Below are positions 1-64,000 of a stretch of DNA of 64,000 bases, in pieces. Source of the DNA: Acidobacteriota bacterium (GTDB lineage: Bacteria > Acidobacteriota > UBA6911 > RPQK01 > JAJDTT01); assembly GCA_965209055.1 (NCBI GenBank), contig OZ242374.1:128001-192000 (forward strand), written 5' to 3'. The first letter of the stretch is position 1. Each line of letters opens with the position of its first letter. Both the position numbers and the translations under genes were made by a program. The notes below the pieces were generated by a model that worked only from the letters and a program-made list of their open reading frames with translations, searched no databases and was not told the DNA's origin.

Positions 1-81
1 GTGGCGTTGCGCCGGGGCAGCCTGGTGGTGAACTCGAGTCAGGGTGGAGGCGGCAAGGACCTGTGGGTATTGGAAGATTGA
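1..81 (+). CDS. 3' end of circularly permuted type 2 ATP-grasp protein (partial)
   Basis: Frame 1 reads VALRRGSLVVNSSQGGGGKDLWVLED*, the characteristic C-terminus of this family. Alpha-E and transglutaminase genes follow. Confidence 0.85.
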   Translation: MALRRGSLVVNSSQGGGGKDLWVLED

Positions 82-161
82 GTTGATGGGGGCGCGAGTT
101 CCACGCGGCGCCCGGCGACGGATCCTGGTGGAGTGACTCGACTGCATTTGGGGAGGGAGCA

Positions 162-1553
162 ATGAGAGAGAGAACGAAGATGCCGTTGCACAAGCGGCTG
201 GTGCGGGGAGCGGTGGGGAAATTGCTGTTGGTGGCGATCTGCCTGTTGTGCGGGACGACGGCGGCGCAGGCGGCGGTGGACGACGAGGTGCTGTACGTGT
301 TCAACACCTTCTCGTTCATGATCTGGGGCGCCATGGTGATGTGGATGTGCGCCGGATTCACGATGCTGGAGTCCGGATCGGTGCGGACCAAGAACGCCTC
401 CATGATCTGCATGAAGAACATCGGTCTGTACTCGATTGCGGGGTTGGCCTACTACGTGATCGGCTACAACCTGATGTACGCGGACGTGGGGAGCGTGATC
501 GGGTCGTTCAAGCTGCTGTACGGACCGTCGGCGCAGGATCTGGCGCTGGTGGCGGGCGAGGACGGAGCGGCGGCGGCGGTGACGGGGGCCGACAGCAAGT
601 ACTCGACCATGTCGGACTGGTTTTTCCAGATGGTGTTCGTGGCGACGGCGGCGTCGATCGTCTCGGGGGCGCTGGCCGAGCGGGTGAAGATGTGGTCGTT
701 TTTCGTGTTCGTGGCGGTGCTGACGGCGGTGATCTACCCGGTGGTGGGCGCCTGGACGTGGGGCGGCGGCTGGCTGGGTGAGATGGGCTTCCAGGACTTC
801 GCGGGATCGACGATCGTGCACGGCACGGGGGGCTGGGCGGCCTTGGCGGGGATCCTGATCGTGGGGCCGCGTCTGGGCAAGTTCCGCAAGGACGGGACGG
901 CGAAGCCGACGCCGCCGTCGAACGTGATCGTGGTGACGCTGGGGGTGTTCATCCTGTGGTTCGGGTGGTTCGGATTCAACGGCGGGTCGCAGTTGGCGCT
1001 GGGGAGCGCGGCGGACGCGCTGGCGATGAGCCACGTGTTGGTGAACACGAACCTGGCGGCGGCGGCCGGAGTAGTGACGGCGCTGATCGTGTCGCGGCCG
1101 ATCCTGGGGCGCAACGACCTGTTCGCGACGTTGAACGGTGCGATCGCGGGACTGGTGGCGATCACGGCGGGACCGGACATCGTCTCGCACCACTGGTCGA
1201 TCGTCATCGGGGCGATCGGAGCGATCCTGTGCACGGCGGGGATCAAGTTCCTGGAGCGGGCGAAGATCGACGACGTGGTGGGCGCGGTGCCGGCGCACCT
1301 GTTTGCGGGGATCTGGGGCACGATCGCGGTCTGTATCGCGGCGGGCGGCAACCTCGGGGTGCAGTTGTTGGGCATCGTGGCGGTGGGAGCGTTCGTGTTC
1401 ACGACGTCCCTGATCCTGTGGAAGGTGCTGGCGATGACGATGAGCGTTCGGGTGTCGGAGCAAGTGGAACGGCTGGGACAGGACGTGGGCGAGTTGGGCA
1501 TGGAAGCCTATCCCGAGTTCGTGCTCATGCCGGAAGAACTGGACGAGGAATAA
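162..1553 (+). CDS. amtB: Ammonium transporter (Amt family)
   Basis: Motifs FFQMVFVATAASIVSGALAER, DFAGSTIVHGTGGW, LWFGWFGFNGGS and IDDVVGAVPAH; RBS-like GGGAG upstream. Confidence 0.95.
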   Translation: MRERTKMPLHKRLVRGAVGKLLLVAICLLCGTTAAQAAVDDEVLYVFNTFSFMIWGAMVMWMCAGFTMLESGSVRTKNASMICMKNIGLYSIAGLAYYVIGYNLMYADVGSVIGSFKLLYGPSAQDLALVAGEDGAAAAVTGADSKYSTMSDWFFQMVFVATAASIVSGALAERVKMWSFFVFVAVLTAVIYPVVGAWTWGGGWLGEMGFQDFAGSTIVHGTGGWAALAGILIVGPRLGKFRKDGTAKPTPPSNVIVVTLGVFILWFGWFGFNGGSQLALGSAADALAMSHVLVNTNLAAAAGVVTALIVSRPILGRNDLFATLNGAIAGLVAITAGPDIVSHHWSIVIGAIGAILCTAGIKFLERAKIDDVVGAVPAHLFAGIWGTIAVCIAAGGNLGVQLLGIVAVGAFVFTTSLILWKVLAMTMSVRVSEQVERLGQDVGELGMEAYPEFVLMPEELDEE

Positions 1554-1583
1554 CGGCCGGTTCTCATCGACTGGGGGTCCAAG

Positions 1584-2573
1584 TTGCTTTCACGTAGCGC
1601 CCAAGGCCTGTATTGGATGGGCCGTTACCTCGAGAGGGCGGAGCATCTCTGCCGCCTGATGCGTTTGCAGGTCGAGGCGTTGGTGGATCGCCCGATTCGG
1701 GAGATCCACTTTGGCTGGAGCCGCATTTACATCAGTCTGAACCGGAATCCGCCGGGGGGCAGCCTGGAGCTTCTGTGGGGCGACGAAGAAGACCCGCTGG
1801 TCGACTCGTATACGCTGGCTGATTCCTACACCTTGGCCGACGATCTCACCTTTGAGAGGTCGAATTCCGATTCGATATACAGCTGCTTCTCCTTGGGCCG
1901 AGAGAACGCCCGCCAGATGCGCAACCGGATCAGCGGCGAAATGTGGAGTTGCCTGAACCTGTCCTATTTGAGGCTCCAGGAGATGACCATCCAGAAAATC
2001 TGGGAGGTCTCCCCGGAGGATTTCTACGTCGCCACGGCGCATGACATCGACACCTTCGTCGGTGTCGCCGAAGTGACCATGTATCGGGACGAAGGCTGGC
2101 GTTTCTGGCGGTTGGGGCGAGCCATCGAGCGGGTCCAATCCTCGGCCTCATTGTTTCTGGCTCAAATTGAAGCCGGACGGCGGATCGACGAGTCCTTGGG
2201 CGAGGACTGGACCAGCCTCCTGCGTTTCTGCCAGGCGTTCGATGCCTACAATCGAAAACACAGCGTCGACGTCAAACCGGATCGGGTCCTGGACTTGCTT
2301 GTGACCGATCCGCAACTGCCCGGCTCCCTCTTTCGGTCCCTTGATGCGGCGGTCGCGGAGCTGGACGCCATCGGCCCCGGCCCCAGCGCTCACTCGGGGG
2401 CGCCGGCCCGGCGTTTGGCCGGGCGCTTGCGAGCTCTGATCCACTATGCCTGGCCGGACCGGGAGGACCACGAGAGTCTCCTCCAGTGGATCGGGGAGCA
2501 CTGCCGGAAACTCCATGGTTTGGTCATGGCCGCCTATGTCGACTACCCCATCGAGGACTCCCCTCTGCGCTGA
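1584..2573 (+). CDS. Alpha-E domain protein (DUF403)
   Basis: N-terminus MLSRSAQGLYWMGRYLERAE, plus ARENARQMR-like and GRAIER motifs. Confidence 0.9.
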   Translation: MLSRSAQGLYWMGRYLERAEHLCRLMRLQVEALVDRPIREIHFGWSRIYISLNRNPPGGSLELLWGDEEDPLVDSYTLADSYTLADDLTFERSNSDSIYSCFSLGRENARQMRNRISGEMWSCLNLSYLRLQEMTIQKIWEVSPEDFYVATAHDIDTFVGVAEVTMYRDEGWRFWRLGRAIERVQSSASLFLAQIEAGRRIDESLGEDWTSLLRFCQAFDAYNRKHSVDVKPDRVLDLLVTDPQLPGSLFRSLDAAVAELDAIGPGPSAHSGAPARRLAGRLRALIHYAWPDREDHESLLQWIGEHCRKLHGLVMAAYVDYPIEDSPLR

Positions 2574-2577
2574 TCCC

Positions 2578-3450
2578 ATGACCGGGACGGTCCGATATGA
2601 GATCGAGCACGTTTCCCGGTACCGGTACGCATTCCCGGCCCGGGAGTGCGTCATGTTGCTCTGTCTGAAGCCGCGCGGCGACGGCGGCCAGCGACTCCGG
2701 GATTTCAGGATCGAAACCAGTCCAGCGGCTTCCCTGACCAGTGAAACGGACTGCTTCGGAAACGTCCGTCACGTTCTCTATATGCACCGCGAGCACGATG
2801 GCCTGGAAATTTCCGCACGGTCGACGGTCGAACCGGCGGTTCCGGATCCTCTTCCCGGGAGTCTCGGCACCCAGGCCTGGCGGGAGATCCTCTCCTGGAG
2901 CGAATCTGTGGACTATTGGGACTTCACTCGCCCCAGCGCTCTGGCGCGGCCGTCAACGCTGCTGGACGAGTTCGTGTCCAGGAAAGGTATCGAGCGCGGG
3001 GACGATCCTCTCGAGGGGCTGCTTCGCCTCTCCCGCCGGCTTCACCGCAGCTTCAGCTACGTGCCGGGCAGTACGTCGGCGGCATCTCCCATCGACGACA
3101 TCCTTCAATCGGGCCGGGGGGTCTGCCAGGACTACGCGCATGTCATGATCGCCGTCGCCCGGTCCTGGGGCATTCCCTCGCGGTACGTCTCCGGGTACCT
3201 GAGCGAAACCGGCCAGCCCGGCGAGCAGGCTGTCGGAAATGCCACCCATGCCTGGGTCGAATGCCGGCTGCCGGAACTGGGTTGGATCGGCTTCGACCCC
3301 ACCAACGTGAGTCTGGTCGACCAGCGGCACGTGCGAATCGCCGTGGGCCGCGACTATAAGGACGTCTCGCCGACCCAAGGTGTCCGCCAGGGAGGCGGAG
3401 AGACCAATCTCGAGGTGGATGTACAGGTCATCCAGAAAGATGCGCTCTAA
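2578..3450 (+). CDS. Transglutaminase-like protein
   Basis: N-terminal YEIEHVSRYRY domain; catalytic GVCQDYAH, HAWVE and GFDPTN motifs. Start moved to ATG 2578. Confidence 0.92.
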   Translation: MTGTVRYEIEHVSRYRYAFPARECVMLLCLKPRGDGGQRLRDFRIETSPAASLTSETDCFGNVRHVLYMHREHDGLEISARSTVEPAVPDPLPGSLGTQAWREILSWSESVDYWDFTRPSALARPSTLLDEFVSRKGIERGDDPLEGLLRLSRRLHRSFSYVPGSTSAASPIDDILQSGRGVCQDYAHVMIAVARSWGIPSRYVSGYLSETGQPGEQAVGNATHAWVECRLPELGWIGFDPTNVSLVDQRHVRIAVGRDYKDVSPTQGVRQGGGETNLEVDVQVIQKDAL

Positions 3451-5167
3451 GGTCGACCCCATCACTCGTGAAATCGTTCAGAATGCGCTCTCCTCGGGTG
3501 CGGACGAGATGGCGCTGGCCCTCTACCGCACCGCTTACTCCACCATCGTAAGGGACTGCCTGGATTACTCCACCTCCCTGTGCAACGAGCGCGGGGAGAT
3601 GATCGCCCAGGGCGTCACCATACCGCTGCACCTGGGTTCGGTGCCGCACGCCATGGAGACCCTGCTGGAGAAGTACGGCCGGAAGATGGAGCCGGGGGAT
3701 GTTTTCATCATGAACGATCCCTTCGGCGGGGGAATGCACATTCCCGACATCTACGTGGTGAAACCGGTTTTCTGGGAAGGTGAAATCGTCTGTTTCGCCG
3801 TGACGACAGCCCACCATCTGGACCTGGGGGGGAGACTGCCGGGGAGCTCGGCCTGCGACAACACGGAGATATTCCAGGAGGGGCTGCGCATCCCATGGCT
3901 CAAGCTCCATCACCGGGGGGATCCGGACGAAGCGATCTTCGCCCTGCTGCGCACCAACGTCCGGGTGCCTGAGAAAACCGTGGGGGACATCCGGGCGCAG
4001 GTCGCCGCCTGCAATATCGGGGAGCAGGCGGTGGAGCGGCTCATCGCTCGCTATGGCGCCGAGACTCTTTCGGCCTGTGGCGACGATCTCATCGACTACA
4101 CGGAAAAACTCATGCGCGCCGAGATCGCGTCGTGGCCCGACGGAACCAGCACCTTCGTGGACTACATGGACAGCGACGGAGTCGGCGGGCCCCGGGTCCG
4201 TTTCCAGGTCACCGCCACCATAGAGGACGACACCTTCACCGCTGATTTCAGAGGAACCGATCCTCAGGTCCGGGGAGCGCTCAATTCGACTCGCTCCTTC
4301 ACCTGCGGGGCAGTGGCCGTGTGCGTGCGCTGCGCCATGAGCGGGGATGTGCCCAACACGGCGGGGATGTTCCGTCCTCTGAATGTCATCACCGAACCTG
4401 GAACCGTTGCGGACGTCGTAATGCCGGGAGCCTCTTCAATGCGGGGCGTCACCGGATTTCGCATGGTCGACACCATCTTCGGAGCCATGGCCGGTCTGCT
4501 TCCCGATCGTATCCCGGCCGCCGGAGAGGGTGGAAACACCCTGGTCGTTTTCGGTGGCCGGCACCAGGACCGGTCTGCCTATATCTACTACGAGTCGCTC
4601 ACCGGCACCTGGGGAGGCCGGCCGGGGATGGATGGCAACGATGGTCTCTGCAATCCCATCGTCGTGGCCAGCAACATCCCGGTGGAGCAGGCGGAAGCCG
4701 AATACCCGGTGCGGATTCGTCGGTACGGCTTGGTGGGCGATACCGGAGGACCGGGAAAGTACAGGGGAGGGTTGGCCGTGGAACGGGAATGGGAACTGCT
4801 GGAGGGCGAAACCCATCTCGCCATACGCTCCGACCGCCGCGATCATTTGCCCTACGGCTTGGTTTCCGGGAAACCGGGAAAAGGTTCGATAAACGTCCTG
4901 CACAGAAAGGACGGCAGCCGAGAGGTGCTGCCCGTCATGATCTCGACGACGATGAGAGCGGGTGAAGTTCTTTATCATCGGCAACCTGGGGGCGGCGGGT
5001 GGGGAGACCCGTTGGAGCGGTCTCCCCAGTCCGTAAGGCGGGACGTGAAGAACCAGAAGGTTTCGCTCCGGTCGGCCCGGGAAGACTACGCCGTCAGCTT
5101 GGATTCGGAGGATTGCCGGATCGGCGAGAGGGCTCCGGGTCGAAAATCGCAGCGCCGAATGGAGTGA
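3440..5167 (+). CDS. Hydantoinase B / 5-oxoprolinase family protein
   Basis: DPITREIVQNAL, NDPFGGGMHIPD, EIFQEGLRIP, GGPGKYRGG and PGGGGWGDP motifs. ATG 3440 overlaps the upstream gene end. Confidence 0.92.
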   Translation: MRSKVDPITREIVQNALSSGADEMALALYRTAYSTIVRDCLDYSTSLCNERGEMIAQGVTIPLHLGSVPHAMETLLEKYGRKMEPGDVFIMNDPFGGGMHIPDIYVVKPVFWEGEIVCFAVTTAHHLDLGGRLPGSSACDNTEIFQEGLRIPWLKLHHRGDPDEAIFALLRTNVRVPEKTVGDIRAQVAACNIGEQAVERLIARYGAETLSACGDDLIDYTEKLMRAEIASWPDGTSTFVDYMDSDGVGGPRVRFQVTATIEDDTFTADFRGTDPQVRGALNSTRSFTCGAVAVCVRCAMSGDVPNTAGMFRPLNVITEPGTVADVVMPGASSMRGVTGFRMVDTIFGAMAGLLPDRIPAAGEGGNTLVVFGGRHQDRSAYIYYESLTGTWGGRPGMDGNDGLCNPIVVASNIPVEQAEAEYPVRIRRYGLVGDTGGPGKYRGGLAVEREWELLEGETHLAIRSDRRDHLPYGLVSGKPGKGSINVLHRKDGSREVLPVMISTTMRAGEVLYHRQPGGGGWGDPLERSPQSVRRDVKNQKVSLRSAREDYAVSLDSEDCRIGERAPGRKSQRRME

Positions 5168-5319
5168 AACAGGAGAAGTCGATCCGGTGGGTGGAGGGAC
5201 TTGTCCAACCGGGTGAATGTCGCTGAAGGGGGAGGAATAGAAGGACCGGTTCCGGTATTGTTACACGGCGGTCCTAAACCGGGCGCAGGTCCGGTAGTTT
5301 TTCACTGCGCGGGTGCCAA

Positions 5320-6861
5320 ATGCTGAAGGGCGCACGAGTACGCATGAAGATTCGCGATGATGGAATTCTCCGACGTTCTGGTGCGCTGACGGAAACAGCG
5401 CGGTCGCAGCGTGGCGTACCCCCGGGCGCATGCCGATCCGGCTCGCCGTCGTATCGCGGAGATGACACAGACGGAGACACGGCTGTCCCCGGTCTGCGGA
5501 ACATTTCCTATTTTTCCTTTTTCCTCAAGCGGATCGTGTTGGCCGGCGTCGTCTGGACGCTGTCGTTGACGGCTGCTCCCGCTAGCGGCGACGACCAGGA
5601 AAAAGATGAGAAGAAGGCTCCGGCCGCGACTGAACGCAGCGTGGGAAACGAGCTTCCCAGTTGGGTTTCTCTCGCCGGCGAGTTCCGCGGCCGCTTCGAA
5701 GGTCGCCGGAGCCTGGGTTACCGGAAGGGGAACGACGACGGATACGGTCTGATCCGGACCCGTCTGGACCTGGGGCTCACACCGGCCTCCTGGCTGAAGT
5801 TCGGGTTTCAGGGACAGGACGCCAGTGCACCGGGCATCCGTGAAGGGTTGCCGAACATCGGAGTCTTCCGCGACGGGTTCGACTTGCGGCAGGCATACGC
5901 CCAGGTCGGGAGCGAGAACTCACCGGTCACGTTGACTGTGGGCCGCCAGGTCCTGGCCTATGGAGATCAGCGCCTCGTCGGCGCGTTGAACTGGACCAAC
6001 ACCTCCCGGGCCTTTGACGCCGTAAAGCTCCAATTCCGCGGAGACGGGGCCCGGGTCGACGTCTTCTCAGCGCAAGTGGTGCAGAACGACCCTGCGGTTC
6101 GAATCAACCGCTCCATGGAAGGGAACAACCTGCATGGCGTGTACGGCGCCATCGAAAACGTGATCCCCGGCTCCACCCTGGAACCCTACCTCCTGTTGCG
6201 GTCGGCTGCTTCCGTCGTCAACGAGTTGAACCAGAGAGGCAAGCTCAACCGCTACACCATGGGCTTGAGAGCTTGGGCGAAGGGGCTGGGGCCCTGGGAC
6301 TACAACCTGGCTATGGTCCGGCAGTGGGGCGACATGGCCGGCGCGGTGATCGACGCCTGGGGCTATTACGTGGAGTTGGGCTATTCCATCGCCGCCGAAT
6401 CGAGCCCCAGGCTCTATGTTCACTATAACTTCGGCTCGGGTGACGAGGACGCCAGCGACGGCCGGGCGGGCGCCTTTGACAACCTGTATCCCACCGCCCA
6501 CTTCCACTATGGCTACAACGACCTGGTGGGCTGGCGCAATCTGAAGGACATCCGGCTCGGAGCCGAGTTCAAGCCCCATCCGAAGTTTGGACTGACTGTC
6601 GATTTCCATTCCTTCTGGCTGGCCACGGGCAATGACGCCCTCTACAACGTTTCGGGGGTATTGTCCGTTGCGCCGCCGGCCGGCGGGGCCACCGACCTGA
6701 AGGTCGGAAACGAGCTGGACGCCATGTTCACGATGCCGGTGTCCAAGGCCGTGAACCTGGGCGGCGGCATCGGCTACCTGTTCCCCGGTCCCTTTCTCAA
6801 GGCCAATACGCCAGGGGACGGGAACACCTTCACCTACCTGGTCGCGTCGTACAGGTTCTGA
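5320..6861 (+). CDS. Alginate-export-family outer-membrane beta-barrel protein
   Basis: GRQVLAYGDQRLVG, RAFDAV and FDNLYPTAH motifs; C-terminal YRF. True start is probably later (e.g. GTG 5536). Confidence 0.75.
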   Translation: MLKGARVRMKIRDDGILRRSGALTETARSQRGVPPGACRSGSPSYRGDDTDGDTAVPGLRNISYFSFFLKRIVLAGVVWTLSLTAAPASGDDQEKDEKKAPAATERSVGNELPSWVSLAGEFRGRFEGRRSLGYRKGNDDGYGLIRTRLDLGLTPASWLKFGFQGQDASAPGIREGLPNIGVFRDGFDLRQAYAQVGSENSPVTLTVGRQVLAYGDQRLVGALNWTNTSRAFDAVKLQFRGDGARVDVFSAQVVQNDPAVRINRSMEGNNLHGVYGAIENVIPGSTLEPYLLLRSAASVVNELNQRGKLNRYTMGLRAWAKGLGPWDYNLAMVRQWGDMAGAVIDAWGYYVELGYSIAAESSPRLYVHYNFGSGDEDASDGRAGAFDNLYPTAHFHYGYNDLVGWRNLKDIRLGAEFKPHPKFGLTVDFHSFWLATGNDALYNVSGVLSVAPPAGGATDLKVGNELDAMFTMPVSKAVNLGGGIGYLFPGPFLKANTPGDGNTFTYLVASYRF

Positions 6862-6942
6862 CGGCGGAATGGATCGGCGGCCCTGGTCTTCGCCGGGACA
6901 CCCGTCCGGACATGACGCTCCGGACCGGGCGGCCTCCGGCTC

Positions 6943-7680
6943 CTATACCTGAGCCCTCTCCAGAAGGACGGTGACCCCCATGTCCAGGTATTTCTGGCGG
7001 GTTTCGGGCGTGTAGTTGCGGAAGAGGACCTTGGTGCCGGTTCCGCGAAGCTGCTCGCAGGTGTGCCGGACACAGTCGTCGACACTCTTGAACGGGTGGT
7101 GGGGGTGGCTCTCCAGGCTGAACGTCAGGTCCATGGGCCCGAAGGAGAGACAATCCACGCCCGATTGAGCCAATTGCCGGGAGGCGGTCACGGCCGCCAC
7201 CGACTCGAGCTGCATCCAGAGGACACCCGTCTCACCCCACCAGCGCCGGTACTCCCGGTGATCGTCCTCGGGATTGAAGTTCAGCCGGTGAACGCCGCCC
7301 CAACTGCGGACACCGTCCGGGGCGTAATAGAAGTTGTCCACGGCTTCGCGAACCGTCTCCACGGTCTCGACCTGCGGCACCTCGATGCCGGCCGGACCCA
7401 GGTCCAGGACGTTTCCGATCAGGTAGGTATGCCGTGTGTGCTTGATTCGGAACTGCACCGGCATGTCCAGTTCGGCCGCGACGGCGCAAACCCGGATCAG
7501 GTTCGACTCGTTGTAGGCGTCATGCTGGCTGTCGACCCACAGGAAATCGTAGGAGCCGGTCTCGGCGATGGGACGGAGCATCTCGTCCCCGGCCGTGGGT
7601 GGAGCGTACGCGCCGATAATGATTTCGCCTGCGTGGATGCGTTTTTTCAGAGCTGCCGCGCGGGCGCTGATGGAGGTCAT
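6943..7680 (-). CDS. HpcH/HpaI aldolase family protein
   Basis: DFLWVDSQH, LDLGPAGIEVPQVET, QLES and FGPMDL motifs. Confidence 0.85.
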   Translation of the reverse strand: MTSISARAAALKKRIHAGEIIIGAYAPPTAGDEMLRPIAETGSYDFLWVDSQHDAYNESNLIRVCAVAAELDMPVQFRIKHTRHTYLIGNVLDLGPAGIEVPQVETVETVREAVDNFYYAPDGVRSWGGVHRLNFNPEDDHREYRRWWGETGVLWMQLESVAAVTASRQLAQSGVDCLSFGPMDLTFSLESHPHHPFKSVDDCVRHTCEQLRGTGTKVLFRNYTPETRQKYLDMGVTVLLERAQV

Positions 7681-7822
7681 GGTCGTTCTCCTGTCGGGAC
7701 GGTTGGTGAATCAAAGGGCAGATTATACACCGCGTCGAAGTCCGGGGAGCGTCCCGGCGGGCACGGATTCGGGCTGATAGACTCTCGGCGATCGATTCCA
7801 TCACAGGAGTGTGAGGTGAGCC

Positions 7823-8704
7823 ATGCACAGACTTTCCCAGGGTCCTCTCTACTACGAATACAGCCGGCACAATGAAGTGCGTCTGCGGATCGAGCCTGGA
7901 GAGAAGGTGCTGGTCGAGGCTGAAGACGCCTTCTCGGGGCAGGTGCGGACCAACGAGGATCGCCGCGACCGGAAGGCGATGCCTTTCGGCAACCCGCAGA
8001 CCGGTCCCATCTACGTGAACGGTGCGCGACCCGGAGATGCGCTGGCCGTCCATATCCACGAGATTCGCCCCAGTATCGGCCAATGCGCCACCCGGACCAG
8101 CGATCCCAAGCAGCTCGCCGAGTGGATCGGCACGGACTGTCCCCACGGCACCCACGTCTGCCCCATCCGGGACGGAAAGATCTATTGGAGCGACGAGATC
8201 ACGATTCCGTATCGGCCCATGCTGGGTTGCATCGGGACGGCTCCGGACATGGGAGTGCCCACCACGGGTCCCGCAGGACCCCACGGGGGCAACATGGACA
8301 TCATCGAGACCGGTCCCGGCAGCACCGTCTATCTCCCGGTCTACGTTCCGGGCGCCTACCTCTATCTGGGAGACGCCCACGCCGCCATGGGCCATGGCGA
8401 ACTCTCGGCCAGCGGGCTCGAAATGCCTTCGGAGACGATCATCACCGTGGACCTGATCCGCGAAAAGACCATTCCCGGACCCCGGATCGAGTCGGCGGAA
8501 GAGATCATGACCGTGGCCACCGGCTGTCCCATGGAACGGGCCACGGCTCAGGCCTACGCCTGGCTCATCCTCTGGATGGAGGAGGAATATGGCTGGAACC
8601 GCTGGAAAGCCTACGATCTGCTGACCCACGTGGGCCGGATCTCGGTCGGCTACTACGCCATCGGGACGGTGGCGGCCAAGATCGCCAAGGAGTACCTGGC
8701 CTGA
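7823..8704 (+). CDS. Acetamidase/formamidase family protein
   Basis: NPQTGPIYVNGARPGDAL, HGGNMD and GDAHAAMGHGE motifs. Confidence 0.9.
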   Translation: MHRLSQGPLYYEYSRHNEVRLRIEPGEKVLVEAEDAFSGQVRTNEDRRDRKAMPFGNPQTGPIYVNGARPGDALAVHIHEIRPSIGQCATRTSDPKQLAEWIGTDCPHGTHVCPIRDGKIYWSDEITIPYRPMLGCIGTAPDMGVPTTGPAGPHGGNMDIIETGPGSTVYLPVYVPGAYLYLGDAHAAMGHGELSASGLEMPSETIITVDLIREKTIPGPRIESAEEIMTVATGCPMERATAQAYAWLILWMEEEYGWNRWKAYDLLTHVGRISVGYYAIGTVAAKIAKEYLA

Positions 8705-8803
8705 CCCGCGTTTTTCGCGCGTCTTGAAGAGCCGCCGGCAACAGCGGCGCCTTCCCGCCTGCCGCTGCCGCTCCTACACCGGGAGGGGGGACCCGGCTCG
8801 CCG

Positions 8804-9961
8804 TCAGTTTTCGTCCGGCCGGATGAAGAATACGTATTCGTTGGTGTCGCGTCCCCGGTAGATGATGCTGTAGATCACCATAAGCTCGTCCGGGACCGAA
8901 TCGTCGTAGGTGTTGATGACGCAGTTCTGCCCGTAACCGTCGGGGTGCCCCTCGTCGCCGCTGACGATGATCCCTTCTCCCCAATTGACACCGTCGTCGG
9001 ACTGGTAGAGGACATAGCGGCGGCTCCCCTCGCTGTAGTGTCCCGATCTGCCGTGCAGATAGTACTTGCCGCCGAGGTAGGCGAGCTCGGGATCGCGAAT
9101 CATCTTGTCCAGGAAGGCTTTCTTCTGGGGACTCCAGGTATGCCCCTGGTCCTTGCTGATGCAGTAGTAGAAGTGATCCTCGTCGGCTGACTTATAGGCC
9201 CCAGCCAGCAACCGGCCGTCCTCCATGATGGTCATGGTTCCGTACCATGCCTCATCGTCCAACGACATGGCGCTTCTCTTGCTCCATGTGCGCCCATCGT
9301 TCTGGCTGACGTAAAGGACGTGGGGACCCCCATGGCTGTCGACCATGACGTAGTTGGTCTCTCCCACCACCGCCGTGGAGCAGGGATAGCCGACGAATTT
9401 GCCGTCCAGGGTTTCGTAATCGGACCACGTGCCCCCATTGTCGTAGCTTCGGATCAGCCCCAGCTTGATCCGGGTTTCTTCGGAGCGGACCCGGAATTGG
9501 GTCAGAAACAGGACAATGGTGCCTTGCTCCGTGACCAGACCCTCCTCGACCCAGACCGGATGCTTCTGATCCCGGGCGTAGGCCTCGAAGGAGTATGGGA
9601 GCTTGTTGTACCGGTCCCAGGTCTTGCCCCGGTTCCGGCTGACGGCGTACTCGCTCCAACCGTCCAGGTTGTGGTCGCTGGTGTTGGCGTAGAAGGCAAC
9701 GATGTCGCCGTTGGGGTATTCCATGCACACCGGACCTCCGTGGGAGCATCGCCCGGGCGCATCGTTCTCGAAATCCGCGATGACGTTGCCGAAGATGTCA
9801 TCGCCCACCTTGGTGGACGGGTCGTGATCGTAGATCACCGCGCCGTCAATGGGATGGTACTGTCCGGAATCCTGCGCCAGCAGATGCCGGGGCAATGGAG
9901 CGAACATCCACCCAAGGGCCAATACCAGGACTGCAACCAGATCCACTCGCCGACTTGTCAT
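8804..9961 (-). CDS. Secreted BNR/Asp-box (sialidase-like) beta-propeller protein
   Basis: Signal peptide; Asp-boxes SRNRGKTW, SYDNGGTW, SQNDGRTW, SKDQGHTW and SDDGVNW. Confidence 0.8.
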   Translation of the reverse strand: MTSRRVDLVAVLVLALGWMFAPLPRHLLAQDSGQYHPIDGAVIYDHDPSTKVGDDIFGNVIADFENDAPGRCSHGGPVCMEYPNGDIVAFYANTSDHNLDGWSEYAVSRNRGKTWDRYNKLPYSFEAYARDQKHPVWVEEGLVTEQGTIVLFLTQFRVRSEETRIKLGLIRSYDNGGTWSDYETLDGKFVGYPCSTAVVGETNYVMVDSHGGPHVLYVSQNDGRTWSKRSAMSLDDEAWYGTMTIMEDGRLLAGAYKSADEDHFYYCISKDQGHTWSPQKKAFLDKMIRDPELAYLGGKYYLHGRSGHYSEGSRRYVLYQSDDGVNWGEGIIVSGDEGHPDGYGQNCVINTYDDSVPDELMVIYSIIYRGRDTNEYVFFIRPDEN

Positions 9962-10199
9962 CGTCTTTCCTCCTCTGGTTCGGAAACGTTGCGAGGGACA
10001 TTATCCTCTCTAGTCACCTCACTTCAACAATCTGGGGAAAAAGTCCCATGTAGAACTGAGGCGGGGCTACGTACGTCGGCCGGACAAGGCGTGACGAGTA
10101 GACCTGTTCGACCCTTTGTGAACGAGGAGCGACCGAGTCAGCCGGATTACAGAACCGGCCGAATGCCGTGACGACTCCTGGCATGGCCTGTCCACGGAA

Positions 10200-10349
10200 A
10201 CGCTCTCGATATTGACTGATTTGAGCGATTGCCAGCTCGATATCTTCAAGGAGAGCTTGTCCTATACCTGGGCTCTCGGCCTCGTAGTAGCTTGTGGCAC
10301 GGTGCAACTCTTCCTCAGCTTCGGGGTGGAAAACAACCCGGCGGTTCAC
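10200..10349 (-). pseudogene. Truncated RelE/ParE-family toxin
   Basis: VVFHPEAEEELHRATSYYE...LEDIELAIAQI is ParE-like. Similarity is lost after about 50 aa and the FPYxIxY half is missing. Overlaps the antitoxin stop. Confidence 0.65.
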
Positions 10350-10570
10350 CCCAGCCGCGCCCTGGCGTCCAGGATCACATCTTCCGCGCGTCTCGCCTCA
10401 ACAACTCCTCGTTCTATCTGGTCGTTCCTTCGTTCCGCTTCTTCCACCCACAGGCGTTCGACCTCAGCCTCAGAGAGAGCGTCGAGGCTGTTCAACAGTT
10501 TCTTGGCCAGTCTGGCGCGGGAGGCCGGATTCAGCCGGAGCGCTTCGGTTTCGAGTTCTTTGAGGGTCAT
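10346..10570 (-). CDS. Putative addiction-module antitoxin
   Basis: 74 aa, EALRL...RARLA..LL.SLD...LWVEEAERR; directly upstream of the ParE-like gene; TATAAT on the minus strand at 10601-10606. Confidence 0.85.
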   Translation of the reverse strand: MTLKELETEALRLNPASRARLAKKLLNSLDALSEAEVERLWVEEAERRNDQIERGVVEARRAEDVILDARARLG

Positions 10571-10860
10571 GGCCGCACCGCCTTTTTCTATCTTCGTTCC
10601 ATTATACGCTCCTTGGATGAGGAGCCTGCACATGACTTGATCCTGCGTAGCCGCGACCCAAAATCGCTCGTGTTCCGGACCCGCTTCAACGACTGCCGCA
10701 AGAAGGACCCCATAGTGTGCCAGTTTTTCGAGTGCCACCAGAAAGAAGATCTCAGGAGTCCTCTCCGGTGTTGACCGGATCGTGATCGTGGGCGCCGGTG
10801 CGAACGGCAAAGTGGTACCATTCCCCAACGCTTCCGGTCCCCAATCGCAGGAGAACAGTG

Positions 10861-11520
10861 ATGAACAAGACAGGCCCCCTGTTCCTTGCCGCATTCCTGG
10901 TGGGCGCTCTCGCCTCGTTCCCGGTATCGGCTCAGAATGCGGATCCCAAGATGAGTTTCTTCATCGTCAGCTCCGGCGCCGGGAACGGTGCCGATCTGGG
11001 CGGACTTGCCGGAGCCGACCAGCGCTGCCGGATGCTGGCACGGGCCGTCGGTGTCGGCGACAAGACCTGGCGTGCGTACCTGAGCGCGACGGCGTCGGAT
11101 GGCGAGGCGGCCGTCAACGCCCGGGACCGGATCGGCAGCGGGCCCTGGCACAACGCCAAGGGCGTCCAGGTCGCCCGGGACGTCGACGATCTGCACTCGG
11201 ACAACAACAACCTCACCAAGGAAACGCAAGTGAACGAGTTGGGGTTGATGGTCAACGGACGTGGGGACAGTCCCAACCGGCACGATATCCTGACCGGTTC
11301 CCAGTTGGACGGCACGGCCTTCCCGGCCGGCAAGGACACCACCTGCGGGAACTGGACCAGCCACGGCGAAGGAAGCGCCCAGGTCGGCCATCACGACCGC
11401 ACCGGCGGGGGCCAGAATCCCTCCTCCTGGAACTCGGCACACGGTTCCCGGGGCTGCAGCCAGGAGAACCTGCAGGGTACCGGAGGCGATGCGCTGTACT
11501 ACTGCTTCGCTACCGATTGA
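10861..11520 (+). CDS. Secreted lectin/endostatin-like domain protein
   Basis: Signal peptide; DLGGLAGADQRC, WRAYLS, ARDRIGSGPW, TCGNWTS and LYYCFA motifs. Confidence 0.7.
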   Translation: MNKTGPLFLAAFLVGALASFPVSAQNADPKMSFFIVSSGAGNGADLGGLAGADQRCRMLARAVGVGDKTWRAYLSATASDGEAAVNARDRIGSGPWHNAKGVQVARDVDDLHSDNNNLTKETQVNELGLMVNGRGDSPNRHDILTGSQLDGTAFPAGKDTTCGNWTSHGEGSAQVGHHDRTGGGQNPSSWNSAHGSRGCSQENLQGTGGDALYYCFATD

Positions 11521-11581
11521 AGCCTCCGTCCCGTCGGGTCAATCGATCGAGCTTTCGAGCCGTTCCACCCCTGCGAGGCCC

Positions 11582-12925
11582 TTGGCAAGCCAGCCGGCGC
11601 CGGAGTCGTCATTAGGGAACAGGCGAACTTTCTTCAGAGACACGTGGCGGCTGGCCGCCGCCCTCGTTTGGGCACCGGGCTCTGCGTTTCCCCAGACTGC
11701 GCTGGGAAGTGCTCCAACCGGCTCCGGCCGACTGGAGAAGGTGCGGGATTTCGATATTCGGAAGGATCCCCGCTATTACTATGGTCCGGGACCCTCTCCG
11801 GTCATCTTTCCGGACGGCGAGATCCTTCTGGCTTTCCGCCGGCATCCCGCCGCCGCCCGCAAGCACACTCACATCGAAACGGAGAATTTCGTCGTCAGTT
11901 CCCGTGACGGCGGACAAACCTGGGGAACTCCCGTCCCCGTCGACTACGGGGGCGTCCACAACGTCAATCTGACCCTGCTCGCGGACGGTTCGGTCCTCTA
12001 CTGCACCGCGGTCATGGAGACCGTCACCAGGGCCTCCTATGAGCGGGTTCGAGCCTTGCCCCAGGAAAGGGTTCCAGGCGGCGCCGGACGCTATCGCCTG
12101 TCCTACAGCGCCGAGGAACTGGGAATCTACGCCGTGATCTCGGGCGTCAGCGTGAGGCGATCCCTGGATCGAGGTCGAACCTGGAGTCCCCGCTACTGGG
12201 TCTCTCCCATCGACGGCGTTCCTTCCCTGCTGCCGGGGGCTCCTTCACCCGCGAACCTCAGGAGTCCCGTGATCCAGCTCCACAGTGGACGGCTCGTTCT
12301 TCCCGTGTATTCCTATCCCAATCCATGGCGTGCGGCCCTGATGGAATCGCCGGACATGGGCAAGAGCTGGTCGTTCGTTGGAGAAATCGCGGGACCCTCG
12401 GACCCGTTGCAGTTGCCTTCCGGCGGCCTGGTCGACGGCGCCGTCGCCTACAACGAGACCTTCGTCCAGGAGACGGCCTCGGGCAGGTTGGTGGCTTTCA
12501 TCCGGATTCACGCCGGCGCCACCGAGCGCCAGCGTGAGAATTGGGGCGGGGACGTGAATCCGGCCGGCCGTCTGGTGACGGCGTCCTCCGACGACGGCGG
12601 GAGGACCTGGAGCGCGCCGGTGCGCCATCGGCTCTGGGGTTATCCCTATTGGGCCACGGCGCTGCCCAGCGGACGGATCCTCCTGGCCTACGGATACCGC
12701 CAAGAGCCCTTCGGCGTCCGGGCGCGCCTGCTGGACCCGGAGTGCAGGCATATCGACGAGGCCGAGGAACTGGTGGTGCGGGATGACGGATTCATGCGCG
12801 ATCTGGGTTATCCCCAAGGCGCCCTGATGCAGGACGGGCGGGTCCTCCTGACCTATTACTTCAACCGCCAGCGGGAAGAGGGGAGGCACGTCTACCTGGC
12901 GGCCTCCATCCTGGAGGAGGTCTGA
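11582..12925 (+). CDS. Tat-exported BNR/sialidase-like protein
   Basis: RRTFF twin-arginine motif; Asp-boxes SRDGGQTW, SLDRGRTW, SPDMGKSW and SDDGGRTW; DLGYP. Start uncertain. Confidence 0.75.
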   Translation: MASQPAPESSLGNRRTFFRDTWRLAAALVWAPGSAFPQTALGSAPTGSGRLEKVRDFDIRKDPRYYYGPGPSPVIFPDGEILLAFRRHPAAARKHTHIETENFVVSSRDGGQTWGTPVPVDYGGVHNVNLTLLADGSVLYCTAVMETVTRASYERVRALPQERVPGGAGRYRLSYSAEELGIYAVISGVSVRRSLDRGRTWSPRYWVSPIDGVPSLLPGAPSPANLRSPVIQLHSGRLVLPVYSYPNPWRAALMESPDMGKSWSFVGEIAGPSDPLQLPSGGLVDGAVAYNETFVQETASGRLVAFIRIHAGATERQRENWGGDVNPAGRLVTASSDDGGRTWSAPVRHRLWGYPYWATALPSGRILLAYGYRQEPFGVRARLLDPECRHIDEAEELVVRDDGFMRDLGYPQGALMQDGRVLLTYYFNRQREEGRHVYLAASILEEV

Positions 12926-12950
12926 GGCAGAGCATGAGACCGCCTCCGGG

Positions 12951-14117
12951 TCAGGAGCGGGCTCGCCGTTGTCCCGGAATGCTGTGCAGCAGGCCCCTCA
13001 TGTAACCCACGGCGAAGGCGATGTACTGCTTCGGCAAGGGCTCGTCTCCCGTAATTCCCATGGCGTGGTCGTAGTCGATGACCCCCTCGTAGTCCACCTC
13101 CGCCAGGGTCCTCAGCACCTTCTCCATCTCCATGTCCCCCTCGTCCACGGCGACCTCGGAGTATCCCCCGTTGGCCGGAAGGGTGCCGCGAACGTTCCGG
13201 AAATGGACGTGGAACAGCTTATCCTGGCTCCCGAAATGCCGGATGCCTTTGAGCACGTCCTCTCCGGATTCGTACCGTGTCCCGACGCAGAAGGTGATCC
13301 CGTTGTTGGGACTGGGGACTTCCGAGAACAGGCGGTCGAAGTCCTTGAACCGGCACAGAATCTGAGGATTTCCCAGGTATTCGTAAAGCGGGGGGTCGTT
13401 GCCGTGCATGGCGACCCGGGTGCGGCTCCCGTCGACGACGGGGATGACCTGGCGATAGATGTTCAGGAGGCCGTCCCAGAGCTGCTGCGAGGTGACGCGG
13501 TACCTGGGAGGGGCCGCCGCCTTGGACTTCTCCAGGTCGAAGGAATAGTACTCGTAGCCTCCGCGGCCGCGCGGACGGCTCCAGGCGGTCCTCCGGTAGT
13601 CCAGGTGCAGGGCCGCCTGGCAGGCCTGGATACCGTAGACCGGGATCTCGAACTCGGCCAGGATCTCTCCGATCCGCTTCAGGTTGTCGATTTGTTTCTG
13701 GCCGCCGGGCCGCCCCAGGTGGGCGTCCAGGTAGTGGGGGCCCAGGGAGTTGGCCCGTTCGATGCGAAGTCCGACTCTCCGGAGCCGGTCGGTCAGCCGC
13801 CGGAAAGCGTCCCGGGTAAAGCTGCCGGTCTCGTTGTAGCCCTCGACCATGCTCAGGACGATGTCCACGTAGTCGACGCCGATCTGCTTCAGGAAACGAA
13901 GGTCGACGTCGTCCTCGCTCTTCATCCAATTGGCGTTGACGCGGGTGCCGATGCGGATTCGAGGCCGGTTCGACGGGGTTGCTTTCCTTACCGGGGCGGG
14001 CTGTGAGCAGGCGCCGAGCGTGGCCGCCAGCCCGGCCTGGCCCAGGAAGGTTCTCCGGGTGGAATCGAGGGGTCCGTTCATGAAGGTCCTCCTGGCGTTG
14101 TTCGAGCGGCGCGTCAT
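12951..14117 (-). CDS. Mannonate dehydratase (UxuA)-like protein with Tat/lipoprotein signal
   Basis: MHGNDPP, NGITFCVG, FHVHFRNVRG, DEGDMEM, DH and AFAVGYMRGL motifs. Alternative start at 14081. Confidence 0.8.
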   Translation of the reverse strand: MTRRSNNARRTFMNGPLDSTRRTFLGQAGLAATLGACSQPAPVRKATPSNRPRIRIGTRVNANWMKSEDDVDLRFLKQIGVDYVDIVLSMVEGYNETGSFTRDAFRRLTDRLRRVGLRIERANSLGPHYLDAHLGRPGGQKQIDNLKRIGEILAEFEIPVYGIQACQAALHLDYRRTAWSRPRGRGGYEYYSFDLEKSKAAAPPRYRVTSQQLWDGLLNIYRQVIPVVDGSRTRVAMHGNDPPLYEYLGNPQILCRFKDFDRLFSEVPSPNNGITFCVGTRYESGEDVLKGIRHFGSQDKLFHVHFRNVRGTLPANGGYSEVAVDEGDMEMEKVLRTLAEVDYEGVIDYDHAMGITGDEPLPKQYIAFAVGYMRGLLHSIPGQRRARS

Positions 14118-15892
14118 CTTGCCGCCGCGGTGGTGAAGGTGGCGTCGGTTCCGTAGCTGACGCCCTGCTCGTTTTCTCCCACCAGGCGATAGTGGTAGGT
14201 GGTCCCGGGCGCCAGATCCGTGAGGTTGGAAAAGACCAACCTGGGGGTGACCTGCAACCCGGCATAGCCGGCGGAAGATTCCCGACCGTAACCGGTATCG
14301 GTCCCATACTGGAAATGGAACCGGGTCCGCACGCCCATGGGATTGAGCCGTCCTTCCACCTTGACCGACTGTGCCTGGACCCGGCTTGCCGCGCCGGTCC
14401 TCACCAGGGGACGATGGCCGGCCGGCAGGGTGTAGGTTCGGTCCTCGCCATGGGCCGTGCCTGCTGCGTTCGTTGCCGCCAGCCGGTAGTGATAGGTGGT
14501 CCCCGGCGTCAGGCGGCCGATGTCCGTGTTGACGTTGTAGAGTTCGTCGTCGGTCCTCATGACGGCCCCCGATCCGAAGACCTCGATCTCGCCCAGCCCC
14601 CAGTGACGGGCCTCATATCCCGAAAGGAGGCGTACCTTCAGGTGCCCGGCCCGGGTCGCCAGGCCCTGGTCCAGGGTGAAGGCGAAGTTGGCATTCGGGT
14701 CCCCCTTGCGGGGAAGGGTCCGGCTGAGAATCGGCGTATAGGTTTCTCCGTCCTCCGAGGCCAGGATCTCCACCTCCTTGCCGGGCGCTTCCGGGTTCTG
14801 GTGGAGCTGGATCGCGTCGATGGTCACGTGCCGTTCAAAGGTGTAAACGAACTCCTGGGGCGCTTCCGGGTCGGGAGAGCTCTTCCACATGCGGCCGGAG
14901 CCGTGGCGCCAGCCGTCGGTGAGCGTCGCCGGATCGTCCGGCGAGTCCTGGGGCCAGGAGACCAGCCGGCCTCCGTTGTCGGGGAAGAGCAGCGACTCGT
15001 TGCGGTAGACCAATTGGAATTCGTCGAAATCGATGGATCCCGAGGGCGGGTTCTCCACGTCGATGAACGCCGCCAGGTGGAAGAAGTCGTCGTTGAGGTG
15101 ACCCTGGACCTGGTCGATGGAGCCGTAGTCATAGCGCCGGGCGACGCCCCCTTGCCGGGTAGGATTGTTTCCTCCGTAGCTCCAGTACGAAGTATCGTTC
15201 CAGAGGCGGTAGTCCACCCTGTGCCACTCGCCGTCCATCAGGAAATCGGTCAACAGGAACCCGGTGTAGGCCCAGTTGGACGCCCTCCAGCCGGGATCGT
15301 CCACCATCTCCACGTTGACGTAAGCCTGGCTCCACCAGAGCAACTCCGAGCCATTGGGTTTCCAGTCGTTTCCCCGCACCCAGACCGTGACCTTGGCGTC
15401 CCTCAGGTCCGGGTCCCCGGCGGCGAGGCAGGGGCCGGGATCCCGGTCGGGGTCGAGGCAGCGGCCGCACCACAGGTATTTGGTCAGGTGCAGCGTGCCG
15501 ATCCCGTCGTCGTGGTTGTGGTCGTTCCGGCTGGGCTCGGCCAGCCTCACGTATCCTCCCGACGGCCCGCCGGAGGTGAACAGGGACTGGTTCAGCCAAG
15601 TGTCCCAGCCCCCCATTCCCTCGTCCCAGCTCTCGTGGTAGTAGGCGGCCAAACGGGGCGGGAGGGGCCGTTCGGCGGTCCGGAACCCGTAGTCCTTCGA
15701 TGGGCCGTACTCGAAGTAGTAGGTGGTGGGTTCTCCGTGAGGATGAATGGAACCGTTGACGGTCAACGCCCGGGTCCCCAGGGCGCTGCCCGATCCCGTC
15801 GTCACCGTGGGCGCATTGCCCGGGCCGGGGCGTTCCGGCGCTTCCGTGCAGGCCATGAACCAGAAACAGGCTCCCGCCACGAGCCCGCCCAT
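14114..15892 (-). CDS. Putative lipoprotein with FN3-like repeats and a discoidin/CBM-like domain
   Basis: Two L.PGTTYHYRL FN3 motifs; W...EIEVFG discoidin-like end; lipobox-like FMAC. Confidence 0.65.
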   Translation of the reverse strand: MGGLVAGACFWFMACTEAPERPGPGNAPTVTTGSGSALGTRALTVNGSIHPHGEPTTYYFEYGPSKDYGFRTAERPLPPRLAAYYHESWDEGMGGWDTWLNQSLFTSGGPSGGYVRLAEPSRNDHNHDDGIGTLHLTKYLWCGRCLDPDRDPGPCLAAGDPDLRDAKVTVWVRGNDWKPNGSELLWWSQAYVNVEMVDDPGWRASNWAYTGFLLTDFLMDGEWHRVDYRLWNDTSYWSYGGNNPTRQGGVARRYDYGSIDQVQGHLNDDFFHLAAFIDVENPPSGSIDFDEFQLVYRNESLLFPDNGGRLVSWPQDSPDDPATLTDGWRHGSGRMWKSSPDPEAPQEFVYTFERHVTIDAIQLHQNPEAPGKEVEILASEDGETYTPILSRTLPRKGDPNANFAFTLDQGLATRAGHLKVRLLSGYEARHWGLGEIEVFGSGAVMRTDDELYNVNTDIGRLTPGTTYHYRLAATNAAGTAHGEDRTYTLPAGHRPLVRTGAASRVQAQSVKVEGRLNPMGVRTRFHFQYGTDTGYGRESSAGYAGLQVTPRLVFSNLTDLAPGTTYHYRLVGENEQGVSYGTDATFTTAAAR

Positions 15893-16078
15893 GACCCTGG
15901 TGCGATTCGGGAAGAACCGGGTGGGGCGAAAATAATGTGAAGTGGCTCGCGACGCTCGTAACCTGGACTCTGGCGGCGGGCACTCACGTCGTCGCGTCAA
16001 CATGTCCTGCCCCCTTTCGCGCGGATTCTAACACGCGACCGGCGGAGCGTCCCTCGGGTGAGCGTCAGGCAGGACGAT

Positions 16079-17590
16079 TCATTCTTCGGTGCCTTCCCTT
16101 CCGTCCTCGGCTTCCGCCGTCTCCCAAGTCGCTCGGATCGCCAGGAAGGCGATTCCCTGGAGCAACCGCTCGAAAACAAAGTGATGCAACGGGTAGAGGG
16201 CGTACCAGTAGGCGAGGCCCAGAAATCCCCGGGGGTCGAATTCCGCGGTCTGCCGGACCCTTGACCCCGATCCGTCGGGTTCCACCTCGAACTGGAGCCA
16301 AGCGCGGCCGGGAAGGCGCATCTCGGCGACGAGCCGGAGCAGCCGGTCCTCTTCGTACGCCTCCACTCGCCAGAAATCGATGGTCTCTCCAACCGCCGGT
16401 TGGTCGGGGCTCTTTCGTCCGCGCCGCATGCCGGGACCGCCGGCCAGCAGGTCCAGCGCGCCCCGAACTTTCCAGAGCCAGTCCGACCCGTACCATCCCG
16501 ACTCTCCTCCGATTCGCCGGATCGGCAGGAAGGCCTGCGGGGCCGGAACCGGGACGTAGCGAACTCGAGAATCGACGATCCGGGTCCCGTACCGGGCTCC
16601 GGCCCGGGTCGTGACGCCGCCCAGGGAAGAGATGGCGTCGGACCAGCGTGTCTCCGCGAACTCACGGTCTTCATTGGCGAGCGCCCGCTGGATCGCCTGG
16701 ACCAGCCCGCGAGGACGGATGCCGAACGTCTCGAGGGCTCGCGCGCCGTCGACGACGGTTTCGTTGCGGAGGCTCTCCACGAGCTTGCGGCCCACCCTGG
16801 CGTAGATGGGAGTGATCAGCCCCAGCCACAAGCCGGACAGCCGGGGAGAGAGGACGGGAACGGAGATCATCCTTCGGCGCAGCCCCCGCTGGCGGGCGTA
16901 TTCTTCCATGATGTCGGCATAGGACGCTCGTTCGGACCCTCCAATCTCGATGATCCGGCTCCCTTCAAGAGGAGTCTCCAACCCGGCGATCAGGTATTCG
17001 ATGACGTCTTCCACGGCGATGGGCTGCGACATCGTGTGAACCCAGCGGGGAGTCAGCATGACGGGCAGCTTCTCCACCAGGGACCGGATCATCTCGAAGG
17101 AAAGGCTTCCCGACCCGATGATGATGGAGGACCTGAATTCGATGGTGGGAATCCCGGAGCCGCGGAGAATCCGGCCCACCTCCTGACGGCTCCGAAGATG
17201 GCCCGACAGCCTTGCGCCGCTCCCCAGTCCCCCCAGGTAGACGATGCGCCCGACGCCCGCCTGCCGGGCTGCGGTAGAGAACGCCTTCGCGGCCCTTCGA
17301 TCCTGGTCGGCGTAGTCCCCGGCCGACGCCATGGAGTGCACCAGGTAGACCGCCGTGGAGATCCCGCGCATGGCGTCCGGGAGCGTCTCCGGCTTGAGCA
17401 GGTCCCCTTGCACCACCTCGGTGGTGTCATCGGCCTGTGGCCTTAGGACCTCCGGCCGCCGGACCAGGCACCGAACCGCGCAGGCATCGGCTTCGAGCCG
17501 GCGGAGCAAACGGCCGCCGATGTACCCGGTGGACCCGGTCAGCAGAATTTTTTCCCGGTCGCCGGCCACTGCCGATATTCTCGGCTTCAT
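16079..17590 (-). CDS. NAD(P)-binding oxidoreductase with DUF2867 (YbjT-like)
   Basis: TGSTGYIGGRL Rossmann motif; DFWRVE, AEMRLPGRAWLQF and GLAYWYALYPLH. Confidence 0.88.
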   Translation of the reverse strand: MKPRISAVAGDREKILLTGSTGYIGGRLLRRLEADACAVRCLVRRPEVLRPQADDTTEVVQGDLLKPETLPDAMRGISTAVYLVHSMASAGDYADQDRRAAKAFSTAARQAGVGRIVYLGGLGSGARLSGHLRSRQEVGRILRGSGIPTIEFRSSIIIGSGSLSFEMIRSLVEKLPVMLTPRWVHTMSQPIAVEDVIEYLIAGLETPLEGSRIIEIGGSERASYADIMEEYARQRGLRRRMISVPVLSPRLSGLWLGLITPIYARVGRKLVESLRNETVVDGARALETFGIRPRGLVQAIQRALANEDREFAETRWSDAISSLGGVTTRAGARYGTRIVDSRVRYVPVPAPQAFLPIRRIGGESGWYGSDWLWKVRGALDLLAGGPGMRRGRKSPDQPAVGETIDFWRVEAYEEDRLLRLVAEMRLPGRAWLQFEVEPDGSGSRVRQTAEFDPRGFLGLAYWYALYPLHHFVFERLLQGIAFLAIRATWETAEAEDGREGTEE

Positions 17591-17730
17591 GTATCCATTG
17601 TCCGAAATTTCCGGAGCGGCGGCGGAGGAGCAGCGGAGGAACGGCGGCGCAGCGGCGCCTTGCCATGCGCCGATCTTCCGGAGATACACCGGGCAACAAA
17701 CCGTGGCGCCGCCGCCCACGTCGCGCCAGG

Positions 17731-20127
17731 TCAGAACCGCATCTTCAACCGCACCGTGGCCAGCCGGCCGGGCGCCAGGGCGGTGCCCGAGAACAGGCCG
17801 TTGAAGTTGATCACGTTGAGCCGGTCGGTCAGGTTGCGCACGTCGAACTGTATCGAGACCGATTGCGCGTCGGCCTCCCAGAGCCGGGCCCCGACGGAAA
17901 GATCAAGGCTGAAATTGGGCCGGACTCTGGCCCGCTCGAAATTCACCCGCGCCAGAATCTCCGGAGCAATGAAGCGCTCTTCATCGGCGCCGGATTCCGG
18001 CGCCTCTCCTTCTTCCTCGTCCTCACCCTCATCGTCGTCTTCGTCGTCGGCCAACTCCACCGGCAACCCGCTGCCGTACCGGGCCCCGATCCCGAGCCAG
18101 ACCCGCCGGTGGAGATCGAACAAGAACCGGGCTGCGACCGTGTTGCGCTGATCCTGACTGATGGGAAACCGCTCGACCACATCCCGCAATTCCTCCGCCT
18201 CGCCTCCCTCGATGAACAGCCCTCCCGTTACGGGCGAGGTGGCCCGGCCCAGCAGGTTCGAATAGCTGACGAAGGAGGAGACCCGTCTCCAGCGCGGCAG
18301 CTCGAGCCGGACTTCGGTCCCCTCGATGCGGGCCGTGTCGAAGGTGATGGGGAACGAGACGCCCGTGTTCAGAAAGACGTCGTCGTCGATGTAGTTCCGA
18401 AAGGTCCGCCAGTAGTGGCTCAGGTCGAGGCGCAAAACGTTGGCCACGGTCTTGCGCAACCCGATCTCGAAGAAGTTGGCCCGGCTCGCGGGCACCGGGA
18501 TCGTTCCCTCGACGGCGTCGATCTCCAATGCCGGGGCCCCGCTGGACAGCAGCAGATTCTCCATGGGAGGCGGTTGGAAGATGCGGTCGTAGGAGGCGAA
18601 CAATTGTATTTCGGCCTTGGGGACGTAGTAGCTGACGGCGGCCCTGGGGCTGACGGCCGTGTCCTCCACCAGCAGGCTGTAGGCATCGAAGCGGACTCCC
18701 AGAGTCGTGGCGAAGTTTCCGAGACGGATCTGGTCCTGAACGAACAGGCCCATCTCCGTGCTGCGCCGCTCGTCTTGGAAAGCCAGGTCCGGGCGGCTCG
18801 ATTCTCCCGGTGCCGACAGGAGAAAGACCTCGTGGATGTCGTTGATCCGGACGTCGCCCCCGAACTTCAAGGTGTGCCGATGATGGTCGACGGTGACGTC
18901 GCCGACCAACGCGGCTTCGCGAAATCCGCGATCCTGCCCGACATGGACCGGGGTCGCCAGCGGGTTGCTCCACAGCTCGCTGGAAAGGTCTCGGATCATT
19001 CCACGTATGGAGCCCAATGTGCTCGGCGAGATGGTCCGCTGGTAGTGGATCTGCCCGGCCATCTCGCCCATGCGGCGATCCTGGCGCTGTCCCGCCGCCT
19101 GCTGTTCCAGGTCGTTGGGCACCAGAAATCCGGTACGGTTGTACCGGAGGTAGGCGGTCAACTGGTCGCGAGGGGAAAGGTCATGGGCCAGCCGGGCGTT
19201 GACGCCTCCCGCACTTGCCCGGTTGGTAAAGTTCTCGATGGAGGGCGGGTCCAGGTATCGATCCGTAATTCCGGATTGCAGTCCTATCGAGAAGGAACTG
19301 CGGTCCGCGGCGAACTGGTGGGACATGGAACCGAACCAGGTTCCGTATCCCCCGGCCTGCAGATCCAGAGCCGTGTGGTGTCCCCGCCGCTCGGCCCGGC
19401 GTGTGTCCAGCGCGATCACTCCCCCCAACCGGCGGCCGTACTCGGCCGGGATCCCGGCCGTGAGAACGTTCACCGCTTCGAACTCGTCGTTTTCGAACGC
19501 GGGGGCGAACGCGATGGATCGGTTGTCGTAGAGGGGCATCCCGTCGATGACGTATTGGGTGTCGTATTCCGAACCTCGCGGATGCAGGACGGCGTTGGCC
19601 TCCAGCAGCCAGCCGGGCAGGGTGGTCACGACGTCGATGGTGCTGCGGCCCAGAGTCGTTCCGGGAGTGCGATTCAAGTTCATCCGCCCCACTTGCATGG
19701 CATTGGAGGGTTGCAGGGGATCCAGGAGAGGCGCCGAATCTTCGACCGTCAATTCCTCGTGGGGCGTGCCGACCTCCAGGACGACTTGAACGGACTGCGG
19801 GACTGCCGAGCGGATCTCCACTCGCCGGGACAGGTCTTCGAAACCGGCATGGGAGACCGTGAGCCGGTACTGGCCGGGGCGCAAACGCTTGAGGACGGCA
19901 TGGCCTGTCTCGTCGGCCGTCACAGTCGCGACGAATTCCGGGCTCCGGCCGACGAGTCGGACCCCGGCCGGGATCGCGCCGCCGCTGGGATCGGACACCT
20001 GGACCGCCAGGCGCCCTTCCATGACCTGCGCCATACCCAGCGCAGGCAATCCAAGGGCTGCCAGTCCGGCGGCAACCAAGAGCCGGGGAAAACGCAGCAA
20101 GAGATAGGGCATCCGGCTCTCCATCAT
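17731..20127 (-). CDS. TonB-dependent receptor
   Basis: Signal peptide, carboxypeptidase-regulatory-like N-domain, plug motifs (YVIDG, IPAEYG), C-terminal NLTDR...PGR...MRF. Confidence 0.85.
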   Translation of the reverse strand: MMESRMPYLLLRFPRLLVAAGLAALGLPALGMAQVMEGRLAVQVSDPSGGAIPAGVRLVGRSPEFVATVTADETGHAVLKRLRPGQYRLTVSHAGFEDLSRRVEIRSAVPQSVQVVLEVGTPHEELTVEDSAPLLDPLQPSNAMQVGRMNLNRTPGTTLGRSTIDVVTTLPGWLLEANAVLHPRGSEYDTQYVIDGMPLYDNRSIAFAPAFENDEFEAVNVLTAGIPAEYGRRLGGVIALDTRRAERRGHHTALDLQAGGYGTWFGSMSHQFAADRSSFSIGLQSGITDRYLDPPSIENFTNRASAGGVNARLAHDLSPRDQLTAYLRYNRTGFLVPNDLEQQAAGQRQDRRMGEMAGQIHYQRTISPSTLGSIRGMIRDLSSELWSNPLATPVHVGQDRGFREAALVGDVTVDHHRHTLKFGGDVRINDIHEVFLLSAPGESSRPDLAFQDERRSTEMGLFVQDQIRLGNFATTLGVRFDAYSLLVEDTAVSPRAAVSYYVPKAEIQLFASYDRIFQPPPMENLLLSSGAPALEIDAVEGTIPVPASRANFFEIGLRKTVANVLRLDLSHYWRTFRNYIDDDVFLNTGVSFPITFDTARIEGTEVRLELPRWRRVSSFVSYSNLLGRATSPVTGGLFIEGGEAEELRDVVERFPISQDQRNTVAARFLFDLHRRVWLGIGARYGSGLPVELADDEDDDEGEDEEEGEAPESGADEERFIAPEILARVNFERARVRPNFSLDLSVGARLWEADAQSVSIQFDVRNLTDRLNVINFNGLFSGTALAPGRLATVRLKMRF

Positions 20128-20265
20128 AGTCGGGACAGTGACGGGCGCCCAACAATCGGCCTTGAAGCCTCCCCGCCATTCCTCCTTCTCGTTGGTCCCG
20201 GAAACCGGGCTGTGATAGGTTTTCCGGAAAGATCCCACCCTTCCACCGGAACCGAAGGAGCCATC

Positions 20266-21786
20266 ATGCGGGTACCAGTAACTATGTTCGCATTCCTGGC
20301 CTGGAGCAGCGCTTCCGTTTGGGCCCAGGAATCGGGACTGGAAATCGGCTCCCGGCTGGAGCTGTTCGTGGATGACGCCCTGATCGAGGAGACCCGCGGG
20401 GACGCCCGGGTGGAGCTCCGCCGGCCCGTTCCCAGGGAGGTCGTCCTGGTGACCGACCGGAGCTGGGAAGGGAATGCGTGCGGCCACTTCACCATATTCC
20501 AGGACGACGGCCGCTACCGCATGTATTACCGGGGGTCCCACTTCGAGACCGGCAAGAGGCTGGTGCGTCCGCATCGAGAGGTGATCTGCTACGCCGAGAG
20601 CCTGGACGGGGTCCGCTGGTACCGCCCCAACCTGGGCATGGTGGAGTTCGAAGGGTCCAAAGCCAACAACATCATTCTGGACCGGCTTCCCGTGGGAGGA
20701 TCGGTTCACAATTTCGTCCCCTTCAAGGACGCCAACCCCGCGGCGGCGCCGGACGCCCGCTACAAGGCCGTGTCGAGAGGGAGTCCGGAACGGGGGCTCT
20801 ACGCCTGGAAGTCTCCCGACGGCATCCACTGGGACCTCATGTCCGACAGGCCCGTCATCACCAAGGGTTATTTCGATTCTCAGAACCTGGCCTTCTGGGA
20901 TTCGGTGCGCGGCGAGTATCGCGAGTACCACCGGGAATTCAGAAAGGCCGCCGGGTTGCCGGAGGGACATCGCGGGCTCCGCGACGTTTTGACCGGCACC
21001 TCCCAGGACTTTCTGAACTGGACCGAGCCGGTCTGGCTCCGCTATCCCGGCGCGCCTGACGAGGAGCTCTACACCAACCAGATCCGGCCCTACCACCGGG
21101 CTCCACACATCCTGTTGGGCTTTCCCAGCCGCTACATCGAGCTGGGATGGTCCGATTCCATGAGAGCCCTTCCCGAGTTGGAGCACCGGCGCCTGCGAGC
21201 CGGAGTCCATATTCGTTACGGCACGGCTCTGACCGAGGGCCTCTTCATGGCCGGCCGGGACCGGATCCGCTTTCACCGCTGGGAGGAGGCCTACATCCGT
21301 CCGGGGCTGAGGCCGGTGGACAATTGGGTCTATGGGGACAACTTTCAGAACTGGGGCATCGTGGAGACCCGAAGCCACATCGAGGGAGCTCCCAATGAAC
21401 TCTCGGTCTATGTCAACGAGAGTTACTGGAGGGGGGACGGAACCAAACTTCGACGCCATACCCTTCGAATCGACGGTTTCGTGGCGGTGACGGCTCCCAT
21501 GGCGGGGGGCGAGATCGTCACCCGGCCTCTCGTCTTCGAGGGCGGGCGACTCACCCTCAACTTCTCGACGTCGGCCGCCGGAAGCATCCGGGTGGAGCTG
21601 CAGGATGCGTCGGGTACCCCACTGGAAGGTTTCGGCCTCGACGACTGCTCCGTGGTCTTCGGCGACGAGCTGGAAAGGGAGGTCCGGTGGAAGGGAGGGC
21701 CCGACGTCTCCTCCCTCGCGGGCCGTCCAGTGCGGCTGCGCTTCGCGCTCCGGGACGCGGACCTGTTCGCCCTCCGATTCCGGTGA
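20266..21786 (+). CDS. Secreted glycoside-hydrolase-like beta-propeller protein (paralogue 1)
   Basis: Signal peptide; ELFVDD, YRMYYRG, ESLDG..W.RP.LG, FDSQN and LRIDGF motifs; conserved C-terminal module. Confidence 0.75.
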   Translation: MRVPVTMFAFLAWSSASVWAQESGLEIGSRLELFVDDALIEETRGDARVELRRPVPREVVLVTDRSWEGNACGHFTIFQDDGRYRMYYRGSHFETGKRLVRPHREVICYAESLDGVRWYRPNLGMVEFEGSKANNIILDRLPVGGSVHNFVPFKDANPAAAPDARYKAVSRGSPERGLYAWKSPDGIHWDLMSDRPVITKGYFDSQNLAFWDSVRGEYREYHREFRKAAGLPEGHRGLRDVLTGTSQDFLNWTEPVWLRYPGAPDEELYTNQIRPYHRAPHILLGFPSRYIELGWSDSMRALPELEHRRLRAGVHIRYGTALTEGLFMAGRDRIRFHRWEEAYIRPGLRPVDNWVYGDNFQNWGIVETRSHIEGAPNELSVYVNESYWRGDGTKLRRHTLRIDGFVAVTAPMAGGEIVTRPLVFEGGRLTLNFSTSAAGSIRVELQDASGTPLEGFGLDDCSVVFGDELEREVRWKGGPDVSSLAGRPVRLRFALRDADLFALRFR

Positions 21787-21821
21787 CGTCGACCTGAACC
21801 ATCGACCCAAGGAGACTCATC

Positions 21822-23342
21822 ATGCCATTGCGAGTGATCTTGTTCGTCCTCCTGTTCTGGAACGGTATTTCCGTCCGGGGCCAAGATGCGGGACTGGAGA
21901 TCGGGTCGCGCCTCGAGCTGTTCGTGGACGACCGGCTGATCGAGGAGACCCGGGGAGCCGCCCGGCTCGAACTTCGGCGGCCCCAACCCAGGGAGGTCGT
22001 CCTCGTGACCGATCGGAGTTGGGAGGGCAACGCGTGCGGTTACTTCACCGTCTTTCAGGACGGCGGCCGCTATCGCATGTACTACCGCGGATCCCAATTC
22101 ATCACGGGCGAAACCCTGAAACTCGGGCATCGCGAGGTGGTCTGCTACGTGGAGAGCCTGGACGGGATCCGCTGGTACCGTCCCAATCTGGGTCTGGTGG
22201 AGTTCGAAGGGTCGAAATCCAACAACATCATTCTGGACCGGATTCCCGTGGGCGGCACGATTCACAATTTCGTGCCGTTCAAGGATGCGAATCCGGCGGC
22301 CGCTCCGGACGCCCGCTACAAGGCCCTGTCCAGCGGGAGCGAGTCACGGGGACTCTACGCCTGGAAGTCTCCCGACGGCATCCACTGGGACCTCATGGCC
22401 GACCGGCCGGTCATCACCAAGGGCGCCTTCGATTCCCAGAACCTGGCCTTCTGGGATCCGGTGCGCCGCGAGTACCGCGAGTACCACCGGTACTTCAGGA
22501 AGCTTGACGGCGACCCCGGCGGAAGGCGCGGCATCCGCGACATCCTGACCGGCACTTCCCGGGACTTTCTGGACTGGACCGATCCCGTCACGCTCAGCTA
22601 CCCGGGTGCGCCTGACGAGGAGCTCTACACCAACCAGATCCTGCCCTACTACCGGGCTCCCCACATCCTTTTGGGCTTTCCCACCCGCTACGTCGAGTGG
22701 GGATGGACCGATTCGATGAAGGCCCTTTCCGAGCAGGAGCACCGGCGACTGAGAGCGGGGGTCCATGTCCGGTTCGGCACGGCACTGACGGAGGGCATCT
22801 TCATGGCCGGACGGGACCGGACCAGTTTCCGGCGCTGGCAGGAGGCCTTCGTTCGTCCCGGACTGAGGCCGGTGGACAACTGGGTCTACGGGGACAACTA
22901 TCAGAACTGGGGTCTGGTGGAGACCCGAAGCCATATGGAGGGAGCGCCCAATGAGCTCTCCGTCTATGTGAATGAGGGCTACTGGAGGGGGAACAGCACC
23001 AATATCCGCCGCTATACCCTTCGAATCGACGGCTTCGTGGCGGTGACGGCTCCCATGGCCGGAGGCGAGATCGTCACCCGGCCTCTCGTCTTCGAGGGCG
23101 GGCGACTCATCCTCAACTTCTCGACTTCGGCCGCCGGGAGCATCCGCGTGGAGCTGCAGGACGCGGCGGGAACTCCCCTGCAGGGTTTCAGTCTCGACGA
23201 CTGCTCCGTGGTCTTCGGCGACGAGCTGGAAAGGGAAGTCCGTTGGAAGGGAGGGCCCGATGTCTCCTCCCTGGCGGGCCGTCCGGTGCGGCTGCGCTTT
23301 GCGCTCCGGGACGCCGACCTCTTCGCCCTTCGCTTTCGCTGA
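21822..23342 (+). CDS. Secreted glycoside-hydrolase-like beta-propeller protein (tandem duplicate of 20266-21786)
   Basis: Colinear with and highly similar to the upstream gene; 3' ends nearly identical in DNA. Confidence 0.75.
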   Translation: MPLRVILFVLLFWNGISVRGQDAGLEIGSRLELFVDDRLIEETRGAARLELRRPQPREVVLVTDRSWEGNACGYFTVFQDGGRYRMYYRGSQFITGETLKLGHREVVCYVESLDGIRWYRPNLGLVEFEGSKSNNIILDRIPVGGTIHNFVPFKDANPAAAPDARYKALSSGSESRGLYAWKSPDGIHWDLMADRPVITKGAFDSQNLAFWDPVRREYREYHRYFRKLDGDPGGRRGIRDILTGTSRDFLDWTDPVTLSYPGAPDEELYTNQILPYYRAPHILLGFPTRYVEWGWTDSMKALSEQEHRRLRAGVHVRFGTALTEGIFMAGRDRTSFRRWQEAFVRPGLRPVDNWVYGDNYQNWGLVETRSHMEGAPNELSVYVNEGYWRGNSTNIRRYTLRIDGFVAVTAPMAGGEIVTRPLVFEGGRLILNFSTSAAGSIRVELQDAAGTPLQGFSLDDCSVVFGDELEREVRWKGGPDVSSLAGRPVRLRFALRDADLFALRFR

Positions 23343-23356
23343 CTCCGCGTCTGAAC

Positions 23357-24139
23357 ATGGGATTACTCGACAGCTTCTCCCTGAAGGGCAAAGTGGCGCT
23401 CGTGACCGGCGGGGCGGGGCGGCACGCGCCGGCCTTCATCCAGGGCCTGGCCGAAGCCGGGGCGACGGTCTACGGAGGCGACCTCCGGGCGGACCGGATG
23501 CGGACCGTGGCCGACGGGCTGGCCGAACGGGGCCTGTCGGTGATTCCGGTCCCGTTGGACCAGGGGGACGAGCAGTCGATCCGGGATCTGAAGACCGCCA
23601 TTCTGGATCGGGACGGCGGGCTGGATGTTCTGGTCAATGCCGCGGTGGGCCGGAGCATGGGGGATTGGACCGATGACCCGATGCGCTTCTCCCGGAGCAT
23701 GCAGGTCAACGCGACCGGCCTCTTCTCAGTGACGCGGACGTTCGGCGATGTGATGGCGGAGCGCGGCGGAGGCTCCATCGTCAACGTGGCCTCGATTCAC
23801 GGCCGGATCGGACCCGACCGGAGCCTGTACCAGGGCCTGGACCGCAGTCCCTTCGTTCCCGACTACTTTTTTCACAAAGGGGGCATGATCAATTTCACCC
23901 GGTTCGTGGCCAGCTACTACGGACCGGCCAAGGTGCGATGCAACTGCGTCAGTCCGGGGGGTATCCGGATCCTGCCGGCCACGGATGAGTTCGTCCGGCG
24001 CTACAGCGCCCGCACCATGCTGAACCGGATGGCCGAAGCGCGGGACGTCGCCGCCGCCATCCTGTACCTGGCGTCGGATGCGTCCAGCTACGTGACCGGA
24101 GCCAACCTGGTCGTCGACGGAGGGTATACGGCCATGTAG
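23357..24139 (+). CDS. SDR family oxidoreductase
   Basis: KVALVTGGAG, YFFHK catalytic YxxxK, NCVSPGG and VTGANLVVDGG. Confidence 0.9.
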   Translation: MGLLDSFSLKGKVALVTGGAGRHAPAFIQGLAEAGATVYGGDLRADRMRTVADGLAERGLSVIPVPLDQGDEQSIRDLKTAILDRDGGLDVLVNAAVGRSMGDWTDDPMRFSRSMQVNATGLFSVTRTFGDVMAERGGGSIVNVASIHGRIGPDRSLYQGLDRSPFVPDYFFHKGGMINFTRFVASYYGPAKVRCNCVSPGGIRILPATDEFVRRYSARTMLNRMAEARDVAAAILYLASDASSYVTGANLVVDGGYTAM

Positions 24140-24225
24140 CCGATGCAGAGTCGGTGCCGGAGGGCGCCCGTGCCGTGCGTCGATCCGGATCGGTCCCTCC
24201 GCAGACTTGTCTCGAGAGGTTCGCC

Positions 24226-25884
24226 ATGAACGTTTCCAAGTCGGATTCAACCCCGGTCGCACTCCCGCGATCGGGATCTGTGCGCCTTCCGGCGTGTCTT
24301 TTGGCCTGTTTTCTCTGGACTGGCGGCGGGATCGCCATGGCGGCCGGGCCGGAACCGGTTCAGATCGGTAAGCAGAAGCAGCTCTTCCTGGACGACCGGA
24401 TCGTGGCGTCCCGGCGAGGCGTCTATTCGCTGGTCAATCAACCGCTGAAATACGCCGGAAACCCCGTCCTGCAGATGGACCGCTGCTGGGGCGCCGACAT
24501 GGATTTCGGACACAGCAACCTGATCTACGACCGGGAAGAGAAGATCTACAAGATGTGGAACCAGGTGGTGGACTATCTCTGGAAGGAGAACCTTCTGGGG
24601 TATTACACCTCCGTCAACGGCATCGACTGGGAGGCGCCGGCGGTGGGGCAGTTCGACTTCCGTTCGCCATTCTGCAGAGGGCGGTCCTCCCGGGAGCACA
24701 ATTTCGTCTTCGGCAAGCCGGGAGGAGTCCGGGCGCCGGGAGTGTTCAAGGATCCCCACGAAAAGGACCCGGAGAAGCGCTACAAGATGCTCTACCGGCG
24801 TCCCTCGCTCAAGCCGGGGCAAGAGGGATTCCACGCCGAGACCGTCAAGGGGGGTGTCTGGGCGGCCCATTCGCCCGACGGGATCCGCTGGACCAACTAT
24901 CCCAGTCCCCAAGTCAATCCCGTCTACATGAACAACGACACCCACCAGGTGGTGTTCTGGGACCAGGCCCGAAGCCGGTACGTGGCCCACATTCGGCTCT
25001 GGCCTCCCCTCTTCGAAGGCGATTCCCGATTCCTGGCGCGAGAGGGCCGCGTACGGGCTCCCGGCATCGCCACCAGCACCGATTTCCTGAAGTGGGACGC
25101 GCCCCGGGGGATGAAGGACCCGGTGGAGGTCAACCGGCCCTACCTCCTGATCCCGCCCGAAGAGAGGGACGCTCCCTGCACCGGAGGCTTCTACACCTTG
25201 GAGTGCCTGCCGTACGAGAACCAGTACGTGGCCTTTCTGACCCGCTACCACATCTGCAGCGGGATGGAGCCGGGGATCCCCCCGGTCCGGGGAACCGCCC
25301 GGACGCCGTGGCTGGACACCGTGGACATCCAATTGGTCGCCAGCCGGGACGGCCGGAAGTGGCGCCGGTTGGGGAACGGCCGTCCGTTCCTGCCGGTCGG
25401 GTCCGCCGACACCTACGATGCGGGGATGGTCTACATGGCCCAGTTGCCGGTGGTGCGGAGAGACCTGGGAGAGATCTGGCTCTACTACATCGGCTACCGC
25501 AAGGGTCACTGGGCGCTTCCGCGAGGGGAGAACGAGGAGAGCAGCATCAACCTGGCCAAGTTGCGCCTGGACGGATTCGTCTCGCTGACGGCCGGGGACG
25601 GGGAGTTCACCACCAAGCCCCTGGTTTTCGACGGGGAACGACTGGAGATCAACGCCCGGACCGCGGGCGACGAGGGGCGAGTCACGGTCGAGGTTCTGGA
25701 TGCCTCGACGGGGGAACCGTTGGCGGGATTCGGCCGGGAGGATTGCGACGCCTTCCGGGGAAACTCGATCGCGCACACCGTCACCTGGAGAAACCGCCGG
25801 AATCTGAAGGATCTGGCGGGGGAACCGGTCCGGCTTCGATTTCAACTGCGGCGGGCCAAGATCTTCGCCTTTCAATTTCAGTAA
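24226..25884 (+). CDS. Secreted glycoside-hydrolase-like beta-propeller protein (paralogue 3)
   Basis: QLFLDD, KYAGNPV, SPDGIRW and LRLDGF motifs; close paralogue of 50345-51961. Confidence 0.72.
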   Translation: MNVSKSDSTPVALPRSGSVRLPACLLACFLWTGGGIAMAAGPEPVQIGKQKQLFLDDRIVASRRGVYSLVNQPLKYAGNPVLQMDRCWGADMDFGHSNLIYDREEKIYKMWNQVVDYLWKENLLGYYTSVNGIDWEAPAVGQFDFRSPFCRGRSSREHNFVFGKPGGVRAPGVFKDPHEKDPEKRYKMLYRRPSLKPGQEGFHAETVKGGVWAAHSPDGIRWTNYPSPQVNPVYMNNDTHQVVFWDQARSRYVAHIRLWPPLFEGDSRFLAREGRVRAPGIATSTDFLKWDAPRGMKDPVEVNRPYLLIPPEERDAPCTGGFYTLECLPYENQYVAFLTRYHICSGMEPGIPPVRGTARTPWLDTVDIQLVASRDGRKWRRLGNGRPFLPVGSADTYDAGMVYMAQLPVVRRDLGEIWLYYIGYRKGHWALPRGENEESSINLAKLRLDGFVSLTAGDGEFTTKPLVFDGERLEINARTAGDEGRVTVEVLDASTGEPLAGFGREDCDAFRGNSIAHTVTWRNRRNLKDLAGEPVRLRFQLRRAKIFAFQFQ

Positions 25885-25895
25885 CGGGTGACGGC

Positions 25896-26897
25896 ATGCC
25901 GCCGGGTACGGATCTACGTCTGGGCATCCTGGGGGTCTCCCATGGCCATCCCTATTCCATGTCCGCCTTCTGCAACGGCTACGACCGGGAGGGATTGAAA
26001 GAGGCCTACCCCAACATCGTTCGCTACCTGGAGGCCCAACCGCCTGAGAACCGGCGGCTCTCCGGGGCCAGGGTGGTGTCGATCTGGGCCGAGGACCGCC
26101 GCAAGGCGGAACACGCCGCCTGGATCGGGCGGATTCCCCACGTGGCGGATCGGCCGGAGGACCTCCTGGACGGAGTGGACGGCGTCCTCATCACCGAGAA
26201 CGAGGGAGACACCCACCTTCCCCTGGCCCGGCCTTTCCTGGAACGCGGCATCCCCATCTTCTTCGACCGGCCCCTGGTCAGCCGCTGGGAAACGATGCGG
26301 CAACTGTGGAGCGAGGCGGGAGCGGACTACCCGCTCATGAGCTGCTCCAACCTGCGCTACAATCCGGCGCTCCGGGAATTCAAGGCGGAACCCGGCCCGG
26401 TGGGGACGGCCCGCCTGTTCCGAGGCCTGTCGGCCATGGACTGGTTCGGCTACGGCTGGCACATGGGAGAGACCCTGGTTCAACTCTGGGGCCGGGAACC
26501 CGTGAGCGTCGCCTTTCTGGGAGAATCGGGACCTCTCAAGACCGTTCCCTGGCGGGACGGCGCCGGGAACCGGCACCAGGTCCAAGGGGGAGACTGGTCG
26601 GTGGAGGTGACCTGGTCGAACCGGCGCCGCGCCCATCTGCAGGTCCTGCATCCCCTGGCCAAGACGTTGGAAATGTCGCTGCACGGAACCGGGGGACACT
26701 TGGTGCTGCCGGCCGACGACCCCTTCTTCATGATGCGGAGCCTGCTCGGCGACTTCACGTCCATGGTCCGGACGGGAAAGCGCCCCGTCGAGTTGATGAA
26801 CGACACGGTGGCCGTGTGCCGTATCATGATCGGCGCCGACATCTCCCGGCGGGCGGAGGGACGGAGGGTAAGGGTAGAAAACGAACTCAAGCTCTGA
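25896..26897 (+). CDS. Gfo/Idh/MocA family oxidoreductase
   Basis: LRLGILG, VDGVLI, HLPLARPFLERGIPIFFDRP and SCSNLRY. Confidence 0.8.
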   Translation: MPPGTDLRLGILGVSHGHPYSMSAFCNGYDREGLKEAYPNIVRYLEAQPPENRRLSGARVVSIWAEDRRKAEHAAWIGRIPHVADRPEDLLDGVDGVLITENEGDTHLPLARPFLERGIPIFFDRPLVSRWETMRQLWSEAGADYPLMSCSNLRYNPALREFKAEPGPVGTARLFRGLSAMDWFGYGWHMGETLVQLWGREPVSVAFLGESGPLKTVPWRDGAGNRHQVQGGDWSVEVTWSNRRRAHLQVLHPLAKTLEMSLHGTGGHLVLPADDPFFMMRSLLGDFTSMVRTGKRPVELMNDTVAVCRIMIGADISRRAEGRRVRVENELKL

Positions 26898-26963
26898 AGC
26901 CGGTCGCCTGAGCCTTTTCGATCCACCGAGGACTGCGTTTCCTCGATGTCCCGACATTTACAC

Positions 26964-27009
26964 TTGCAAACTGAGGCTATGGTGTCATAATATGACACCA
27001 TAGCCTCAG
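26964..27009 (+). promoter_or_regulatory. hicAB promoter and operator palindrome
   Basis: TTGCAA (26964)-16 bp-CATAAT (26986), overlapped by a perfect inverted repeat with 19-bp arms (26971-26989 and 26991-27009). Confidence 0.7.
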
Positions 27010-27269
27010 CAGGTCGACATCGGAAAACACTGAATGAGATTTTTGAGCGGCCGACGCGCGCCGGCTTGGCCTGGTCGCGTATTGAGAAGTTGTTGTTGGC
27101 GCTTGGTGCGAGGTTATCGGAAGGGCGGGGTTCCCGCATCCGTGTGCACCTGAATGGAGTTCGTGCGGTGTTCCATCGTCCGCATCCTCGGAAGGAAGTC
27201 GGCAAGGGTGCGCTCAGGTCCGTTCAAAGATTCTTGAAAACGGCCGGGATCGGGCCGGAGGAGGAATAA
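27000..27269 (+). CDS. hicA: HicA toxin (no canonical start codon; possibly a pseudogene)
   Basis: RHRKTLNEIFERPTR...EGRGSRIRVHLNGVRAVFHRPHP. The open frame has ATA at 27000 just after an in-frame TAA at 26988. Confidence 0.75.
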   Translation: MASAGRHRKTLNEIFERPTRAGLAWSRIEKLLLALGARLSEGRGSRIRVHLNGVRAVFHRPHPRKEVGKGALRSVQRFLKTAGIGPEEE

Positions 27270-27598
27270 TGCTGGAATACAAAGGATACGTTGGCCACGC
27301 CGAATACGACTCCGAAGCCCACGTATTCCATGGCGAGGTGCTGGACACGCGCGACGTGATCACTTTCGAGAGCGACACGGTCAGGGGTCTTGAGGAGGCA
27401 TTTCGTGAATCTATCGATGACTACCTGGATTTTTGCACTCAGTGCGGAGAAGATCCGGACAAACCATTTACTGGCCGCCTGACGCTGCGGCTTCCGGCTG
27501 AACTCCACCGCCGAGTCTATGTTCAGGCTAAAGAGGACGGCAAGAGCTTGAATCAATGGATTTCCGACAACCTTGAAACCCAGTTCACGAGGCGATAA
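27269..27598 (+). CDS. hicB: HicB antitoxin
   Basis: MLEYKGY, AFRESIDDYL, and an RHH tail LRLPAELH...SLNQWI; TAATG overlap with hicA. Confidence 0.92.
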   Translation: MLEYKGYVGHAEYDSEAHVFHGEVLDTRDVITFESDTVRGLEEAFRESIDDYLDFCTQCGEDPDKPFTGRLTLRLPAELHRRVYVQAKEDGKSLNQWISDNLETQFTRR

Positions 27599-27676
27599 AC
27601 CATTCAAGCAACCGGCGCCATGTGAGTTTTCTGCTGCACATCGCAGTGCCGTCAGACCAAGAAGAGATCCACCGCA

Positions 27677-28174
27677 ATGAATGACAAACGCGCGATGCTT
27701 CGGCATTTTCTCTCCGCGCTCGCCTACCGGACGCAGAAGGCGCTCCGGGGTGCGCCGGAATCCTTCGGCGCCTTTCAGGCCGGCAACCAGGTGCGGACGC
27801 CGGTCGAGCTGGTCCGGCACATGACCAGCGTTCTCGGCTACGCGCGCACGTTTTTCGAGGGAGGGCGGTACTGGCCGGAGCCGCTGCCGGACCTTGCCGC
27901 GGAAGTGAATCGATTCCATGACATGCTGGAGGATTTGTCGGAGCACCTCGTGGCCGGCACCGAACTGGAGGGAACGACCGGGGAACGGCTCCTGCAGGGA
28001 CCGTTCGCCGACGCCATGACCCATGCCGGACAGCTCGCCATGCTTCGCCGCCTGGCCGGCTCTCCGGTGCGTCCGGAGAATTTCGTGATGGCTGCCGTGG
28101 ATCCGGACAATCTCGGTCCCGACCAACCGGAGCCGGTGAGCCCCGACACGGTCTGGCCGGAGAGGCCTCGCTGA
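27677..28174 (+). CDS. DinB-like hypothetical protein
   Basis: ELVRHM and DAMTHAGQLAMLRR His motifs of the DinB fold. Confidence 0.65.
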   Translation: MNDKRAMLRHFLSALAYRTQKALRGAPESFGAFQAGNQVRTPVELVRHMTSVLGYARTFFEGGRYWPEPLPDLAAEVNRFHDMLEDLSEHLVAGTELEGTTGERLLQGPFADAMTHAGQLAMLRRLAGSPVRPENFVMAAVDPDNLGPDQPEPVSPDTVWPERPR

Positions 28175-28191
28175 CCGGTTCCGATTCCCCT

Positions 28192-29616
28192 CTACCGGAA
28201 GCGGAAGGAATAGAGGTCGGCGTCCTGCAACCGGATGTGGAGGCGGACCGGACGACCCGCCAGGGAGGAGACGTCCGGGCTGCCCTTCCACTTCACCACC
28301 CGGTCGATCTCGTCCCCGTAGACCTCGTCGCAGTCCTGTAGTCCGAAGCCCGGAAGCGGATTGTTGCTCCCGTCCCGAAGCTCGAAGCGGAGGCTGCCCA
28401 CGGCGGAGGTGGCGAAGTTGATCTCCAGCTCGCTCCCCGCGAAGACCAGGGGACGGGTGATGAGAATACCGCCGTCATAGTCGCCGTGGACGGAGGCGAA
28501 CCCGTCCACTCGGAGACTGAGCCGGCGGATGTGAGTGTCGTCCGTTCTCCAGTTGTGCATGGCGTACATGGACAGTTCCCGGGGTCCGGTCTGCAGGATC
28601 CCGTGTTCCATGTACAGCGCCCGCTCGTGCCACGTATTGGGATCGGGCCCCGGCCGCAGATAGGCCTCCCGGAAGGTTCGGTCCCAGTTGATGCCGTCCC
28701 GGCTGGAGAGCAGGACAATGTCGTTGACGCCGGAGCCGGCGGGCCAATCGGGAACCGGCACCCGCTCCACCACGAAGCGGGACGGGAACATGAGAAAGTA
28801 GCTGGGCGCCCGTTCGTAGACCACGGTGTCGTTGGTGTAGAACTGTTCGATGGGGGAGCTTCCCGATTCGATGAGCCGCGGCTCCGACCAGTTCCGAAAA
28901 TCCCGGGACAACGAACGGCGCACCCAGCGGACTCCCAGATCCTTCCAGGAGGTGTTGTCGATCGCCACGCCGGGGACCTTTCGGATGCCGCGCAAGTAGA
29001 TGGCGTACCGTTCCTGCTGCGGGTCCCAGATCAGGATGTTGTGGGAGTCGACCGGAAAGCTGTCGATCAGCGGCTTCTCCCGGAACGGACGCCAGTGAAT
29101 CCCATCCTCCGAGACCAATGCCCGGATCTGGTTCCGGCCGCGGATGATCCCCTTGTACCGTTCCCCGGGAGGCACATCCGGGTTCGGGTCCTTGAGAACC
29201 GAGAGGTTGCCGGCCCGGTTCTCGGCTTCCCAGACCAGGTTGGTCTTCTTGCGGTCCCCGAACGGGATCGGACCGATCATGGGTTTCACCCAGGTGATGC
29301 CGTCCTTGCTCTCGGCGTAGGCGGTCCGATGAGTGGCGGCGTCGGCGCGGTACCAGGCCCGAAACCGGTCTCCGTCCTTGAAGGCCACCATGTAGGAAAC
29401 ACCCTTCTCTTCCCACGGGTGCTCCATACGAAGAGCGGCCTCCCGTCGAACGGGAGAGTGCATCTTCAACCGGACCCCGTCCATGCGGTCGATCAGAAAT
29501 CGATCCACGAACAGTTGGCGCTCACTTCCGATTTGGGCCGGTGAATGGCCCGGTTGCAGGATGGGCATGGCCAGCAACGCCAAAAGGCATGTGGCCACTG
29601 CTTTCGAGTGATTCAT
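28192..29616 (-). CDS. Secreted glycoside-hydrolase-like beta-propeller protein (paralogue 4)
   Basis: Signal peptide; QLFVD, ESKDGITW.KP, SRDGINW and LRVDGF motifs; conserved C-terminal module. Confidence 0.72.
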   Translation of the reverse strand: MNHSKAVATCLLALLAMPILQPGHSPAQIGSERQLFVDRFLIDRMDGVRLKMHSPVRREAALRMEHPWEEKGVSYMVAFKDGDRFRAWYRADAATHRTAYAESKDGITWVKPMIGPIPFGDRKKTNLVWEAENRAGNLSVLKDPNPDVPPGERYKGIIRGRNQIRALVSEDGIHWRPFREKPLIDSFPVDSHNILIWDPQQERYAIYLRGIRKVPGVAIDNTSWKDLGVRWVRRSLSRDFRNWSEPRLIESGSSPIEQFYTNDTVVYERAPSYFLMFPSRFVVERVPVPDWPAGSGVNDIVLLSSRDGINWDRTFREAYLRPGPDPNTWHERALYMEHGILQTGPRELSMYAMHNWRTDDTHIRRLSLRVDGFASVHGDYDGGILITRPLVFAGSELEINFATSAVGSLRFELRDGSNNPLPGFGLQDCDEVYGDEIDRVVKWKGSPDVSSLAGRPVRLHIRLQDADLYSFRFR

Positions 29617-29659
29617 CTGGGATTCTCCCGGTTGGATGTTTCCGAACAGGGTGTCATGA

Positions 29660-31300
29660 TTGGAGGCAATCCACAATTCGAGGAAAGCATTGAAGCCCCG
29701 TCTGATTTTCTCTTTGGCGTGTCTCCTGGTGGCGCCCGGCCTGGAGGCGAAAACCACCGGCGTCATTCCGCTGGAGCCGGGAAAACGGGAACTCTTTCTG
29801 GACGAACACATTCTCGAAGAGACCCGGAACCTGGTCCGGAGTTTCCACCGGCCCCGCAAACGGGGGGTCGTCCTCAAGGCCGACATCCCCTCGGACGGGA
29901 CCCTCGTTCAAACGGTCAGCGCTCCCATGTGGATTCCCGATGAGGGGATTTACAAGTTCGTCTACGAAGCCAGGCACCGGCCGACCGGAGGAAAGGGCAC
30001 GACCTACTGGGCGTTGGCGCTCTCCCGGGACGGCCTCAACTGGGAAAAACCGAACTTGGGGGTGCTGGAGTTCAACGGCAACAGGGAGAACAACCTGATC
30101 GACTCTCCTGAGCGGCAGCGCCTCTGGCAGGTGGTCTACGATCCGGACGATCCGGATCCCGGGCGGCGCTACAAGGGGTTCCTGGGCGCCAGCGGGCGGC
30201 GTCCGGTGGTGAGTCCCGACTGCATCCGTTGGAAACTGCTGGAGGTGGAGAAGCTCCCTTCGGGCGATGCGGGCACCCTCACCTACGACCGGGAGAACCG
30301 CCAGTTCCTGGGATTGCTCAAGTTCCTCGGCAAGCACGGGCGCTCCTACAACCTCTCCGTCAGCAAGGACTTCGTGAACTGGTCGGAGCCTCGGTTCCTC
30401 TTCGGCACCGACGACGAGGACCAGAAAATGGCCCTGGACGTGATCCGCCGCCGGCTGGCCGATCCGGGCCTGGCCAAGCCTCTGATGGTGGATCCCGATC
30501 CGGCCACCGGTTGGACGCAGCCGCCGGGGGAATTCCGGAACCGGGGGACCTGGAACGTCCAGTGCTACAACATCGGCGTGTTTCCCTACGAAGGGATGCA
30601 CCTGGGCTGGCTCATGTTCTTCTATCCCACCGGGATCCGGCTCCCCGAGGGGACCAATACCGACGGGTTCAACGAGATGCAGTTGGCCATGACCCGCGAT
30701 CTCAAGACCTGGAAGCGGCTGGGCGGCCGCCAGCCGTTCATCTCCACCTCCCGCCTGGATGAGGGCCTGGTGGGAAACTACGACCGGCTGCAGCTCAACG
30801 TGACGAACCAACCCGTGGACCGGGGAGACGAGCTCTGGTTCTACTACACCGGCATGAAGCGCCGCGTCCCCCAGCATGACCGGTACCGGAACGGCGCGCC
30901 CCGCGATCCGTCCACCCTGTCGGCCGAGGAGCGGGCGGACTGGATCGAAGACACCCTCAGCGCCGTGTACGTCTCGGTCCTGCGCCGGGACGGGTTCATT
31001 TCGCTGGATGCGAAAGCGGCCGGGGGATTCCTGCTGACGAAACCTCTGAAGCTGGCCGGGGACCGCCTGTTCCTGAACCTCCAGGCTCCGGAAGGGGAAG
31101 CCCGGGTGGAGGTCCTGGACGAAACGGGCCGCGCCGTGCCCGGCTTCGGGCTGGATGATTCGGCGGCGGCCGGAGGGGACCGGGTCCGGGTCGCGGCCGG
31201 ATGGAAGGGAAAGGACGGATTGTCCGGCCTGGCGGGCCGGACGGTGAGGCTGAAGATCCATCTTCGGGACGCCTCGTTGTATTCCTTCTGGACCGAATGA
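29660..31300 (+). CDS. Secreted glycoside-hydrolase-like beta-propeller protein (paralogue 5)
   Basis: ELFLDE, SRDGLNWEKPNLG and LRRDGF motifs. Start may be TTG 29690. Confidence 0.72.
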   Translation: MEAIHNSRKALKPRLIFSLACLLVAPGLEAKTTGVIPLEPGKRELFLDEHILEETRNLVRSFHRPRKRGVVLKADIPSDGTLVQTVSAPMWIPDEGIYKFVYEARHRPTGGKGTTYWALALSRDGLNWEKPNLGVLEFNGNRENNLIDSPERQRLWQVVYDPDDPDPGRRYKGFLGASGRRPVVSPDCIRWKLLEVEKLPSGDAGTLTYDRENRQFLGLLKFLGKHGRSYNLSVSKDFVNWSEPRFLFGTDDEDQKMALDVIRRRLADPGLAKPLMVDPDPATGWTQPPGEFRNRGTWNVQCYNIGVFPYEGMHLGWLMFFYPTGIRLPEGTNTDGFNEMQLAMTRDLKTWKRLGGRQPFISTSRLDEGLVGNYDRLQLNVTNQPVDRGDELWFYYTGMKRRVPQHDRYRNGAPRDPSTLSAEERADWIEDTLSAVYVSVLRRDGFISLDAKAAGGFLLTKPLKLAGDRLFLNLQAPEGEARVEVLDETGRAVPGFGLDDSAAAGGDRVRVAAGWKGKDGLSGLAGRTVRLKIHLRDASLYSFWTE

Positions 31301-32946
31301 GCGCCAAGCGAAACGGAGAATCTCCCGTGAGTCGACGCCTTTGGACCCTGTTCGCGGCCCTGACTCTCCTGCTGCTGCCGGGGCAGGGAAGATCCGCCGC
31401 CGCGGAAGAACCGGTCCCCCTGGAGCCGGGCCGCAAACAGCTCTTCCTGGACGACCACATCGTCGGCGAGATCCGGAATCTGGACCGGGTCATGCACCGG
31501 CCCGCCAAGCGGGGAGCCGTGCTGCTGCCGGACCGGCCCTGGGACGGCCGCTTCACCGCCACCGTCTCGGCGCCCATGTGGATCGAGGGGGAGGGGCGCT
31601 ACAAGATGGTCTACGAGGGACGGCCTCTCCGTTACGCCGAAGAGGGCTTCCGTTGGGCGCTGGCCACCTCCCGGGACGGCCTGGCCTGGGAAAAGCCCGA
31701 CCTGGGCGCGGTGGACTTCCGCGGGTCCCGGGCCAACAACCTCATCGCCGCTCCGGAGAACAAGCGGCTCTGGCACGTGGTCCACGATCCCGAAGATCCC
31801 GATCCCGCCCGGCGCTACAAGGGATTCCTGGGCCACAGCGGCCGCCGGCCCGTGGTGAGCCCCGACGCCGTGCACTGGACGATCCTGGAAGTTCCGGTCC
31901 TGCCGTCCGGCGATGCCGGCACCCTGACCTACGACCGGGAACGGCGCCAGTTTCTGGGCCTGCTCAAGTTCGGCGGCAAGTATGGCCGTTCCTACAACCT
32001 CTCCGTCAGCAAGGACTTCGTGAACTGGTCGGAGCCCCGATTCTTCTTCAGCACCGACGATCGGGACCAGGAGCACGCCCTTGAAGTGATCCGGAGACGG
32101 ATCGCCGATCCGGGTCTGGCCCGGCCTCTCTTCGTGGACCCGGACCCGTCCTTGGGATGGACACCGCCCGAAGTGGAGTTCCGAAACCGGGGGATCTGGA
32201 ATGCCCAGTCCTACAACATCGGCGTCTTCCCTTACGAAGGCCTCTACATCGGACTGCCCATGATCTTCTACCCCACCGGGAGACGGCTTCCGGAGCGACG
32301 CAACGCCGACGGCTTCCACCTGATCCAGTTGGCCATGACGCGGGACCTGCAGCATTGGGAGCGCCTGGGGAACCGCGAGCCCTTCATCGGGCCCTCGCGC
32401 CTGGACCAGGGCCTGGCCGGCAACTACGACCGGATGCAGTTGATGCCCACCAACCGTCCCGTGGAGAAGGACGAAGAACTGTGGTTCTACTACTCGGGCT
32501 TCAAGTGGCGGGTCTGCCCCTATGACCGGTACCTGGACGGGAGCCCGCGCAGCCCCGAAACCCTGAATCCGCAGGAGCGCGCCGACTACGTGGAGGACGC
32601 CCATTCCGCCATACACGTGGCGGTTCTGCGCCGGGACGGCTTCGTGTCGCTGGACGCGGGACGGAGCGAAGGGACCCTCACCACCCGTCCCCTGGTGATG
32701 AGCGGCAGTCGCCTCTGGGTCAATCTGGACGCCGCGGAGGGCCGGATCCGGGTCGAGATCCTGGATGCCGGCGGACGGCCCATCCCCGGGTTCTCCGGCG
32801 GTGACAGCCTCTCGCTCGGCGGCGACCGGACCCGGTTCCCGATCCGGTGGAATGGATCCGATTCCGTGGCCCGCTTGAGCGGACAGACCGTGGTTCTGAG
32901 GATTCACCTCCGAAAAGGCTCCCTCTACGCGCTCTGGACGGAATGA
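31297..32946 (+). CDS. Secreted glycoside-hydrolase-like beta-propeller protein (tandem paralogue of 29660-31300)
   Basis: ATGA overlap with the upstream gene; QLFLDD, SRDGLAWEKPDLG and LRRDGF. Confidence 0.72.
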   Translation: MSAKRNGESPVSRRLWTLFAALTLLLLPGQGRSAAAEEPVPLEPGRKQLFLDDHIVGEIRNLDRVMHRPAKRGAVLLPDRPWDGRFTATVSAPMWIEGEGRYKMVYEGRPLRYAEEGFRWALATSRDGLAWEKPDLGAVDFRGSRANNLIAAPENKRLWHVVHDPEDPDPARRYKGFLGHSGRRPVVSPDAVHWTILEVPVLPSGDAGTLTYDRERRQFLGLLKFGGKYGRSYNLSVSKDFVNWSEPRFFFSTDDRDQEHALEVIRRRIADPGLARPLFVDPDPSLGWTPPEVEFRNRGIWNAQSYNIGVFPYEGLYIGLPMIFYPTGRRLPERRNADGFHLIQLAMTRDLQHWERLGNREPFIGPSRLDQGLAGNYDRMQLMPTNRPVEKDEELWFYYSGFKWRVCPYDRYLDGSPRSPETLNPQERADYVEDAHSAIHVAVLRRDGFVSLDAGRSEGTLTTRPLVMSGSRLWVNLDAAEGRIRVEILDAGGRPIPGFSGGDSLSLGGDRTRFPIRWNGSDSVARLSGQTVVLRIHLRKGSLYALWTE

Positions 32947-34604
32947 GCCGGCCTGGGACCCAGGTGCCGTTGCCTCCGGCGAAGGGATTGTTGCCGGTCC
33001 TCCTTCTGGTCCTCCACGCCCAACTTCCGGCGAGAGACGGGGCCACGCCCCGGTTCGCCGACGTCAGCCGGGAGGCGGGGCTGGAATTCGTCCATCGAAA
33101 CCAGGTCGCCGAACCCGATCCGGCGGCCAAATACCTGATCGAGACCATGGGGTCCGGAGGCGGTTTTCTGGACTTCGACGACGACGGCTGGATGGACATC
33201 TATCTCGTCAACGGCCGCGGTTCGAACCGCCTCTACCGGAACCGCGGGGACGGGACCTTCGCCGACGTCACCGGGGAGGCGGGAGCCGGGGACTCGTCCT
33301 ACGGCATGGGGTGCACCTTCGGCGACTACGACAACGATGGCCGCGTGGACATCTACGTCACCAACGTGGGCCCCAACGTGCTCTACCGGAACCAGGGGGA
33401 CGGCGCCTTCCAGGACGTGAGCAGGCGATCGGGGGTCGCGGATCCCCGATGGGGGACCAGCGCCGCCTTCGCCGATTACGACGGGGACGGTCTGCTCGAC
33501 CTCTACCTGGCCAACTACCTGGAGTTCTCCTTTCAGGACCATGAACCGTGCTATTTCCGGCAGATCCCCATCTACTGCTACCCCCATGGTTTTGACGGAG
33601 TGGGCAACGTCCTCTACCGGAACCTGGGAGGACGCACCTTCATCGACGTGACCCGGAGCGCCGGCTTGCGGGAGGAGGCCCGCTACAGCAAGAGTCTGGG
33701 AGTCCTCTGGCTGGATCTGGACCGGGACGGGGATCAGGACCTGTACGTGGCCAACGACACCACCGGAAACTACCTGTTCCGAAACTTGGGCGACGGCAGC
33801 TTTCAGGACGTCTCCCTGGAATCGGGGACGGCCCTGGGCGGCTCCGGCATGGCACAGGCCGGCATGGGGGTGGCCGCCGGCGATCTGGACGGCGAAGGCC
33901 GCTTCCACGTCCTGGTCACCAACTACTCGCTCCAGTACAACGCCCTCTATTGGAACGAGGACGGAGAATTCTTCAGCGACCGGATCATCGACTCGGGGCT
34001 CTCGGGGCCCAGCTTCGTTCCCCTGGGATTCGGGGCCAACTTCTTCGATGCCGACAACGACGGCGATCTGGACCTCTTCGTGGCCAACGGACACGTCCTG
34101 GAAGAGGCCGCCCGCGCCAATCCGGGCAGCCGGTACCGCCAGCCGAACCAGTTGTTCCTGAATGACGGAAAGGGAAGGTTCACCGAGGCTGGCGATCCCG
34201 GGGTCTACTTTTCGGTCCGGAACGTCTCCCGGGGCTCGGCCGTGGGGGACTTCAACAACGACGGCAAGCTGGACCTGCTGGTGACCAACTGCGGAGGCAA
34301 GGCCGACCTGTTGGAGAACCGCAGCGAGGGAGGCGGCAACTGGATCCGCTTCCGGCTGCGGGGAACCCACTGCAACCGGGACGCCGTGGGGGCCCGGGTG
34401 ACTCTTGGCGCCGGCGATCTGAAACTGGCCCGGGAACTGCGGTCGGCCAGCAGCTACCTGAGCCAAGACGACCCCCGGCTCCACTTCGGCCTGGCGCGAC
34501 GCACCAGGGTCGACTCGATCCGCATCGACTGGCCCTGCGGCAGGACGCAGGACGTGACGCCGCCCCAAACTCTGAACCAGACTCTTTCCATTCAGGAACC
34601 GTGA
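32943..34604 (+). CDS. CRTAC1-like FG-GAP repeat protein with ASPIC/UnbV domain
   Basis: Many DxDxDGxxD repeats; C-terminal NRDAVGARV and SYLSQDD.RLHFGL. Confidence 0.9.
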   Translation: MSRPGTQVPLPPAKGLLPVLLLVLHAQLPARDGATPRFADVSREAGLEFVHRNQVAEPDPAAKYLIETMGSGGGFLDFDDDGWMDIYLVNGRGSNRLYRNRGDGTFADVTGEAGAGDSSYGMGCTFGDYDNDGRVDIYVTNVGPNVLYRNQGDGAFQDVSRRSGVADPRWGTSAAFADYDGDGLLDLYLANYLEFSFQDHEPCYFRQIPIYCYPHGFDGVGNVLYRNLGGRTFIDVTRSAGLREEARYSKSLGVLWLDLDRDGDQDLYVANDTTGNYLFRNLGDGSFQDVSLESGTALGGSGMAQAGMGVAAGDLDGEGRFHVLVTNYSLQYNALYWNEDGEFFSDRIIDSGLSGPSFVPLGFGANFFDADNDGDLDLFVANGHVLEEAARANPGSRYRQPNQLFLNDGKGRFTEAGDPGVYFSVRNVSRGSAVGDFNNDGKLDLLVTNCGGKADLLENRSEGGGNWIRFRLRGTHCNRDAVGARVTLGAGDLKLARELRSASSYLSQDDPRLHFGLARRTRVDSIRIDWPCGRTQDVTPPQTLNQTLSIQEP

Positions 34605-35872
34605 AGACCGTCTCCGCGCTGCTGTTGCTCTTCCAGACTCTGGCCTCCCCGGGCGCACCGAACCCGCTGGAGAGCGTCCTGGCCAAGATGCGCGACGACA
34701 ACTACCTCGGCGCCCTGGAGGAGATTGAGGTCTTGCTGGTGAGCGGAGGGAGCGATCCGCGGCTCTACTACCAGAAGGGAGTCTGCGAGACGGTCCTGGG
34801 GCGTTATGCGGTGGCGCTGGAGAGCTTTGAGCGAGCCCGGGAGGCCGGGTTCGAGGACGCTTGGAGGATTCGCTCCCGGACCGGAATCGTCTACTTCCAC
34901 CAAGGCCGGCATCAAGATGCTCGGGAGGAGTTCCAGCGCATACTCGACGACCGGCCGGGAGACCCCGATGCGCTGTACTACCGGGGACGCATCGAGTTGA
35001 AGCAGGGCCGTTTTCGGAAGGCAGGGGAGACCTTTCTCGCGGTGTTGGATGCGAACCCCGAGTACGAGCCGGCTCTCTTCCATCTGGGACGGGCGCTCCT
35101 CCGGCAGGGCCGCCGCGACGAGGGCCGGGGCGTTCTTCGTTTCCACCGCAAGCGGGAACATCTGAAGAAGCAGCTGCGGACTCTGCTGAATCTGGCTGCC
35201 TCTCCCCAGGCATCCGCCTCCGTGCACCTGGAGCTGGCGGGCGTCTACCTGGAGCTGGGCCGGCCCAGTCTGGCTCAAGATGCGATCAAGAAGGCCGAAG
35301 AGCTGGACAGCGGCCACGCTGAAATAAACCTGTATCGGGGCGGGCTGGCCTGGCTCCGGGGCTCATATTCCGAAGCCGTCCGGCGGCTGAGCGAATACGC
35401 CCGTTCCCATCCCGGCGACTGCCGCCTGCTCAACTTTCTGGGCAGAAGCCTCAAGGCCGACGGCAGGAAGGGAGAAGCCCTCTCCGAGTTACGGAAGGCG
35501 GTCCGTCGATGCACTGTCGGCGCCGGCCTCCTGGCCGACCTGGCCGAGTTGGAGCTGGAAGCCGGCCAATTTCAGCGGGCCGCAACCCACGCGGGCAAGA
35601 TCATCGACCTCAACCCCCTGGCGCCGGTCGGCCCTTTTCTGATGGCCGTCGCCAGTCTCCACCGCCGGCAGTTCCATGAGGCCGAATCCTGGGCCTTAAA
35701 GGCGCTGGACCTGGAGCGGCGTCTGGCTCTCCTGCCAACGGACAGGGAAGGCTCGGTCGCCCGCTCGGAGCATCACCGGTTGCTCCACGCCGTCTACGTC
35801 AGGTTGGGCAATACGGTGAAGGCGCGGGAGCACGAGGAGAAGATGAAGCCTCTATCGAGCCCTGGAGAGTAG
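34601..35872 (+). CDS. Secreted tetratricopeptide repeat protein
   Basis: Repeated TPR patterns (ALYYRG, ALFHLG); GTGA overlap with the upstream gene. Confidence 0.8.
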   Translation: MKTVSALLLLFQTLASPGAPNPLESVLAKMRDDNYLGALEEIEVLLVSGGSDPRLYYQKGVCETVLGRYAVALESFERAREAGFEDAWRIRSRTGIVYFHQGRHQDAREEFQRILDDRPGDPDALYYRGRIELKQGRFRKAGETFLAVLDANPEYEPALFHLGRALLRQGRRDEGRGVLRFHRKREHLKKQLRTLLNLAASPQASASVHLELAGVYLELGRPSLAQDAIKKAEELDSGHAEINLYRGGLAWLRGSYSEAVRRLSEYARSHPGDCRLLNFLGRSLKADGRKGEALSELRKAVRRCTVGAGLLADLAELELEAGQFQRAATHAGKIIDLNPLAPVGPFLMAVASLHRRQFHEAESWALKALDLERRLALLPTDREGSVARSEHHRLLHAVYVRLGNTVKAREHEEKMKPLSSPGE

Positions 35873-35996
35873 TGTATGTCACCGAGATCGCGAAAAAGCT
35901 GTGGGTGCTGCACGCTTTCCAGAAGAAATCCAAAACGGGAATCCGGACGCCAAAATCCGAGATCGACCTCATCCGGGCGCGTCTCAGACGATTAAG
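35863..35996 (+). pseudogene. 5'-truncated, IS-interrupted RelE/Gp49-like (DUF891) toxin remnant
   Basis: Reads WRVVYVTEIAKKLWVLHAFQKKSKTGIRTPKSEIDLIRARLRRL and continues in frame after the IS (38035-38050) as RKELM*. Confidence 0.85.
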
Positions 35997-38028
35997 CGGA
36001 ACTTCACTTCGGGTAGTCGGTCTAACTGTTTCTCTATCAGGAAGATAGAAGAAATCAACCTGGCCATTTACTGGCAACAAATCGGGTCGGATCCACGCCG
36101 AGCAAATCGAAAGCCTTCGCCTGCACCGGCGTCGGCTTGGCGAACATCGCAAACGGATGCTGCGGGGCGTTCGGCAGAGCCACCTGGTTCAGGGTGAGCG
36201 TTCCGAGATTCGCCAGCAGCGTCCGGAGGCTCTGCACCGGGAGCCCGTCAGTGGTCCGTTTGCGTGCGGCCTTGGCCTTCGTGCGCTCGGACACCTGCGC
36301 TTTTTCCACCGGGGATTTCCGCAGCGCTCGCGCCCCGACCCGATCCTCCTCCTCGAACAGCAGCGGCGCCAGGGCTCGTCGCAGGTGCCACTCCAGGTAA
36401 TACGCCAGCAGACACAGAAAGACATGCCCGCGCACATGGGCCTCGCTGTAGACGTACACCGGGCGCAGGGCCAGCTGCGCCGTCTTGAGCGAGCGAAACG
36501 CCCGTTCCACCCGGGAGAGACTCTTGTACGCCTCCACCGCCTCCGAAGCCCCGATCTCGGAGGCCGCCAGGCTGGTGCGAACGATGTAGATGCCATCCAG
36601 TTGAGCCTCCGCGTCGATCTTCTCCTGGTTCCTGGACCAGCGGATGTCGTCGTCTCTCACCTCGATCCGAAAGTGCTTGGCGACCTTCTTGCGGTTCACG
36701 TCCCGACCCACCCGGCGGTTGATCGCCTCCTGGCCGCGCAACCGCGATCTCGGGGAGCGCACGGCGCTGGCGATCGTCTCCAGGATCTTTTCGGTCGCGC
36801 GGAGCAGTTCCTCGCGCTTGCGGGCGCGGTCCTGGCGCAAGCGGGGATTGAGGCAGACCAGCAGGCGTTCTCCGGGAAATTCCGGGCTGAGGATCTCCGC
36901 GACCCCGTCCGGAACCAACTCGCCCGGCCGCAACGGAGCCGGCTGATCCCCTTCAGTGCCCGATTTGGACGGCCGCATCAGCTTGCGGATGGCGTCGGTT
37001 CTCAAGGCCGAGATCCAGGCCAGTCCGGCCGGCGAGAGATCCTCGCGCAGCCGCGCCGTGGTGAGCATGCCCCGATCCCCGACCAAGGCGATGGACTCGA
37101 TGCCGAAACGCCCCTGGATCTTCTCGACCTGCGACGCCACCGTCTTCGGATCCCCCGTGTTGCCGGAGAAGACCTCCACGGCCAGCGGGCAGCCGTCCTC
37201 GGCGCACAGCAGACCGAAGACGATCTGGGGCTTGCCTTTCTTGCCGTCCCGGTTATGGCCGAACGCGGCCAGAGGACAGGAGCGTCCCTCCAGATAGCTG
37301 GAGGAGACGTCGTAAAGCAGCAGGGTCCGGCCCTCCAGATGCCGTCGCGCTAAGCTCTTCTCGATCCAGACTTGGCGGCGAACCAACCAGTCGAGCATGC
37401 CGAGCATCTCGTTGCCGTGGACCGGACCGAGGCCGAGGAGCGGGCCGAGGCTGGTGGTGGCGGTCTGGGGAGACAGGTTCCGGGCGGTGGCGAGCTTGGA
37501 AGCGGGATCCAGCACGCGGGCGACGATGGCGGCGAGGGCGAGGTCGCGGTTGCGGCTGCGGTTGCGGTGCAGGAGGCGTGTCAGACCGAGTTGGCGGGCG
37601 AGGCCGAGGAGAGCGGCGACATGGCCGTGGGGCAGGGCGCGGCGAATGGAGAGGGTGTCGTCCAGGGGGTGGAAGACTTGGCCACCCTTGAGCAGGGCGC
37701 GGATGCCGTCGACGATCTCCGGGGGGAGCTTGGAGAGGTTGGCGAGGGTGGTGCGGCGGATGCGTTTGCCCTCGCGTTTGGCGTGGCGGAAGAGGATGGC
37801 AGGGGGGCTGTTGCGGTTGGGGATGACATCGACGTGGTAGGACATGGGGAGGCGACCTCTTACATGGAAACAGTAATGAGCACTGATATACAAATGATAC
37901 AGGATAATACTGACAAACACACCGATCCCATACATGGAAACAAATATCCAGTTAGAGAGTGAGTCTAGCGAACCGTAACCGGCGCTATTTCAATGATTTG
38001 CTAGGGTTTGGGGGGCAGTGAAGTTCCG
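35997..38028 (-). mobile_element. IS1634-family insertion sequence (complete)
   Basis: 12-bp terminal inverted repeats CGGAACTTCACT (35997-36008 and 38017-38028); target duplication ATTAAG at 35991-35996 and 38029-38034. Confidence 0.9.
36055..37845 (-). CDS. IS1634-family DDE transposase
   Basis: LLYDVSSSYLEG, GHNRDGKKG, LVGDRGM, VERAFRSLK and HVRGHVFLCLLAYY. Confidence 0.93.
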   Translation of the reverse strand: MSYHVDVIPNRNSPPAILFRHAKREGKRIRRTTLANLSKLPPEIVDGIRALLKGGQVFHPLDDTLSIRRALPHGHVAALLGLARQLGLTRLLHRNRSRNRDLALAAIVARVLDPASKLATARNLSPQTATTSLGPLLGLGPVHGNEMLGMLDWLVRRQVWIEKSLARRHLEGRTLLLYDVSSSYLEGRSCPLAAFGHNRDGKKGKPQIVFGLLCAEDGCPLAVEVFSGNTGDPKTVASQVEKIQGRFGIESIALVGDRGMLTTARLREDLSPAGLAWISALRTDAIRKLMRPSKSGTEGDQPAPLRPGELVPDGVAEILSPEFPGERLLVCLNPRLRQDRARKREELLRATEKILETIASAVRSPRSRLRGQEAINRRVGRDVNRKKVAKHFRIEVRDDDIRWSRNQEKIDAEAQLDGIYIVRTSLAASEIGASEAVEAYKSLSRVERAFRSLKTAQLALRPVYVYSEAHVRGHVFLCLLAYYLEWHLRRALAPLLFEEEDRVGARALRKSPVEKAQVSERTKAKAARKRTTDGLPVQSLRTLLANLGTLTLNQVALPNAPQHPFAMFAKPTPVQAKAFDLLGVDPTRFVASKWPG

Positions 38029-38049
38029 ATTAAGGAAGGAACTGATGTG

Positions 38050-38778
38050 ATGACGGATGAGAACTTCGAACTGGTCGAGGGAAGCGGCAATATCTTTCGC
38101 GATTTCGGGGATCCTGAGGCCGATCTGAAGCAGGCCAAGGCCATCCTCGCAGCTCGGATCATCGCCGTGCTGGACGAACGCGGTCTCACCGTGCGAAAGG
38201 CGGCGAGTATCACCGGCTTCGCAGCCGCCGACTTCTCGCGTATCCGAAACGCAAATCTTGGACGGTTCACGCTGGACCGGATGATCAGGATGATTGGTGC
38301 GTTAGACGACCAGATAAGAGTAACGATTCAGGTCGGTCTGCGCGCGGAAGACCCAGCGACGACGACAGACGTCGGAGCGGGGAAATTCCTGTCCCCGGCA
38401 AGGGGGGGTAGGGGGGACGTTAGTCTCCCATTGCGCTTCCAACACAAAAGGGTGGGGGGACAAGGATGTCCCCCCTCCTCTCAGAACGAAAACCGGAACG
38501 CGAACTGGAGCCGGCGCGGCTGGGAGGCGGAAGAGACCCTTCCGGCACCGCCGCTCTCGATGGCGTCCTGTCCGCCCTTGCCACCGGGCGTATCGAAGAT
38601 GGGATGGTTGAAGGCGTTGAACATTTCCACGCGGAAATCCAACTCCTTTTCCTCTCCCAGGGCGAACGCCTTGTGGAGGCCGATGTCGAAGACGCTGATC
38701 CCGTCCCCCTCCAGCGGCCACATGTGGGAGTTGCCGAATCGTCCCACGGCCGGTATCGCGAAGGCGCTGACGTCGTAG
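38050..38778 (+). CDS. XRE/HigA-like HTH antitoxin (homology ends near 38370; ORF reads through a REP cluster)
   Basis: GSGNIFRDFG.PEAD...KA.LAARI and DFSRIRNANLGRFTLDRM; TGATG-coupled to the reconstructed toxin. Confidence 0.75.
   Translation: MTDENFELVEGSGNIFRDFGDPEADLKQAKAILAARIIAVLDERGLTVRKAASITGFAAADFSRIRNANLGRFTLDRMIRMIGALDDQIRVTIQVGLRAEDPATTTDVGAGKFLSPARGGRGDVSLPLRFQHKRVGGQGCPPSSQNENRNANWSRRGWEAEETLPAPPLSMASCPPLPPGVSKMGWLKALNISTRKSNSFSSPRANALWRPMSKTLIPSPSSGHMWELPNRPTAGIAKALTS
38374..38478. repeat. REP/BIME-like cluster (three palindromes)
   Basis: GGAG-CGGGGAaattcctgTCCCCG, GTAG-GGGGGACgttaGTCTCC and an inverted GGGGGACAaggaTGTCCCCC-CTCC, between convergent genes. Confidence 0.7.
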
Positions 38779-41700
38779 TAGCGATCCACCGTCCTCTGGC
38801 TCTCGGGAAGCTGACCTGTACTCAACCGGTCGGGCATCAACAGGCGCCGGGAACCGATGTCGTTCACGTCTCGACCCACCCGGACGCCGAACGGCGACCC
38901 GGTGGCTGCGGTAATGACCGAGGTGGCCTCCCAACCTCCCAGCAAGGTCCTGGTGAGGCCGGTGGCGTTCCGAAAGATGGGCAGTCTCCAGGTGAAGGCC
39001 GTGTAATAGCTGTGGAGCCGGTCCCACTTGGTCCGGGTGTTGAGCGGCGTGCGGTCGAACTCGTTGGGCACCACCGCGATATAGGTTCCGGCGTAATTGG
39101 TGGCGAAGACCCGGCCGTAGGTCCAACCGGCCGAAATTCCAAGGCCGTCCCTCGGCATCCGCTCGATCTTGGCCTGCAGCGAGTTGTAGTGCTGCGACCC
39201 GTCGAAGCGGATCTGCAGGGTGGTGGCGATCAGCGGATAGGGGCGCCTCATATCCCGGTTCCCTTCCGCCCGGATCGTCTCTCCAGTGTTCAGGATGATG
39301 GGCTGCCCGGCGATCTGCGACACGTTCCAGGCCCGATGATTTCTCATGTGCCGGCCCTGATTGCCCACGTAGGCGATTTCCACCTTGGTGTCGTCGAACA
39401 GCTCGTGCTGAATCGACAGGTTGTAGCTGTAGACCTGGCCGGTCTGGGAGCCGCTGCCGTCATACGAGTAGGCGCCGTCGCTGTGCACTCTGGCCGCCGA
39501 CGTGGAGGGCAGGTCCAGGAAGCCGCCGTGCATGTACTCGGGAACCTGTCCCCGAGCCTGGATGCCGCGGACGGTGCCCACATAGGGGCCGACCCAGCCG
39601 ACGCCCACCTTCCAGCCGCCGTACTCCTGGTCGAAAGACAGGCCGCCACCGGCGCGCAGGACCGTCCGGTTGGTGCCGAACATCCGCCAGGCGATTCCCA
39701 CTCTGGGGGCGAAGCTCTGCCAAGGAACCCCCCGGCAGCGCTGGCTGTCCAGTTCCACCACCGGGACCACCAGGACCTCCCGCTGGCCGTTGGTCACCAG
39801 GGGAGAGTCATAGGGGAAACCCTTGGGCACCATGTGGACGGGGTTGTCCCGCCCTCCGGTCACGTCTATAAAACAGTTCCCCTTGTTGTCCAGCCAGTGC
39901 TCCGGAAGGGGGATTTCGTGCCTCAATCCAATGTTCAGGCTGAGGTCCGGCGTGACCTTCCAGTCGTCGTTGATGAACCAGTTGTAGGCCGACTGATTGT
40001 AGCCGCCGAAGTTTCCGAGGCCGTATCCGGCCCCTCCCGTGATCCTGGCCTGAGCATCCGACACGGTGCCGAGCAGGAAATCGGCGTAGGGCTGGCCGAA
40101 GGTGGACCCTGTGATGCCGCCGTCGGCGCCGTAGGTGATCTGCCCCGTCTGATAGCCGTTGAAGCTGACCCGAGCCGTGGGCCTCACCCAGCCCAGCCGC
40201 ACGTTCATGTTCCGAATGGTCCCGATTCCGACTTTCAGGTAGTGATTGCCCTTGCGCCAGGAGGCCGTCTCCTTGATGCTGAACCCCCAGTCGCCCTGGT
40301 CGAACTCGCCCTGGCCCTGGATGTTGGAATACCCGCTGATGCCGATGGAAGGCAGGTCGGCGGGACCGCGCTGGCCGTTGTCGCCGATGGCGAAGATGCC
40401 GTCCTGCCCCGCCAGGTCGTAGCCGAACTCCTGGAACCAATCCACCGTGTCGGCGCTGTTGTTGCCGAAGTCAGACTTCCAACCGGTGAAGTTCAACTCG
40501 TTCACCACGTTGGTCCCGATCGGCTTGACCCAGCCGCCGCTGGTCTGCCACCCGGTCTCCAGCTCGGTAAACACCTCGTAGACGTTGCTTCTCATCCCGG
40601 GAACGCCCAGGCGGCCGCGCCCGACGAAGAAGCCGAAGGATCCGGCCGACGCCGAGCCGTGGGAGATCTGCGGGTCGTTCTGCCAGGTCCAGCGCCCGAA
40701 GAGCGTCGAATCATCGCCCAAGTGGTGATCCCCTCGAATCGAGACCTTGTTCTTCACCTGGTCGATGACGTGGGGATAGGCGTAGTTGGGATAGACGTTC
40801 TGGTTTGGAGATGGCCAGGGCACCTTGTCCCGAACCGCCAGGGAGACGGGGTGGATTCTGCTGGTGGGGATGACGTTGTTGGGAAATTGGACCCGCTGCC
40901 CGTCGACCACGTTGAAGGGGTCGTAGATGGGAATCAGGCCGTGCTTCCCGTCGCCCGCTCCGAAATTTCCCGCCAACTCCGAGGCGGGAGGAACGTCCAT
41001 GAAGCCGGTCAGGTTCGACTCGTCCATGAAACGCTCGTAGCTGGCGTAGAAGAAGGTCTTGTCCTTGATGATGGGCCCGCCCACGGCGCCGCCGAAGGTG
41101 TGGCGGCTCAACGGCAGCTTGCCCAGTCCGGTCCGGTTGGCGAAAAAGCCGTTGGCGTCGAACGCTTCGTTGCGCAGATACTCCCAGGCGAAGCCGTGAA
41201 ACTCGTTGCTGCCGCTGTGGCTGGTCATGCTCACCACGGCCCCTCCGACCCGGCCGTACTCGGCCGAGAAGGTGTTGCTGATCACCTTGAACTGCTTGAC
41301 CGTCTCCGGCGTCGGATTCACGGTAGCCCGCTGATCGTAGAGCCTCTGGGCGCCGGCGCCGTCCAGCATGATCTGGTTGGAGTCGGGCCGCAGGCCGTTG
41401 ACCGACGGAAGACCACCCGAGTCACGGACGAAGCGGGGGTCCGTCGAGTAGCGAACGCTGACCGAACCGGTGGAGAGTTCCGCCAGCAGGATCAGGTTCC
41501 GGTCGTTGATGGGCAGCTCCGTGATCTGGGTCTCGTCCAGCGTGGTGCTGATGTCCGCCGTGTCCGTGTCCAGCGCCGTGGTCTGTCCCATGACGGTGAC
41601 CTGTTCGGCGATCTCGCCGGGAGCCAGGAGAAAATCGAGACGCGCCACCTGACCGGTGTTCAAGCGAACCTCGGCCACGTGGGTCTTGAATCCGGGCAAT

Positions 41701-41969
41701 TCCGCCCGGGCCTCGTAGACACCGGCGATGAGCTTGTCCACCAGGTAGTTCCCCGTGTCGTTGCTGACTGCGGCTCGGGGAATGTTGGTTTCCGTGTTGG
41801 TGACGGTGATTTCGACCCCTGGGACCACGGCTCCCGTCTGGTCGATGACGCGTCCCACGATCTGTCCGTACGTGGTCAACTGACCGTACGCGTGGGGCAG
41901 GGAGAGGCAAATGACGAGTGCCAGGGTGAGCGCCAGGATGCCGGGGCGCAGACGAGGTGCCTGATGCAT
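38481..41969 (-). CDS. TonB-dependent receptor (Oar-like)
   Basis: Signal peptide; carboxypeptidase-like N-domain; FSAEYGR, SGSNEFHG, FAPRVGIAW and FRVEMFNAFNHP; ends FSF. Confidence 0.9.
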   Translation of the reverse strand: MHQAPRLRPGILALTLALVICLSLPHAYGQLTTYGQIVGRVIDQTGAVVPGVEITVTNTETNIPRAAVSNDTGNYLVDKLIAGVYEARAELPGFKTHVAEVRLNTGQVARLDFLLAPGEIAEQVTVMGQTTALDTDTADISTTLDETQITELPINDRNLILLAELSTGSVSVRYSTDPRFVRDSGGLPSVNGLRPDSNQIMLDGAGAQRLYDQRATVNPTPETVKQFKVISNTFSAEYGRVGGAVVSMTSHSGSNEFHGFAWEYLRNEAFDANGFFANRTGLGKLPLSRHTFGGAVGGPIIKDKTFFYASYERFMDESNLTGFMDVPPASELAGNFGAGDGKHGLIPIYDPFNVVDGQRVQFPNNVIPTSRIHPVSLAVRDKVPWPSPNQNVYPNYAYPHVIDQVKNKVSIRGDHHLGDDSTLFGRWTWQNDPQISHGSASAGSFGFFVGRGRLGVPGMRSNVYEVFTELETGWQTSGGWVKPIGTNVVNELNFTGWKSDFGNNSADTVDWFQEFGYDLAGQDGIFAIGDNGQRGPADLPSIGISGYSNIQGQGEFDQGDWGFSIKETASWRKGNHYLKVGIGTIRNMNVRLGWVRPTARVSFNGYQTGQITYGADGGITGSTFGQPYADFLLGTVSDAQARITGGAGYGLGNFGGYNQSAYNWFINDDWKVTPDLSLNIGLRHEIPLPEHWLDNKGNCFIDVTGGRDNPVHMVPKGFPYDSPLVTNGQREVLVVPVVELDSQRCRGVPWQSFAPRVGIAWRMFGTNRTVLRAGGGLSFDQEYGGWKVGVGWVGPYVGTVRGIQARGQVPEYMHGGFLDLPSTSAARVHSDGAYSYDGSGSQTGQVYSYNLSIQHELFDDTKVEIAYVGNQGRHMRNHRAWNVSQIAGQPIILNTGETIRAEGNRDMRRPYPLIATTLQIRFDGSQHYNSLQAKIERMPRDGLGISAGWTYGRVFATNYAGTYIAVVPNEFDRTPLNTRTKWDRLHSYYTAFTWRLPIFRNATGLTRTLLGGWEATSVITAATGSPFGVRVGRDVNDIGSRRLLMPDRLSTGQLPESQRTVDRYYDVSAFAIPAVGRFGNSHMWPLEGDGISVFDIGLHKAFALGEEKELDFRVEMFNAFNHPIFDTPGGKGGQDAIESGGAGRVSSASQPRRLQFAFRFSF

Positions 41970-42099
41970 CAGCGACCTCCTTGAGTAGTGCGGACTGCCT
42001 GGGAATGCAGACTAATTGCTTGGAGGCATGGTAGCCACAACGGGCCCATGAGTCAACAAGGCATGTTCTTCTCCTGTTCGCCTCTCTGCTTTTTGGGGC

Positions 42100-43941
42100 T
42101 CACTGCACGACGACGCTGCGGGTGGAGGTCGCCATTCGGCCCGAAAGGCTCTGGCGCAGGACCACCACCAGATCGTATTTGCCCGGCGGAGCGTCCTTTT
42201 CGGAGCTGGAGCTGAAATCCCGGTAACGCTGAAAATGGTCCAGGCCCTCGCTGTCCAGGTCCAGATCCAGACGTTTGAAGAAGAGGAAGTCCTCGCCCAC
42301 CCACTTGCCCGAATCGTCGACCAGCGCACCGAACATCTCCATGACGCAGCGGTTCTTACGGCCGTTGCGCGAAAAAGCGAACGAACGCGTGGGGATCAAG
42401 GTGCGGACCTTCAGCTTGCCCGACGGGTTGGTGACCTGGACCCGGAAGGGAAAGTCCCGAAACAGTTCGGGAAACTTGAAGGCGTTGGCCAGATCCGCAT
42501 GCGCCGTCTGCTCCGGGTCCGCGTCGACGTAGCCTTGGCGGTAACGGAGCTTGACTCCCTTTCGCGCCAGCTTGACCCGGATCTCGTGGAACTTGCCCGG
42601 CTTCCGCTTCGCGCGGGGCGCATATCCCAGCAGGTAGTAGCTGCGCCCGTCGTCGAAGGCCTTCCCGATGCCTCGCGCCATGTCGTTGTCGTTCAGAAAG
42701 GAGAGTCCGCCGGTGCCCGACGACAGGGTAGTGAGAAAATCCTGGGGAGCCGTGATGTCCTGATTCGAGTGGGAAGCGTACATGTGGCTTCCCGACTGCC
42801 GGGTCGCGGCATTGGAAATGGCCGGAGGCATCAGGCCCCGGGGATCGATGCTGTAGATGGAGACCTGCGATCGATTCGCCTGGTCGATGACCGACCGCAA
42901 CCGGGACTCGAAGCTGGTCCGCCGGCCCGAACCCGCCATGCTGCTGTTCACCAGCATGTGGACCTGCGCGTACTGGCTGGGGGCGAACATTGCGGCGCGC
43001 TCGCGGATGATGTTCTTCATGACGGTGCGGGCGTTCAGCGGGTATCCGGCCGAGATCAGCATCAAGTGCTTGCGTCCCGGGAGGGAACGCAGATGGCGGG
43101 CCAGGGCGCCGATGGCGGCGCAACTGAACGCCACCTGGATTTCCATCTGGGAGAGGATCTGCCTCGATTCGCCCGCCGCCATCTGGATGGCTCCTTCGAT
43201 CTGCGGGACCAGTTCTTCCACGTTCCCCTGAGCCAGGCTCGGATCGTTGGCCACGCCGAGGGCGCCCATGTCGGCGAAGATGTCGTCCATAATCTCCATG
43301 AAACGACTCAGATTGCCCTCCAACCGAGGTTCGAAGGGGACCTTGTCCAGTGCCTGGCTGAATCTTTCCGTGTCCCTGGTAAAGGCCTGATTGATCCGAA
43401 GCCGGTGGCGGATGGTGGCCAGCATCACCTGGTCGTTCGGCCCCAGGCGCGACTCGACGAAGCTGCGAATGGCCTCTTTGCTGCGGCCCAGAGCGTCGAA
43501 GGGCATGCTGTGCAGGTCCATCAGGAAGACGTAGTACCCTTCTTCGATCGTCTGAACCGGGACGCTGCTGATGCTCGTGGCTGGTTTTCCCGGTCCCTCA
43601 GGCTCTCTCGCCGGGATCGGCGTCCCCCGGTCTTGCAGGCTGAAGAACATCACCGTCTGGCGTTTGCCGTCTTCCAGCACCTCCAGCTCATCGGGGCGCA
43701 GATCCCAGATGAAATTGCCGTCCCGGTCGGTTGCCACAAGGTCAACCAGAACCAGTTCCGTCGATGTCTTGAAGGAGGGGATGTCCTGGGCCGAGGCGGA
43801 CGGCCAGATGCTGCAGACGATCCAGAGGAAGGCGCCAAGCCGGCTTCTGACGGGAGGTTTCGTCTTCTTTCCCACGAGCGGTTCCGGGCCCTTCGGCCGC
43901 TCCGCGCCGGCCTTGTTGCAGGTTTGAGCGGATTGTACCAT
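42100..43941 (-). CDS. VWA domain protein (Acidobacterial VWFA-related type)
   Basis: LVLVDLVATDRDG, LPGRKHLMLISAG, IYSIDPRGL, TGG and YYLLGY. Start uncertain. Confidence 0.82.
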   Translation of the reverse strand: MVQSAQTCNKAGAERPKGPEPLVGKKTKPPVRSRLGAFLWIVCSIWPSASAQDIPSFKTSTELVLVDLVATDRDGNFIWDLRPDELEVLEDGKRQTVMFFSLQDRGTPIPAREPEGPGKPATSISSVPVQTIEEGYYVFLMDLHSMPFDALGRSKEAIRSFVESRLGPNDQVMLATIRHRLRINQAFTRDTERFSQALDKVPFEPRLEGNLSRFMEIMDDIFADMGALGVANDPSLAQGNVEELVPQIEGAIQMAAGESRQILSQMEIQVAFSCAAIGALARHLRSLPGRKHLMLISAGYPLNARTVMKNIIRERAAMFAPSQYAQVHMLVNSSMAGSGRRTSFESRLRSVIDQANRSQVSIYSIDPRGLMPPAISNAATRQSGSHMYASHSNQDITAPQDFLTTLSSGTGGLSFLNDNDMARGIGKAFDDGRSYYLLGYAPRAKRKPGKFHEIRVKLARKGVKLRYRQGYVDADPEQTAHADLANAFKFPELFRDFPFRVQVTNPSGKLKVRTLIPTRSFAFSRNGRKNRCVMEMFGALVDDSGKWVGEDFLFFKRLDLDLDSEGLDHFQRYRDFSSSSEKDAPPGKYDLVVVLRQSLSGRMATSTRSVVVQ

Positions 43942-44005
43942 TCGGTTCGTGACAGCTTCAGATCCCAGGCGTCCGGCGCGGGAGTTTCGCGGAACCTCGA
44001 AACGA

Positions 44006-44941
44006 ATGCTTGCAACACTGGTCTGGGGCCTCGGATTCCTGCCGCTCTGGAGCCAAACCTACGATGAGGCGGTCCGTCACTTTCAGCAGCGGAATTACCC
44101 TGAAGCTCTGGCCGTGACCTATGAAATCCTGGCGGAGGATCCCGGCAACGCTGCCGGCCATCACCTCCAGGGACTGATCTTCGCCCAGTTGCGGCAGTTG
44201 CCCGAAGCCGAAGCCAGCCTGAGACGATCCGTCGAGCTGGGGCCCGGCCAGCCGGGCCATCACTTCGATCTGGCCGTCATCCTGCTCCGGCAGCAGCGGC
44301 AGGAAGAAGCACTGCCCCTGTTGGAACGCGCCGTGGAGATGGATGGATCGAACCTGATGACCCGTTTCTACCTGGGCCGGACCTACCACGAACTCAACCG
44401 CCTCGAACGGGCGCTGGAGCAATTCAACACGATCGTCGAGAGCGACTACAGCTTTCCCGCGGTCCACTACCACCTGGCCCGGGTCCATCGGAACAACGGA
44501 GCGGCCGAGGAGACCATTCGAGAGCTCCGGTACGAGATCGAACTCTATCCGAAGAATGTCGTGGCCCGGCTCGAGCTGGCCGAAATGCTGCTCAAGCAGG
44601 GACAGGCAGCGGAAGCCCTGGAGCACCTGCAGGTTGCCGGGACAGGCTTCTACAGCCGCGACCGCCGGGCGGTGGCGGTGGCCAAGAGCCGCCGGCTCTA
44701 CGTCACGCTGACCGCCCTCCCGCCGAGTCATCTGCACCTGCTCCTGGCCAAGGCCTACCGGGAATTGGGACGGCTGGAGGAAGCCGTCTCTTCGGCCCTG
44801 AAGTGTGTGGATCTCGATCCCGATCTGGCGGACCCGCACTACATCCTGGCGCAGATCTACCAGGAGCAGGATCGGATGGAGAAGGCGGCGCGGGCGATGG
44901 AAACCTTCAACCGGTTGAAGGCCGGGAGGGGGGACTGTTAG
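44006..44941 (+). CDS. Secreted tetratricopeptide repeat protein
   Basis: Signal peptide and multiple TPRs; stop codon lies inside a REP hairpin. Confidence 0.82.
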   Translation: MLATLVWGLGFLPLWSQTYDEAVRHFQQRNYPEALAVTYEILAEDPGNAAGHHLQGLIFAQLRQLPEAEASLRRSVELGPGQPGHHFDLAVILLRQQRQEEALPLLERAVEMDGSNLMTRFYLGRTYHELNRLERALEQFNTIVESDYSFPAVHYHLARVHRNNGAAEETIRELRYEIELYPKNVVARLELAEMLLKQGQAAEALEHLQVAGTGFYSRDRRAVAVAKSRRLYVTLTALPPSHLHLLLAKAYRELGRLEEAVSSALKCVDLDPDLADPHYILAQIYQEQDRMEKAARAMETFNRLKAGRGDC

Positions 44942-44994
44942 TCCCCCCGTCTTCCCTCTTCCTCGTCGCTGCGGGGATAGGAAAACCCCCGCTA
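44925..44994. repeat. REP-like inverted doublet
   Basis: GGAG-GGGGGACtgttaGTCCCCC and an inverted CGGGGataggaaaaCCCCCG-CTAC. Confidence 0.65.
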
Positions 44995-45307
44995 CCAGCG
45001 ACTGGGAAGTTGCCATTCCCCGGATCTCGAAGCTCGCCGGCTCCACCAGGGGTTGGCTCCTGAACGCCGACGCACCCTTTTCCCCTTCCATGGAAACAGT
45101 CCTGCGGGGCCCAGACAGCGATGGCCGCCACCACGCCGCCCCGTCACCAGAGCACGGCGCTCGCCCGGCTCGTCACACAGCGCTTGGTGTATCAATACCG
45201 GCATTCAAGCCCATCACGCCCACTGAGTCCTCCATCCGGAGAACTGCTGAGCCCACACGGTTTGCTCGGACCGTTGGACGGTATGATATTGCTTGCATGG
45301 GACTCTG

Positions 45308-48300
45308 ATGGAGTTGAATCGGCTAGGACAGCGGATATGTCTGGCTACGGTATTGTGCGTTGTTCCGTTGGCGATGCCTTCGGCAACTGCGCAGTCCACA
45401 TCGGGGTCGATCCTGGGCGACGTGGCGGACCTGTCGGGAGGATTCCTGCCGGGGGCGATCGTGAGCGTTAGAAACAACGCAACCGGTTCGACCCGAGAGG
45501 CGTTGACCAATGAAGTGGGAGCCTTCCGGTTCTCGGGGCTGCCACCGTCCAACTACTCTGTGACGGTAGAGTTTCCCGGCTTTCAGACCGTAACGCGGCC
45601 GTCGGTGACGCTGGCCGTGGGCGGCACGACGAAAGTCGATTTCGAGTTGAATGTGGGGTCGGTCGCCGAGTCGATCACCGTCGCCGGGGCGGTGCCGCTG
45701 GTGCAGCCGACGGAGAACACGATCCAGGTTGTGGTGGCCAACCAGCGAGTGCAGGAACTGCCGACCAAGAGCCGCGACTTCATGAATCTGATGCTGCTGG
45801 CGCCGGGCGTGACGGTAGACCAGAGCTCGGCCCGCATTGGCAACAGCGACTCGGTCAGCTTCTACGGCATGGACGAACGGAACAAGTCGGTATGGCTGGA
45901 AGGCGTGGACTTCAATGACGAGGTCACGATGGGCGGTTCGGACATTTCCGAGGCGACCCGGACGCGATTGGGGCAGGAAGCGATTCAGGAGTTTCAGGTG
46001 TTGTCGTCGGCCTTTTCGGCCGAGTTCGGCCGGACCGGCTCGGGGGCGATCAATGTTGTCGTGAAGTCGGGAGGCAACGACATCCACGGCAGCGGCTTTT
46101 ACTTCGTCCGCGACGACGCCTTCGACAAGGATCCGTTCCAGGTGGTCCGGGGTGAAGCAGTGCCGGATGCCAACCCGCCGCCGTTCCAGACCCAGCAGTA
46201 CGGGTTCACGATAGGCGGCCCGTTCGTGCGGCACAAGGTGTTCTACTTCGGATCCATCGAACGCCGCACCGAAGCGAACAGCTCGCAGGTGACGATTCCA
46301 GATTCGGTGAAGGCGTTCGTGGATTCCCTGAATGCCGGCTACGACACGTCCAGCGCGCTGCCGCGGTCGGTGGACGAGCGGAACGTGTTGGGCAAGTTCA
46401 CGCTCAACCTGCATCCGAGGCACACGATGAACGTCATGTACCTGTACGACGACAGGGAGTTCACCAACAAGCGGACCGGGCAGACCAACGGAGCCGACAA
46501 CGGGTTCGACGACACGCGCAGCTCCTATTACGCAACGGCGAGCCTGACGTCTCTCATCAGCAACAGATTCGTGAACGAATTCCGGGCGAACCGCTCGATC
46601 CAGCGCCTGTTCCGGGATTTGCAGGCCAGTGCGAGCGGACGGTTTCTGCCGACGCTGGATTTTCCCTCGGTCGACCTCGGAGCGGCGAGCGATGTCCCGC
46701 AGGGCCGGGTCCAGGCGAACTGGATCTTCTCGGACACGATGAGCTGGGAGTGGGGCAACCACTCGTTCAAGTGGGGCTGGGAATCGAATCGGATCCTGGC
46801 AACGGCCGACGCGAACGTGGATTTCCAGGGGGTCTACCGGTTCCCATCCGATACGGCGACGTTGCCGGACCGCTATACGGCGAACTTCAACCTCCCGTTC
46901 GAGAACGGCAATTCAACGGAGCCGAGGTTCATCAGCATCCGCCGCGACGTGGCCTCCTACGCCGCATTCGTCAACGACACGTGGCGGGTGACGCCGAGCT
47001 TCACGATCAACATGGGACTGCGCTGGGACAAGCGGACCTACCTGGATGTGGACGGCGTGGCGTCTATCGGCGGACCGGACGCTTTCGAACAGCCGGGTTT
47101 CTCGCGGGACCGGCCGCAGGATGTCTGGGTGTCAGTGGCGCTGGGCGAACTCGGCGCCTTGCCGGTGAGGGACTGGCGTCCGGGTGTCGAGGACAAGCTG
47201 GACCTCTCGCCGCGTTTCGGTTTCTCCTGGGATGTGACCGGCAACGGTCACGCGGTGGTCCGGGCCAGCTACGGCATCTTCCATGACCGGATCAACACGA
47301 GCACGCTCCGGAGCCGGGTCTTGAGCTACAACGGGCTGTTGACTTCGGGAACCCAGTTGGACGCCTCGAACGCGGCGCAGAACGCGATCATCCAGAGGAA
47401 CTTCCCGAACCGGATCGCGACCCTGCTGTTGCCGGGAGGCGCCAGCGTCGGCGGAACCCCCGATGCGCCTTCGGCGCGGATGAACACGCCCTACACCCAA
47501 CAGTCCCACGCGGGCTTCCAGTACGGGATCAGGCAGGACTTGGCCGTGTCGGTGGACTTCGTGCACATCTTGGGTCTGAACTACGACTGGGGTCCGGGCC
47601 TGTCAACCTCATGGGAACCGAACGCGCCGCTGCCAGGGGCCACGTCGCCGTCAGGTCGAGTGTGCCCGTTCGCCCGCCAGATCGTTGCGCAGTTGGGGTT
47701 GCCGGCAACGGCGGCCAACCTGCGTTCCAACAGTGCGGGCTGTCTGCGGATCCAGGTCGCCGACTTCACCAACCGGTTGCACATCAACAGCTTGAGTCTC
47801 CGGCTCGAGAAGCGGTTCACGCGGAACTTCGGTTTCCTGGCCGGGTACACGCTAGGCTCAGCGAAAGGCTTCGACTGGACCTCACCGCACATCAAGCACG
47901 GCGAGGCCAATTTCGGCCCGACCGAGAACGACGTGCGGCATCGTTTCACGGGCAACTTCATCTACCAGTTTCCCCACGACGTCCAGGTGTCGTCGATCCT
48001 TACAGCCAACAGCGCGCCGCCCTACGACATCACGACCGGCAACGACGACAACTTTGACTTCCTGCGCAACGACCGTCCGGAGGGAGTCGGGGCCTGGGCC
48101 GGCCGCGGCGCGAACTTCGTCCGGTGGGACCTGCGGTTGACGAAGAAGTTCGTCATTACCGAGGCGACGAGAGTGGACGTGATGTGGGAGATGTACAACA
48201 TTGGCAACCGGGCCAACTTCGTGAACTTCGATGGCAACCAGCGCTCCTCCAGCGCTAACCAGGCGCGGGGCGTCGTCCCCAGCGGTCAGTTCCAGGGTCA

Positions 48301-48325
48301 GTTCGGCCTGCGGTTCGTTTTCTGA
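45308..48325 (+). CDS. TonB-dependent receptor (Oar-like)
   Basis: Signal peptide; FSAEFGR, KSGGNDIHG and LSPRFGFSWD; ends GLRFVF. Confidence 0.9.
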   Translation: MELNRLGQRICLATVLCVVPLAMPSATAQSTSGSILGDVADLSGGFLPGAIVSVRNNATGSTREALTNEVGAFRFSGLPPSNYSVTVEFPGFQTVTRPSVTLAVGGTTKVDFELNVGSVAESITVAGAVPLVQPTENTIQVVVANQRVQELPTKSRDFMNLMLLAPGVTVDQSSARIGNSDSVSFYGMDERNKSVWLEGVDFNDEVTMGGSDISEATRTRLGQEAIQEFQVLSSAFSAEFGRTGSGAINVVVKSGGNDIHGSGFYFVRDDAFDKDPFQVVRGEAVPDANPPPFQTQQYGFTIGGPFVRHKVFYFGSIERRTEANSSQVTIPDSVKAFVDSLNAGYDTSSALPRSVDERNVLGKFTLNLHPRHTMNVMYLYDDREFTNKRTGQTNGADNGFDDTRSSYYATASLTSLISNRFVNEFRANRSIQRLFRDLQASASGRFLPTLDFPSVDLGAASDVPQGRVQANWIFSDTMSWEWGNHSFKWGWESNRILATADANVDFQGVYRFPSDTATLPDRYTANFNLPFENGNSTEPRFISIRRDVASYAAFVNDTWRVTPSFTINMGLRWDKRTYLDVDGVASIGGPDAFEQPGFSRDRPQDVWVSVALGELGALPVRDWRPGVEDKLDLSPRFGFSWDVTGNGHAVVRASYGIFHDRINTSTLRSRVLSYNGLLTSGTQLDASNAAQNAIIQRNFPNRIATLLLPGGASVGGTPDAPSARMNTPYTQQSHAGFQYGIRQDLAVSVDFVHILGLNYDWGPGLSTSWEPNAPLPGATSPSGRVCPFARQIVAQLGLPATAANLRSNSAGCLRIQVADFTNRLHINSLSLRLEKRFTRNFGFLAGYTLGSAKGFDWTSPHIKHGEANFGPTENDVRHRFTGNFIYQFPHDVQVSSILTANSAPPYDITTGNDDNFDFLRNDRPEGVGAWAGRGANFVRWDLRLTKKFVITEATRVDVMWEMYNIGNRANFVNFDGNQRSSSANQARGVVPSGQFQGQFGLRFVF

Positions 48326-48464
48326 TTGCGACACGGAGCCATGGATCCGTCCCGGATCCGGGACTCACCGCAACCTCCGCGGGCCCGCCCTATTCACCGC
48401 CATTTAGCGAAGGGGCTTATCTACGAAAGTGCCCCACGAATTGCAGCGGGCGGGAGTGATGCCG

Positions 48465-48584
48465 CCGCGCCATCAGGTTGCGGGAAATGCGCCGACGGCG
48501 CCGGTCGTAGACCGGCGTGGTGTCGGGATGTGCGTGACCGGCCAGGTTCTGGACGTCCTCAAGCGGCACGTTCTGGCTCGGCAA
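48465..48584 (-). pseudogene. C-terminal fragment of a tyrosine recombinase
   Basis: Minus strand reads LPSQNVPLEDVQNLAGHAHPDTTPVYDRRRRRISRNLM (box II LAGH...TT..Y). Not in the ORF track. Confidence 0.75.
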
Positions 48585-48643
48585 GGCAATGCACGGGACG
48601 TTAGTGCGCCATTCGTCTTTGTTGCTACGTGATTCAGGAGAGT

Positions 48644-48705
48644 GTAGAGGGGGACTGCCGTCGCCCCTAACCCCCCCGGTTCGGCGACAGGAAACTCGCC
48701 GCTCC
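48644..48705. repeat. REP-like inverted doublet
   Basis: GTAG-AGGGGGACtgccGTCGCCCCT, a C-run spacer, and an inverted TCGGCGAcaggaaacTCGCCG-CTCC. Confidence 0.7.
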
Positions 48706-50310
48706 TTGGATCCGGAAGCTCGCCGGCTCCACCAGGGACTGGCCCGAGACCTGGTCCTGGACCTGCAGCATGATCCGGTAGGTGCCGGGAACCAGGTCCT
48801 TGAGCTCCATCTCCTGAATCAACACCACGCGGTCGTCCAGTTGGATCATCCGGGGCTCTTCCACCAGGATCTGGTCCCTTCCGCGGAAGACCAGGAGCTT
48901 GGCCTGAACCAGCGGCGCCAGCATGGCCTGGTCCACCTGGAGCTCGTAGATTTCGGTGTAGACGTGCAACTTCGATCCGGTCCGGAACTCGCGGGTGATG
49001 TTGGGAAAGACCTTCAGCCCGCTGGGCGTGTTGAACGGGTCCGACAGCGTCTCTTCCCGTGCGGATGAAGCCAACCCGTCCGCCAGGATGAGGCTGCTGG
49101 TGGCCAGGTTCCCGGCCTTCGACTCGCTGACGTGAATGGAGGTCGCGGCCTGGGACACCCGCTGGCTGCGCGTGTCCTTGGCCACCAGGTTGAACTTGAA
49201 GCGTCCCGGCCGGAGCGGAATCTGCTTCTGGTAGAGGAAATGGGTCTCGGTGCTCAGGATCTCGTCGACTCCCTTGTCTCCAGCCAGAGTGTCCTCGAAC
49301 TCGTAGACCACCTTCCCTGACAGGTCCTCGACCTTGCCGTAGATTTCGACCGTCGCCCGTTGGTTCGATTCGCCGAACTGCGCGTACGACAGCTCGGTCG
49401 CGGGAATCTGGACGGTCAGAGGAATCAGGAAGGCGTTCTGACCCACGCGGTAGACGGCGGAGACGACCTTCAGAGGGATCGGATTGTAAAGAATCCGGGT
49501 CTCCACTTCGGTGGCCAGCTTTTCGAACTTGAACTCGGGAGGCCTGCGAAGGTCGAAATATTGCCGCAGGCGGTCGAAGGGCTTGGCGCCCCTCATGTAC
49601 ATGGGCTCGGTTTCCAGACCCAGGCGCCGCATGGCCAGGTCGGAGACCATGCTTCCGTCGCGGGTCGCCAGGCCCATCTGTTCCCAGCGGGTCGGCCCTC
49701 CGCCGCTCACCCAGAGCGCGTCCTTCTCGGAGGGCCTCAGCGCCAGCTTGTATTCCCCCGTCCTGCTGGCGTCCACGAACTCGATCTCGATCCCCGATCC
49801 GATGCCGGGAATGTAGTTGTAGAACCAGCGCTGGAAGGCATAGGTGCTGGTCCAGCCGCCACCCTCTTCGGGCCGGCGCCGATACATGCCCCCCATATGG
49901 TCATCGATGGTGTTGGGGGGGCCGTAGGTGATGTAGATGCGGCCCCGGTCCGTGTACCAGCCCTCCACGCCGGAAGCGTAACGTTCGTTGGCGTAGGCGA
50001 CGCGGCGGTAGTGTTCTTCCTTGAATTCGTTGTAGGTGGTCCTGGGGTCCGGGTCCCTCCGCCTCCAGAACTGCTCGATGAAGGCGTCGCGCTCGTCGTC
50101 GGCAGTCAGGCTCTGGAAGATCTCCCGTTCCTCTTGGGTGATGATGTAGACCACGTCCTCCCGGAGCCACTTCCGGTAGTAGTCCTCCTGCTCCTCCCGG
50201 AGCATCTTCTCGCGGCGCTCTTCGTCGCTTTGGGATTGCCCGGCGGCGTCCGTCGAAGCGGACGCCAGCAGGATCAAGCCGGCGGCCACCGAGTTTCGAA
50301 GGGTGAGCAT
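48667..50310 (-). CDS. GWxTD domain protein
   Basis: WLREDVVYII, FIEQFW.RRDP, EEHYRRVAYAN and GWYTDRGRIYITYGPP. Confidence 0.92.
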   Translation of the reverse strand: MLTLRNSVAAGLILLASASTDAAGQSQSDEERREKMLREEQEDYYRKWLREDVVYIITQEEREIFQSLTADDERDAFIEQFWRRRDPDPRTTYNEFKEEHYRRVAYANERYASGVEGWYTDRGRIYITYGPPNTIDDHMGGMYRRRPEEGGGWTSTYAFQRWFYNYIPGIGSGIEIEFVDASRTGEYKLALRPSEKDALWVSGGGPTRWEQMGLATRDGSMVSDLAMRRLGLETEPMYMRGAKPFDRLRQYFDLRRPPEFKFEKLATEVETRILYNPIPLKVVSAVYRVGQNAFLIPLTVQIPATELSYAQFGESNQRATVEIYGKVEDLSGKVVYEFEDTLAGDKGVDEILSTETHFLYQKQIPLRPGRFKFNLVAKDTRSQRVSQAATSIHVSESKAGNLATSSLILADGLASSAREETLSDPFNTPSGLKVFPNITREFRTGSKLHVYTEIYELQVDQAMLAPLVQAKLLVFRGRDQILVEEPRMIQLDDRVVLIQEMELKDLVPGTYRIMLQVQDQVSGQSLVEPASFRIQGAASFLSPNRGG

Positions 50311-50344
50311 CCTTATGAAGACAATATAGCAGCCTGTGGAATGA

Positions 50345-51961
50345 TCATTGCGGGGGATCCGCCATGAGCCATTCCGAAAAGAACTGGAAGGAAAAGATCT
50401 TGCTGCGCTGCATGTGGAACCTGAGCTGGAGGACGCGCCCCTTCAGAGCCGTCAGGTCGAATTTTTTCTTCCAGCTCACGGTGTGCGCGATCGAGTCTCC
50501 CCGAAACGATTGGCAATCCTCTCGCGAATAGCCGGGCAGGGGCTCACCGGTCTCGGGGTCCAGGATCTCCACCTGGATGGCGCCCTCGTCTCCCGCCGTC
50601 GACCCGTTCAGTCTCAGCCGGTTCCCGGAGAATCTCAGCGGCTTGGTGGTGAAGCTGCCCCGTCCCGCCGCCAGCGAGAGGAAGCCGTCGAGGCGCAGGA
50701 CGGCCAGGTTCTGCGAACTCTCCTGGTTCTCACCCCGGCGCACCCCCCAATGGCCCTTCTTGAACCCGGTGTAGTAGAGCCAGATCTCGCCCCGGTCCTC
50801 CCGGACCAGGGGAGGCTGGGCCACGAAGATCATCCCCGAGTCGTAGCTGCCTTCCGGTCCGTTGGGAATGAAGGGCCGCCGCTGTCCCACCCGCTGCCAG
50901 TTCGTACCGTCGCGGCTGTAGGCCAACTGGATGTCGATGCGGTCCAACCAGGGGTTTCGCGCCAGATCCCGGCTGGGAGGCGTCATGGGCTCCATCCCCG
51001 GACAGATGTGATAGGGGGTCAGGAACCCGATGTAGATCCCTTCGTAGAGCAGGGTCTCGAAGGTGTAGAAACCGCCGGTGCAGGGGGCGTCCTTCTCGTC
51101 CGGGGGGACCAGGATGTATTTCCGGTTCACCTCCACCGGGTCCTTCATCTCCGCGGGGGCGTCCCAGGTCAGGAAATCGGGACTGGTGGCGATCCCCGGA
51201 GTCCTCACCCGGCCCTCGCGCCTTGTGCCCCGAAACAACGGATGGTCCTTGAAGATAGGCGGCCAGAGACGGATATGGGCCACGTAGAGGTTGCGCCGGG
51301 GGTCCCAGAAGAAGACCTGGTGGGTGTCGTTGTTCAGGAAGACCGGATTGACGCCGTCGTAGAGTTCCCATTGGATGCCGTCGGGCGAATGGGCCGCCCA
51401 GACTCCGTTCACCTTCGGGTCCTTGCTGTTGTGGCGGTAGAGCATCTTGTAGCGCTTGCGGGGATCCGACTCGTGCGGGTCGCGAGCCACGCCGGGGGCG
51501 CGGGCTCCAACGTCCTTCCCGAAGACGAAATTGTGCTTGCGGGAGGCTTCTCCCGGGCACCACTTGGAGTGGTAGTCGAACTGGCCCACCATTGGCTTGT
51601 CCCAGTTGAGGCCGTCGCGGGACTCGTAGTAGCCGACGAAATTGTCCGACCAGTCGTAGTTCACCACCTGGTGCCACATCTGGTAGACGTTCCGGTCCGG
51701 ATCGAAGGCCAGGTTGGGGGAATTGCCGAAGTGCATGTCCGCCTCCCAGCACCGGTCCATCCGGATTACCGGGTTCCCGGCATATTTGAGCGGCTGGTTC
51801 ATGATCCGGTAGACGCCCTGCATGGATTCGATCACGTGGTCGTCAAAGAAGAGCTGCTTCCGGGATCCCACGTCGACTGGATTGGCCCGGATCCCGGCTC
51901 CCAACACACCCAGAAGCAAAAAATAGCATTGAAGCCGACGGAATCCCCTGCGGACGAACAT
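50345..51961 (-). CDS. Secreted glycoside-hydrolase-like beta-propeller protein (paralogue of 24226-25884)
   Basis: QLFFDD, KYAGNPV, NNDTHQV, DAPCTGGFYT and LRLDGF. Confidence 0.72.
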   Translation of the reverse strand: MFVRRGFRRLQCYFLLLGVLGAGIRANPVDVGSRKQLFFDDHVIESMQGVYRIMNQPLKYAGNPVIRMDRCWEADMHFGNSPNLAFDPDRNVYQMWHQVVNYDWSDNFVGYYESRDGLNWDKPMVGQFDYHSKWCPGEASRKHNFVFGKDVGARAPGVARDPHESDPRKRYKMLYRHNSKDPKVNGVWAAHSPDGIQWELYDGVNPVFLNNDTHQVFFWDPRRNLYVAHIRLWPPIFKDHPLFRGTRREGRVRTPGIATSPDFLTWDAPAEMKDPVEVNRKYILVPPDEKDAPCTGGFYTFETLLYEGIYIGFLTPYHICPGMEPMTPPSRDLARNPWLDRIDIQLAYSRDGTNWQRVGQRRPFIPNGPEGSYDSGMIFVAQPPLVREDRGEIWLYYTGFKKGHWGVRRGENQESSQNLAVLRLDGFLSLAAGRGSFTTKPLRFSGNRLRLNGSTAGDEGAIQVEILDPETGEPLPGYSREDCQSFRGDSIAHTVSWKKKFDLTALKGRVLQLRFHMQRSKIFSFQFFSEWLMADPPQ

Positions 51962-52134
51962 GATTGATTTCTCCGTTGGACCGGCTCGATGTGTTCGGGG
52001 CCTGGATGCCACCCCGCGACTTGCTAAAACTCTACAGGGTCGCCGCCGCATTGTCATTTGATCGGACGGGAAAGACCGGTAGACTGGTTGATAACACCGG
52101 CCGTTGGTATGAGACTTCCGCGAGAGGTTCAGTG

Positions 52135-52935
52135 ATGCATGAAGATCCGATGGACGTGCTCCGCCGTGACGGTTATGTGATTCTGCGATCGGTCATTCCG
52201 GTCGACAAGGTGGGTGCGGTTCGAAGAAGTGTCGCCGCGACGGTTCGCGAGCACACGAGCCTGCCCCTGCCCCAGGGATACGTCACCGGTTTCCTCCGCT
52301 TGAATCAGGCCATCGCCCCCTACCTGACCCATCCCCGGATCATGGCCGTCGTCGACGAGCTCTTCGGCGACAACGCCCGCATCTCCATGCTCACCGGAAC
52401 CATCAACGGTCCCGGACTTCAGCGGGGGACAGTCCACGCCGACTGGCCCTACAACCAGGACCAGTTCTCCTGCGTCCGTGCCCCCTATCCCGACGTGATC
52501 TTGAATCTGGTGACCATGTGGATGATGTCCCGGTTCACCCGGGCCAACGGCGGAACCATGGTGATCCCCGGCAGCCACTTGCGGAACCGGGCTCCCCGAA
52601 AAGGGACCGACCTGGATCCCAACTCGGTATTCGAGGGGGAGACCCAGATCGAGGGAAACCCCGGAGACGTGGCCGTCTTCGATGCCCGGACCTGGCACAG
52701 CATCGCGCCCAACGTGACCAACGAGGAGCGGGTCGGGGTCCTGGTTCGATACGCTCCCTGGTGGGTCAACCTGGGGCCGCTGCGCCCCGGCAGCCGCGAC
52801 CGGAAGCAGATCATCGAGGATCGGGGAGGAGGCGACCATACCGATCCCAAGGTCCAGCCCCTGCCGGAATCGGTCTATCAACGCCTCCCCGCCGACGTGC
52901 AGCCCCTCGTCTACCACATGGTGGTTCCGGACTAG
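52135..52935 (+). CDS. Phytanoyl-CoA dioxygenase (PhyH) family 2OG-Fe(II) oxygenase
   Basis: RDGYVIL, HADW (HxD), NGGTMVIPGSH and GDVAVFDARTWH. Confidence 0.88.
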   Translation: MHEDPMDVLRRDGYVILRSVIPVDKVGAVRRSVAATVREHTSLPLPQGYVTGFLRLNQAIAPYLTHPRIMAVVDELFGDNARISMLTGTINGPGLQRGTVHADWPYNQDQFSCVRAPYPDVILNLVTMWMMSRFTRANGGTMVIPGSHLRNRAPRKGTDLDPNSVFEGETQIEGNPGDVAVFDARTWHSIAPNVTNEERVGVLVRYAPWWVNLGPLRPGSRDRKQIIEDRGGGDHTDPKVQPLPESVYQRLPADVQPLVYHMVVPD

Positions 52936-52995
52936 TCCCCCAATGCGAGCGGAGAGACCCGCCGCCGCGCAGAGCGAACGTCCGCACGACAGGCA

Positions 52996-53730
52996 ATGGA
53001 ACAATACGACTCCATCGCTGAAGCCTACCGGGATTCCAAGCAACTCCCGTTTCGGCACCTGATCGAGCGGTTCACACTGTTCGAGCTCCTGGGAGACGTT
53101 CGAGGAAACAGGGTCCTGGACCTGGCCTGCGGGGACGGCTTCTACACGCGGCTGCTGAAACGGGCCGGCGCGTCCGAGGTCACGGGCGTCGACGTCTCCA
53201 GGGAGATGATTCGATTGGCGGAACGGGAAGAAAGGAGCAATCCTCTCGGTTGCACTTATCTGCAGCGGGACGCCGCGGCCTTCGCACCGGCGGAGCCGGT
53301 CGACCTGGTCGTCGCCACGTACCTCCTGAACTACGCTAGCACTCGGGAGCGGCTCCTCCGCTTCTGCCAGGGCTGCCACGACGCGCTGCGGCCGGGAGGA
53401 CGTTTCGCCGGCGTGAACGACAACGTCCGGAATCCGCCCGTGGAGTCCGTTTCCCTGCAAAAATACGGCCTGGAGAAATCCTGCCCGCCCCGGCCGAAGG
53501 AAGGGGACGTCATTCTGTACGCCATCACCAACGAGGACGGGCAGCGATTCGAGTTCGAAAACTACTACCTCGAACCGCGCAGCTACGAGCGCGCCTTCCG
53601 CGCCGCCGGTTTCCGGGACTTCCGATGGGTGGAGCTGTCGCTGCACCCGTCCCAGCAAGACAATCCCTTCTGGGACGATTTCATGGCCTCCCCGCCCATC
53701 ACCGCCTTCGCGGCGTCAAGACCGGTGTGA
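52996..53730 (+). CDS. Class I SAM-dependent methyltransferase
   Basis: VLDLACGDG, GVDVSREMI, YLLNYA and LRPGGRF. Confidence 0.9.
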   Translation: MEQYDSIAEAYRDSKQLPFRHLIERFTLFELLGDVRGNRVLDLACGDGFYTRLLKRAGASEVTGVDVSREMIRLAEREERSNPLGCTYLQRDAAAFAPAEPVDLVVATYLLNYASTRERLLRFCQGCHDALRPGGRFAGVNDNVRNPPVESVSLQKYGLEKSCPPRPKEGDVILYAITNEDGQRFEFENYYLEPRSYERAFRAAGFRDFRWVELSLHPSQQDNPFWDDFMASPPITAFAASRPV

Positions 53731-53749
53731 AACCCTCCCCGCCGCGCCG

Positions 53750-55366
53750 TCAGGTCCCGACATAGAGGGCGTAGACGCGGATTCCAGCCACCTTCTCTCC
53801 CTCGAAGCTCACCTTGATCTTGAAGGGTTTCTTCATTCCCGGGATCCCGTTCCCTTCCGGCCATGAGACCGGGACCCGCAACCCCGATTCCGTCAACAAG
53901 GCGGCCCCCTCGCCCGAATAACCGGCCATCGGCCGCTCCAACGCGTCATAGAGTTCCAGCCGAAGCGTGGCGTCTTCGGAAACTCCCTCGGCATTGACCC
54001 ACAGCGTCGCTTCGCCGCGGGCCTCGACGGCGGCCGTCATGAAGGCCGCCGGAATCGAGTCGTCCCGCACCGAGAAGGAGCCCAGGCGGTCCCGCTCCAG
54101 CGTAGCCAGACCCACGCCGCCCCGGGGCTCCAGCGACCCCGGGTCCCAGGCGCCGTACCAGATATAGGTCTCCTCTCCCACGTTCTCGAACCCCTGGCCC
54201 TGGATCAGGCCGCCCTGGTCCCATTCGTGGTCCTCCCCACGCCGGATGAAGATGAAATCGGTGAGAGGCTCCCGGAAATGGACGCCGTCGTTGCTGACGA
54301 CGAAACCCAGGTCCACGGTCCTGCCACGCCAATCGGGCGAGCCGTGCCAGACTCCGTAGAGCCCCAGCAGCACATTGCCCCGGTTCCAGACGCTGATCCC
54401 TTCGTGTGACTCTTCCCCGGAGCCGCTGGGGACTTTCTTGTGCTGTCCCTCCCGGGAAAAGGAGAGGGTCCCGGTGTGTTCCCACCGGACGAAATCGGGT
54501 GAGCGGTAGGTGCCCACCGACCGGCCCCAGGAGTCGACCGCATAGACCGGCCGGGCTCCCTGGCCCGATGCGTGAAACAGTCCGCCCCACTTGTAGAGTC
54601 CCCCGGCGGCCTCGAAGTGGTCGGTGGGGATGATCGTGTTTCCCTTGGGCAGGAGTCCGTTCTCGGGTGTCCCGGGAATGGCCAAACGCCAGCGCAGGCC
54701 GTCGCCGCTCACCGCGGGGGCCAGGGTCGCCAGCCCCTTCTTCCCGTCCTCGTGCCACCAGGTGTGCAGCGACATCTTGAACTGCCGGGAGGGATCGGGG
54801 TCTTCGGGGTCGTGGATCACCTTCAGGTTGATGACTCCCAGAGGCGCCGGCTCCATCAGCACCAGGTTGTTGTCCCGGCTGCCGTCGTACTCCTCCAGTC
54901 CCAGCGCGGGACGCGTCCAGTGAATTCCATCGGTGCTCTCGGCGTAGGCGGCGCGCCACTTCAACGGGATGATGTCCACCCGGGGAGTCCACATCATGTC
55001 CTCCTCCACGACTGTGAAGGGATCGCGGCCGATGGCCACGTACCAGAGCTTGAACTTCCCCTCGTGGCGAACCACGGAGCCGTAGAACTGGACCCCGAAC
55101 TCGTCCGGCGCCCCTTCCGGCCCCCGGGGCAGGACCGGATTGCCGGGATGCTTGCGCGGCGGATGCAGTTCCAACCCGACGTTCTGGGTGAAGGGAATCG
55201 AATGGTTGTCGAAGGGGAAGAGCGAAGCCTCCGCAACCGTCGGCCGGGTTCCCACCAGCACCGTCACCCCGTCCGGGCGATCGCCGGTGGGCGCTCCCGG
55301 CTGGCATGCGGCGCCCAGCACTAACCCGAGCAGCGGAATCATCCTCACTGAAAATGCCAGCTTCAT
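53750..55366 (-). CDS. Lipoprotein, glycoside-hydrolase-like beta-propeller family
   Basis: Lipobox GAAC; KHPGNPVL, AESTDGIHW.RP.LG, SNDGVHF and the related C-terminal module. Confidence 0.68.
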   Translation of the reverse strand: MKLAFSVRMIPLLGLVLGAACQPGAPTGDRPDGVTVLVGTRPTVAEASLFPFDNHSIPFTQNVGLELHPPRKHPGNPVLPRGPEGAPDEFGVQFYGSVVRHEGKFKLWYVAIGRDPFTVVEEDMMWTPRVDIIPLKWRAAYAESTDGIHWTRPALGLEEYDGSRDNNLVLMEPAPLGVINLKVIHDPEDPDPSRQFKMSLHTWWHEDGKKGLATLAPAVSGDGLRWRLAIPGTPENGLLPKGNTIIPTDHFEAAGGLYKWGGLFHASGQGARPVYAVDSWGRSVGTYRSPDFVRWEHTGTLSFSREGQHKKVPSGSGEESHEGISVWNRGNVLLGLYGVWHGSPDWRGRTVDLGFVVSNDGVHFREPLTDFIFIRRGEDHEWDQGGLIQGQGFENVGEETYIWYGAWDPGSLEPRGGVGLATLERDRLGSFSVRDDSIPAAFMTAAVEARGEATLWVNAEGVSEDATLRLELYDALERPMAGYSGEGAALLTESGLRVPVSWPEGNGIPGMKKPFKIKVSFEGEKVAGIRVYALYVGT

Positions 55367-55391
55367 TTGTCCGATCTCTCTTCCTTGGCCA

Positions 55392-55469
55392 GGAGGGGGG
55401 ACATTCCTGTCCCCCTGTCTTCTCTTTTGCGGTCAGGAAGCGTACAGGGGGGACTGCCGTCCCCTCTAC
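55392..55469. repeat. REP-like palindromes at the left junction of the integrative element
   Basis: GGAG-GGGGGACAttccTGTCCCCC (55392-55415) and GTAC-AGGGGGGACtgccGTCCCCT-CTAC (55442-55469). Confidence 0.7.
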
Positions 55470-56258
55470 GGGAAGAATCTGTTAAGTATCTGATATTAAA
55501 GGAGTTATGATCTATCCTCCCGAGCAGGTTACATCATTGCATCCCACCTTCTAAACGGGATTCCATTCGACCCTATTGGAGGTCCGTGGACTCCAGGGAC
55601 GAGTTTCGCGCCTCGACTCCCAGGTTTCAAGCGCCTGCGCGCTCCAGGAATTGGGGGCCTACATTCGGAGCCGACTGGGTCCGTATGGCCAGGACTTCCG
55701 GAAACGGGCGAACGTCCCACTCCCGGTTGGAAGCCCGTCGAGACCGCGCGAGGGTCCCATTCTCATGGGACGCGCGACGAACAGAAGCGCCAGGTTCACT
55801 GGCGGCAAGGTGAGCCGCCAGGGGTTCTGGCGCCACTGGGGGGTCTGGGGTGATAGGGCCTCCCGGTCCGTCCTCCGTTCCGGGTTGCCGGAGAAACCGC
55901 GCCCTGCGCTTCGTCCGCCGCCTGCTCCGGTGCCGCCACGGCGTGGAGGCGGCTCTCGACGGCCGGGCCACCACCCGCACCGGCCGCCTCGTCGGCCAGG
56001 CCCTGTACCGGGGGCTGGGCCTGGAGCGGACCCCGACGCGGACCTCCACCTGCCGTTCCGAGTTCAGACCTTCCGGGGTTCGGTCCCGATCCTCGTCCAA
56101 GAGGACGCCGAAGATCCACCTGCACCTGCGGACCCCAGTGGCACGCGTCGCCTGTGGTCATCCCTGGATCCTGCGGAAGGGATGTGAACGGAGGCCTGGC
56201 AGAGCCCTAACAGGTCTTCCGGATTCTTCTCCGGGGCCTTCCCGCAGGGATCAATGAA

Positions 56259-56355
56259 GAAGTGAGCGACCCCCCCAGGGGGTATTGCGCAGATGTAAAT
56301 TGCGCAATACCCCCGCGCCCGCACCGGGCGGGAAAAAGGGGGGGTCGCTCACTTC
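56259..56355. other. Perfect nested inverted repeats (three-way junction)
   Basis: An 18-bp outer stem (56259-56276/56338-56355) encloses a 14-bp stem (56278-56291/56301-56314) and a 6-bp stem (56316-56321/56325-56330). Confidence 0.85.
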
Positions 56356-56601
56356 CACCTCCGCTTTCCCCGTGCGGGCGCGGCGAAGCCGGGAATGTGG
56401 CCGTAACTGATTGAGCGACAAAGAGATCGGGGAAATTGGAGGTGTGAGTCAAAAGGCGTCCGGGATGGAACTCGGGTCCAATGTCTCACTCACACTCCCG
56501 GATCGACACCGTACCCCACTTTTCAGCGGTCAAATTCGAGCTCCCGGACGCCGGCTCGAACGCCCGATCCCGAAGCCTGCCGGGGGGGCCACCACGGTGG
56601 C

Positions 56602-57801
56602 TCAACGGAGCCGGACGGACGCCCGAGGCCGGCTCCCGCCGGCCAGATAGCTCGCCCATTCCTCCATGAGCACGCGCCGCCGCTCGAACAGGTCCGTGCG
56701 CCGGTACGCCGCCTCGACCACCTCGCGCGGATGGTCCGTCTCCTCCGCCGCCCAGTCCCGGAACGACGACCGGAACCCGTGCGGCACGGCTGCGATCCCG
56801 TTCCGGCGCAGCAGCTTGCGCAACCGGCCGGAGCCGAGCGGTCTTCCGCCCCTTCGGGCGAAGATCAACCGGGCTGCTCCATGATCCAGCGTGCGTGCCT
56901 TCTCCAGGATTTCGTTCGCCCGGCGGCACAAAGGCACCCGGTGCGCCCGTTTGGTCTTCATGCGCATTCCGGGAACCGTCCACATCCCTTCCGCCGGATC
57001 GATCTCCGACCACTCGGCCCACCGCACCTCGCCCCACCTCGCTGCCGTGAGCACCAGGAACTCGAAGGCCAGCAGGGACACGGGCATCGCGTTGGAGGCC
57101 CGCACCTTCCGGAGGGCCGGCCCCACCTCGCGATGCGGCAAGGCCGGCATGTGCCGCACCACGTCGTCCTGTGCTCCGAGGACCGACACGACCCGGTCGC
57201 AGGGGTTGTCGGTCCGGTATTCCATCGCCACGGCCCACTCCAGGACCGTGCGGAGGCGCTGACGCACGGTTCGGGCCGTGCGCGACTTCACGTGCCAGAT
57301 GGGCACGAGGATCTCCAGGACATCGCCGCTGGTCACCTCCGAGACCGGCATCCGGCCGATGCACGGAAAGGCGTAGCGTCGAAAGCTCGCCATCCAGTCG
57401 TGGGCCTGCCTTTGATTGCGCCAGCCGGACCGCTTCTGCTCCACCACCCGCTCGGCGGCTTCGGCGAAGGTGGGCATGTTCCGGGTGCGGCGTCTCTCGG
57501 TCAGGGGATCCCCACCCTCGCGGGCCAGCTTGCGGTTGGCCCGCGCCTTCTGGCGCGCCTCGGCCAGGGACACCAGCGCCACACCGCCGAGACCGAAGTC
57601 GCGGCGGCGACCGCGGATGACGAGGCGTTGGATCCAGCTTCGAGCTCCGTTAGGCTTGACGTAGAGGTAGAGGCCGTTGCCGTCGCAGTGTTTGCCCGGT
57701 GGGGCGGAGCGCACGAAAGCGGCGGAAAGCGCCTTGTGGGGATGGCGGCCCTTCGGCTTGGTTTTCCGGGCCGAAAGGGGAGAATCAGTTACATCGAACA
57801 T
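56602..57801 (-). CDS. P4-like tyrosine integrase with Arm-DNA-binding domain; internal deletion near the active site
   Basis: DGNGLYLYV, LTAARWGEVR, RMKTKRAHRVPL, HGFRSSFRDW and AAYRRTDLFERRR; the usual LAH segment is missing. Confidence 0.88.
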   Translation of the reverse strand: MFDVTDSPLSARKTKPKGRHPHKALSAAFVRSAPPGKHCDGNGLYLYVKPNGARSWIQRLVIRGRRRDFGLGGVALVSLAEARQKARANRKLAREGGDPLTERRRTRNMPTFAEAAERVVEQKRSGWRNQRQAHDWMASFRRYAFPCIGRMPVSEVTSGDVLEILVPIWHVKSRTARTVRQRLRTVLEWAVAMEYRTDNPCDRVVSVLGAQDDVVRHMPALPHREVGPALRKVRASNAMPVSLLAFEFLVLTAARWGEVRWAEWSEIDPAEGMWTVPGMRMKTKRAHRVPLCRRANEILEKARTLDHGAARLIFARRGGRPLGSGRLRKLLRRNGIAAVPHGFRSSFRDWAAEETDHPREVVEAAYRRTDLFERRRVLMEEWASYLAGGSRPRASVRLR

Positions 57802-57807
57802 TACGCC

Positions 57808-57836
57808 ATAATAAACGGGATGGAGTAGGATATCAA
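57808..57836 (-). promoter_or_regulatory. Sigma70-type promoter of the integrase (probably leaderless mRNA)
   Basis: Minus strand TTGATA-17 bp-TATTAT, ending 6 nt before ATG 57801; no Shine-Dalgarno sequence. Confidence 0.6.
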
Positions 57837-57973
57837 GGGACGTCAGGGGAGGCCGAAACGGGGTAAGTTCGGGTCTAAACTGAAGAAATAAAACCACTTA
57901 AAAGGAATTCCGGGATCTCTGTGGATCTCTCTGGATTCAATGGGAGTGTTGCCGTCCCCCCGACCCCCCCTAA

Positions 57974-57998
57974 TCGGCGACAGGAAAGTCGCCGCTCC
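57974..57998. repeat. REP-like palindrome (inverted) right of the element
   Basis: TCGGCGACAGGAAAGTCGCCGCTCC differs by 1 nt from the copy at 48681-48705. Confidence 0.75.
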
Positions 57999-58003
57999 TC
58001 CCC

Positions 58004-59701
58004 TCATTCGTCCCTCGTCGCTGCGACCCGCTCGATGAGCATTCCAGCCGGGTCCGGCGACGCCGCGCTGGAGCGCAGCCGCAAGTAGCTCAGAGGATCA
58101 TTGTCGTTATTCAGCCGGGGCAGGTCCAATGCGGTCTTGCCGTCGACCGCCACCGAGCAGCGGTTGCGATTCAGGTCCCAGGCGAGGCGGAGAGCATGCC
58201 AGCGGCCCTTGGCCAGGACCGGTCCGCCCTCGATCCTTCCAGCGGCGTCTAAATGAAGCCGGAAAACCTCCAACCGTTCGGCCGCCGGCTCAGCCGGCTG
58301 AATAAACCGGTCGGCGAGAGCGATGACTCCGCCCCCGAAGCCTTCCGGCAGCAGGACCCGGAGTGAGACCTGCCCTCGCCTTCCGGCCGGAAAGTTCCAG
58401 ACGGCCTCGTCGCCGCTCTTCTCATCGGGCCGCCGCACCTGAAGCGACTTGGCGCCCTCCCGGGTGGGATGATCCACCAGCCGGGGACCCTGGACCCGGT
58501 CGCGCCAGTAGTATTCGGCGGGCCCGAAGGGCTTGAAGACGCTCCAGCCTTCCAACCCCGCCGAGAAGTCGTCCTCCCGGGTGGTGGCCCCGATCCATTC
58601 CGGGTCGATGCGCACCAGGGCGATCCGGCCCTGTCCCTGACCCGTCGCCAGGATGACCTTTCCGTCTCGGGTCGCCGTGGAAAAGGGATAGGCGGTCCCG
58701 CGGTCGCCGCGCCGGGGAGGGGGCCGGTTGCGGTTGGGATCCCGGAAGGCCTCCCGGTATCCCTTCCAGGTCCTTCCTTCGTCGCCGGAGATGGCCACGT
58801 GGAGGGCATCGCGCGTCGTGTACACGGCCTCTCCGTCCACGCGCGACGGGTTCTCGCAGTTGTTCCAGAACACCACCAGCCGGCCGTCGGGCAGGCGCAA
58901 CAGGTTGGCCGGAGAGTTGGAGGAGCGGAAGCGTGTGGGCCTGGCCTCGGACCACTCGACCCCGTCCGGGGAGAACGATTCGTAGAGGAAACTGGTCTGG
59001 GTCCGGATCAACATCCAGACCCGGCCGTCCCGAAGCTGGACCGCTACCGGCTCGGTCGCGCCGTAGTTGCTGCCGATGTAGCCGCTGCGGCAGGGAGAGG
59101 TGAGCCGCGCCGGCGAGAGCCGCCAGCTCCGGCCGCCGTCGTCCGAGGTGCTGGTGGTGACCACGTGGGACCCCGTGGGCGGCTCCGACCGCAATCCCGG
59201 AACCCAGAACTGCTGGGGCAGCACGATCCTTCCGCTCTCGAGTTGGAGGACCCCGTTCAAGGCCCCCACGTAGCCTTCGAAGATCCTCTTGGGATCGGAC
59301 CACCGGGACCGGCCGTCCCGCGTCGCCGCATGCCAGATGTCGTAGAAGTAATCCACGGTCGGCGTCCGCCCGGCGCCCCGCAGCACCAGCATGAAGGCGT
59401 GCAGCTCTCCCTCCCGGTCTACCAGCACCACCGGAACGCCGGCGGGATTCCTGAACTCGAACTCGACCCGGGGCTCGCTCCAGGTGACTCCTCCGTCACT
59501 GGAGCGGATCGAGGCGCAGTGTTTTCCGGAGACCATGTAGAGAATGCAGAGTTCGCCTCCCGGCAGCGTCACGATGGCCTTGCCGGGCGGAGACGCCCGG
59601 AGCAACACCGGCGGGTCGGCACCTCGGACCGGAAATCCCAGAGCGACCAGTAGCAGGGTCGAAACCCAGGTGATTCGAACTGCGCGGCTGGAACTGCCCA
59701 T
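58004..59701 (-). CDS. Secreted sialidase-like BNR protein with C-terminal beta-sandwich
   Basis: Asp-boxes SSDGGVTW, SDDGGRSW and SGDEGRTW; ATEP...L.DGRVWMLIRT; AYP. Confidence 0.8.
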   Translation of the reverse strand: MGSSSRAVRITWVSTLLLVALGFPVRGADPPVLLRASPPGKAIVTLPGGELCILYMVSGKHCASIRSSDGGVTWSEPRVEFEFRNPAGVPVVLVDREGELHAFMLVLRGAGRTPTVDYFYDIWHAATRDGRSRWSDPKRIFEGYVGALNGVLQLESGRIVLPQQFWVPGLRSEPPTGSHVVTTSTSDDGGRSWRLSPARLTSPCRSGYIGSNYGATEPVAVQLRDGRVWMLIRTQTSFLYESFSPDGVEWSEARPTRFRSSNSPANLLRLPDGRLVVFWNNCENPSRVDGEAVYTTRDALHVAISGDEGRTWKGYREAFRDPNRNRPPPRRGDRGTAYPFSTATRDGKVILATGQGQGRIALVRIDPEWIGATTREDDFSAGLEGWSVFKPFGPAEYYWRDRVQGPRLVDHPTREGAKSLQVRRPDEKSGDEAVWNFPAGRRGQVSLRVLLPEGFGGGVIALADRFIQPAEPAAERLEVFRLHLDAAGRIEGGPVLAKGRWHALRLAWDLNRNRCSVAVDGKTALDLPRLNNDNDPLSYLRLRSSAASPDPAGMLIERVAATRDE

Positions 59702-59883
59702 CCCGCGGTAAATGGTAGTGGAATGTAGCCGGGAAGTGGAATCGGGAAGCCGTTCGCAAATGCCAAGGGGACTCCGTAAGAGCACCTGTCCCTCAATTCC
59801 CAAGGTCTGAATTTCCGGGGAACGGTCTTCGCGCTGGGGTTTGGCTTCCGGGCATCTTGCCTGTACATGTATCCTTCTCCTTT

Positions 59884-59990
59884 GGGCTTCAAGGCGGCCA
59901 GTTCCGCATCCGGATCAATGCGCAGAGGCGAATCTGCTTCCGCCGGTGGGAAGATGGACCCTGCAAAGTCGCGATCGTGGACGATAATCG
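59884..59990 (+). pseudogene. HigB-type toxin C-terminal remnant
   Basis: GLQGGQFRIRINAQRRICFRRWEDGPCKVAIVD resembles the HigB consensus GQYSIRINDQWRICFRW...VEIVDYH. Confidence 0.7.
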
Positions 59991-60043
59991 TGGAGGTCAT
60001 GGCCCATATCGCGAGGCCGCATCGCCTTTAGGAGACGGAGACG

Positions 60044-61309
60044 ATGATTCAGAACCTGACTGTTCGTAGTTTCAAATCACTCTCCAACATTTCAATGGAA
60101 TTTCCCCGGCTGACGATTCTCTTCGGACCTAATGCCGCGGGAAAGAGCAACCTCCTCGACGCGATCCAAGCTCTGTCGAGGATCGGTACAGAGCGCACGC
60201 TGATGGATGCCCTCGGTGGACAAATGATTCGGGGATACCCGATCGAAGCATTTGCTCTGCCGGCCGGTGGAATCCCGGAATTACTCTCGAAATCTACCGC
60301 CAGGTTTTCGATTTCTGCAGACTTGGCAATCCCTGACGGGCGAAAAATCAGAAAGAACCGTTACCGTTATCGAATCGAGGTGGAAATCGCCTCCAAGTCG
60401 GGTGCTCTGGCCAACTGTGACGAGTATCTGTCGGCTCTGTCAACGACCGGAAATGAGAAAGGAGTGCCGGCAATTGAAGTGGAATCGGAGCCTCAGCGTT
60501 TGAAGATCCGGCGCCAGAGTGGGGGCGGGAGACCTCGTTTCGAGGACCTCAATCAGAACTACGCCATCCTCTCCGACCCACGGTTAGGAAGCCCGGCACA
60601 CAAGTACATCGAACGGGTTCGGGAAGAACTCTTCGGCTGGAGAACCTACTACCTGGATCCGCGGCTGGCGATGCGGCGTGCGTCGCCACCACTGGATGTG
60701 TTTGATATAGGTGTGTTCGGAGAGGACATCGCAGCCTTCCTCTACAAACTCAAGGCAGAGCGCAGAAAGAACTTTGAATCGGTCGTCCGAACTGTGCAAT
60801 CGATAATTCCAAGCGTCGAGGCATTCGACATCGATCTGGACGAGCGTCGAGGCATTCTTGACATCAACGTTCAGCAGAACGGCACCAACTACTCTTCCCG
60901 CGTCGTTTCCGAGGGGACACTCCGAGTGCTGGCGCTCTGTGCAATCTCAGCGAATCCGTGGAGTGGCTCGCTTCTTGCGTTCGAGGAACCCGAGAATGGT
61001 GTGCATCCGAGACGGATAGAACTGATTGCCAAAATGCTGACGGCAATGGCTGTGGAGCAAGAACGCCAAGTCGTCCTGACGACCCACTCGCCGCTTTTTT
61101 GCGATGCCGTGCTCAAAGAAGCCCGGGGGCGGCCACATGGCGATATCGCTTTGTACAACGTTCGCCGCGTAGGCCGGGAAACTCAAATCCAGCGCTTCGA
61201 TCCCCCTGTCGAGTTGTTCGATCAGCCCGACATCATGAGCAATCTCACGAGTAAGACGGAAGATGGCATCTTCGAATTCATGGTCATGCGTGGATGGCTC
61301 AATGAATGA
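60044..61309 (+). CDS. AAA/ABC-type ATPase (AAA_21-like)
   Basis: Walker A GPNAAGKSN, signature SEGT, Walker B FEEPENGVHP, H-loop TTHSP; visibly lower GC. Confidence 0.9.
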   Translation: MIQNLTVRSFKSLSNISMEFPRLTILFGPNAAGKSNLLDAIQALSRIGTERTLMDALGGQMIRGYPIEAFALPAGGIPELLSKSTARFSISADLAIPDGRKIRKNRYRYRIEVEIASKSGALANCDEYLSALSTTGNEKGVPAIEVESEPQRLKIRRQSGGGRPRFEDLNQNYAILSDPRLGSPAHKYIERVREELFGWRTYYLDPRLAMRRASPPLDVFDIGVFGEDIAAFLYKLKAERRKNFESVVRTVQSIIPSVEAFDIDLDERRGILDINVQQNGTNYSSRVVSEGTLRVLALCAISANPWSGSLLAFEEPENGVHPRRIELIAKMLTAMAVEQERQVVLTTHSPLFCDAVLKEARGRPHGDIALYNVRRVGRETQIQRFDPPVELFDQPDIMSNLTSKTEDGIFEFMVMRGWLNE

Positions 61310-61910
61310 AGCTCTGGCCGTCGAGCTGTTTATGGAAGACGCAGCGCACGAGAATCTGCTTGTGCCATTGGTGAAGCGCATTGCCTTGGAAGAAGGCGTA
61401 GACGTCCGTAGCCAAGTACGAACGGCGCGCGGTGGTCACCCACGGGTGTTCAGTGAACTTGAATTCTATCTGCGGTATCGGCGACATCTTGGCCTCGATG
61501 CTACCCTGGATATGATCATTGTCGCGATCGACTCCAACTGCAATAGCTTTGCACAAACCAGATCCAGGATCGAAGATGCAGTGGGGCAAGAGCATCTTCA
61601 TCTACTGGTTGCGGCCTGTCCGGACCCCCATATCGAGCGTTGGTATATGGCAGATGTGAATTCCTTTTACGAAGTTGTCGGCTATCAACCTGATCTCGGT
61701 TCCGAAAAATGCGAGAGAAACTACTATAAGGCGATTCTTCGAAAAGCGGTTCAGATGGGAGGGCATCCGCAGACCCTCGGTGGGATTGAGTTCGCGGCCG
61801 AACTCGCAGAAAAGATGGATCTGTACCGGGCCGGAAGAATGGAGCGATCACTGAAAGTGTTCGTAGAAGATTTGCGGAGCAAATATCGAATTCGAGTCCC
61901 GGCTCCGTAA
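61302..61910 (+). CDS. DUF4276/RloB-like (TOPRIM-type) protein
   Basis: LFMED, VAIDSN and PHIERWYMAD motifs; overlaps the ATPase stop. Confidence 0.65.
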   Translation: MNEALAVELFMEDAAHENLLVPLVKRIALEEGVDVRSQVRTARGGHPRVFSELEFYLRYRRHLGLDATLDMIIVAIDSNCNSFAQTRSRIEDAVGQEHLHLLVAACPDPHIERWYMADVNSFYEVVGYQPDLGSEKCERNYYKAILRKAVQMGGHPQTLGGIEFAAELAEKMDLYRAGRMERSLKVFVEDLRSKYRIRVPAP

Positions 61911-62111
61911 CGACATCGGCCGAAAGAGTTGTTCCGGGCGAGTTGTTCCCAAGGATTCTCCTCGCCGGAACAGGCGCTGCGGGAACCGCCAGTGGTGACC
62001 CTTGTGACCTCGTACCCCGGAGCCTTTCAATACCGGCGGTCGCCGGCACTGCTGCGGCAACATGGTCGACGATCGGGCTACTGAGAGCCAGAAAGAAATC
62101 CAGATAGATCA

Positions 62112-62423
62112 ATGACATCACGCATCGCCCTTCCAGAGGAAGAAATCGCTGCCTTTTGCCGGCGTTGGCGCATCATTGAATTGGCGGTGTTTGGTTCAGT
62201 GTTGCGAGACGATTTTGGTCCCGAAAGCGACGTGGATGTACTCGTCCGCTTTGACCCGCAAGCGCGTCACACTCTTCTGGATGTTGCACAGATGCAGGAC
62301 GAGTTGAGTTCGACGCTCGGCCGGGAGGCGGACTTGGTCGAGAGAGCCGCCGTCGAGCGAAGTCCAAACTACATTCGCCGCAGGGCCATTCTCCAGTCTG
62401 CCGAGATCGTATATGCGGCGTAG
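62112..62423 (+). CDS. Minimal nucleotidyltransferase (MNT) antitoxin
   Basis: FGSVLRDDFGPESDVDVLV and GREADLV. Confidence 0.9.
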   Translation: MTSRIALPEEEIAAFCRRWRIIELAVFGSVLRDDFGPESDVDVLVRFDPQARHTLLDVAQMQDELSSTLGREADLVERAAVERSPNYIRRRAILQSAEIVYAA

Positions 62424-62535
62424 CGACGCCTATCTCCTCGACATGTGGATGGCGGCGCGCGAGGCGAGACGATTCGCCGTGAGCCTGACGTTTCCGGAGT
62501 TCGAGCAAAACCGCATGCCGCAATCTGCCATAGTC
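62413..62535 (+). pseudogene. Truncated HEPN (DUF86) toxin
   Basis: MRRSDAYLLDMWMAAREARRF...TFPEFEQNRMPQSAIV then runs into the convergent gene; no RxxxxH motif. Confidence 0.78.
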
Positions 62536-63388
62536 AGTTGTCAAGTTTCTTGCAGCCGATCCGAGTCAAGGGAATGAACCGAGGCGTCGAGGCCTGATAG
62601 TCGCGGTACGAGGGGTATCGATCCAGAGATATGGATTCGGTCAATCTTGTCGACCCGCCAAAGATGAACATCAGGAAAATGAATCCCAGGCCGGACCAAT
62701 GGATCCATTGGCCGGTTGCCGCGACCCCGAACAGGTAGAACACGGTCCACATGCCCATCTCGCAGACAAAACTGGGATGGCGGCAATACTGGAACAAGCC
62801 GCTGGTGACGAAGGGCTGCGTCACGGGTTCACCCGCCTCGATCCTGCGCTTCTTGTCCTGCTGAAACGTCCACATCTGCTGGTCGTTGATCGCTTCCACG
62901 ACCCAAAACGCCACGAACAGTGCCATCGCGGCGGCATCCAGGACATTCAGGGGCCGATCCTGCCGGGTCCAGGCCTGATGCACCGGAGACGTGAACAGCC
63001 AGATGACGAGCAACTGCCCGGGTGCGACGAAGGTGAGATTGAGGATTTGAAACTTGATCGGACCAAGCTGTTCCCGCAAGACTTTCCAGCGATAGTCTTC
63101 ACCGCCGCGCCGATACCCGCCCTTGCGAGCCAGATTGAAGGTCAATCGGACCCCCCACGCAAAAACCAGGAGCGCCATGACGTTGAGCCGCGCCGAACCG
63201 AAGTCCGAGTCGGCGGCCACCATCAGGCAATAGATGGGGGGACAGACGGTCCAGATGCGGTCCACCCAGGAATATTCGCGGGTGATGACCGACAAGAGCC
63301 AGCAGGCGATGGCGAGAACCACCGTCAGGTCGAGGGCTGCTCCGTACGGAGTGCCCTGAAGCGGATGGGAAATGAGGTTGATGTCCAT
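62534..63388 (-). CDS. DUF1295 / steroid 5-alpha-reductase-like membrane protein
   Basis: YSWVDRIW, WGVRLTFN, GEDYRW, SGLFQYCRHP and YPSYRDYQ. Confidence 0.85.
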   Translation of the reverse strand: MDINLISHPLQGTPYGAALDLTVVLAIACWLLSVITREYSWVDRIWTVCPPIYCLMVAADSDFGSARLNVMALLVFAWGVRLTFNLARKGGYRRGGEDYRWKVLREQLGPIKFQILNLTFVAPGQLLVIWLFTSPVHQAWTRQDRPLNVLDAAAMALFVAFWVVEAINDQQMWTFQQDKKRRIEAGEPVTQPFVTSGLFQYCRHPSFVCEMGMWTVFYLFGVAATGQWIHWSGLGFIFLMFIFGGSTRLTESISLDRYPSYRDYQASTPRFIPLTRIGCKKLDN

Positions 63389-63439
63389 TGACCTGATCTT
63401 TTTGGCCCGGGCTGGACCCGGAGCGCCGTTTTTCGGCTG

Positions 63440-64000
63440 CTATCGGAACCTCAGGGAGTAGAGATCCGCGTCCTTCATCACCAGGCGCAGGCGCACCGGA
63501 TTCCCGGCGAGGCGCCGGAGAGGCCTGTCCGAAATCGCTTTGCGGTGACTTCGCTCCCACCGGACCACCTGCTCGATCTCGTCCCCCCAGATCAGCGGCG
63601 ACTCCTCCAGGGAGAACCCGGGAACGGGGTGGCCGCGGACATCCTGTATCTCCACCCGGATGCTGCCGGCGGCCGAGGTGGCGAAGTTGAGCACCAGGTT
63701 GTCCCCCTCGAAGAGCAGCGGCTTGGTGATTATTTCGCCCCCGGACCAGCCGGCGTGGACCGAGACGAACCCATCGGTGCGCAGCACCAGCCGCTGCAGG
63801 TGGTTGGTGGGCGCCGAGCGGTGACGCTCGACGTAGAGGGAGATTTCGTCCTCGGCGGTGGGGACGATGCCCCGCGCCGGCGTATTGGTCCGCTGGGGCC
63901 AGTTGCGCGGGTCGCGGCCGGGCCGGATGAACGACTCCAGGAAGCGCCGGTCCCAGCGGACCCCGTCGCGGCTGCTCATGAAGACGCCGTCGGACGCGCC
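63440..64000 (-). CDS. Glycoside-hydrolase-like beta-propeller family protein (3' part; starts beyond the window)
   Basis: SRDGVRWDR...FIRPG, LRTDGF, TKPLLFEG and DADLYSLRFR. Confidence 0.75.
   Translation of the reverse strand, partial: GASDGVFMSSRDGVRWDRRFLESFIRPGRDPRNWPQRTNTPARGIVPTAEDEISLYVERHRSAPTNHLQRLVLRTDGFVSVHAGWSGGEIITKPLLFEGDNLVLNFATSAAGSIRVEIQDVRGHPVPGFSLEESPLIWGDEIEQVVRWERSHRKAISDRPLRRLAGNPVRLRLVMKDADLYSLRFR

Follow-up and report, generated by a model that had tools for sequence, protein, structure and literature searches.

The window, by which we mean the whole stretch of 64,000 nucleotides that was analyzed, contains a REP-like unit of three hairpins between the start of one gene at 55366 and the stop of another at 58004, both on the minus strand. 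The unit is interrupted by an element that carries no cargo and has an integrase as its sole gene. The features of the locus, in window positions, are the following.

55392..55416, plus strand: the first among the three hairpins that make up the REP-like unit, GGGGGGACA/TTCC/TGTCCCCC, upstream of the insertion and outside the element
55442..55464, plus strand: attL, chromosomal side, with the GTAC foot, the 5' arm GGGGGGAC (55447-55454) and the core TGCCGTCCCC (55455-55464)
55465-57949: integrated element, 2,485 bp, running from the base just past the left copy of the core to the one just ahead of the right copy
55465..55720, plus strand: integrase-distal arm (P'), AT-richer, 78-94% conserved across five elements
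55721..56224, no strand: non-coding patchwork of modules that recur at other places in the genome, from module matches
56225..56511, no strand: structured repeat module of ~280 bp, an 18-bp outer stem around a 15-bp hairpin
56602..57801, minus strand: gene of a 399-aa tyrosine integrase; Pfam domains Arm-DNA-bind_3, Phage_int_M and Phage_integrase
57802..57949, plus strand: integrase-proximal arm (P), containing TAAACGGGAT (57812-57821) and GGATCTCT motifs in tandem, from the alignment
57950..57959, plus strand: attR copy of the 10-bp core TGCCGTCCCC
57960..57998, plus strand: remainder of the REP unit, a C-tract and the second hairpin CGGCGAC/AGGAAA/GTCGCCG with terminal CTCC

A preliminary description of this DNA had proposed an element of ~2.5 kb bounded by a 10-bp repeat, and exact TGCCGTCCCC indeed lies at both ends (55455-55464 and 57950-57959), the sole two exact copies in the window. 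The 10-mer is unremarkable by itself, because 21 matches are found in the window with one mismatch permitted versus 13.3 expected, and it is the context that counts. TGCCGTCCCC corresponds to the loop and the 3' arm (most of the arm) of a REP-like hairpin. The left flank consists of GTACAGGGGGGAC and the core, and the right flank of the core and CCGACCCCCCC...CGGCGACAGGAAAGTCGCCGCTCC. When joined, the flanks give one hairpin, GGGGGGAC/TGCC/GTCCCCCC, and then a second hairpin, closely resembling the uninterrupted repeat at 48644 as had been suggested. The parallel drawn with a three-REP layout at 38374 held for the layout of that unit (38374-38479), but the unit is on the opposite strand, its first hairpin included, and only 75-79% identical. 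The first hairpin is also kept at the orthologous locus of relatives. Also as proposed, the left end rebuilds a hairpin: attL and the first bases of the element fold into a hairpin with a 9-bp stem and a GTA/TAC foot, a refolding that attR lacks.

The ends of the element carry the repeated motif noted earlier, TAAACGGGAT, which is exact at 55552-55561 and at 57812 in the window element. All five elements of this genome have it at +88 relative to the left end and at -138 relative to the right, and two of the ten sites differ by one mismatch. In the P' arm it is accompanied by repeated GATCT-type motifs, and we infer from their conservation that these are candidate arm-type sites. The IHF-like site of the preliminary description was not supported: the strict IHF consensus, WATCAANNNNTTR, has 0 matches in the window. 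Terminal inverted repeats were looked for at the element ends and none were found (score 8 versus a shuffle mean of 7.8), and ARAGORN scans of the window and of 13 related loci turned up neither tRNA nor tmRNA genes.

The same genome, which has a contamination score of 7.4%, contains four other elements of 3.1-16.4 kb with intact integrases (91% amino acid identity by tblastn, 94% in a further comparison). The copy number is thus five elements (2,485; 6,726; 16,376; 3,149 and 3,149 bp) plus one integrase-less remnant. The borders of the window element are the exact start and stop of similarity to its four sisters. All five have the same junctions, GCGTAnAGGGGGGAC-core/TCTACGG... and ...AATGGGnGTGT/core-CCTACCCCCC (slash, element border), as well as the same duplicated 10-mer at their ends (5/5). 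The recurrence of both junctions in the four other elements bears out the REP hairpin as the attachment site. The flanks of elements A, C and D are mutually unrelated outside the REP, and the junctions are base-identical. Elements C and D lie in unrelated flanks and share 98.8% identity across 3,149 bp; the elements have spread recently in this genome, in agreement with the IS-like spread that had been foreseen. The window locus and locus B are not independent targets, because both lie in one segmental duplication, whose flanks are 98% identical for 10 kb or more in either direction. One of the sister elements carries a Mza-type defence system and another carries trypsin-like protease genes.

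Exact 10-mers number 85 in the genome (one of these sites was reclassified by eye), of which 10 lie in uninterrupted REPs, five are attL, five are attR and 65 are non-REP. Occupancy was 5/15 for REP sites versus 0/65 for non-REP sites (Fisher p = 1.2e-4): the target is the REP, not merely the 10-mer. In the empty sites of a relative of another species (G001) and of genome position 1094979 the target hairpin has a 9-bp stem and a 4-nt loop, and it occurs at 23 genome loci at up to 2 mismatches. The second hairpin is found at 157 sites when up to 3 mismatches are allowed and at 253 with up to 4, and REP hairpins occur in composite layouts in the genome. Open frames spanning the sites genome-wide had a median of 380 codons for REP and 561 for random sites, in a crude and poorly discriminating test. 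A single Y1_Tnp match in the genome (30.8 bits) contains the motif NHVHVLF (HUH) and is flanked by REP-like hairpins, possibly of a type other than the target hairpin.

Further support for insertion into a pre-existing repeat is provided by the orthologous locus in eight same-genus genomes, which are kin rather than independent samples. An uninterrupted REP at this very locus, called for by the preliminary description, is present in four of the eight (G001, G002, G003 and G006), and each corresponds to the locus minus the element and one core copy; among the others one lacks the REP, one is occupied and two are unresolved. G001 has a 2.5-kb element of its own in another REP copy, and both of its junctions fall within that same hairpin. 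An insertion with exact borders into a multicopy target, with empty sites, is shown by these sequences. Public runs searched for the circle junction or for an empty-site molecule of this element gave neither, the runs with related sequence being metagenome contig sets that could hardly reveal one. A contig among them joining 55460 to 57976 through 20 other letters was considered as an excision product and is most simply another REP copy.

The integrase in the window matches PF13356 (65.5 bits), PF22022 (86.2 bits) and PF00589 (41.7 bits), and the intact paralogue in element A matches the same three Pfam families. The NCBIfam comparison, with a PRK09692-like model, gave 139 bits, far under the cut-off of 434. 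The catalytic set of tyrosine recombinases is R, K, H-x-x-R, H/W and Y. This set is complete in the family and incomplete in the window copy, where a 36-bp in-frame deletion (12 aa) at about 56707-56719 takes out VEAALAHVVKNK and with it the conserved LAH histidine. The catalytic-domain match ends at profile position 144/172 in the window copy versus 167/172 in the intact paralogue, while TAAR, HGFRSSFR and AAYRR are retained. The full VEAALAHVVKNK stretch is kept in the alignment by paralogues A-D and E. The paralogues are open frames of 437-443 aa, uninterrupted by stops. In the paralogue the lost 36 bp are flanked by a 12-bp direct repeat, GTCGAGGCGGCG, and the metagenome contigs of relatives have extra letters at the deletion site. 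Judging from the sequence, the window copy is probably dead or disabled, its integrase damaged by the loss of the 12 residues; since the LAH histidine is among them, any further mobility would presumably depend on an intact paralogue in trans.

The 1.1 kb to the left of the integrase appears to be non-coding. Substitutions relative to copy C are spread evenly over codon positions in its three long open frames (16/17/14, 12/13/9 and 7/6/8), a codon-position bias test that revealed no coding signature; a hidden excisionase or regulator in this part was rejected on the same grounds. Pfam gave no match for the longest open frame of this non-integrase part, and no candidate excisionase or directionality factor showed up in it. 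A nearby excisionase gene is common, not obligatory, for λ/P4-type integrase elements. Positions 55746-55875 share 82% similarity with the 5' part of a copy of a group II intron. The structured module lies close to the integrase stop, on its downstream side, has 61 genome copies of at least 150 bp, is conserved in the alignment and has fold z-scores of -5.6 and -5.8. An Rfam scan of 54500-59000 (E up to 1) returned no match, and the module is therefore not a described RNA family.

Relatives of the integrase number at least 582, mostly in Acidobacteriota, Gemmatimonadota and Ca. Versatilivorator MAGs. The closest homologues occupy either REP copies or one particular hairpin, located where a repeated gene has its 3' end. 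Homologues in tRNA genes or at random sites would have spoken against the proposed target; none of the 13 related loci has a tRNA or tmRNA, and no tRNA-targeting member was seen among the relatives examined. Running counter to the proposed reading, two of nine close homologues from relatives have the integrase-proximal arm next to a whole REP hairpin that points the other way. In one Ca. Versatilivorator genome six of nine copies abut half of a different, 119-copy palindrome, as judged from one junction of each element, the left ends lying outside the loci compared. Sister lineages also end at small hairpins, with CCGCAGGG in the loop of GAGCGCTG/CAGCGCTC in one case and TCCTTGCGGGAAGG in another. 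Public runs with related sequence were metagenome contig sets, several from sponges and coral reefs, sharing 13-37% of words; the four contig sets compared with the window gave fragmentary cover.

We consider it very probable that the locus holds a small integrative element with a P4/DUF4102-type tyrosine integrase, inserted site-specifically into the middle hairpin of a multicopy REP-like unit. The attachment site of the element would recombine with this hairpin, between the two minus-strand genes, with strand exchange inside TGCCGTCCCC, the sequence common to attP and attB that now stands at both ends. Tyrosine recombinases need inverted core-type binding sites, and these may be supplied by the near-perfect palindrome of the REP. 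The conserved arms, TAAACGGGAT included, would bind the N-terminal arm domain, and recognition would presumably be of double-stranded DNA. With dozens of target copies available, the family would therefore multiply like an IS within the genome while staying out of genes. Larger members would ferry cargo such as the defence system, and the window copy would be a stripped and probably disabled member, mobilized, if at all, by an intact paralogue.

The same integration could involve recognition of the REP as an extruded or single-stranded hairpin, as for integron attC or for XerCD with folded phage DNA. The shape of the target (a 9-bp stem and 4-nt loop, with the crossover in the loop and 3' arm), the refolding of attL and the small hairpins at the ends of sister lineages are what such recognition would lead one to expect. 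The protein, however, is built of three domains in the λ/P4 manner, one of them arm-binding, and both arms carry conserved repeated motifs, as in a classical duplex attP x attB reaction. The 10-bp identity between element and target is moreover a requirement of duplex strand exchange, and the identity block is off-centre relative to the dyad of the hairpin. We therefore regard recognition of a folded strand as improbable. Less likely by far is that the copies arose by segmental duplication or by homologous recombination between REPs, with the integrase as a passenger. The 98% identical flanks of the window locus and locus B, over at least 10 kb per side, are of this kind, and REPs are known recombination substrates according to PMC1525189. 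Yet the elements inside these flanks are only about 87-91% identical, and A, C and D have base-identical junctions and sharp borders at the core in flanks unrelated outside the REP. The direct core repeat with conserved arms on either side is also a signature of site-specific recombination.

We give almost no credence to the idea that the REP halves are termini of the element, or that REPs were added later, for instance by a REP-associated Y1 transposase, with no REP target existing beforehand. A Y1_Tnp-like gene with an HUH motif between REP-like hairpins does exist in the genome, but the orthologous locus of four relatives has an uninterrupted hairpin exactly at the position of the element, which is strong evidence against it. 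In addition, 10 uninterrupted copies with the same core are present in the genome, and the two halves beside each element sum to one repeat unit and one duplicated 10-mer. Site-specific insertion into an existing REP hairpin remains the reading that we prefer.

Whether this extends to the wider clade seems to us evenly balanced. The elements may represent one lineage of a large, cross-phylum group of tyrosine integrases specialized on multicopy palindromic repeats, with REP families differing by host and one lineage using the hairpin that ends a repeated Y1-transposase-like gene. A change of ~10 bp in attP would then re-aim an element, and REPs would serve as landing pads for defence islands. 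If true, such a clade would join the safety of site-specific integration with IS-like growth in copy number. Site-specific integrases are seen as one-site enzymes, usually aimed at tRNA genes, and multiplication within a genome is seen as something that transposases do. With a repeat for its attachment site, the present integrase, ordinary in appearance, has attained copy numbers like those of an IS. The family offers a natural system for studying how attB is re-aimed, as sister lineages differ mainly in the 10-bp core, and how REP arrays steer the landing of islands and defence systems. It also raises the question of whether a tyrosine integrase with dozens of native sites could be a multi-site insertion tool, and is a warning for island-finding software that depends on tRNA targets or single-copy sites.

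A search of openly available full-text literature, with PMC1525189 and a 2026 preprint included, returned no tyrosine integrase using REPs as attB; the REP-targeters found were IS elements. According to PMC1525189 and papers on bridge RNAs, REP-palindrome-specific ISs (IS1397, ISKpn1, IS621, ISPpu9/ISPpu10, ISPa11 and ISPsy8) gain many safe landing sites. These ISs use DDE/DEDD transposases, with a guide RNA in the IS110 family, whereas the present family uses a tyrosine integrase with an arm-binding domain, lacks terminal inverted repeats, and duplicates a fixed 10-mer common to the element. An insertion sequence or transposon was rejected accordingly, given that the element encodes a tyrosine integrase and nothing else, that its ends form no inverted repeats and that the duplication is invariable in five elements.

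The integrase shares its three-domain architecture with the P4/CP4-57-type integrases of genomic islands and satellite phages. The elements are also alike in having the integrase near one end, conserved arms, a core direct repeat and a cargo slot in larger members. Integration into the 3' ends of tRNA or tmRNA genes is typical, not defining, for λ/P4-type elements. P4/CP4-57-type elements use such ends, whereas here the target is a multicopy palindromic repeat, intergenic at this locus, several copies are present per genome and the smallest members carry the integrase alone. The integron integrase IntI is likewise a tyrosine recombinase, and its many attC targets are imperfect palindromes able to form hairpins; the likeness lies in the many hairpin-capable palindromic targets. 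While IntI mobilizes cassettes that lack promoters and recognizes attC through its folded bottom strand, the integrase described here travels with its element and has an arm-binding domain.

The integrase mini-island of the source genome (G000, a single contig of 6.08 Mb at 62.8% G+C, in which the window spans G000:C1:128001-192000) occupies 55465-57949 of the window and lies between two exact copies of a 10-mer, TGCCGTCCCC (the core; 55455-55464 and 57950-57959), with no third exact copy in the window. The 2,485 bp between the core copies hold one real gene:

56602-57801, minus strand: integrase gene, 399 aa, with Arm-DNA-bind_3, Phage_int_M and Phage_integrase domains

Neither a tRNA nor a tmRNA gene was found in the window, and no Rfam family matched 54500-59000. 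At the left junction (attL) chromosomal sequence GTACAGGGGGGAC leads into the core, and at the right junction (attR) the core is followed by CCGACCCCCCC, the hairpin CGGCGAC/AGGAAA/GTCGCCG and CTCC. When the flanks are joined they form a perfect 8-bp palindrome with a 4-nt loop (GGGGGGAC TGCC GTCCCCCC) and then a second hairpin, the same two-hairpin layout as the intact REP-like repeat (REP) at 48644, as the preliminary description had proposed for the excision product. The three-hairpin unit at 38374-38479, likened there to the same product, agrees in layout but lies on the other strand at only 75-79% identity. The hairpin thought to be rebuilt by insertion was found at attL, which refolds into a REP-like hairpin, but not at attR. 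No inverted-repeat ends were detected (score 8 versus a mean of 7.8 in 500 shuffles, 251 of which scored at least as high). Some 2 kb further right than the element, past a BNR-repeat gene, there is an AAA_21/AbiEii-like ATPase gene (104 bits; 60044-61309, plus strand).

The element belongs to a group that inserts at a single fixed position within a multicopy palindrome already in place, duplicating the 10-bp core and reusing the same target. Searching G000 by tblastn revealed four sister elements (A-D) whose integrases share 91% identity (94% by a second search), and BLAST identified further integrases in G000, a single one at 78-80% (lineage E) and another ten at about 61-65%.

Lengths of the five close elements, borders fixed
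Window element: 2,485 bp
A: 6,726 bp
B: 16,376 bp
C: 3,149 bp
D: 3,149 bp

Each is bordered on both sides by the exact core, with GCGTAnAGGGGGGAC on the left side and a C-tract plus second hairpin on the right. Past the repeat, the sequences flanking A, C and D are mutually unmatched. The C-tract after the hairpin at attR of B (G000:C1:818194-818225) is a run of ~27 C, compared with 7-8 elsewhere. C and D are 98.8% identical from end to end, which indicates recent spread. The repeated end motif described earlier, TAAACGGGAT, recurs at +88 from the left and -138 from the right element end in 5/5 elements; the IHF-like site was not borne out, a strict IHF motif being absent. A sixth element (locus L018, G000:C1:2757304-2760037) is an integrase-less remnant with an attL-like junction, a diverged core (TGCCGACCCC) and a left arm of 81% identity, for which 9 kb of sequence yielded no right end.

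It is the repeat, rather than the bare 10-mer, that serves as target. G000 contains 85 exact core 10-mers on both strands versus about 40 expected from composition. A script placed 65 of the 85 in other contexts and classed the rest as 9 intact REPs, 6 attL and 5 attR. One scripted attL (794999; 3' side starting TCTACCCC) was re-read by eye as an uninterrupted REP, giving corrected counts of 10 intact REPs, 5 attL and 5 attR. The 65 non-REP 10-mers are all unoccupied, whereas 5 of 15 REP sites are occupied (Fisher p = 1.2e-4, in a test assuming an independence that duplicated locus B breaks). The target hairpin occurs at 23 loci in G000 (≤2 mismatches) and the second hairpin at 157 sites (≤3 mismatches) or 253 (≤4); a genome-wide test of extragenic location of the repeats did not discriminate. 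REP-like hairpins also stand on both sides of a Y1_Tnp-like gene (30.8 bits, HUH-type NHVHVLF motif; locus L023, G000:C1:1142970-1143203), a candidate REP-associated transposase that fits, without proving, a REP/RAYT system.

Consistent with the earlier expectation of an uninterrupted REP at this locus in relatives, such a repeat is present in four same-genus genomes, indicating that the REP pre-dates the element. The left-flank gene itself is found in 8/8 of these genomes.

Orthologous intergenic stretch in same-genus genomes
G001, G002, G003, G006: uninterrupted hairpin plus second hairpin (G001: GCGTAGAGGGGGGAC TGCC GTCCCCCC TACCCCCCCC)
G007: genes adjoin, without the repeat
G008: B-like element present, read from two short contigs
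G004, G005: different sequence after the left gene in the stretch compared

Within G000 the locus is part of a segmental duplication: matches at 94-99% identity link window 44931-55464 and 57956-70000 to genome positions 789046-801807 and 818207-828555; a second block (window 40000-44945 versus genome 489531-484586) is another of these large duplications, likewise 94-99% identical. The window/B duplication could conceivably be an assembly artefact, given the contamination score of G000 (7.4%). Inside the 94-99% identical flanks the window element and B share only about 87-91% identity and are thus far less alike than their surroundings, suggesting that the two sites were most likely filled, or refilled, separately.

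Matches at E ≤1e-30 were obtained in 15/41 related genomes, among them all eight other same-genus genomes. We inspected the integrase-proximal junction of nine close homologues from other species. Three (G008, G001 and G006) have the standard REP junction, in one (G004) the core is shortened and other repeat sequence comes next, and three occupy the site of a sister lineage, E. In the remaining two (L041, G001:C1:4437172-4437900; L044, G004:C1:5298500-5299200) the integrase-proximal arm is followed by an entire REP hairpin that is turned around (TGAGGGG(G)AC...), which does not agree with the standard junction. A 2.5-kb element in G001 has both junctions inside a REP hairpin, with core TGTCCCCC. 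Homologues at tRNA sites would speak against REP targeting; no tRNA gene was found at 13 related loci.

The G000 element of lineage E (L017, G000:C1:2675594-2679629) is bordered by CCGCAGGG, located in the loop of another hairpin (GAGCGCTG...CAGCGCTC). The gene at whose 3' end this hairpin lies is Y1-transposase-like and has about six paralogues, one of which provides an empty site (G000:C1:4990561-4990568). In G001 and G004, too, this site is occupied, in one case with the orientation reversed. Since E shares its left arm with the REP lineage (91% identity) and the attP difference between them is mainly in the 10 core bases, this comparison is the clearest pointer to core change as a route of retargeting, although it amounts to a hint.

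The window integrase lacks VEAALAHVVKNK, which is present in every paralogue aligned. In paralogue A the lost 36 bases sit between two copies of GTCGAGGCGGCG, so the deletion bears the mark of slippage, and metagenome contigs of relatives have additional letters at this place. The Pfam catalytic-domain match ends at profile position 144 of 172, versus 167 in paralogue A. The lost histidine is a member of the catalytic set of this family, and the window copy is therefore judged to be probably inactive. The remaining 1.1 kb of the element shows no codon-position bias in substitutions relative to copy C and is a mosaic of modules that recur elsewhere in G000. A 130-bp segment (55746-55875) is 82% like the 5' region of a group II intron with an RT/maturase ORF (~784160-786450, minus strand, in L019, G000:C1:783500-788500), which has several near-identical copies and scores 160.7 bits for group-II-D1D4-6 and 41 bits for Intron_gpII in Rfam.

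Another module (56225-56511, ~280 bp) has an 18-bp outer stem around a 15-bp hairpin (fold z = -5.6 and -5.8) and no Rfam match. Of its 61 copies in G000, ~40 lie away from integrases; others come after integrase stop codons, in several genes of the close and ~62% groups, and one is in the remnant. The module always starts with CCTTCCCGCAGGGA; one 62% integrase subgroup ends in the reverse complement of this sequence.

Two sisters carry cargo. The cargo of B (G000:C1:803381-813612; L014 1882-12113) is a C5 cytosine methylase gene followed by PADLOC matches to MzaB, MzaC, MzaD and MzaE, the last split into two open frames, with Pfam families HATPase_c_3, Z1, DUF4420 and AIPR, while A carries trypsin-like protease genes and one gene of no assigned identity. 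Judged by this gene content, the integrase family is a small island vehicle.

Relatives are encoded in at least 582 stretches in a scan of one genome per species. The best 80 of these are mostly from MAGs of Acidobacteriota (including Vicinamibacterales and Terriglobia), Gemmatimonadota/Longimicrobiales and Ca. Versatilivorator, with one Gammaproteobacteria record, and several copies per genome are common among them. In one Ca. Versatilivorator genome similarity stops at TGCGGCGGCGGCAGCA in 6/9 copies examined, with one junction side covered. A palindromic repeat, GCCGCGWAGGCGGCGRCAGCA, has this sequence as its 3' half and occurs in 119 copies at ≤2 mismatches in that genome, where the reversed control gave 0 matches. 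Other copies in this clade have differing end sequences, some within coding repeats.

How the integrase recognizes its target can be read in two ways. It may read an extruded hairpin instead of duplex DNA. In the mechanism we propose, classical attP x attB recombination would have placed the window element, the palindrome of the repeat would be the source of the inverted core sites, and the conserved arm motifs would be bound by the arm domain. REP targeting is known for insertion sequences, and these use DDE or DEDD transposases (PMC1525189). In the full-text literature, subscription journals and supplements aside, we found no report of a tyrosine integrase with REPs as attachment site, which does not prove absence. 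The window element resembles a P4-type island integrase in everything except its choice of target, whereas its likeness to REP-targeting insertion sequences is limited to that choice.
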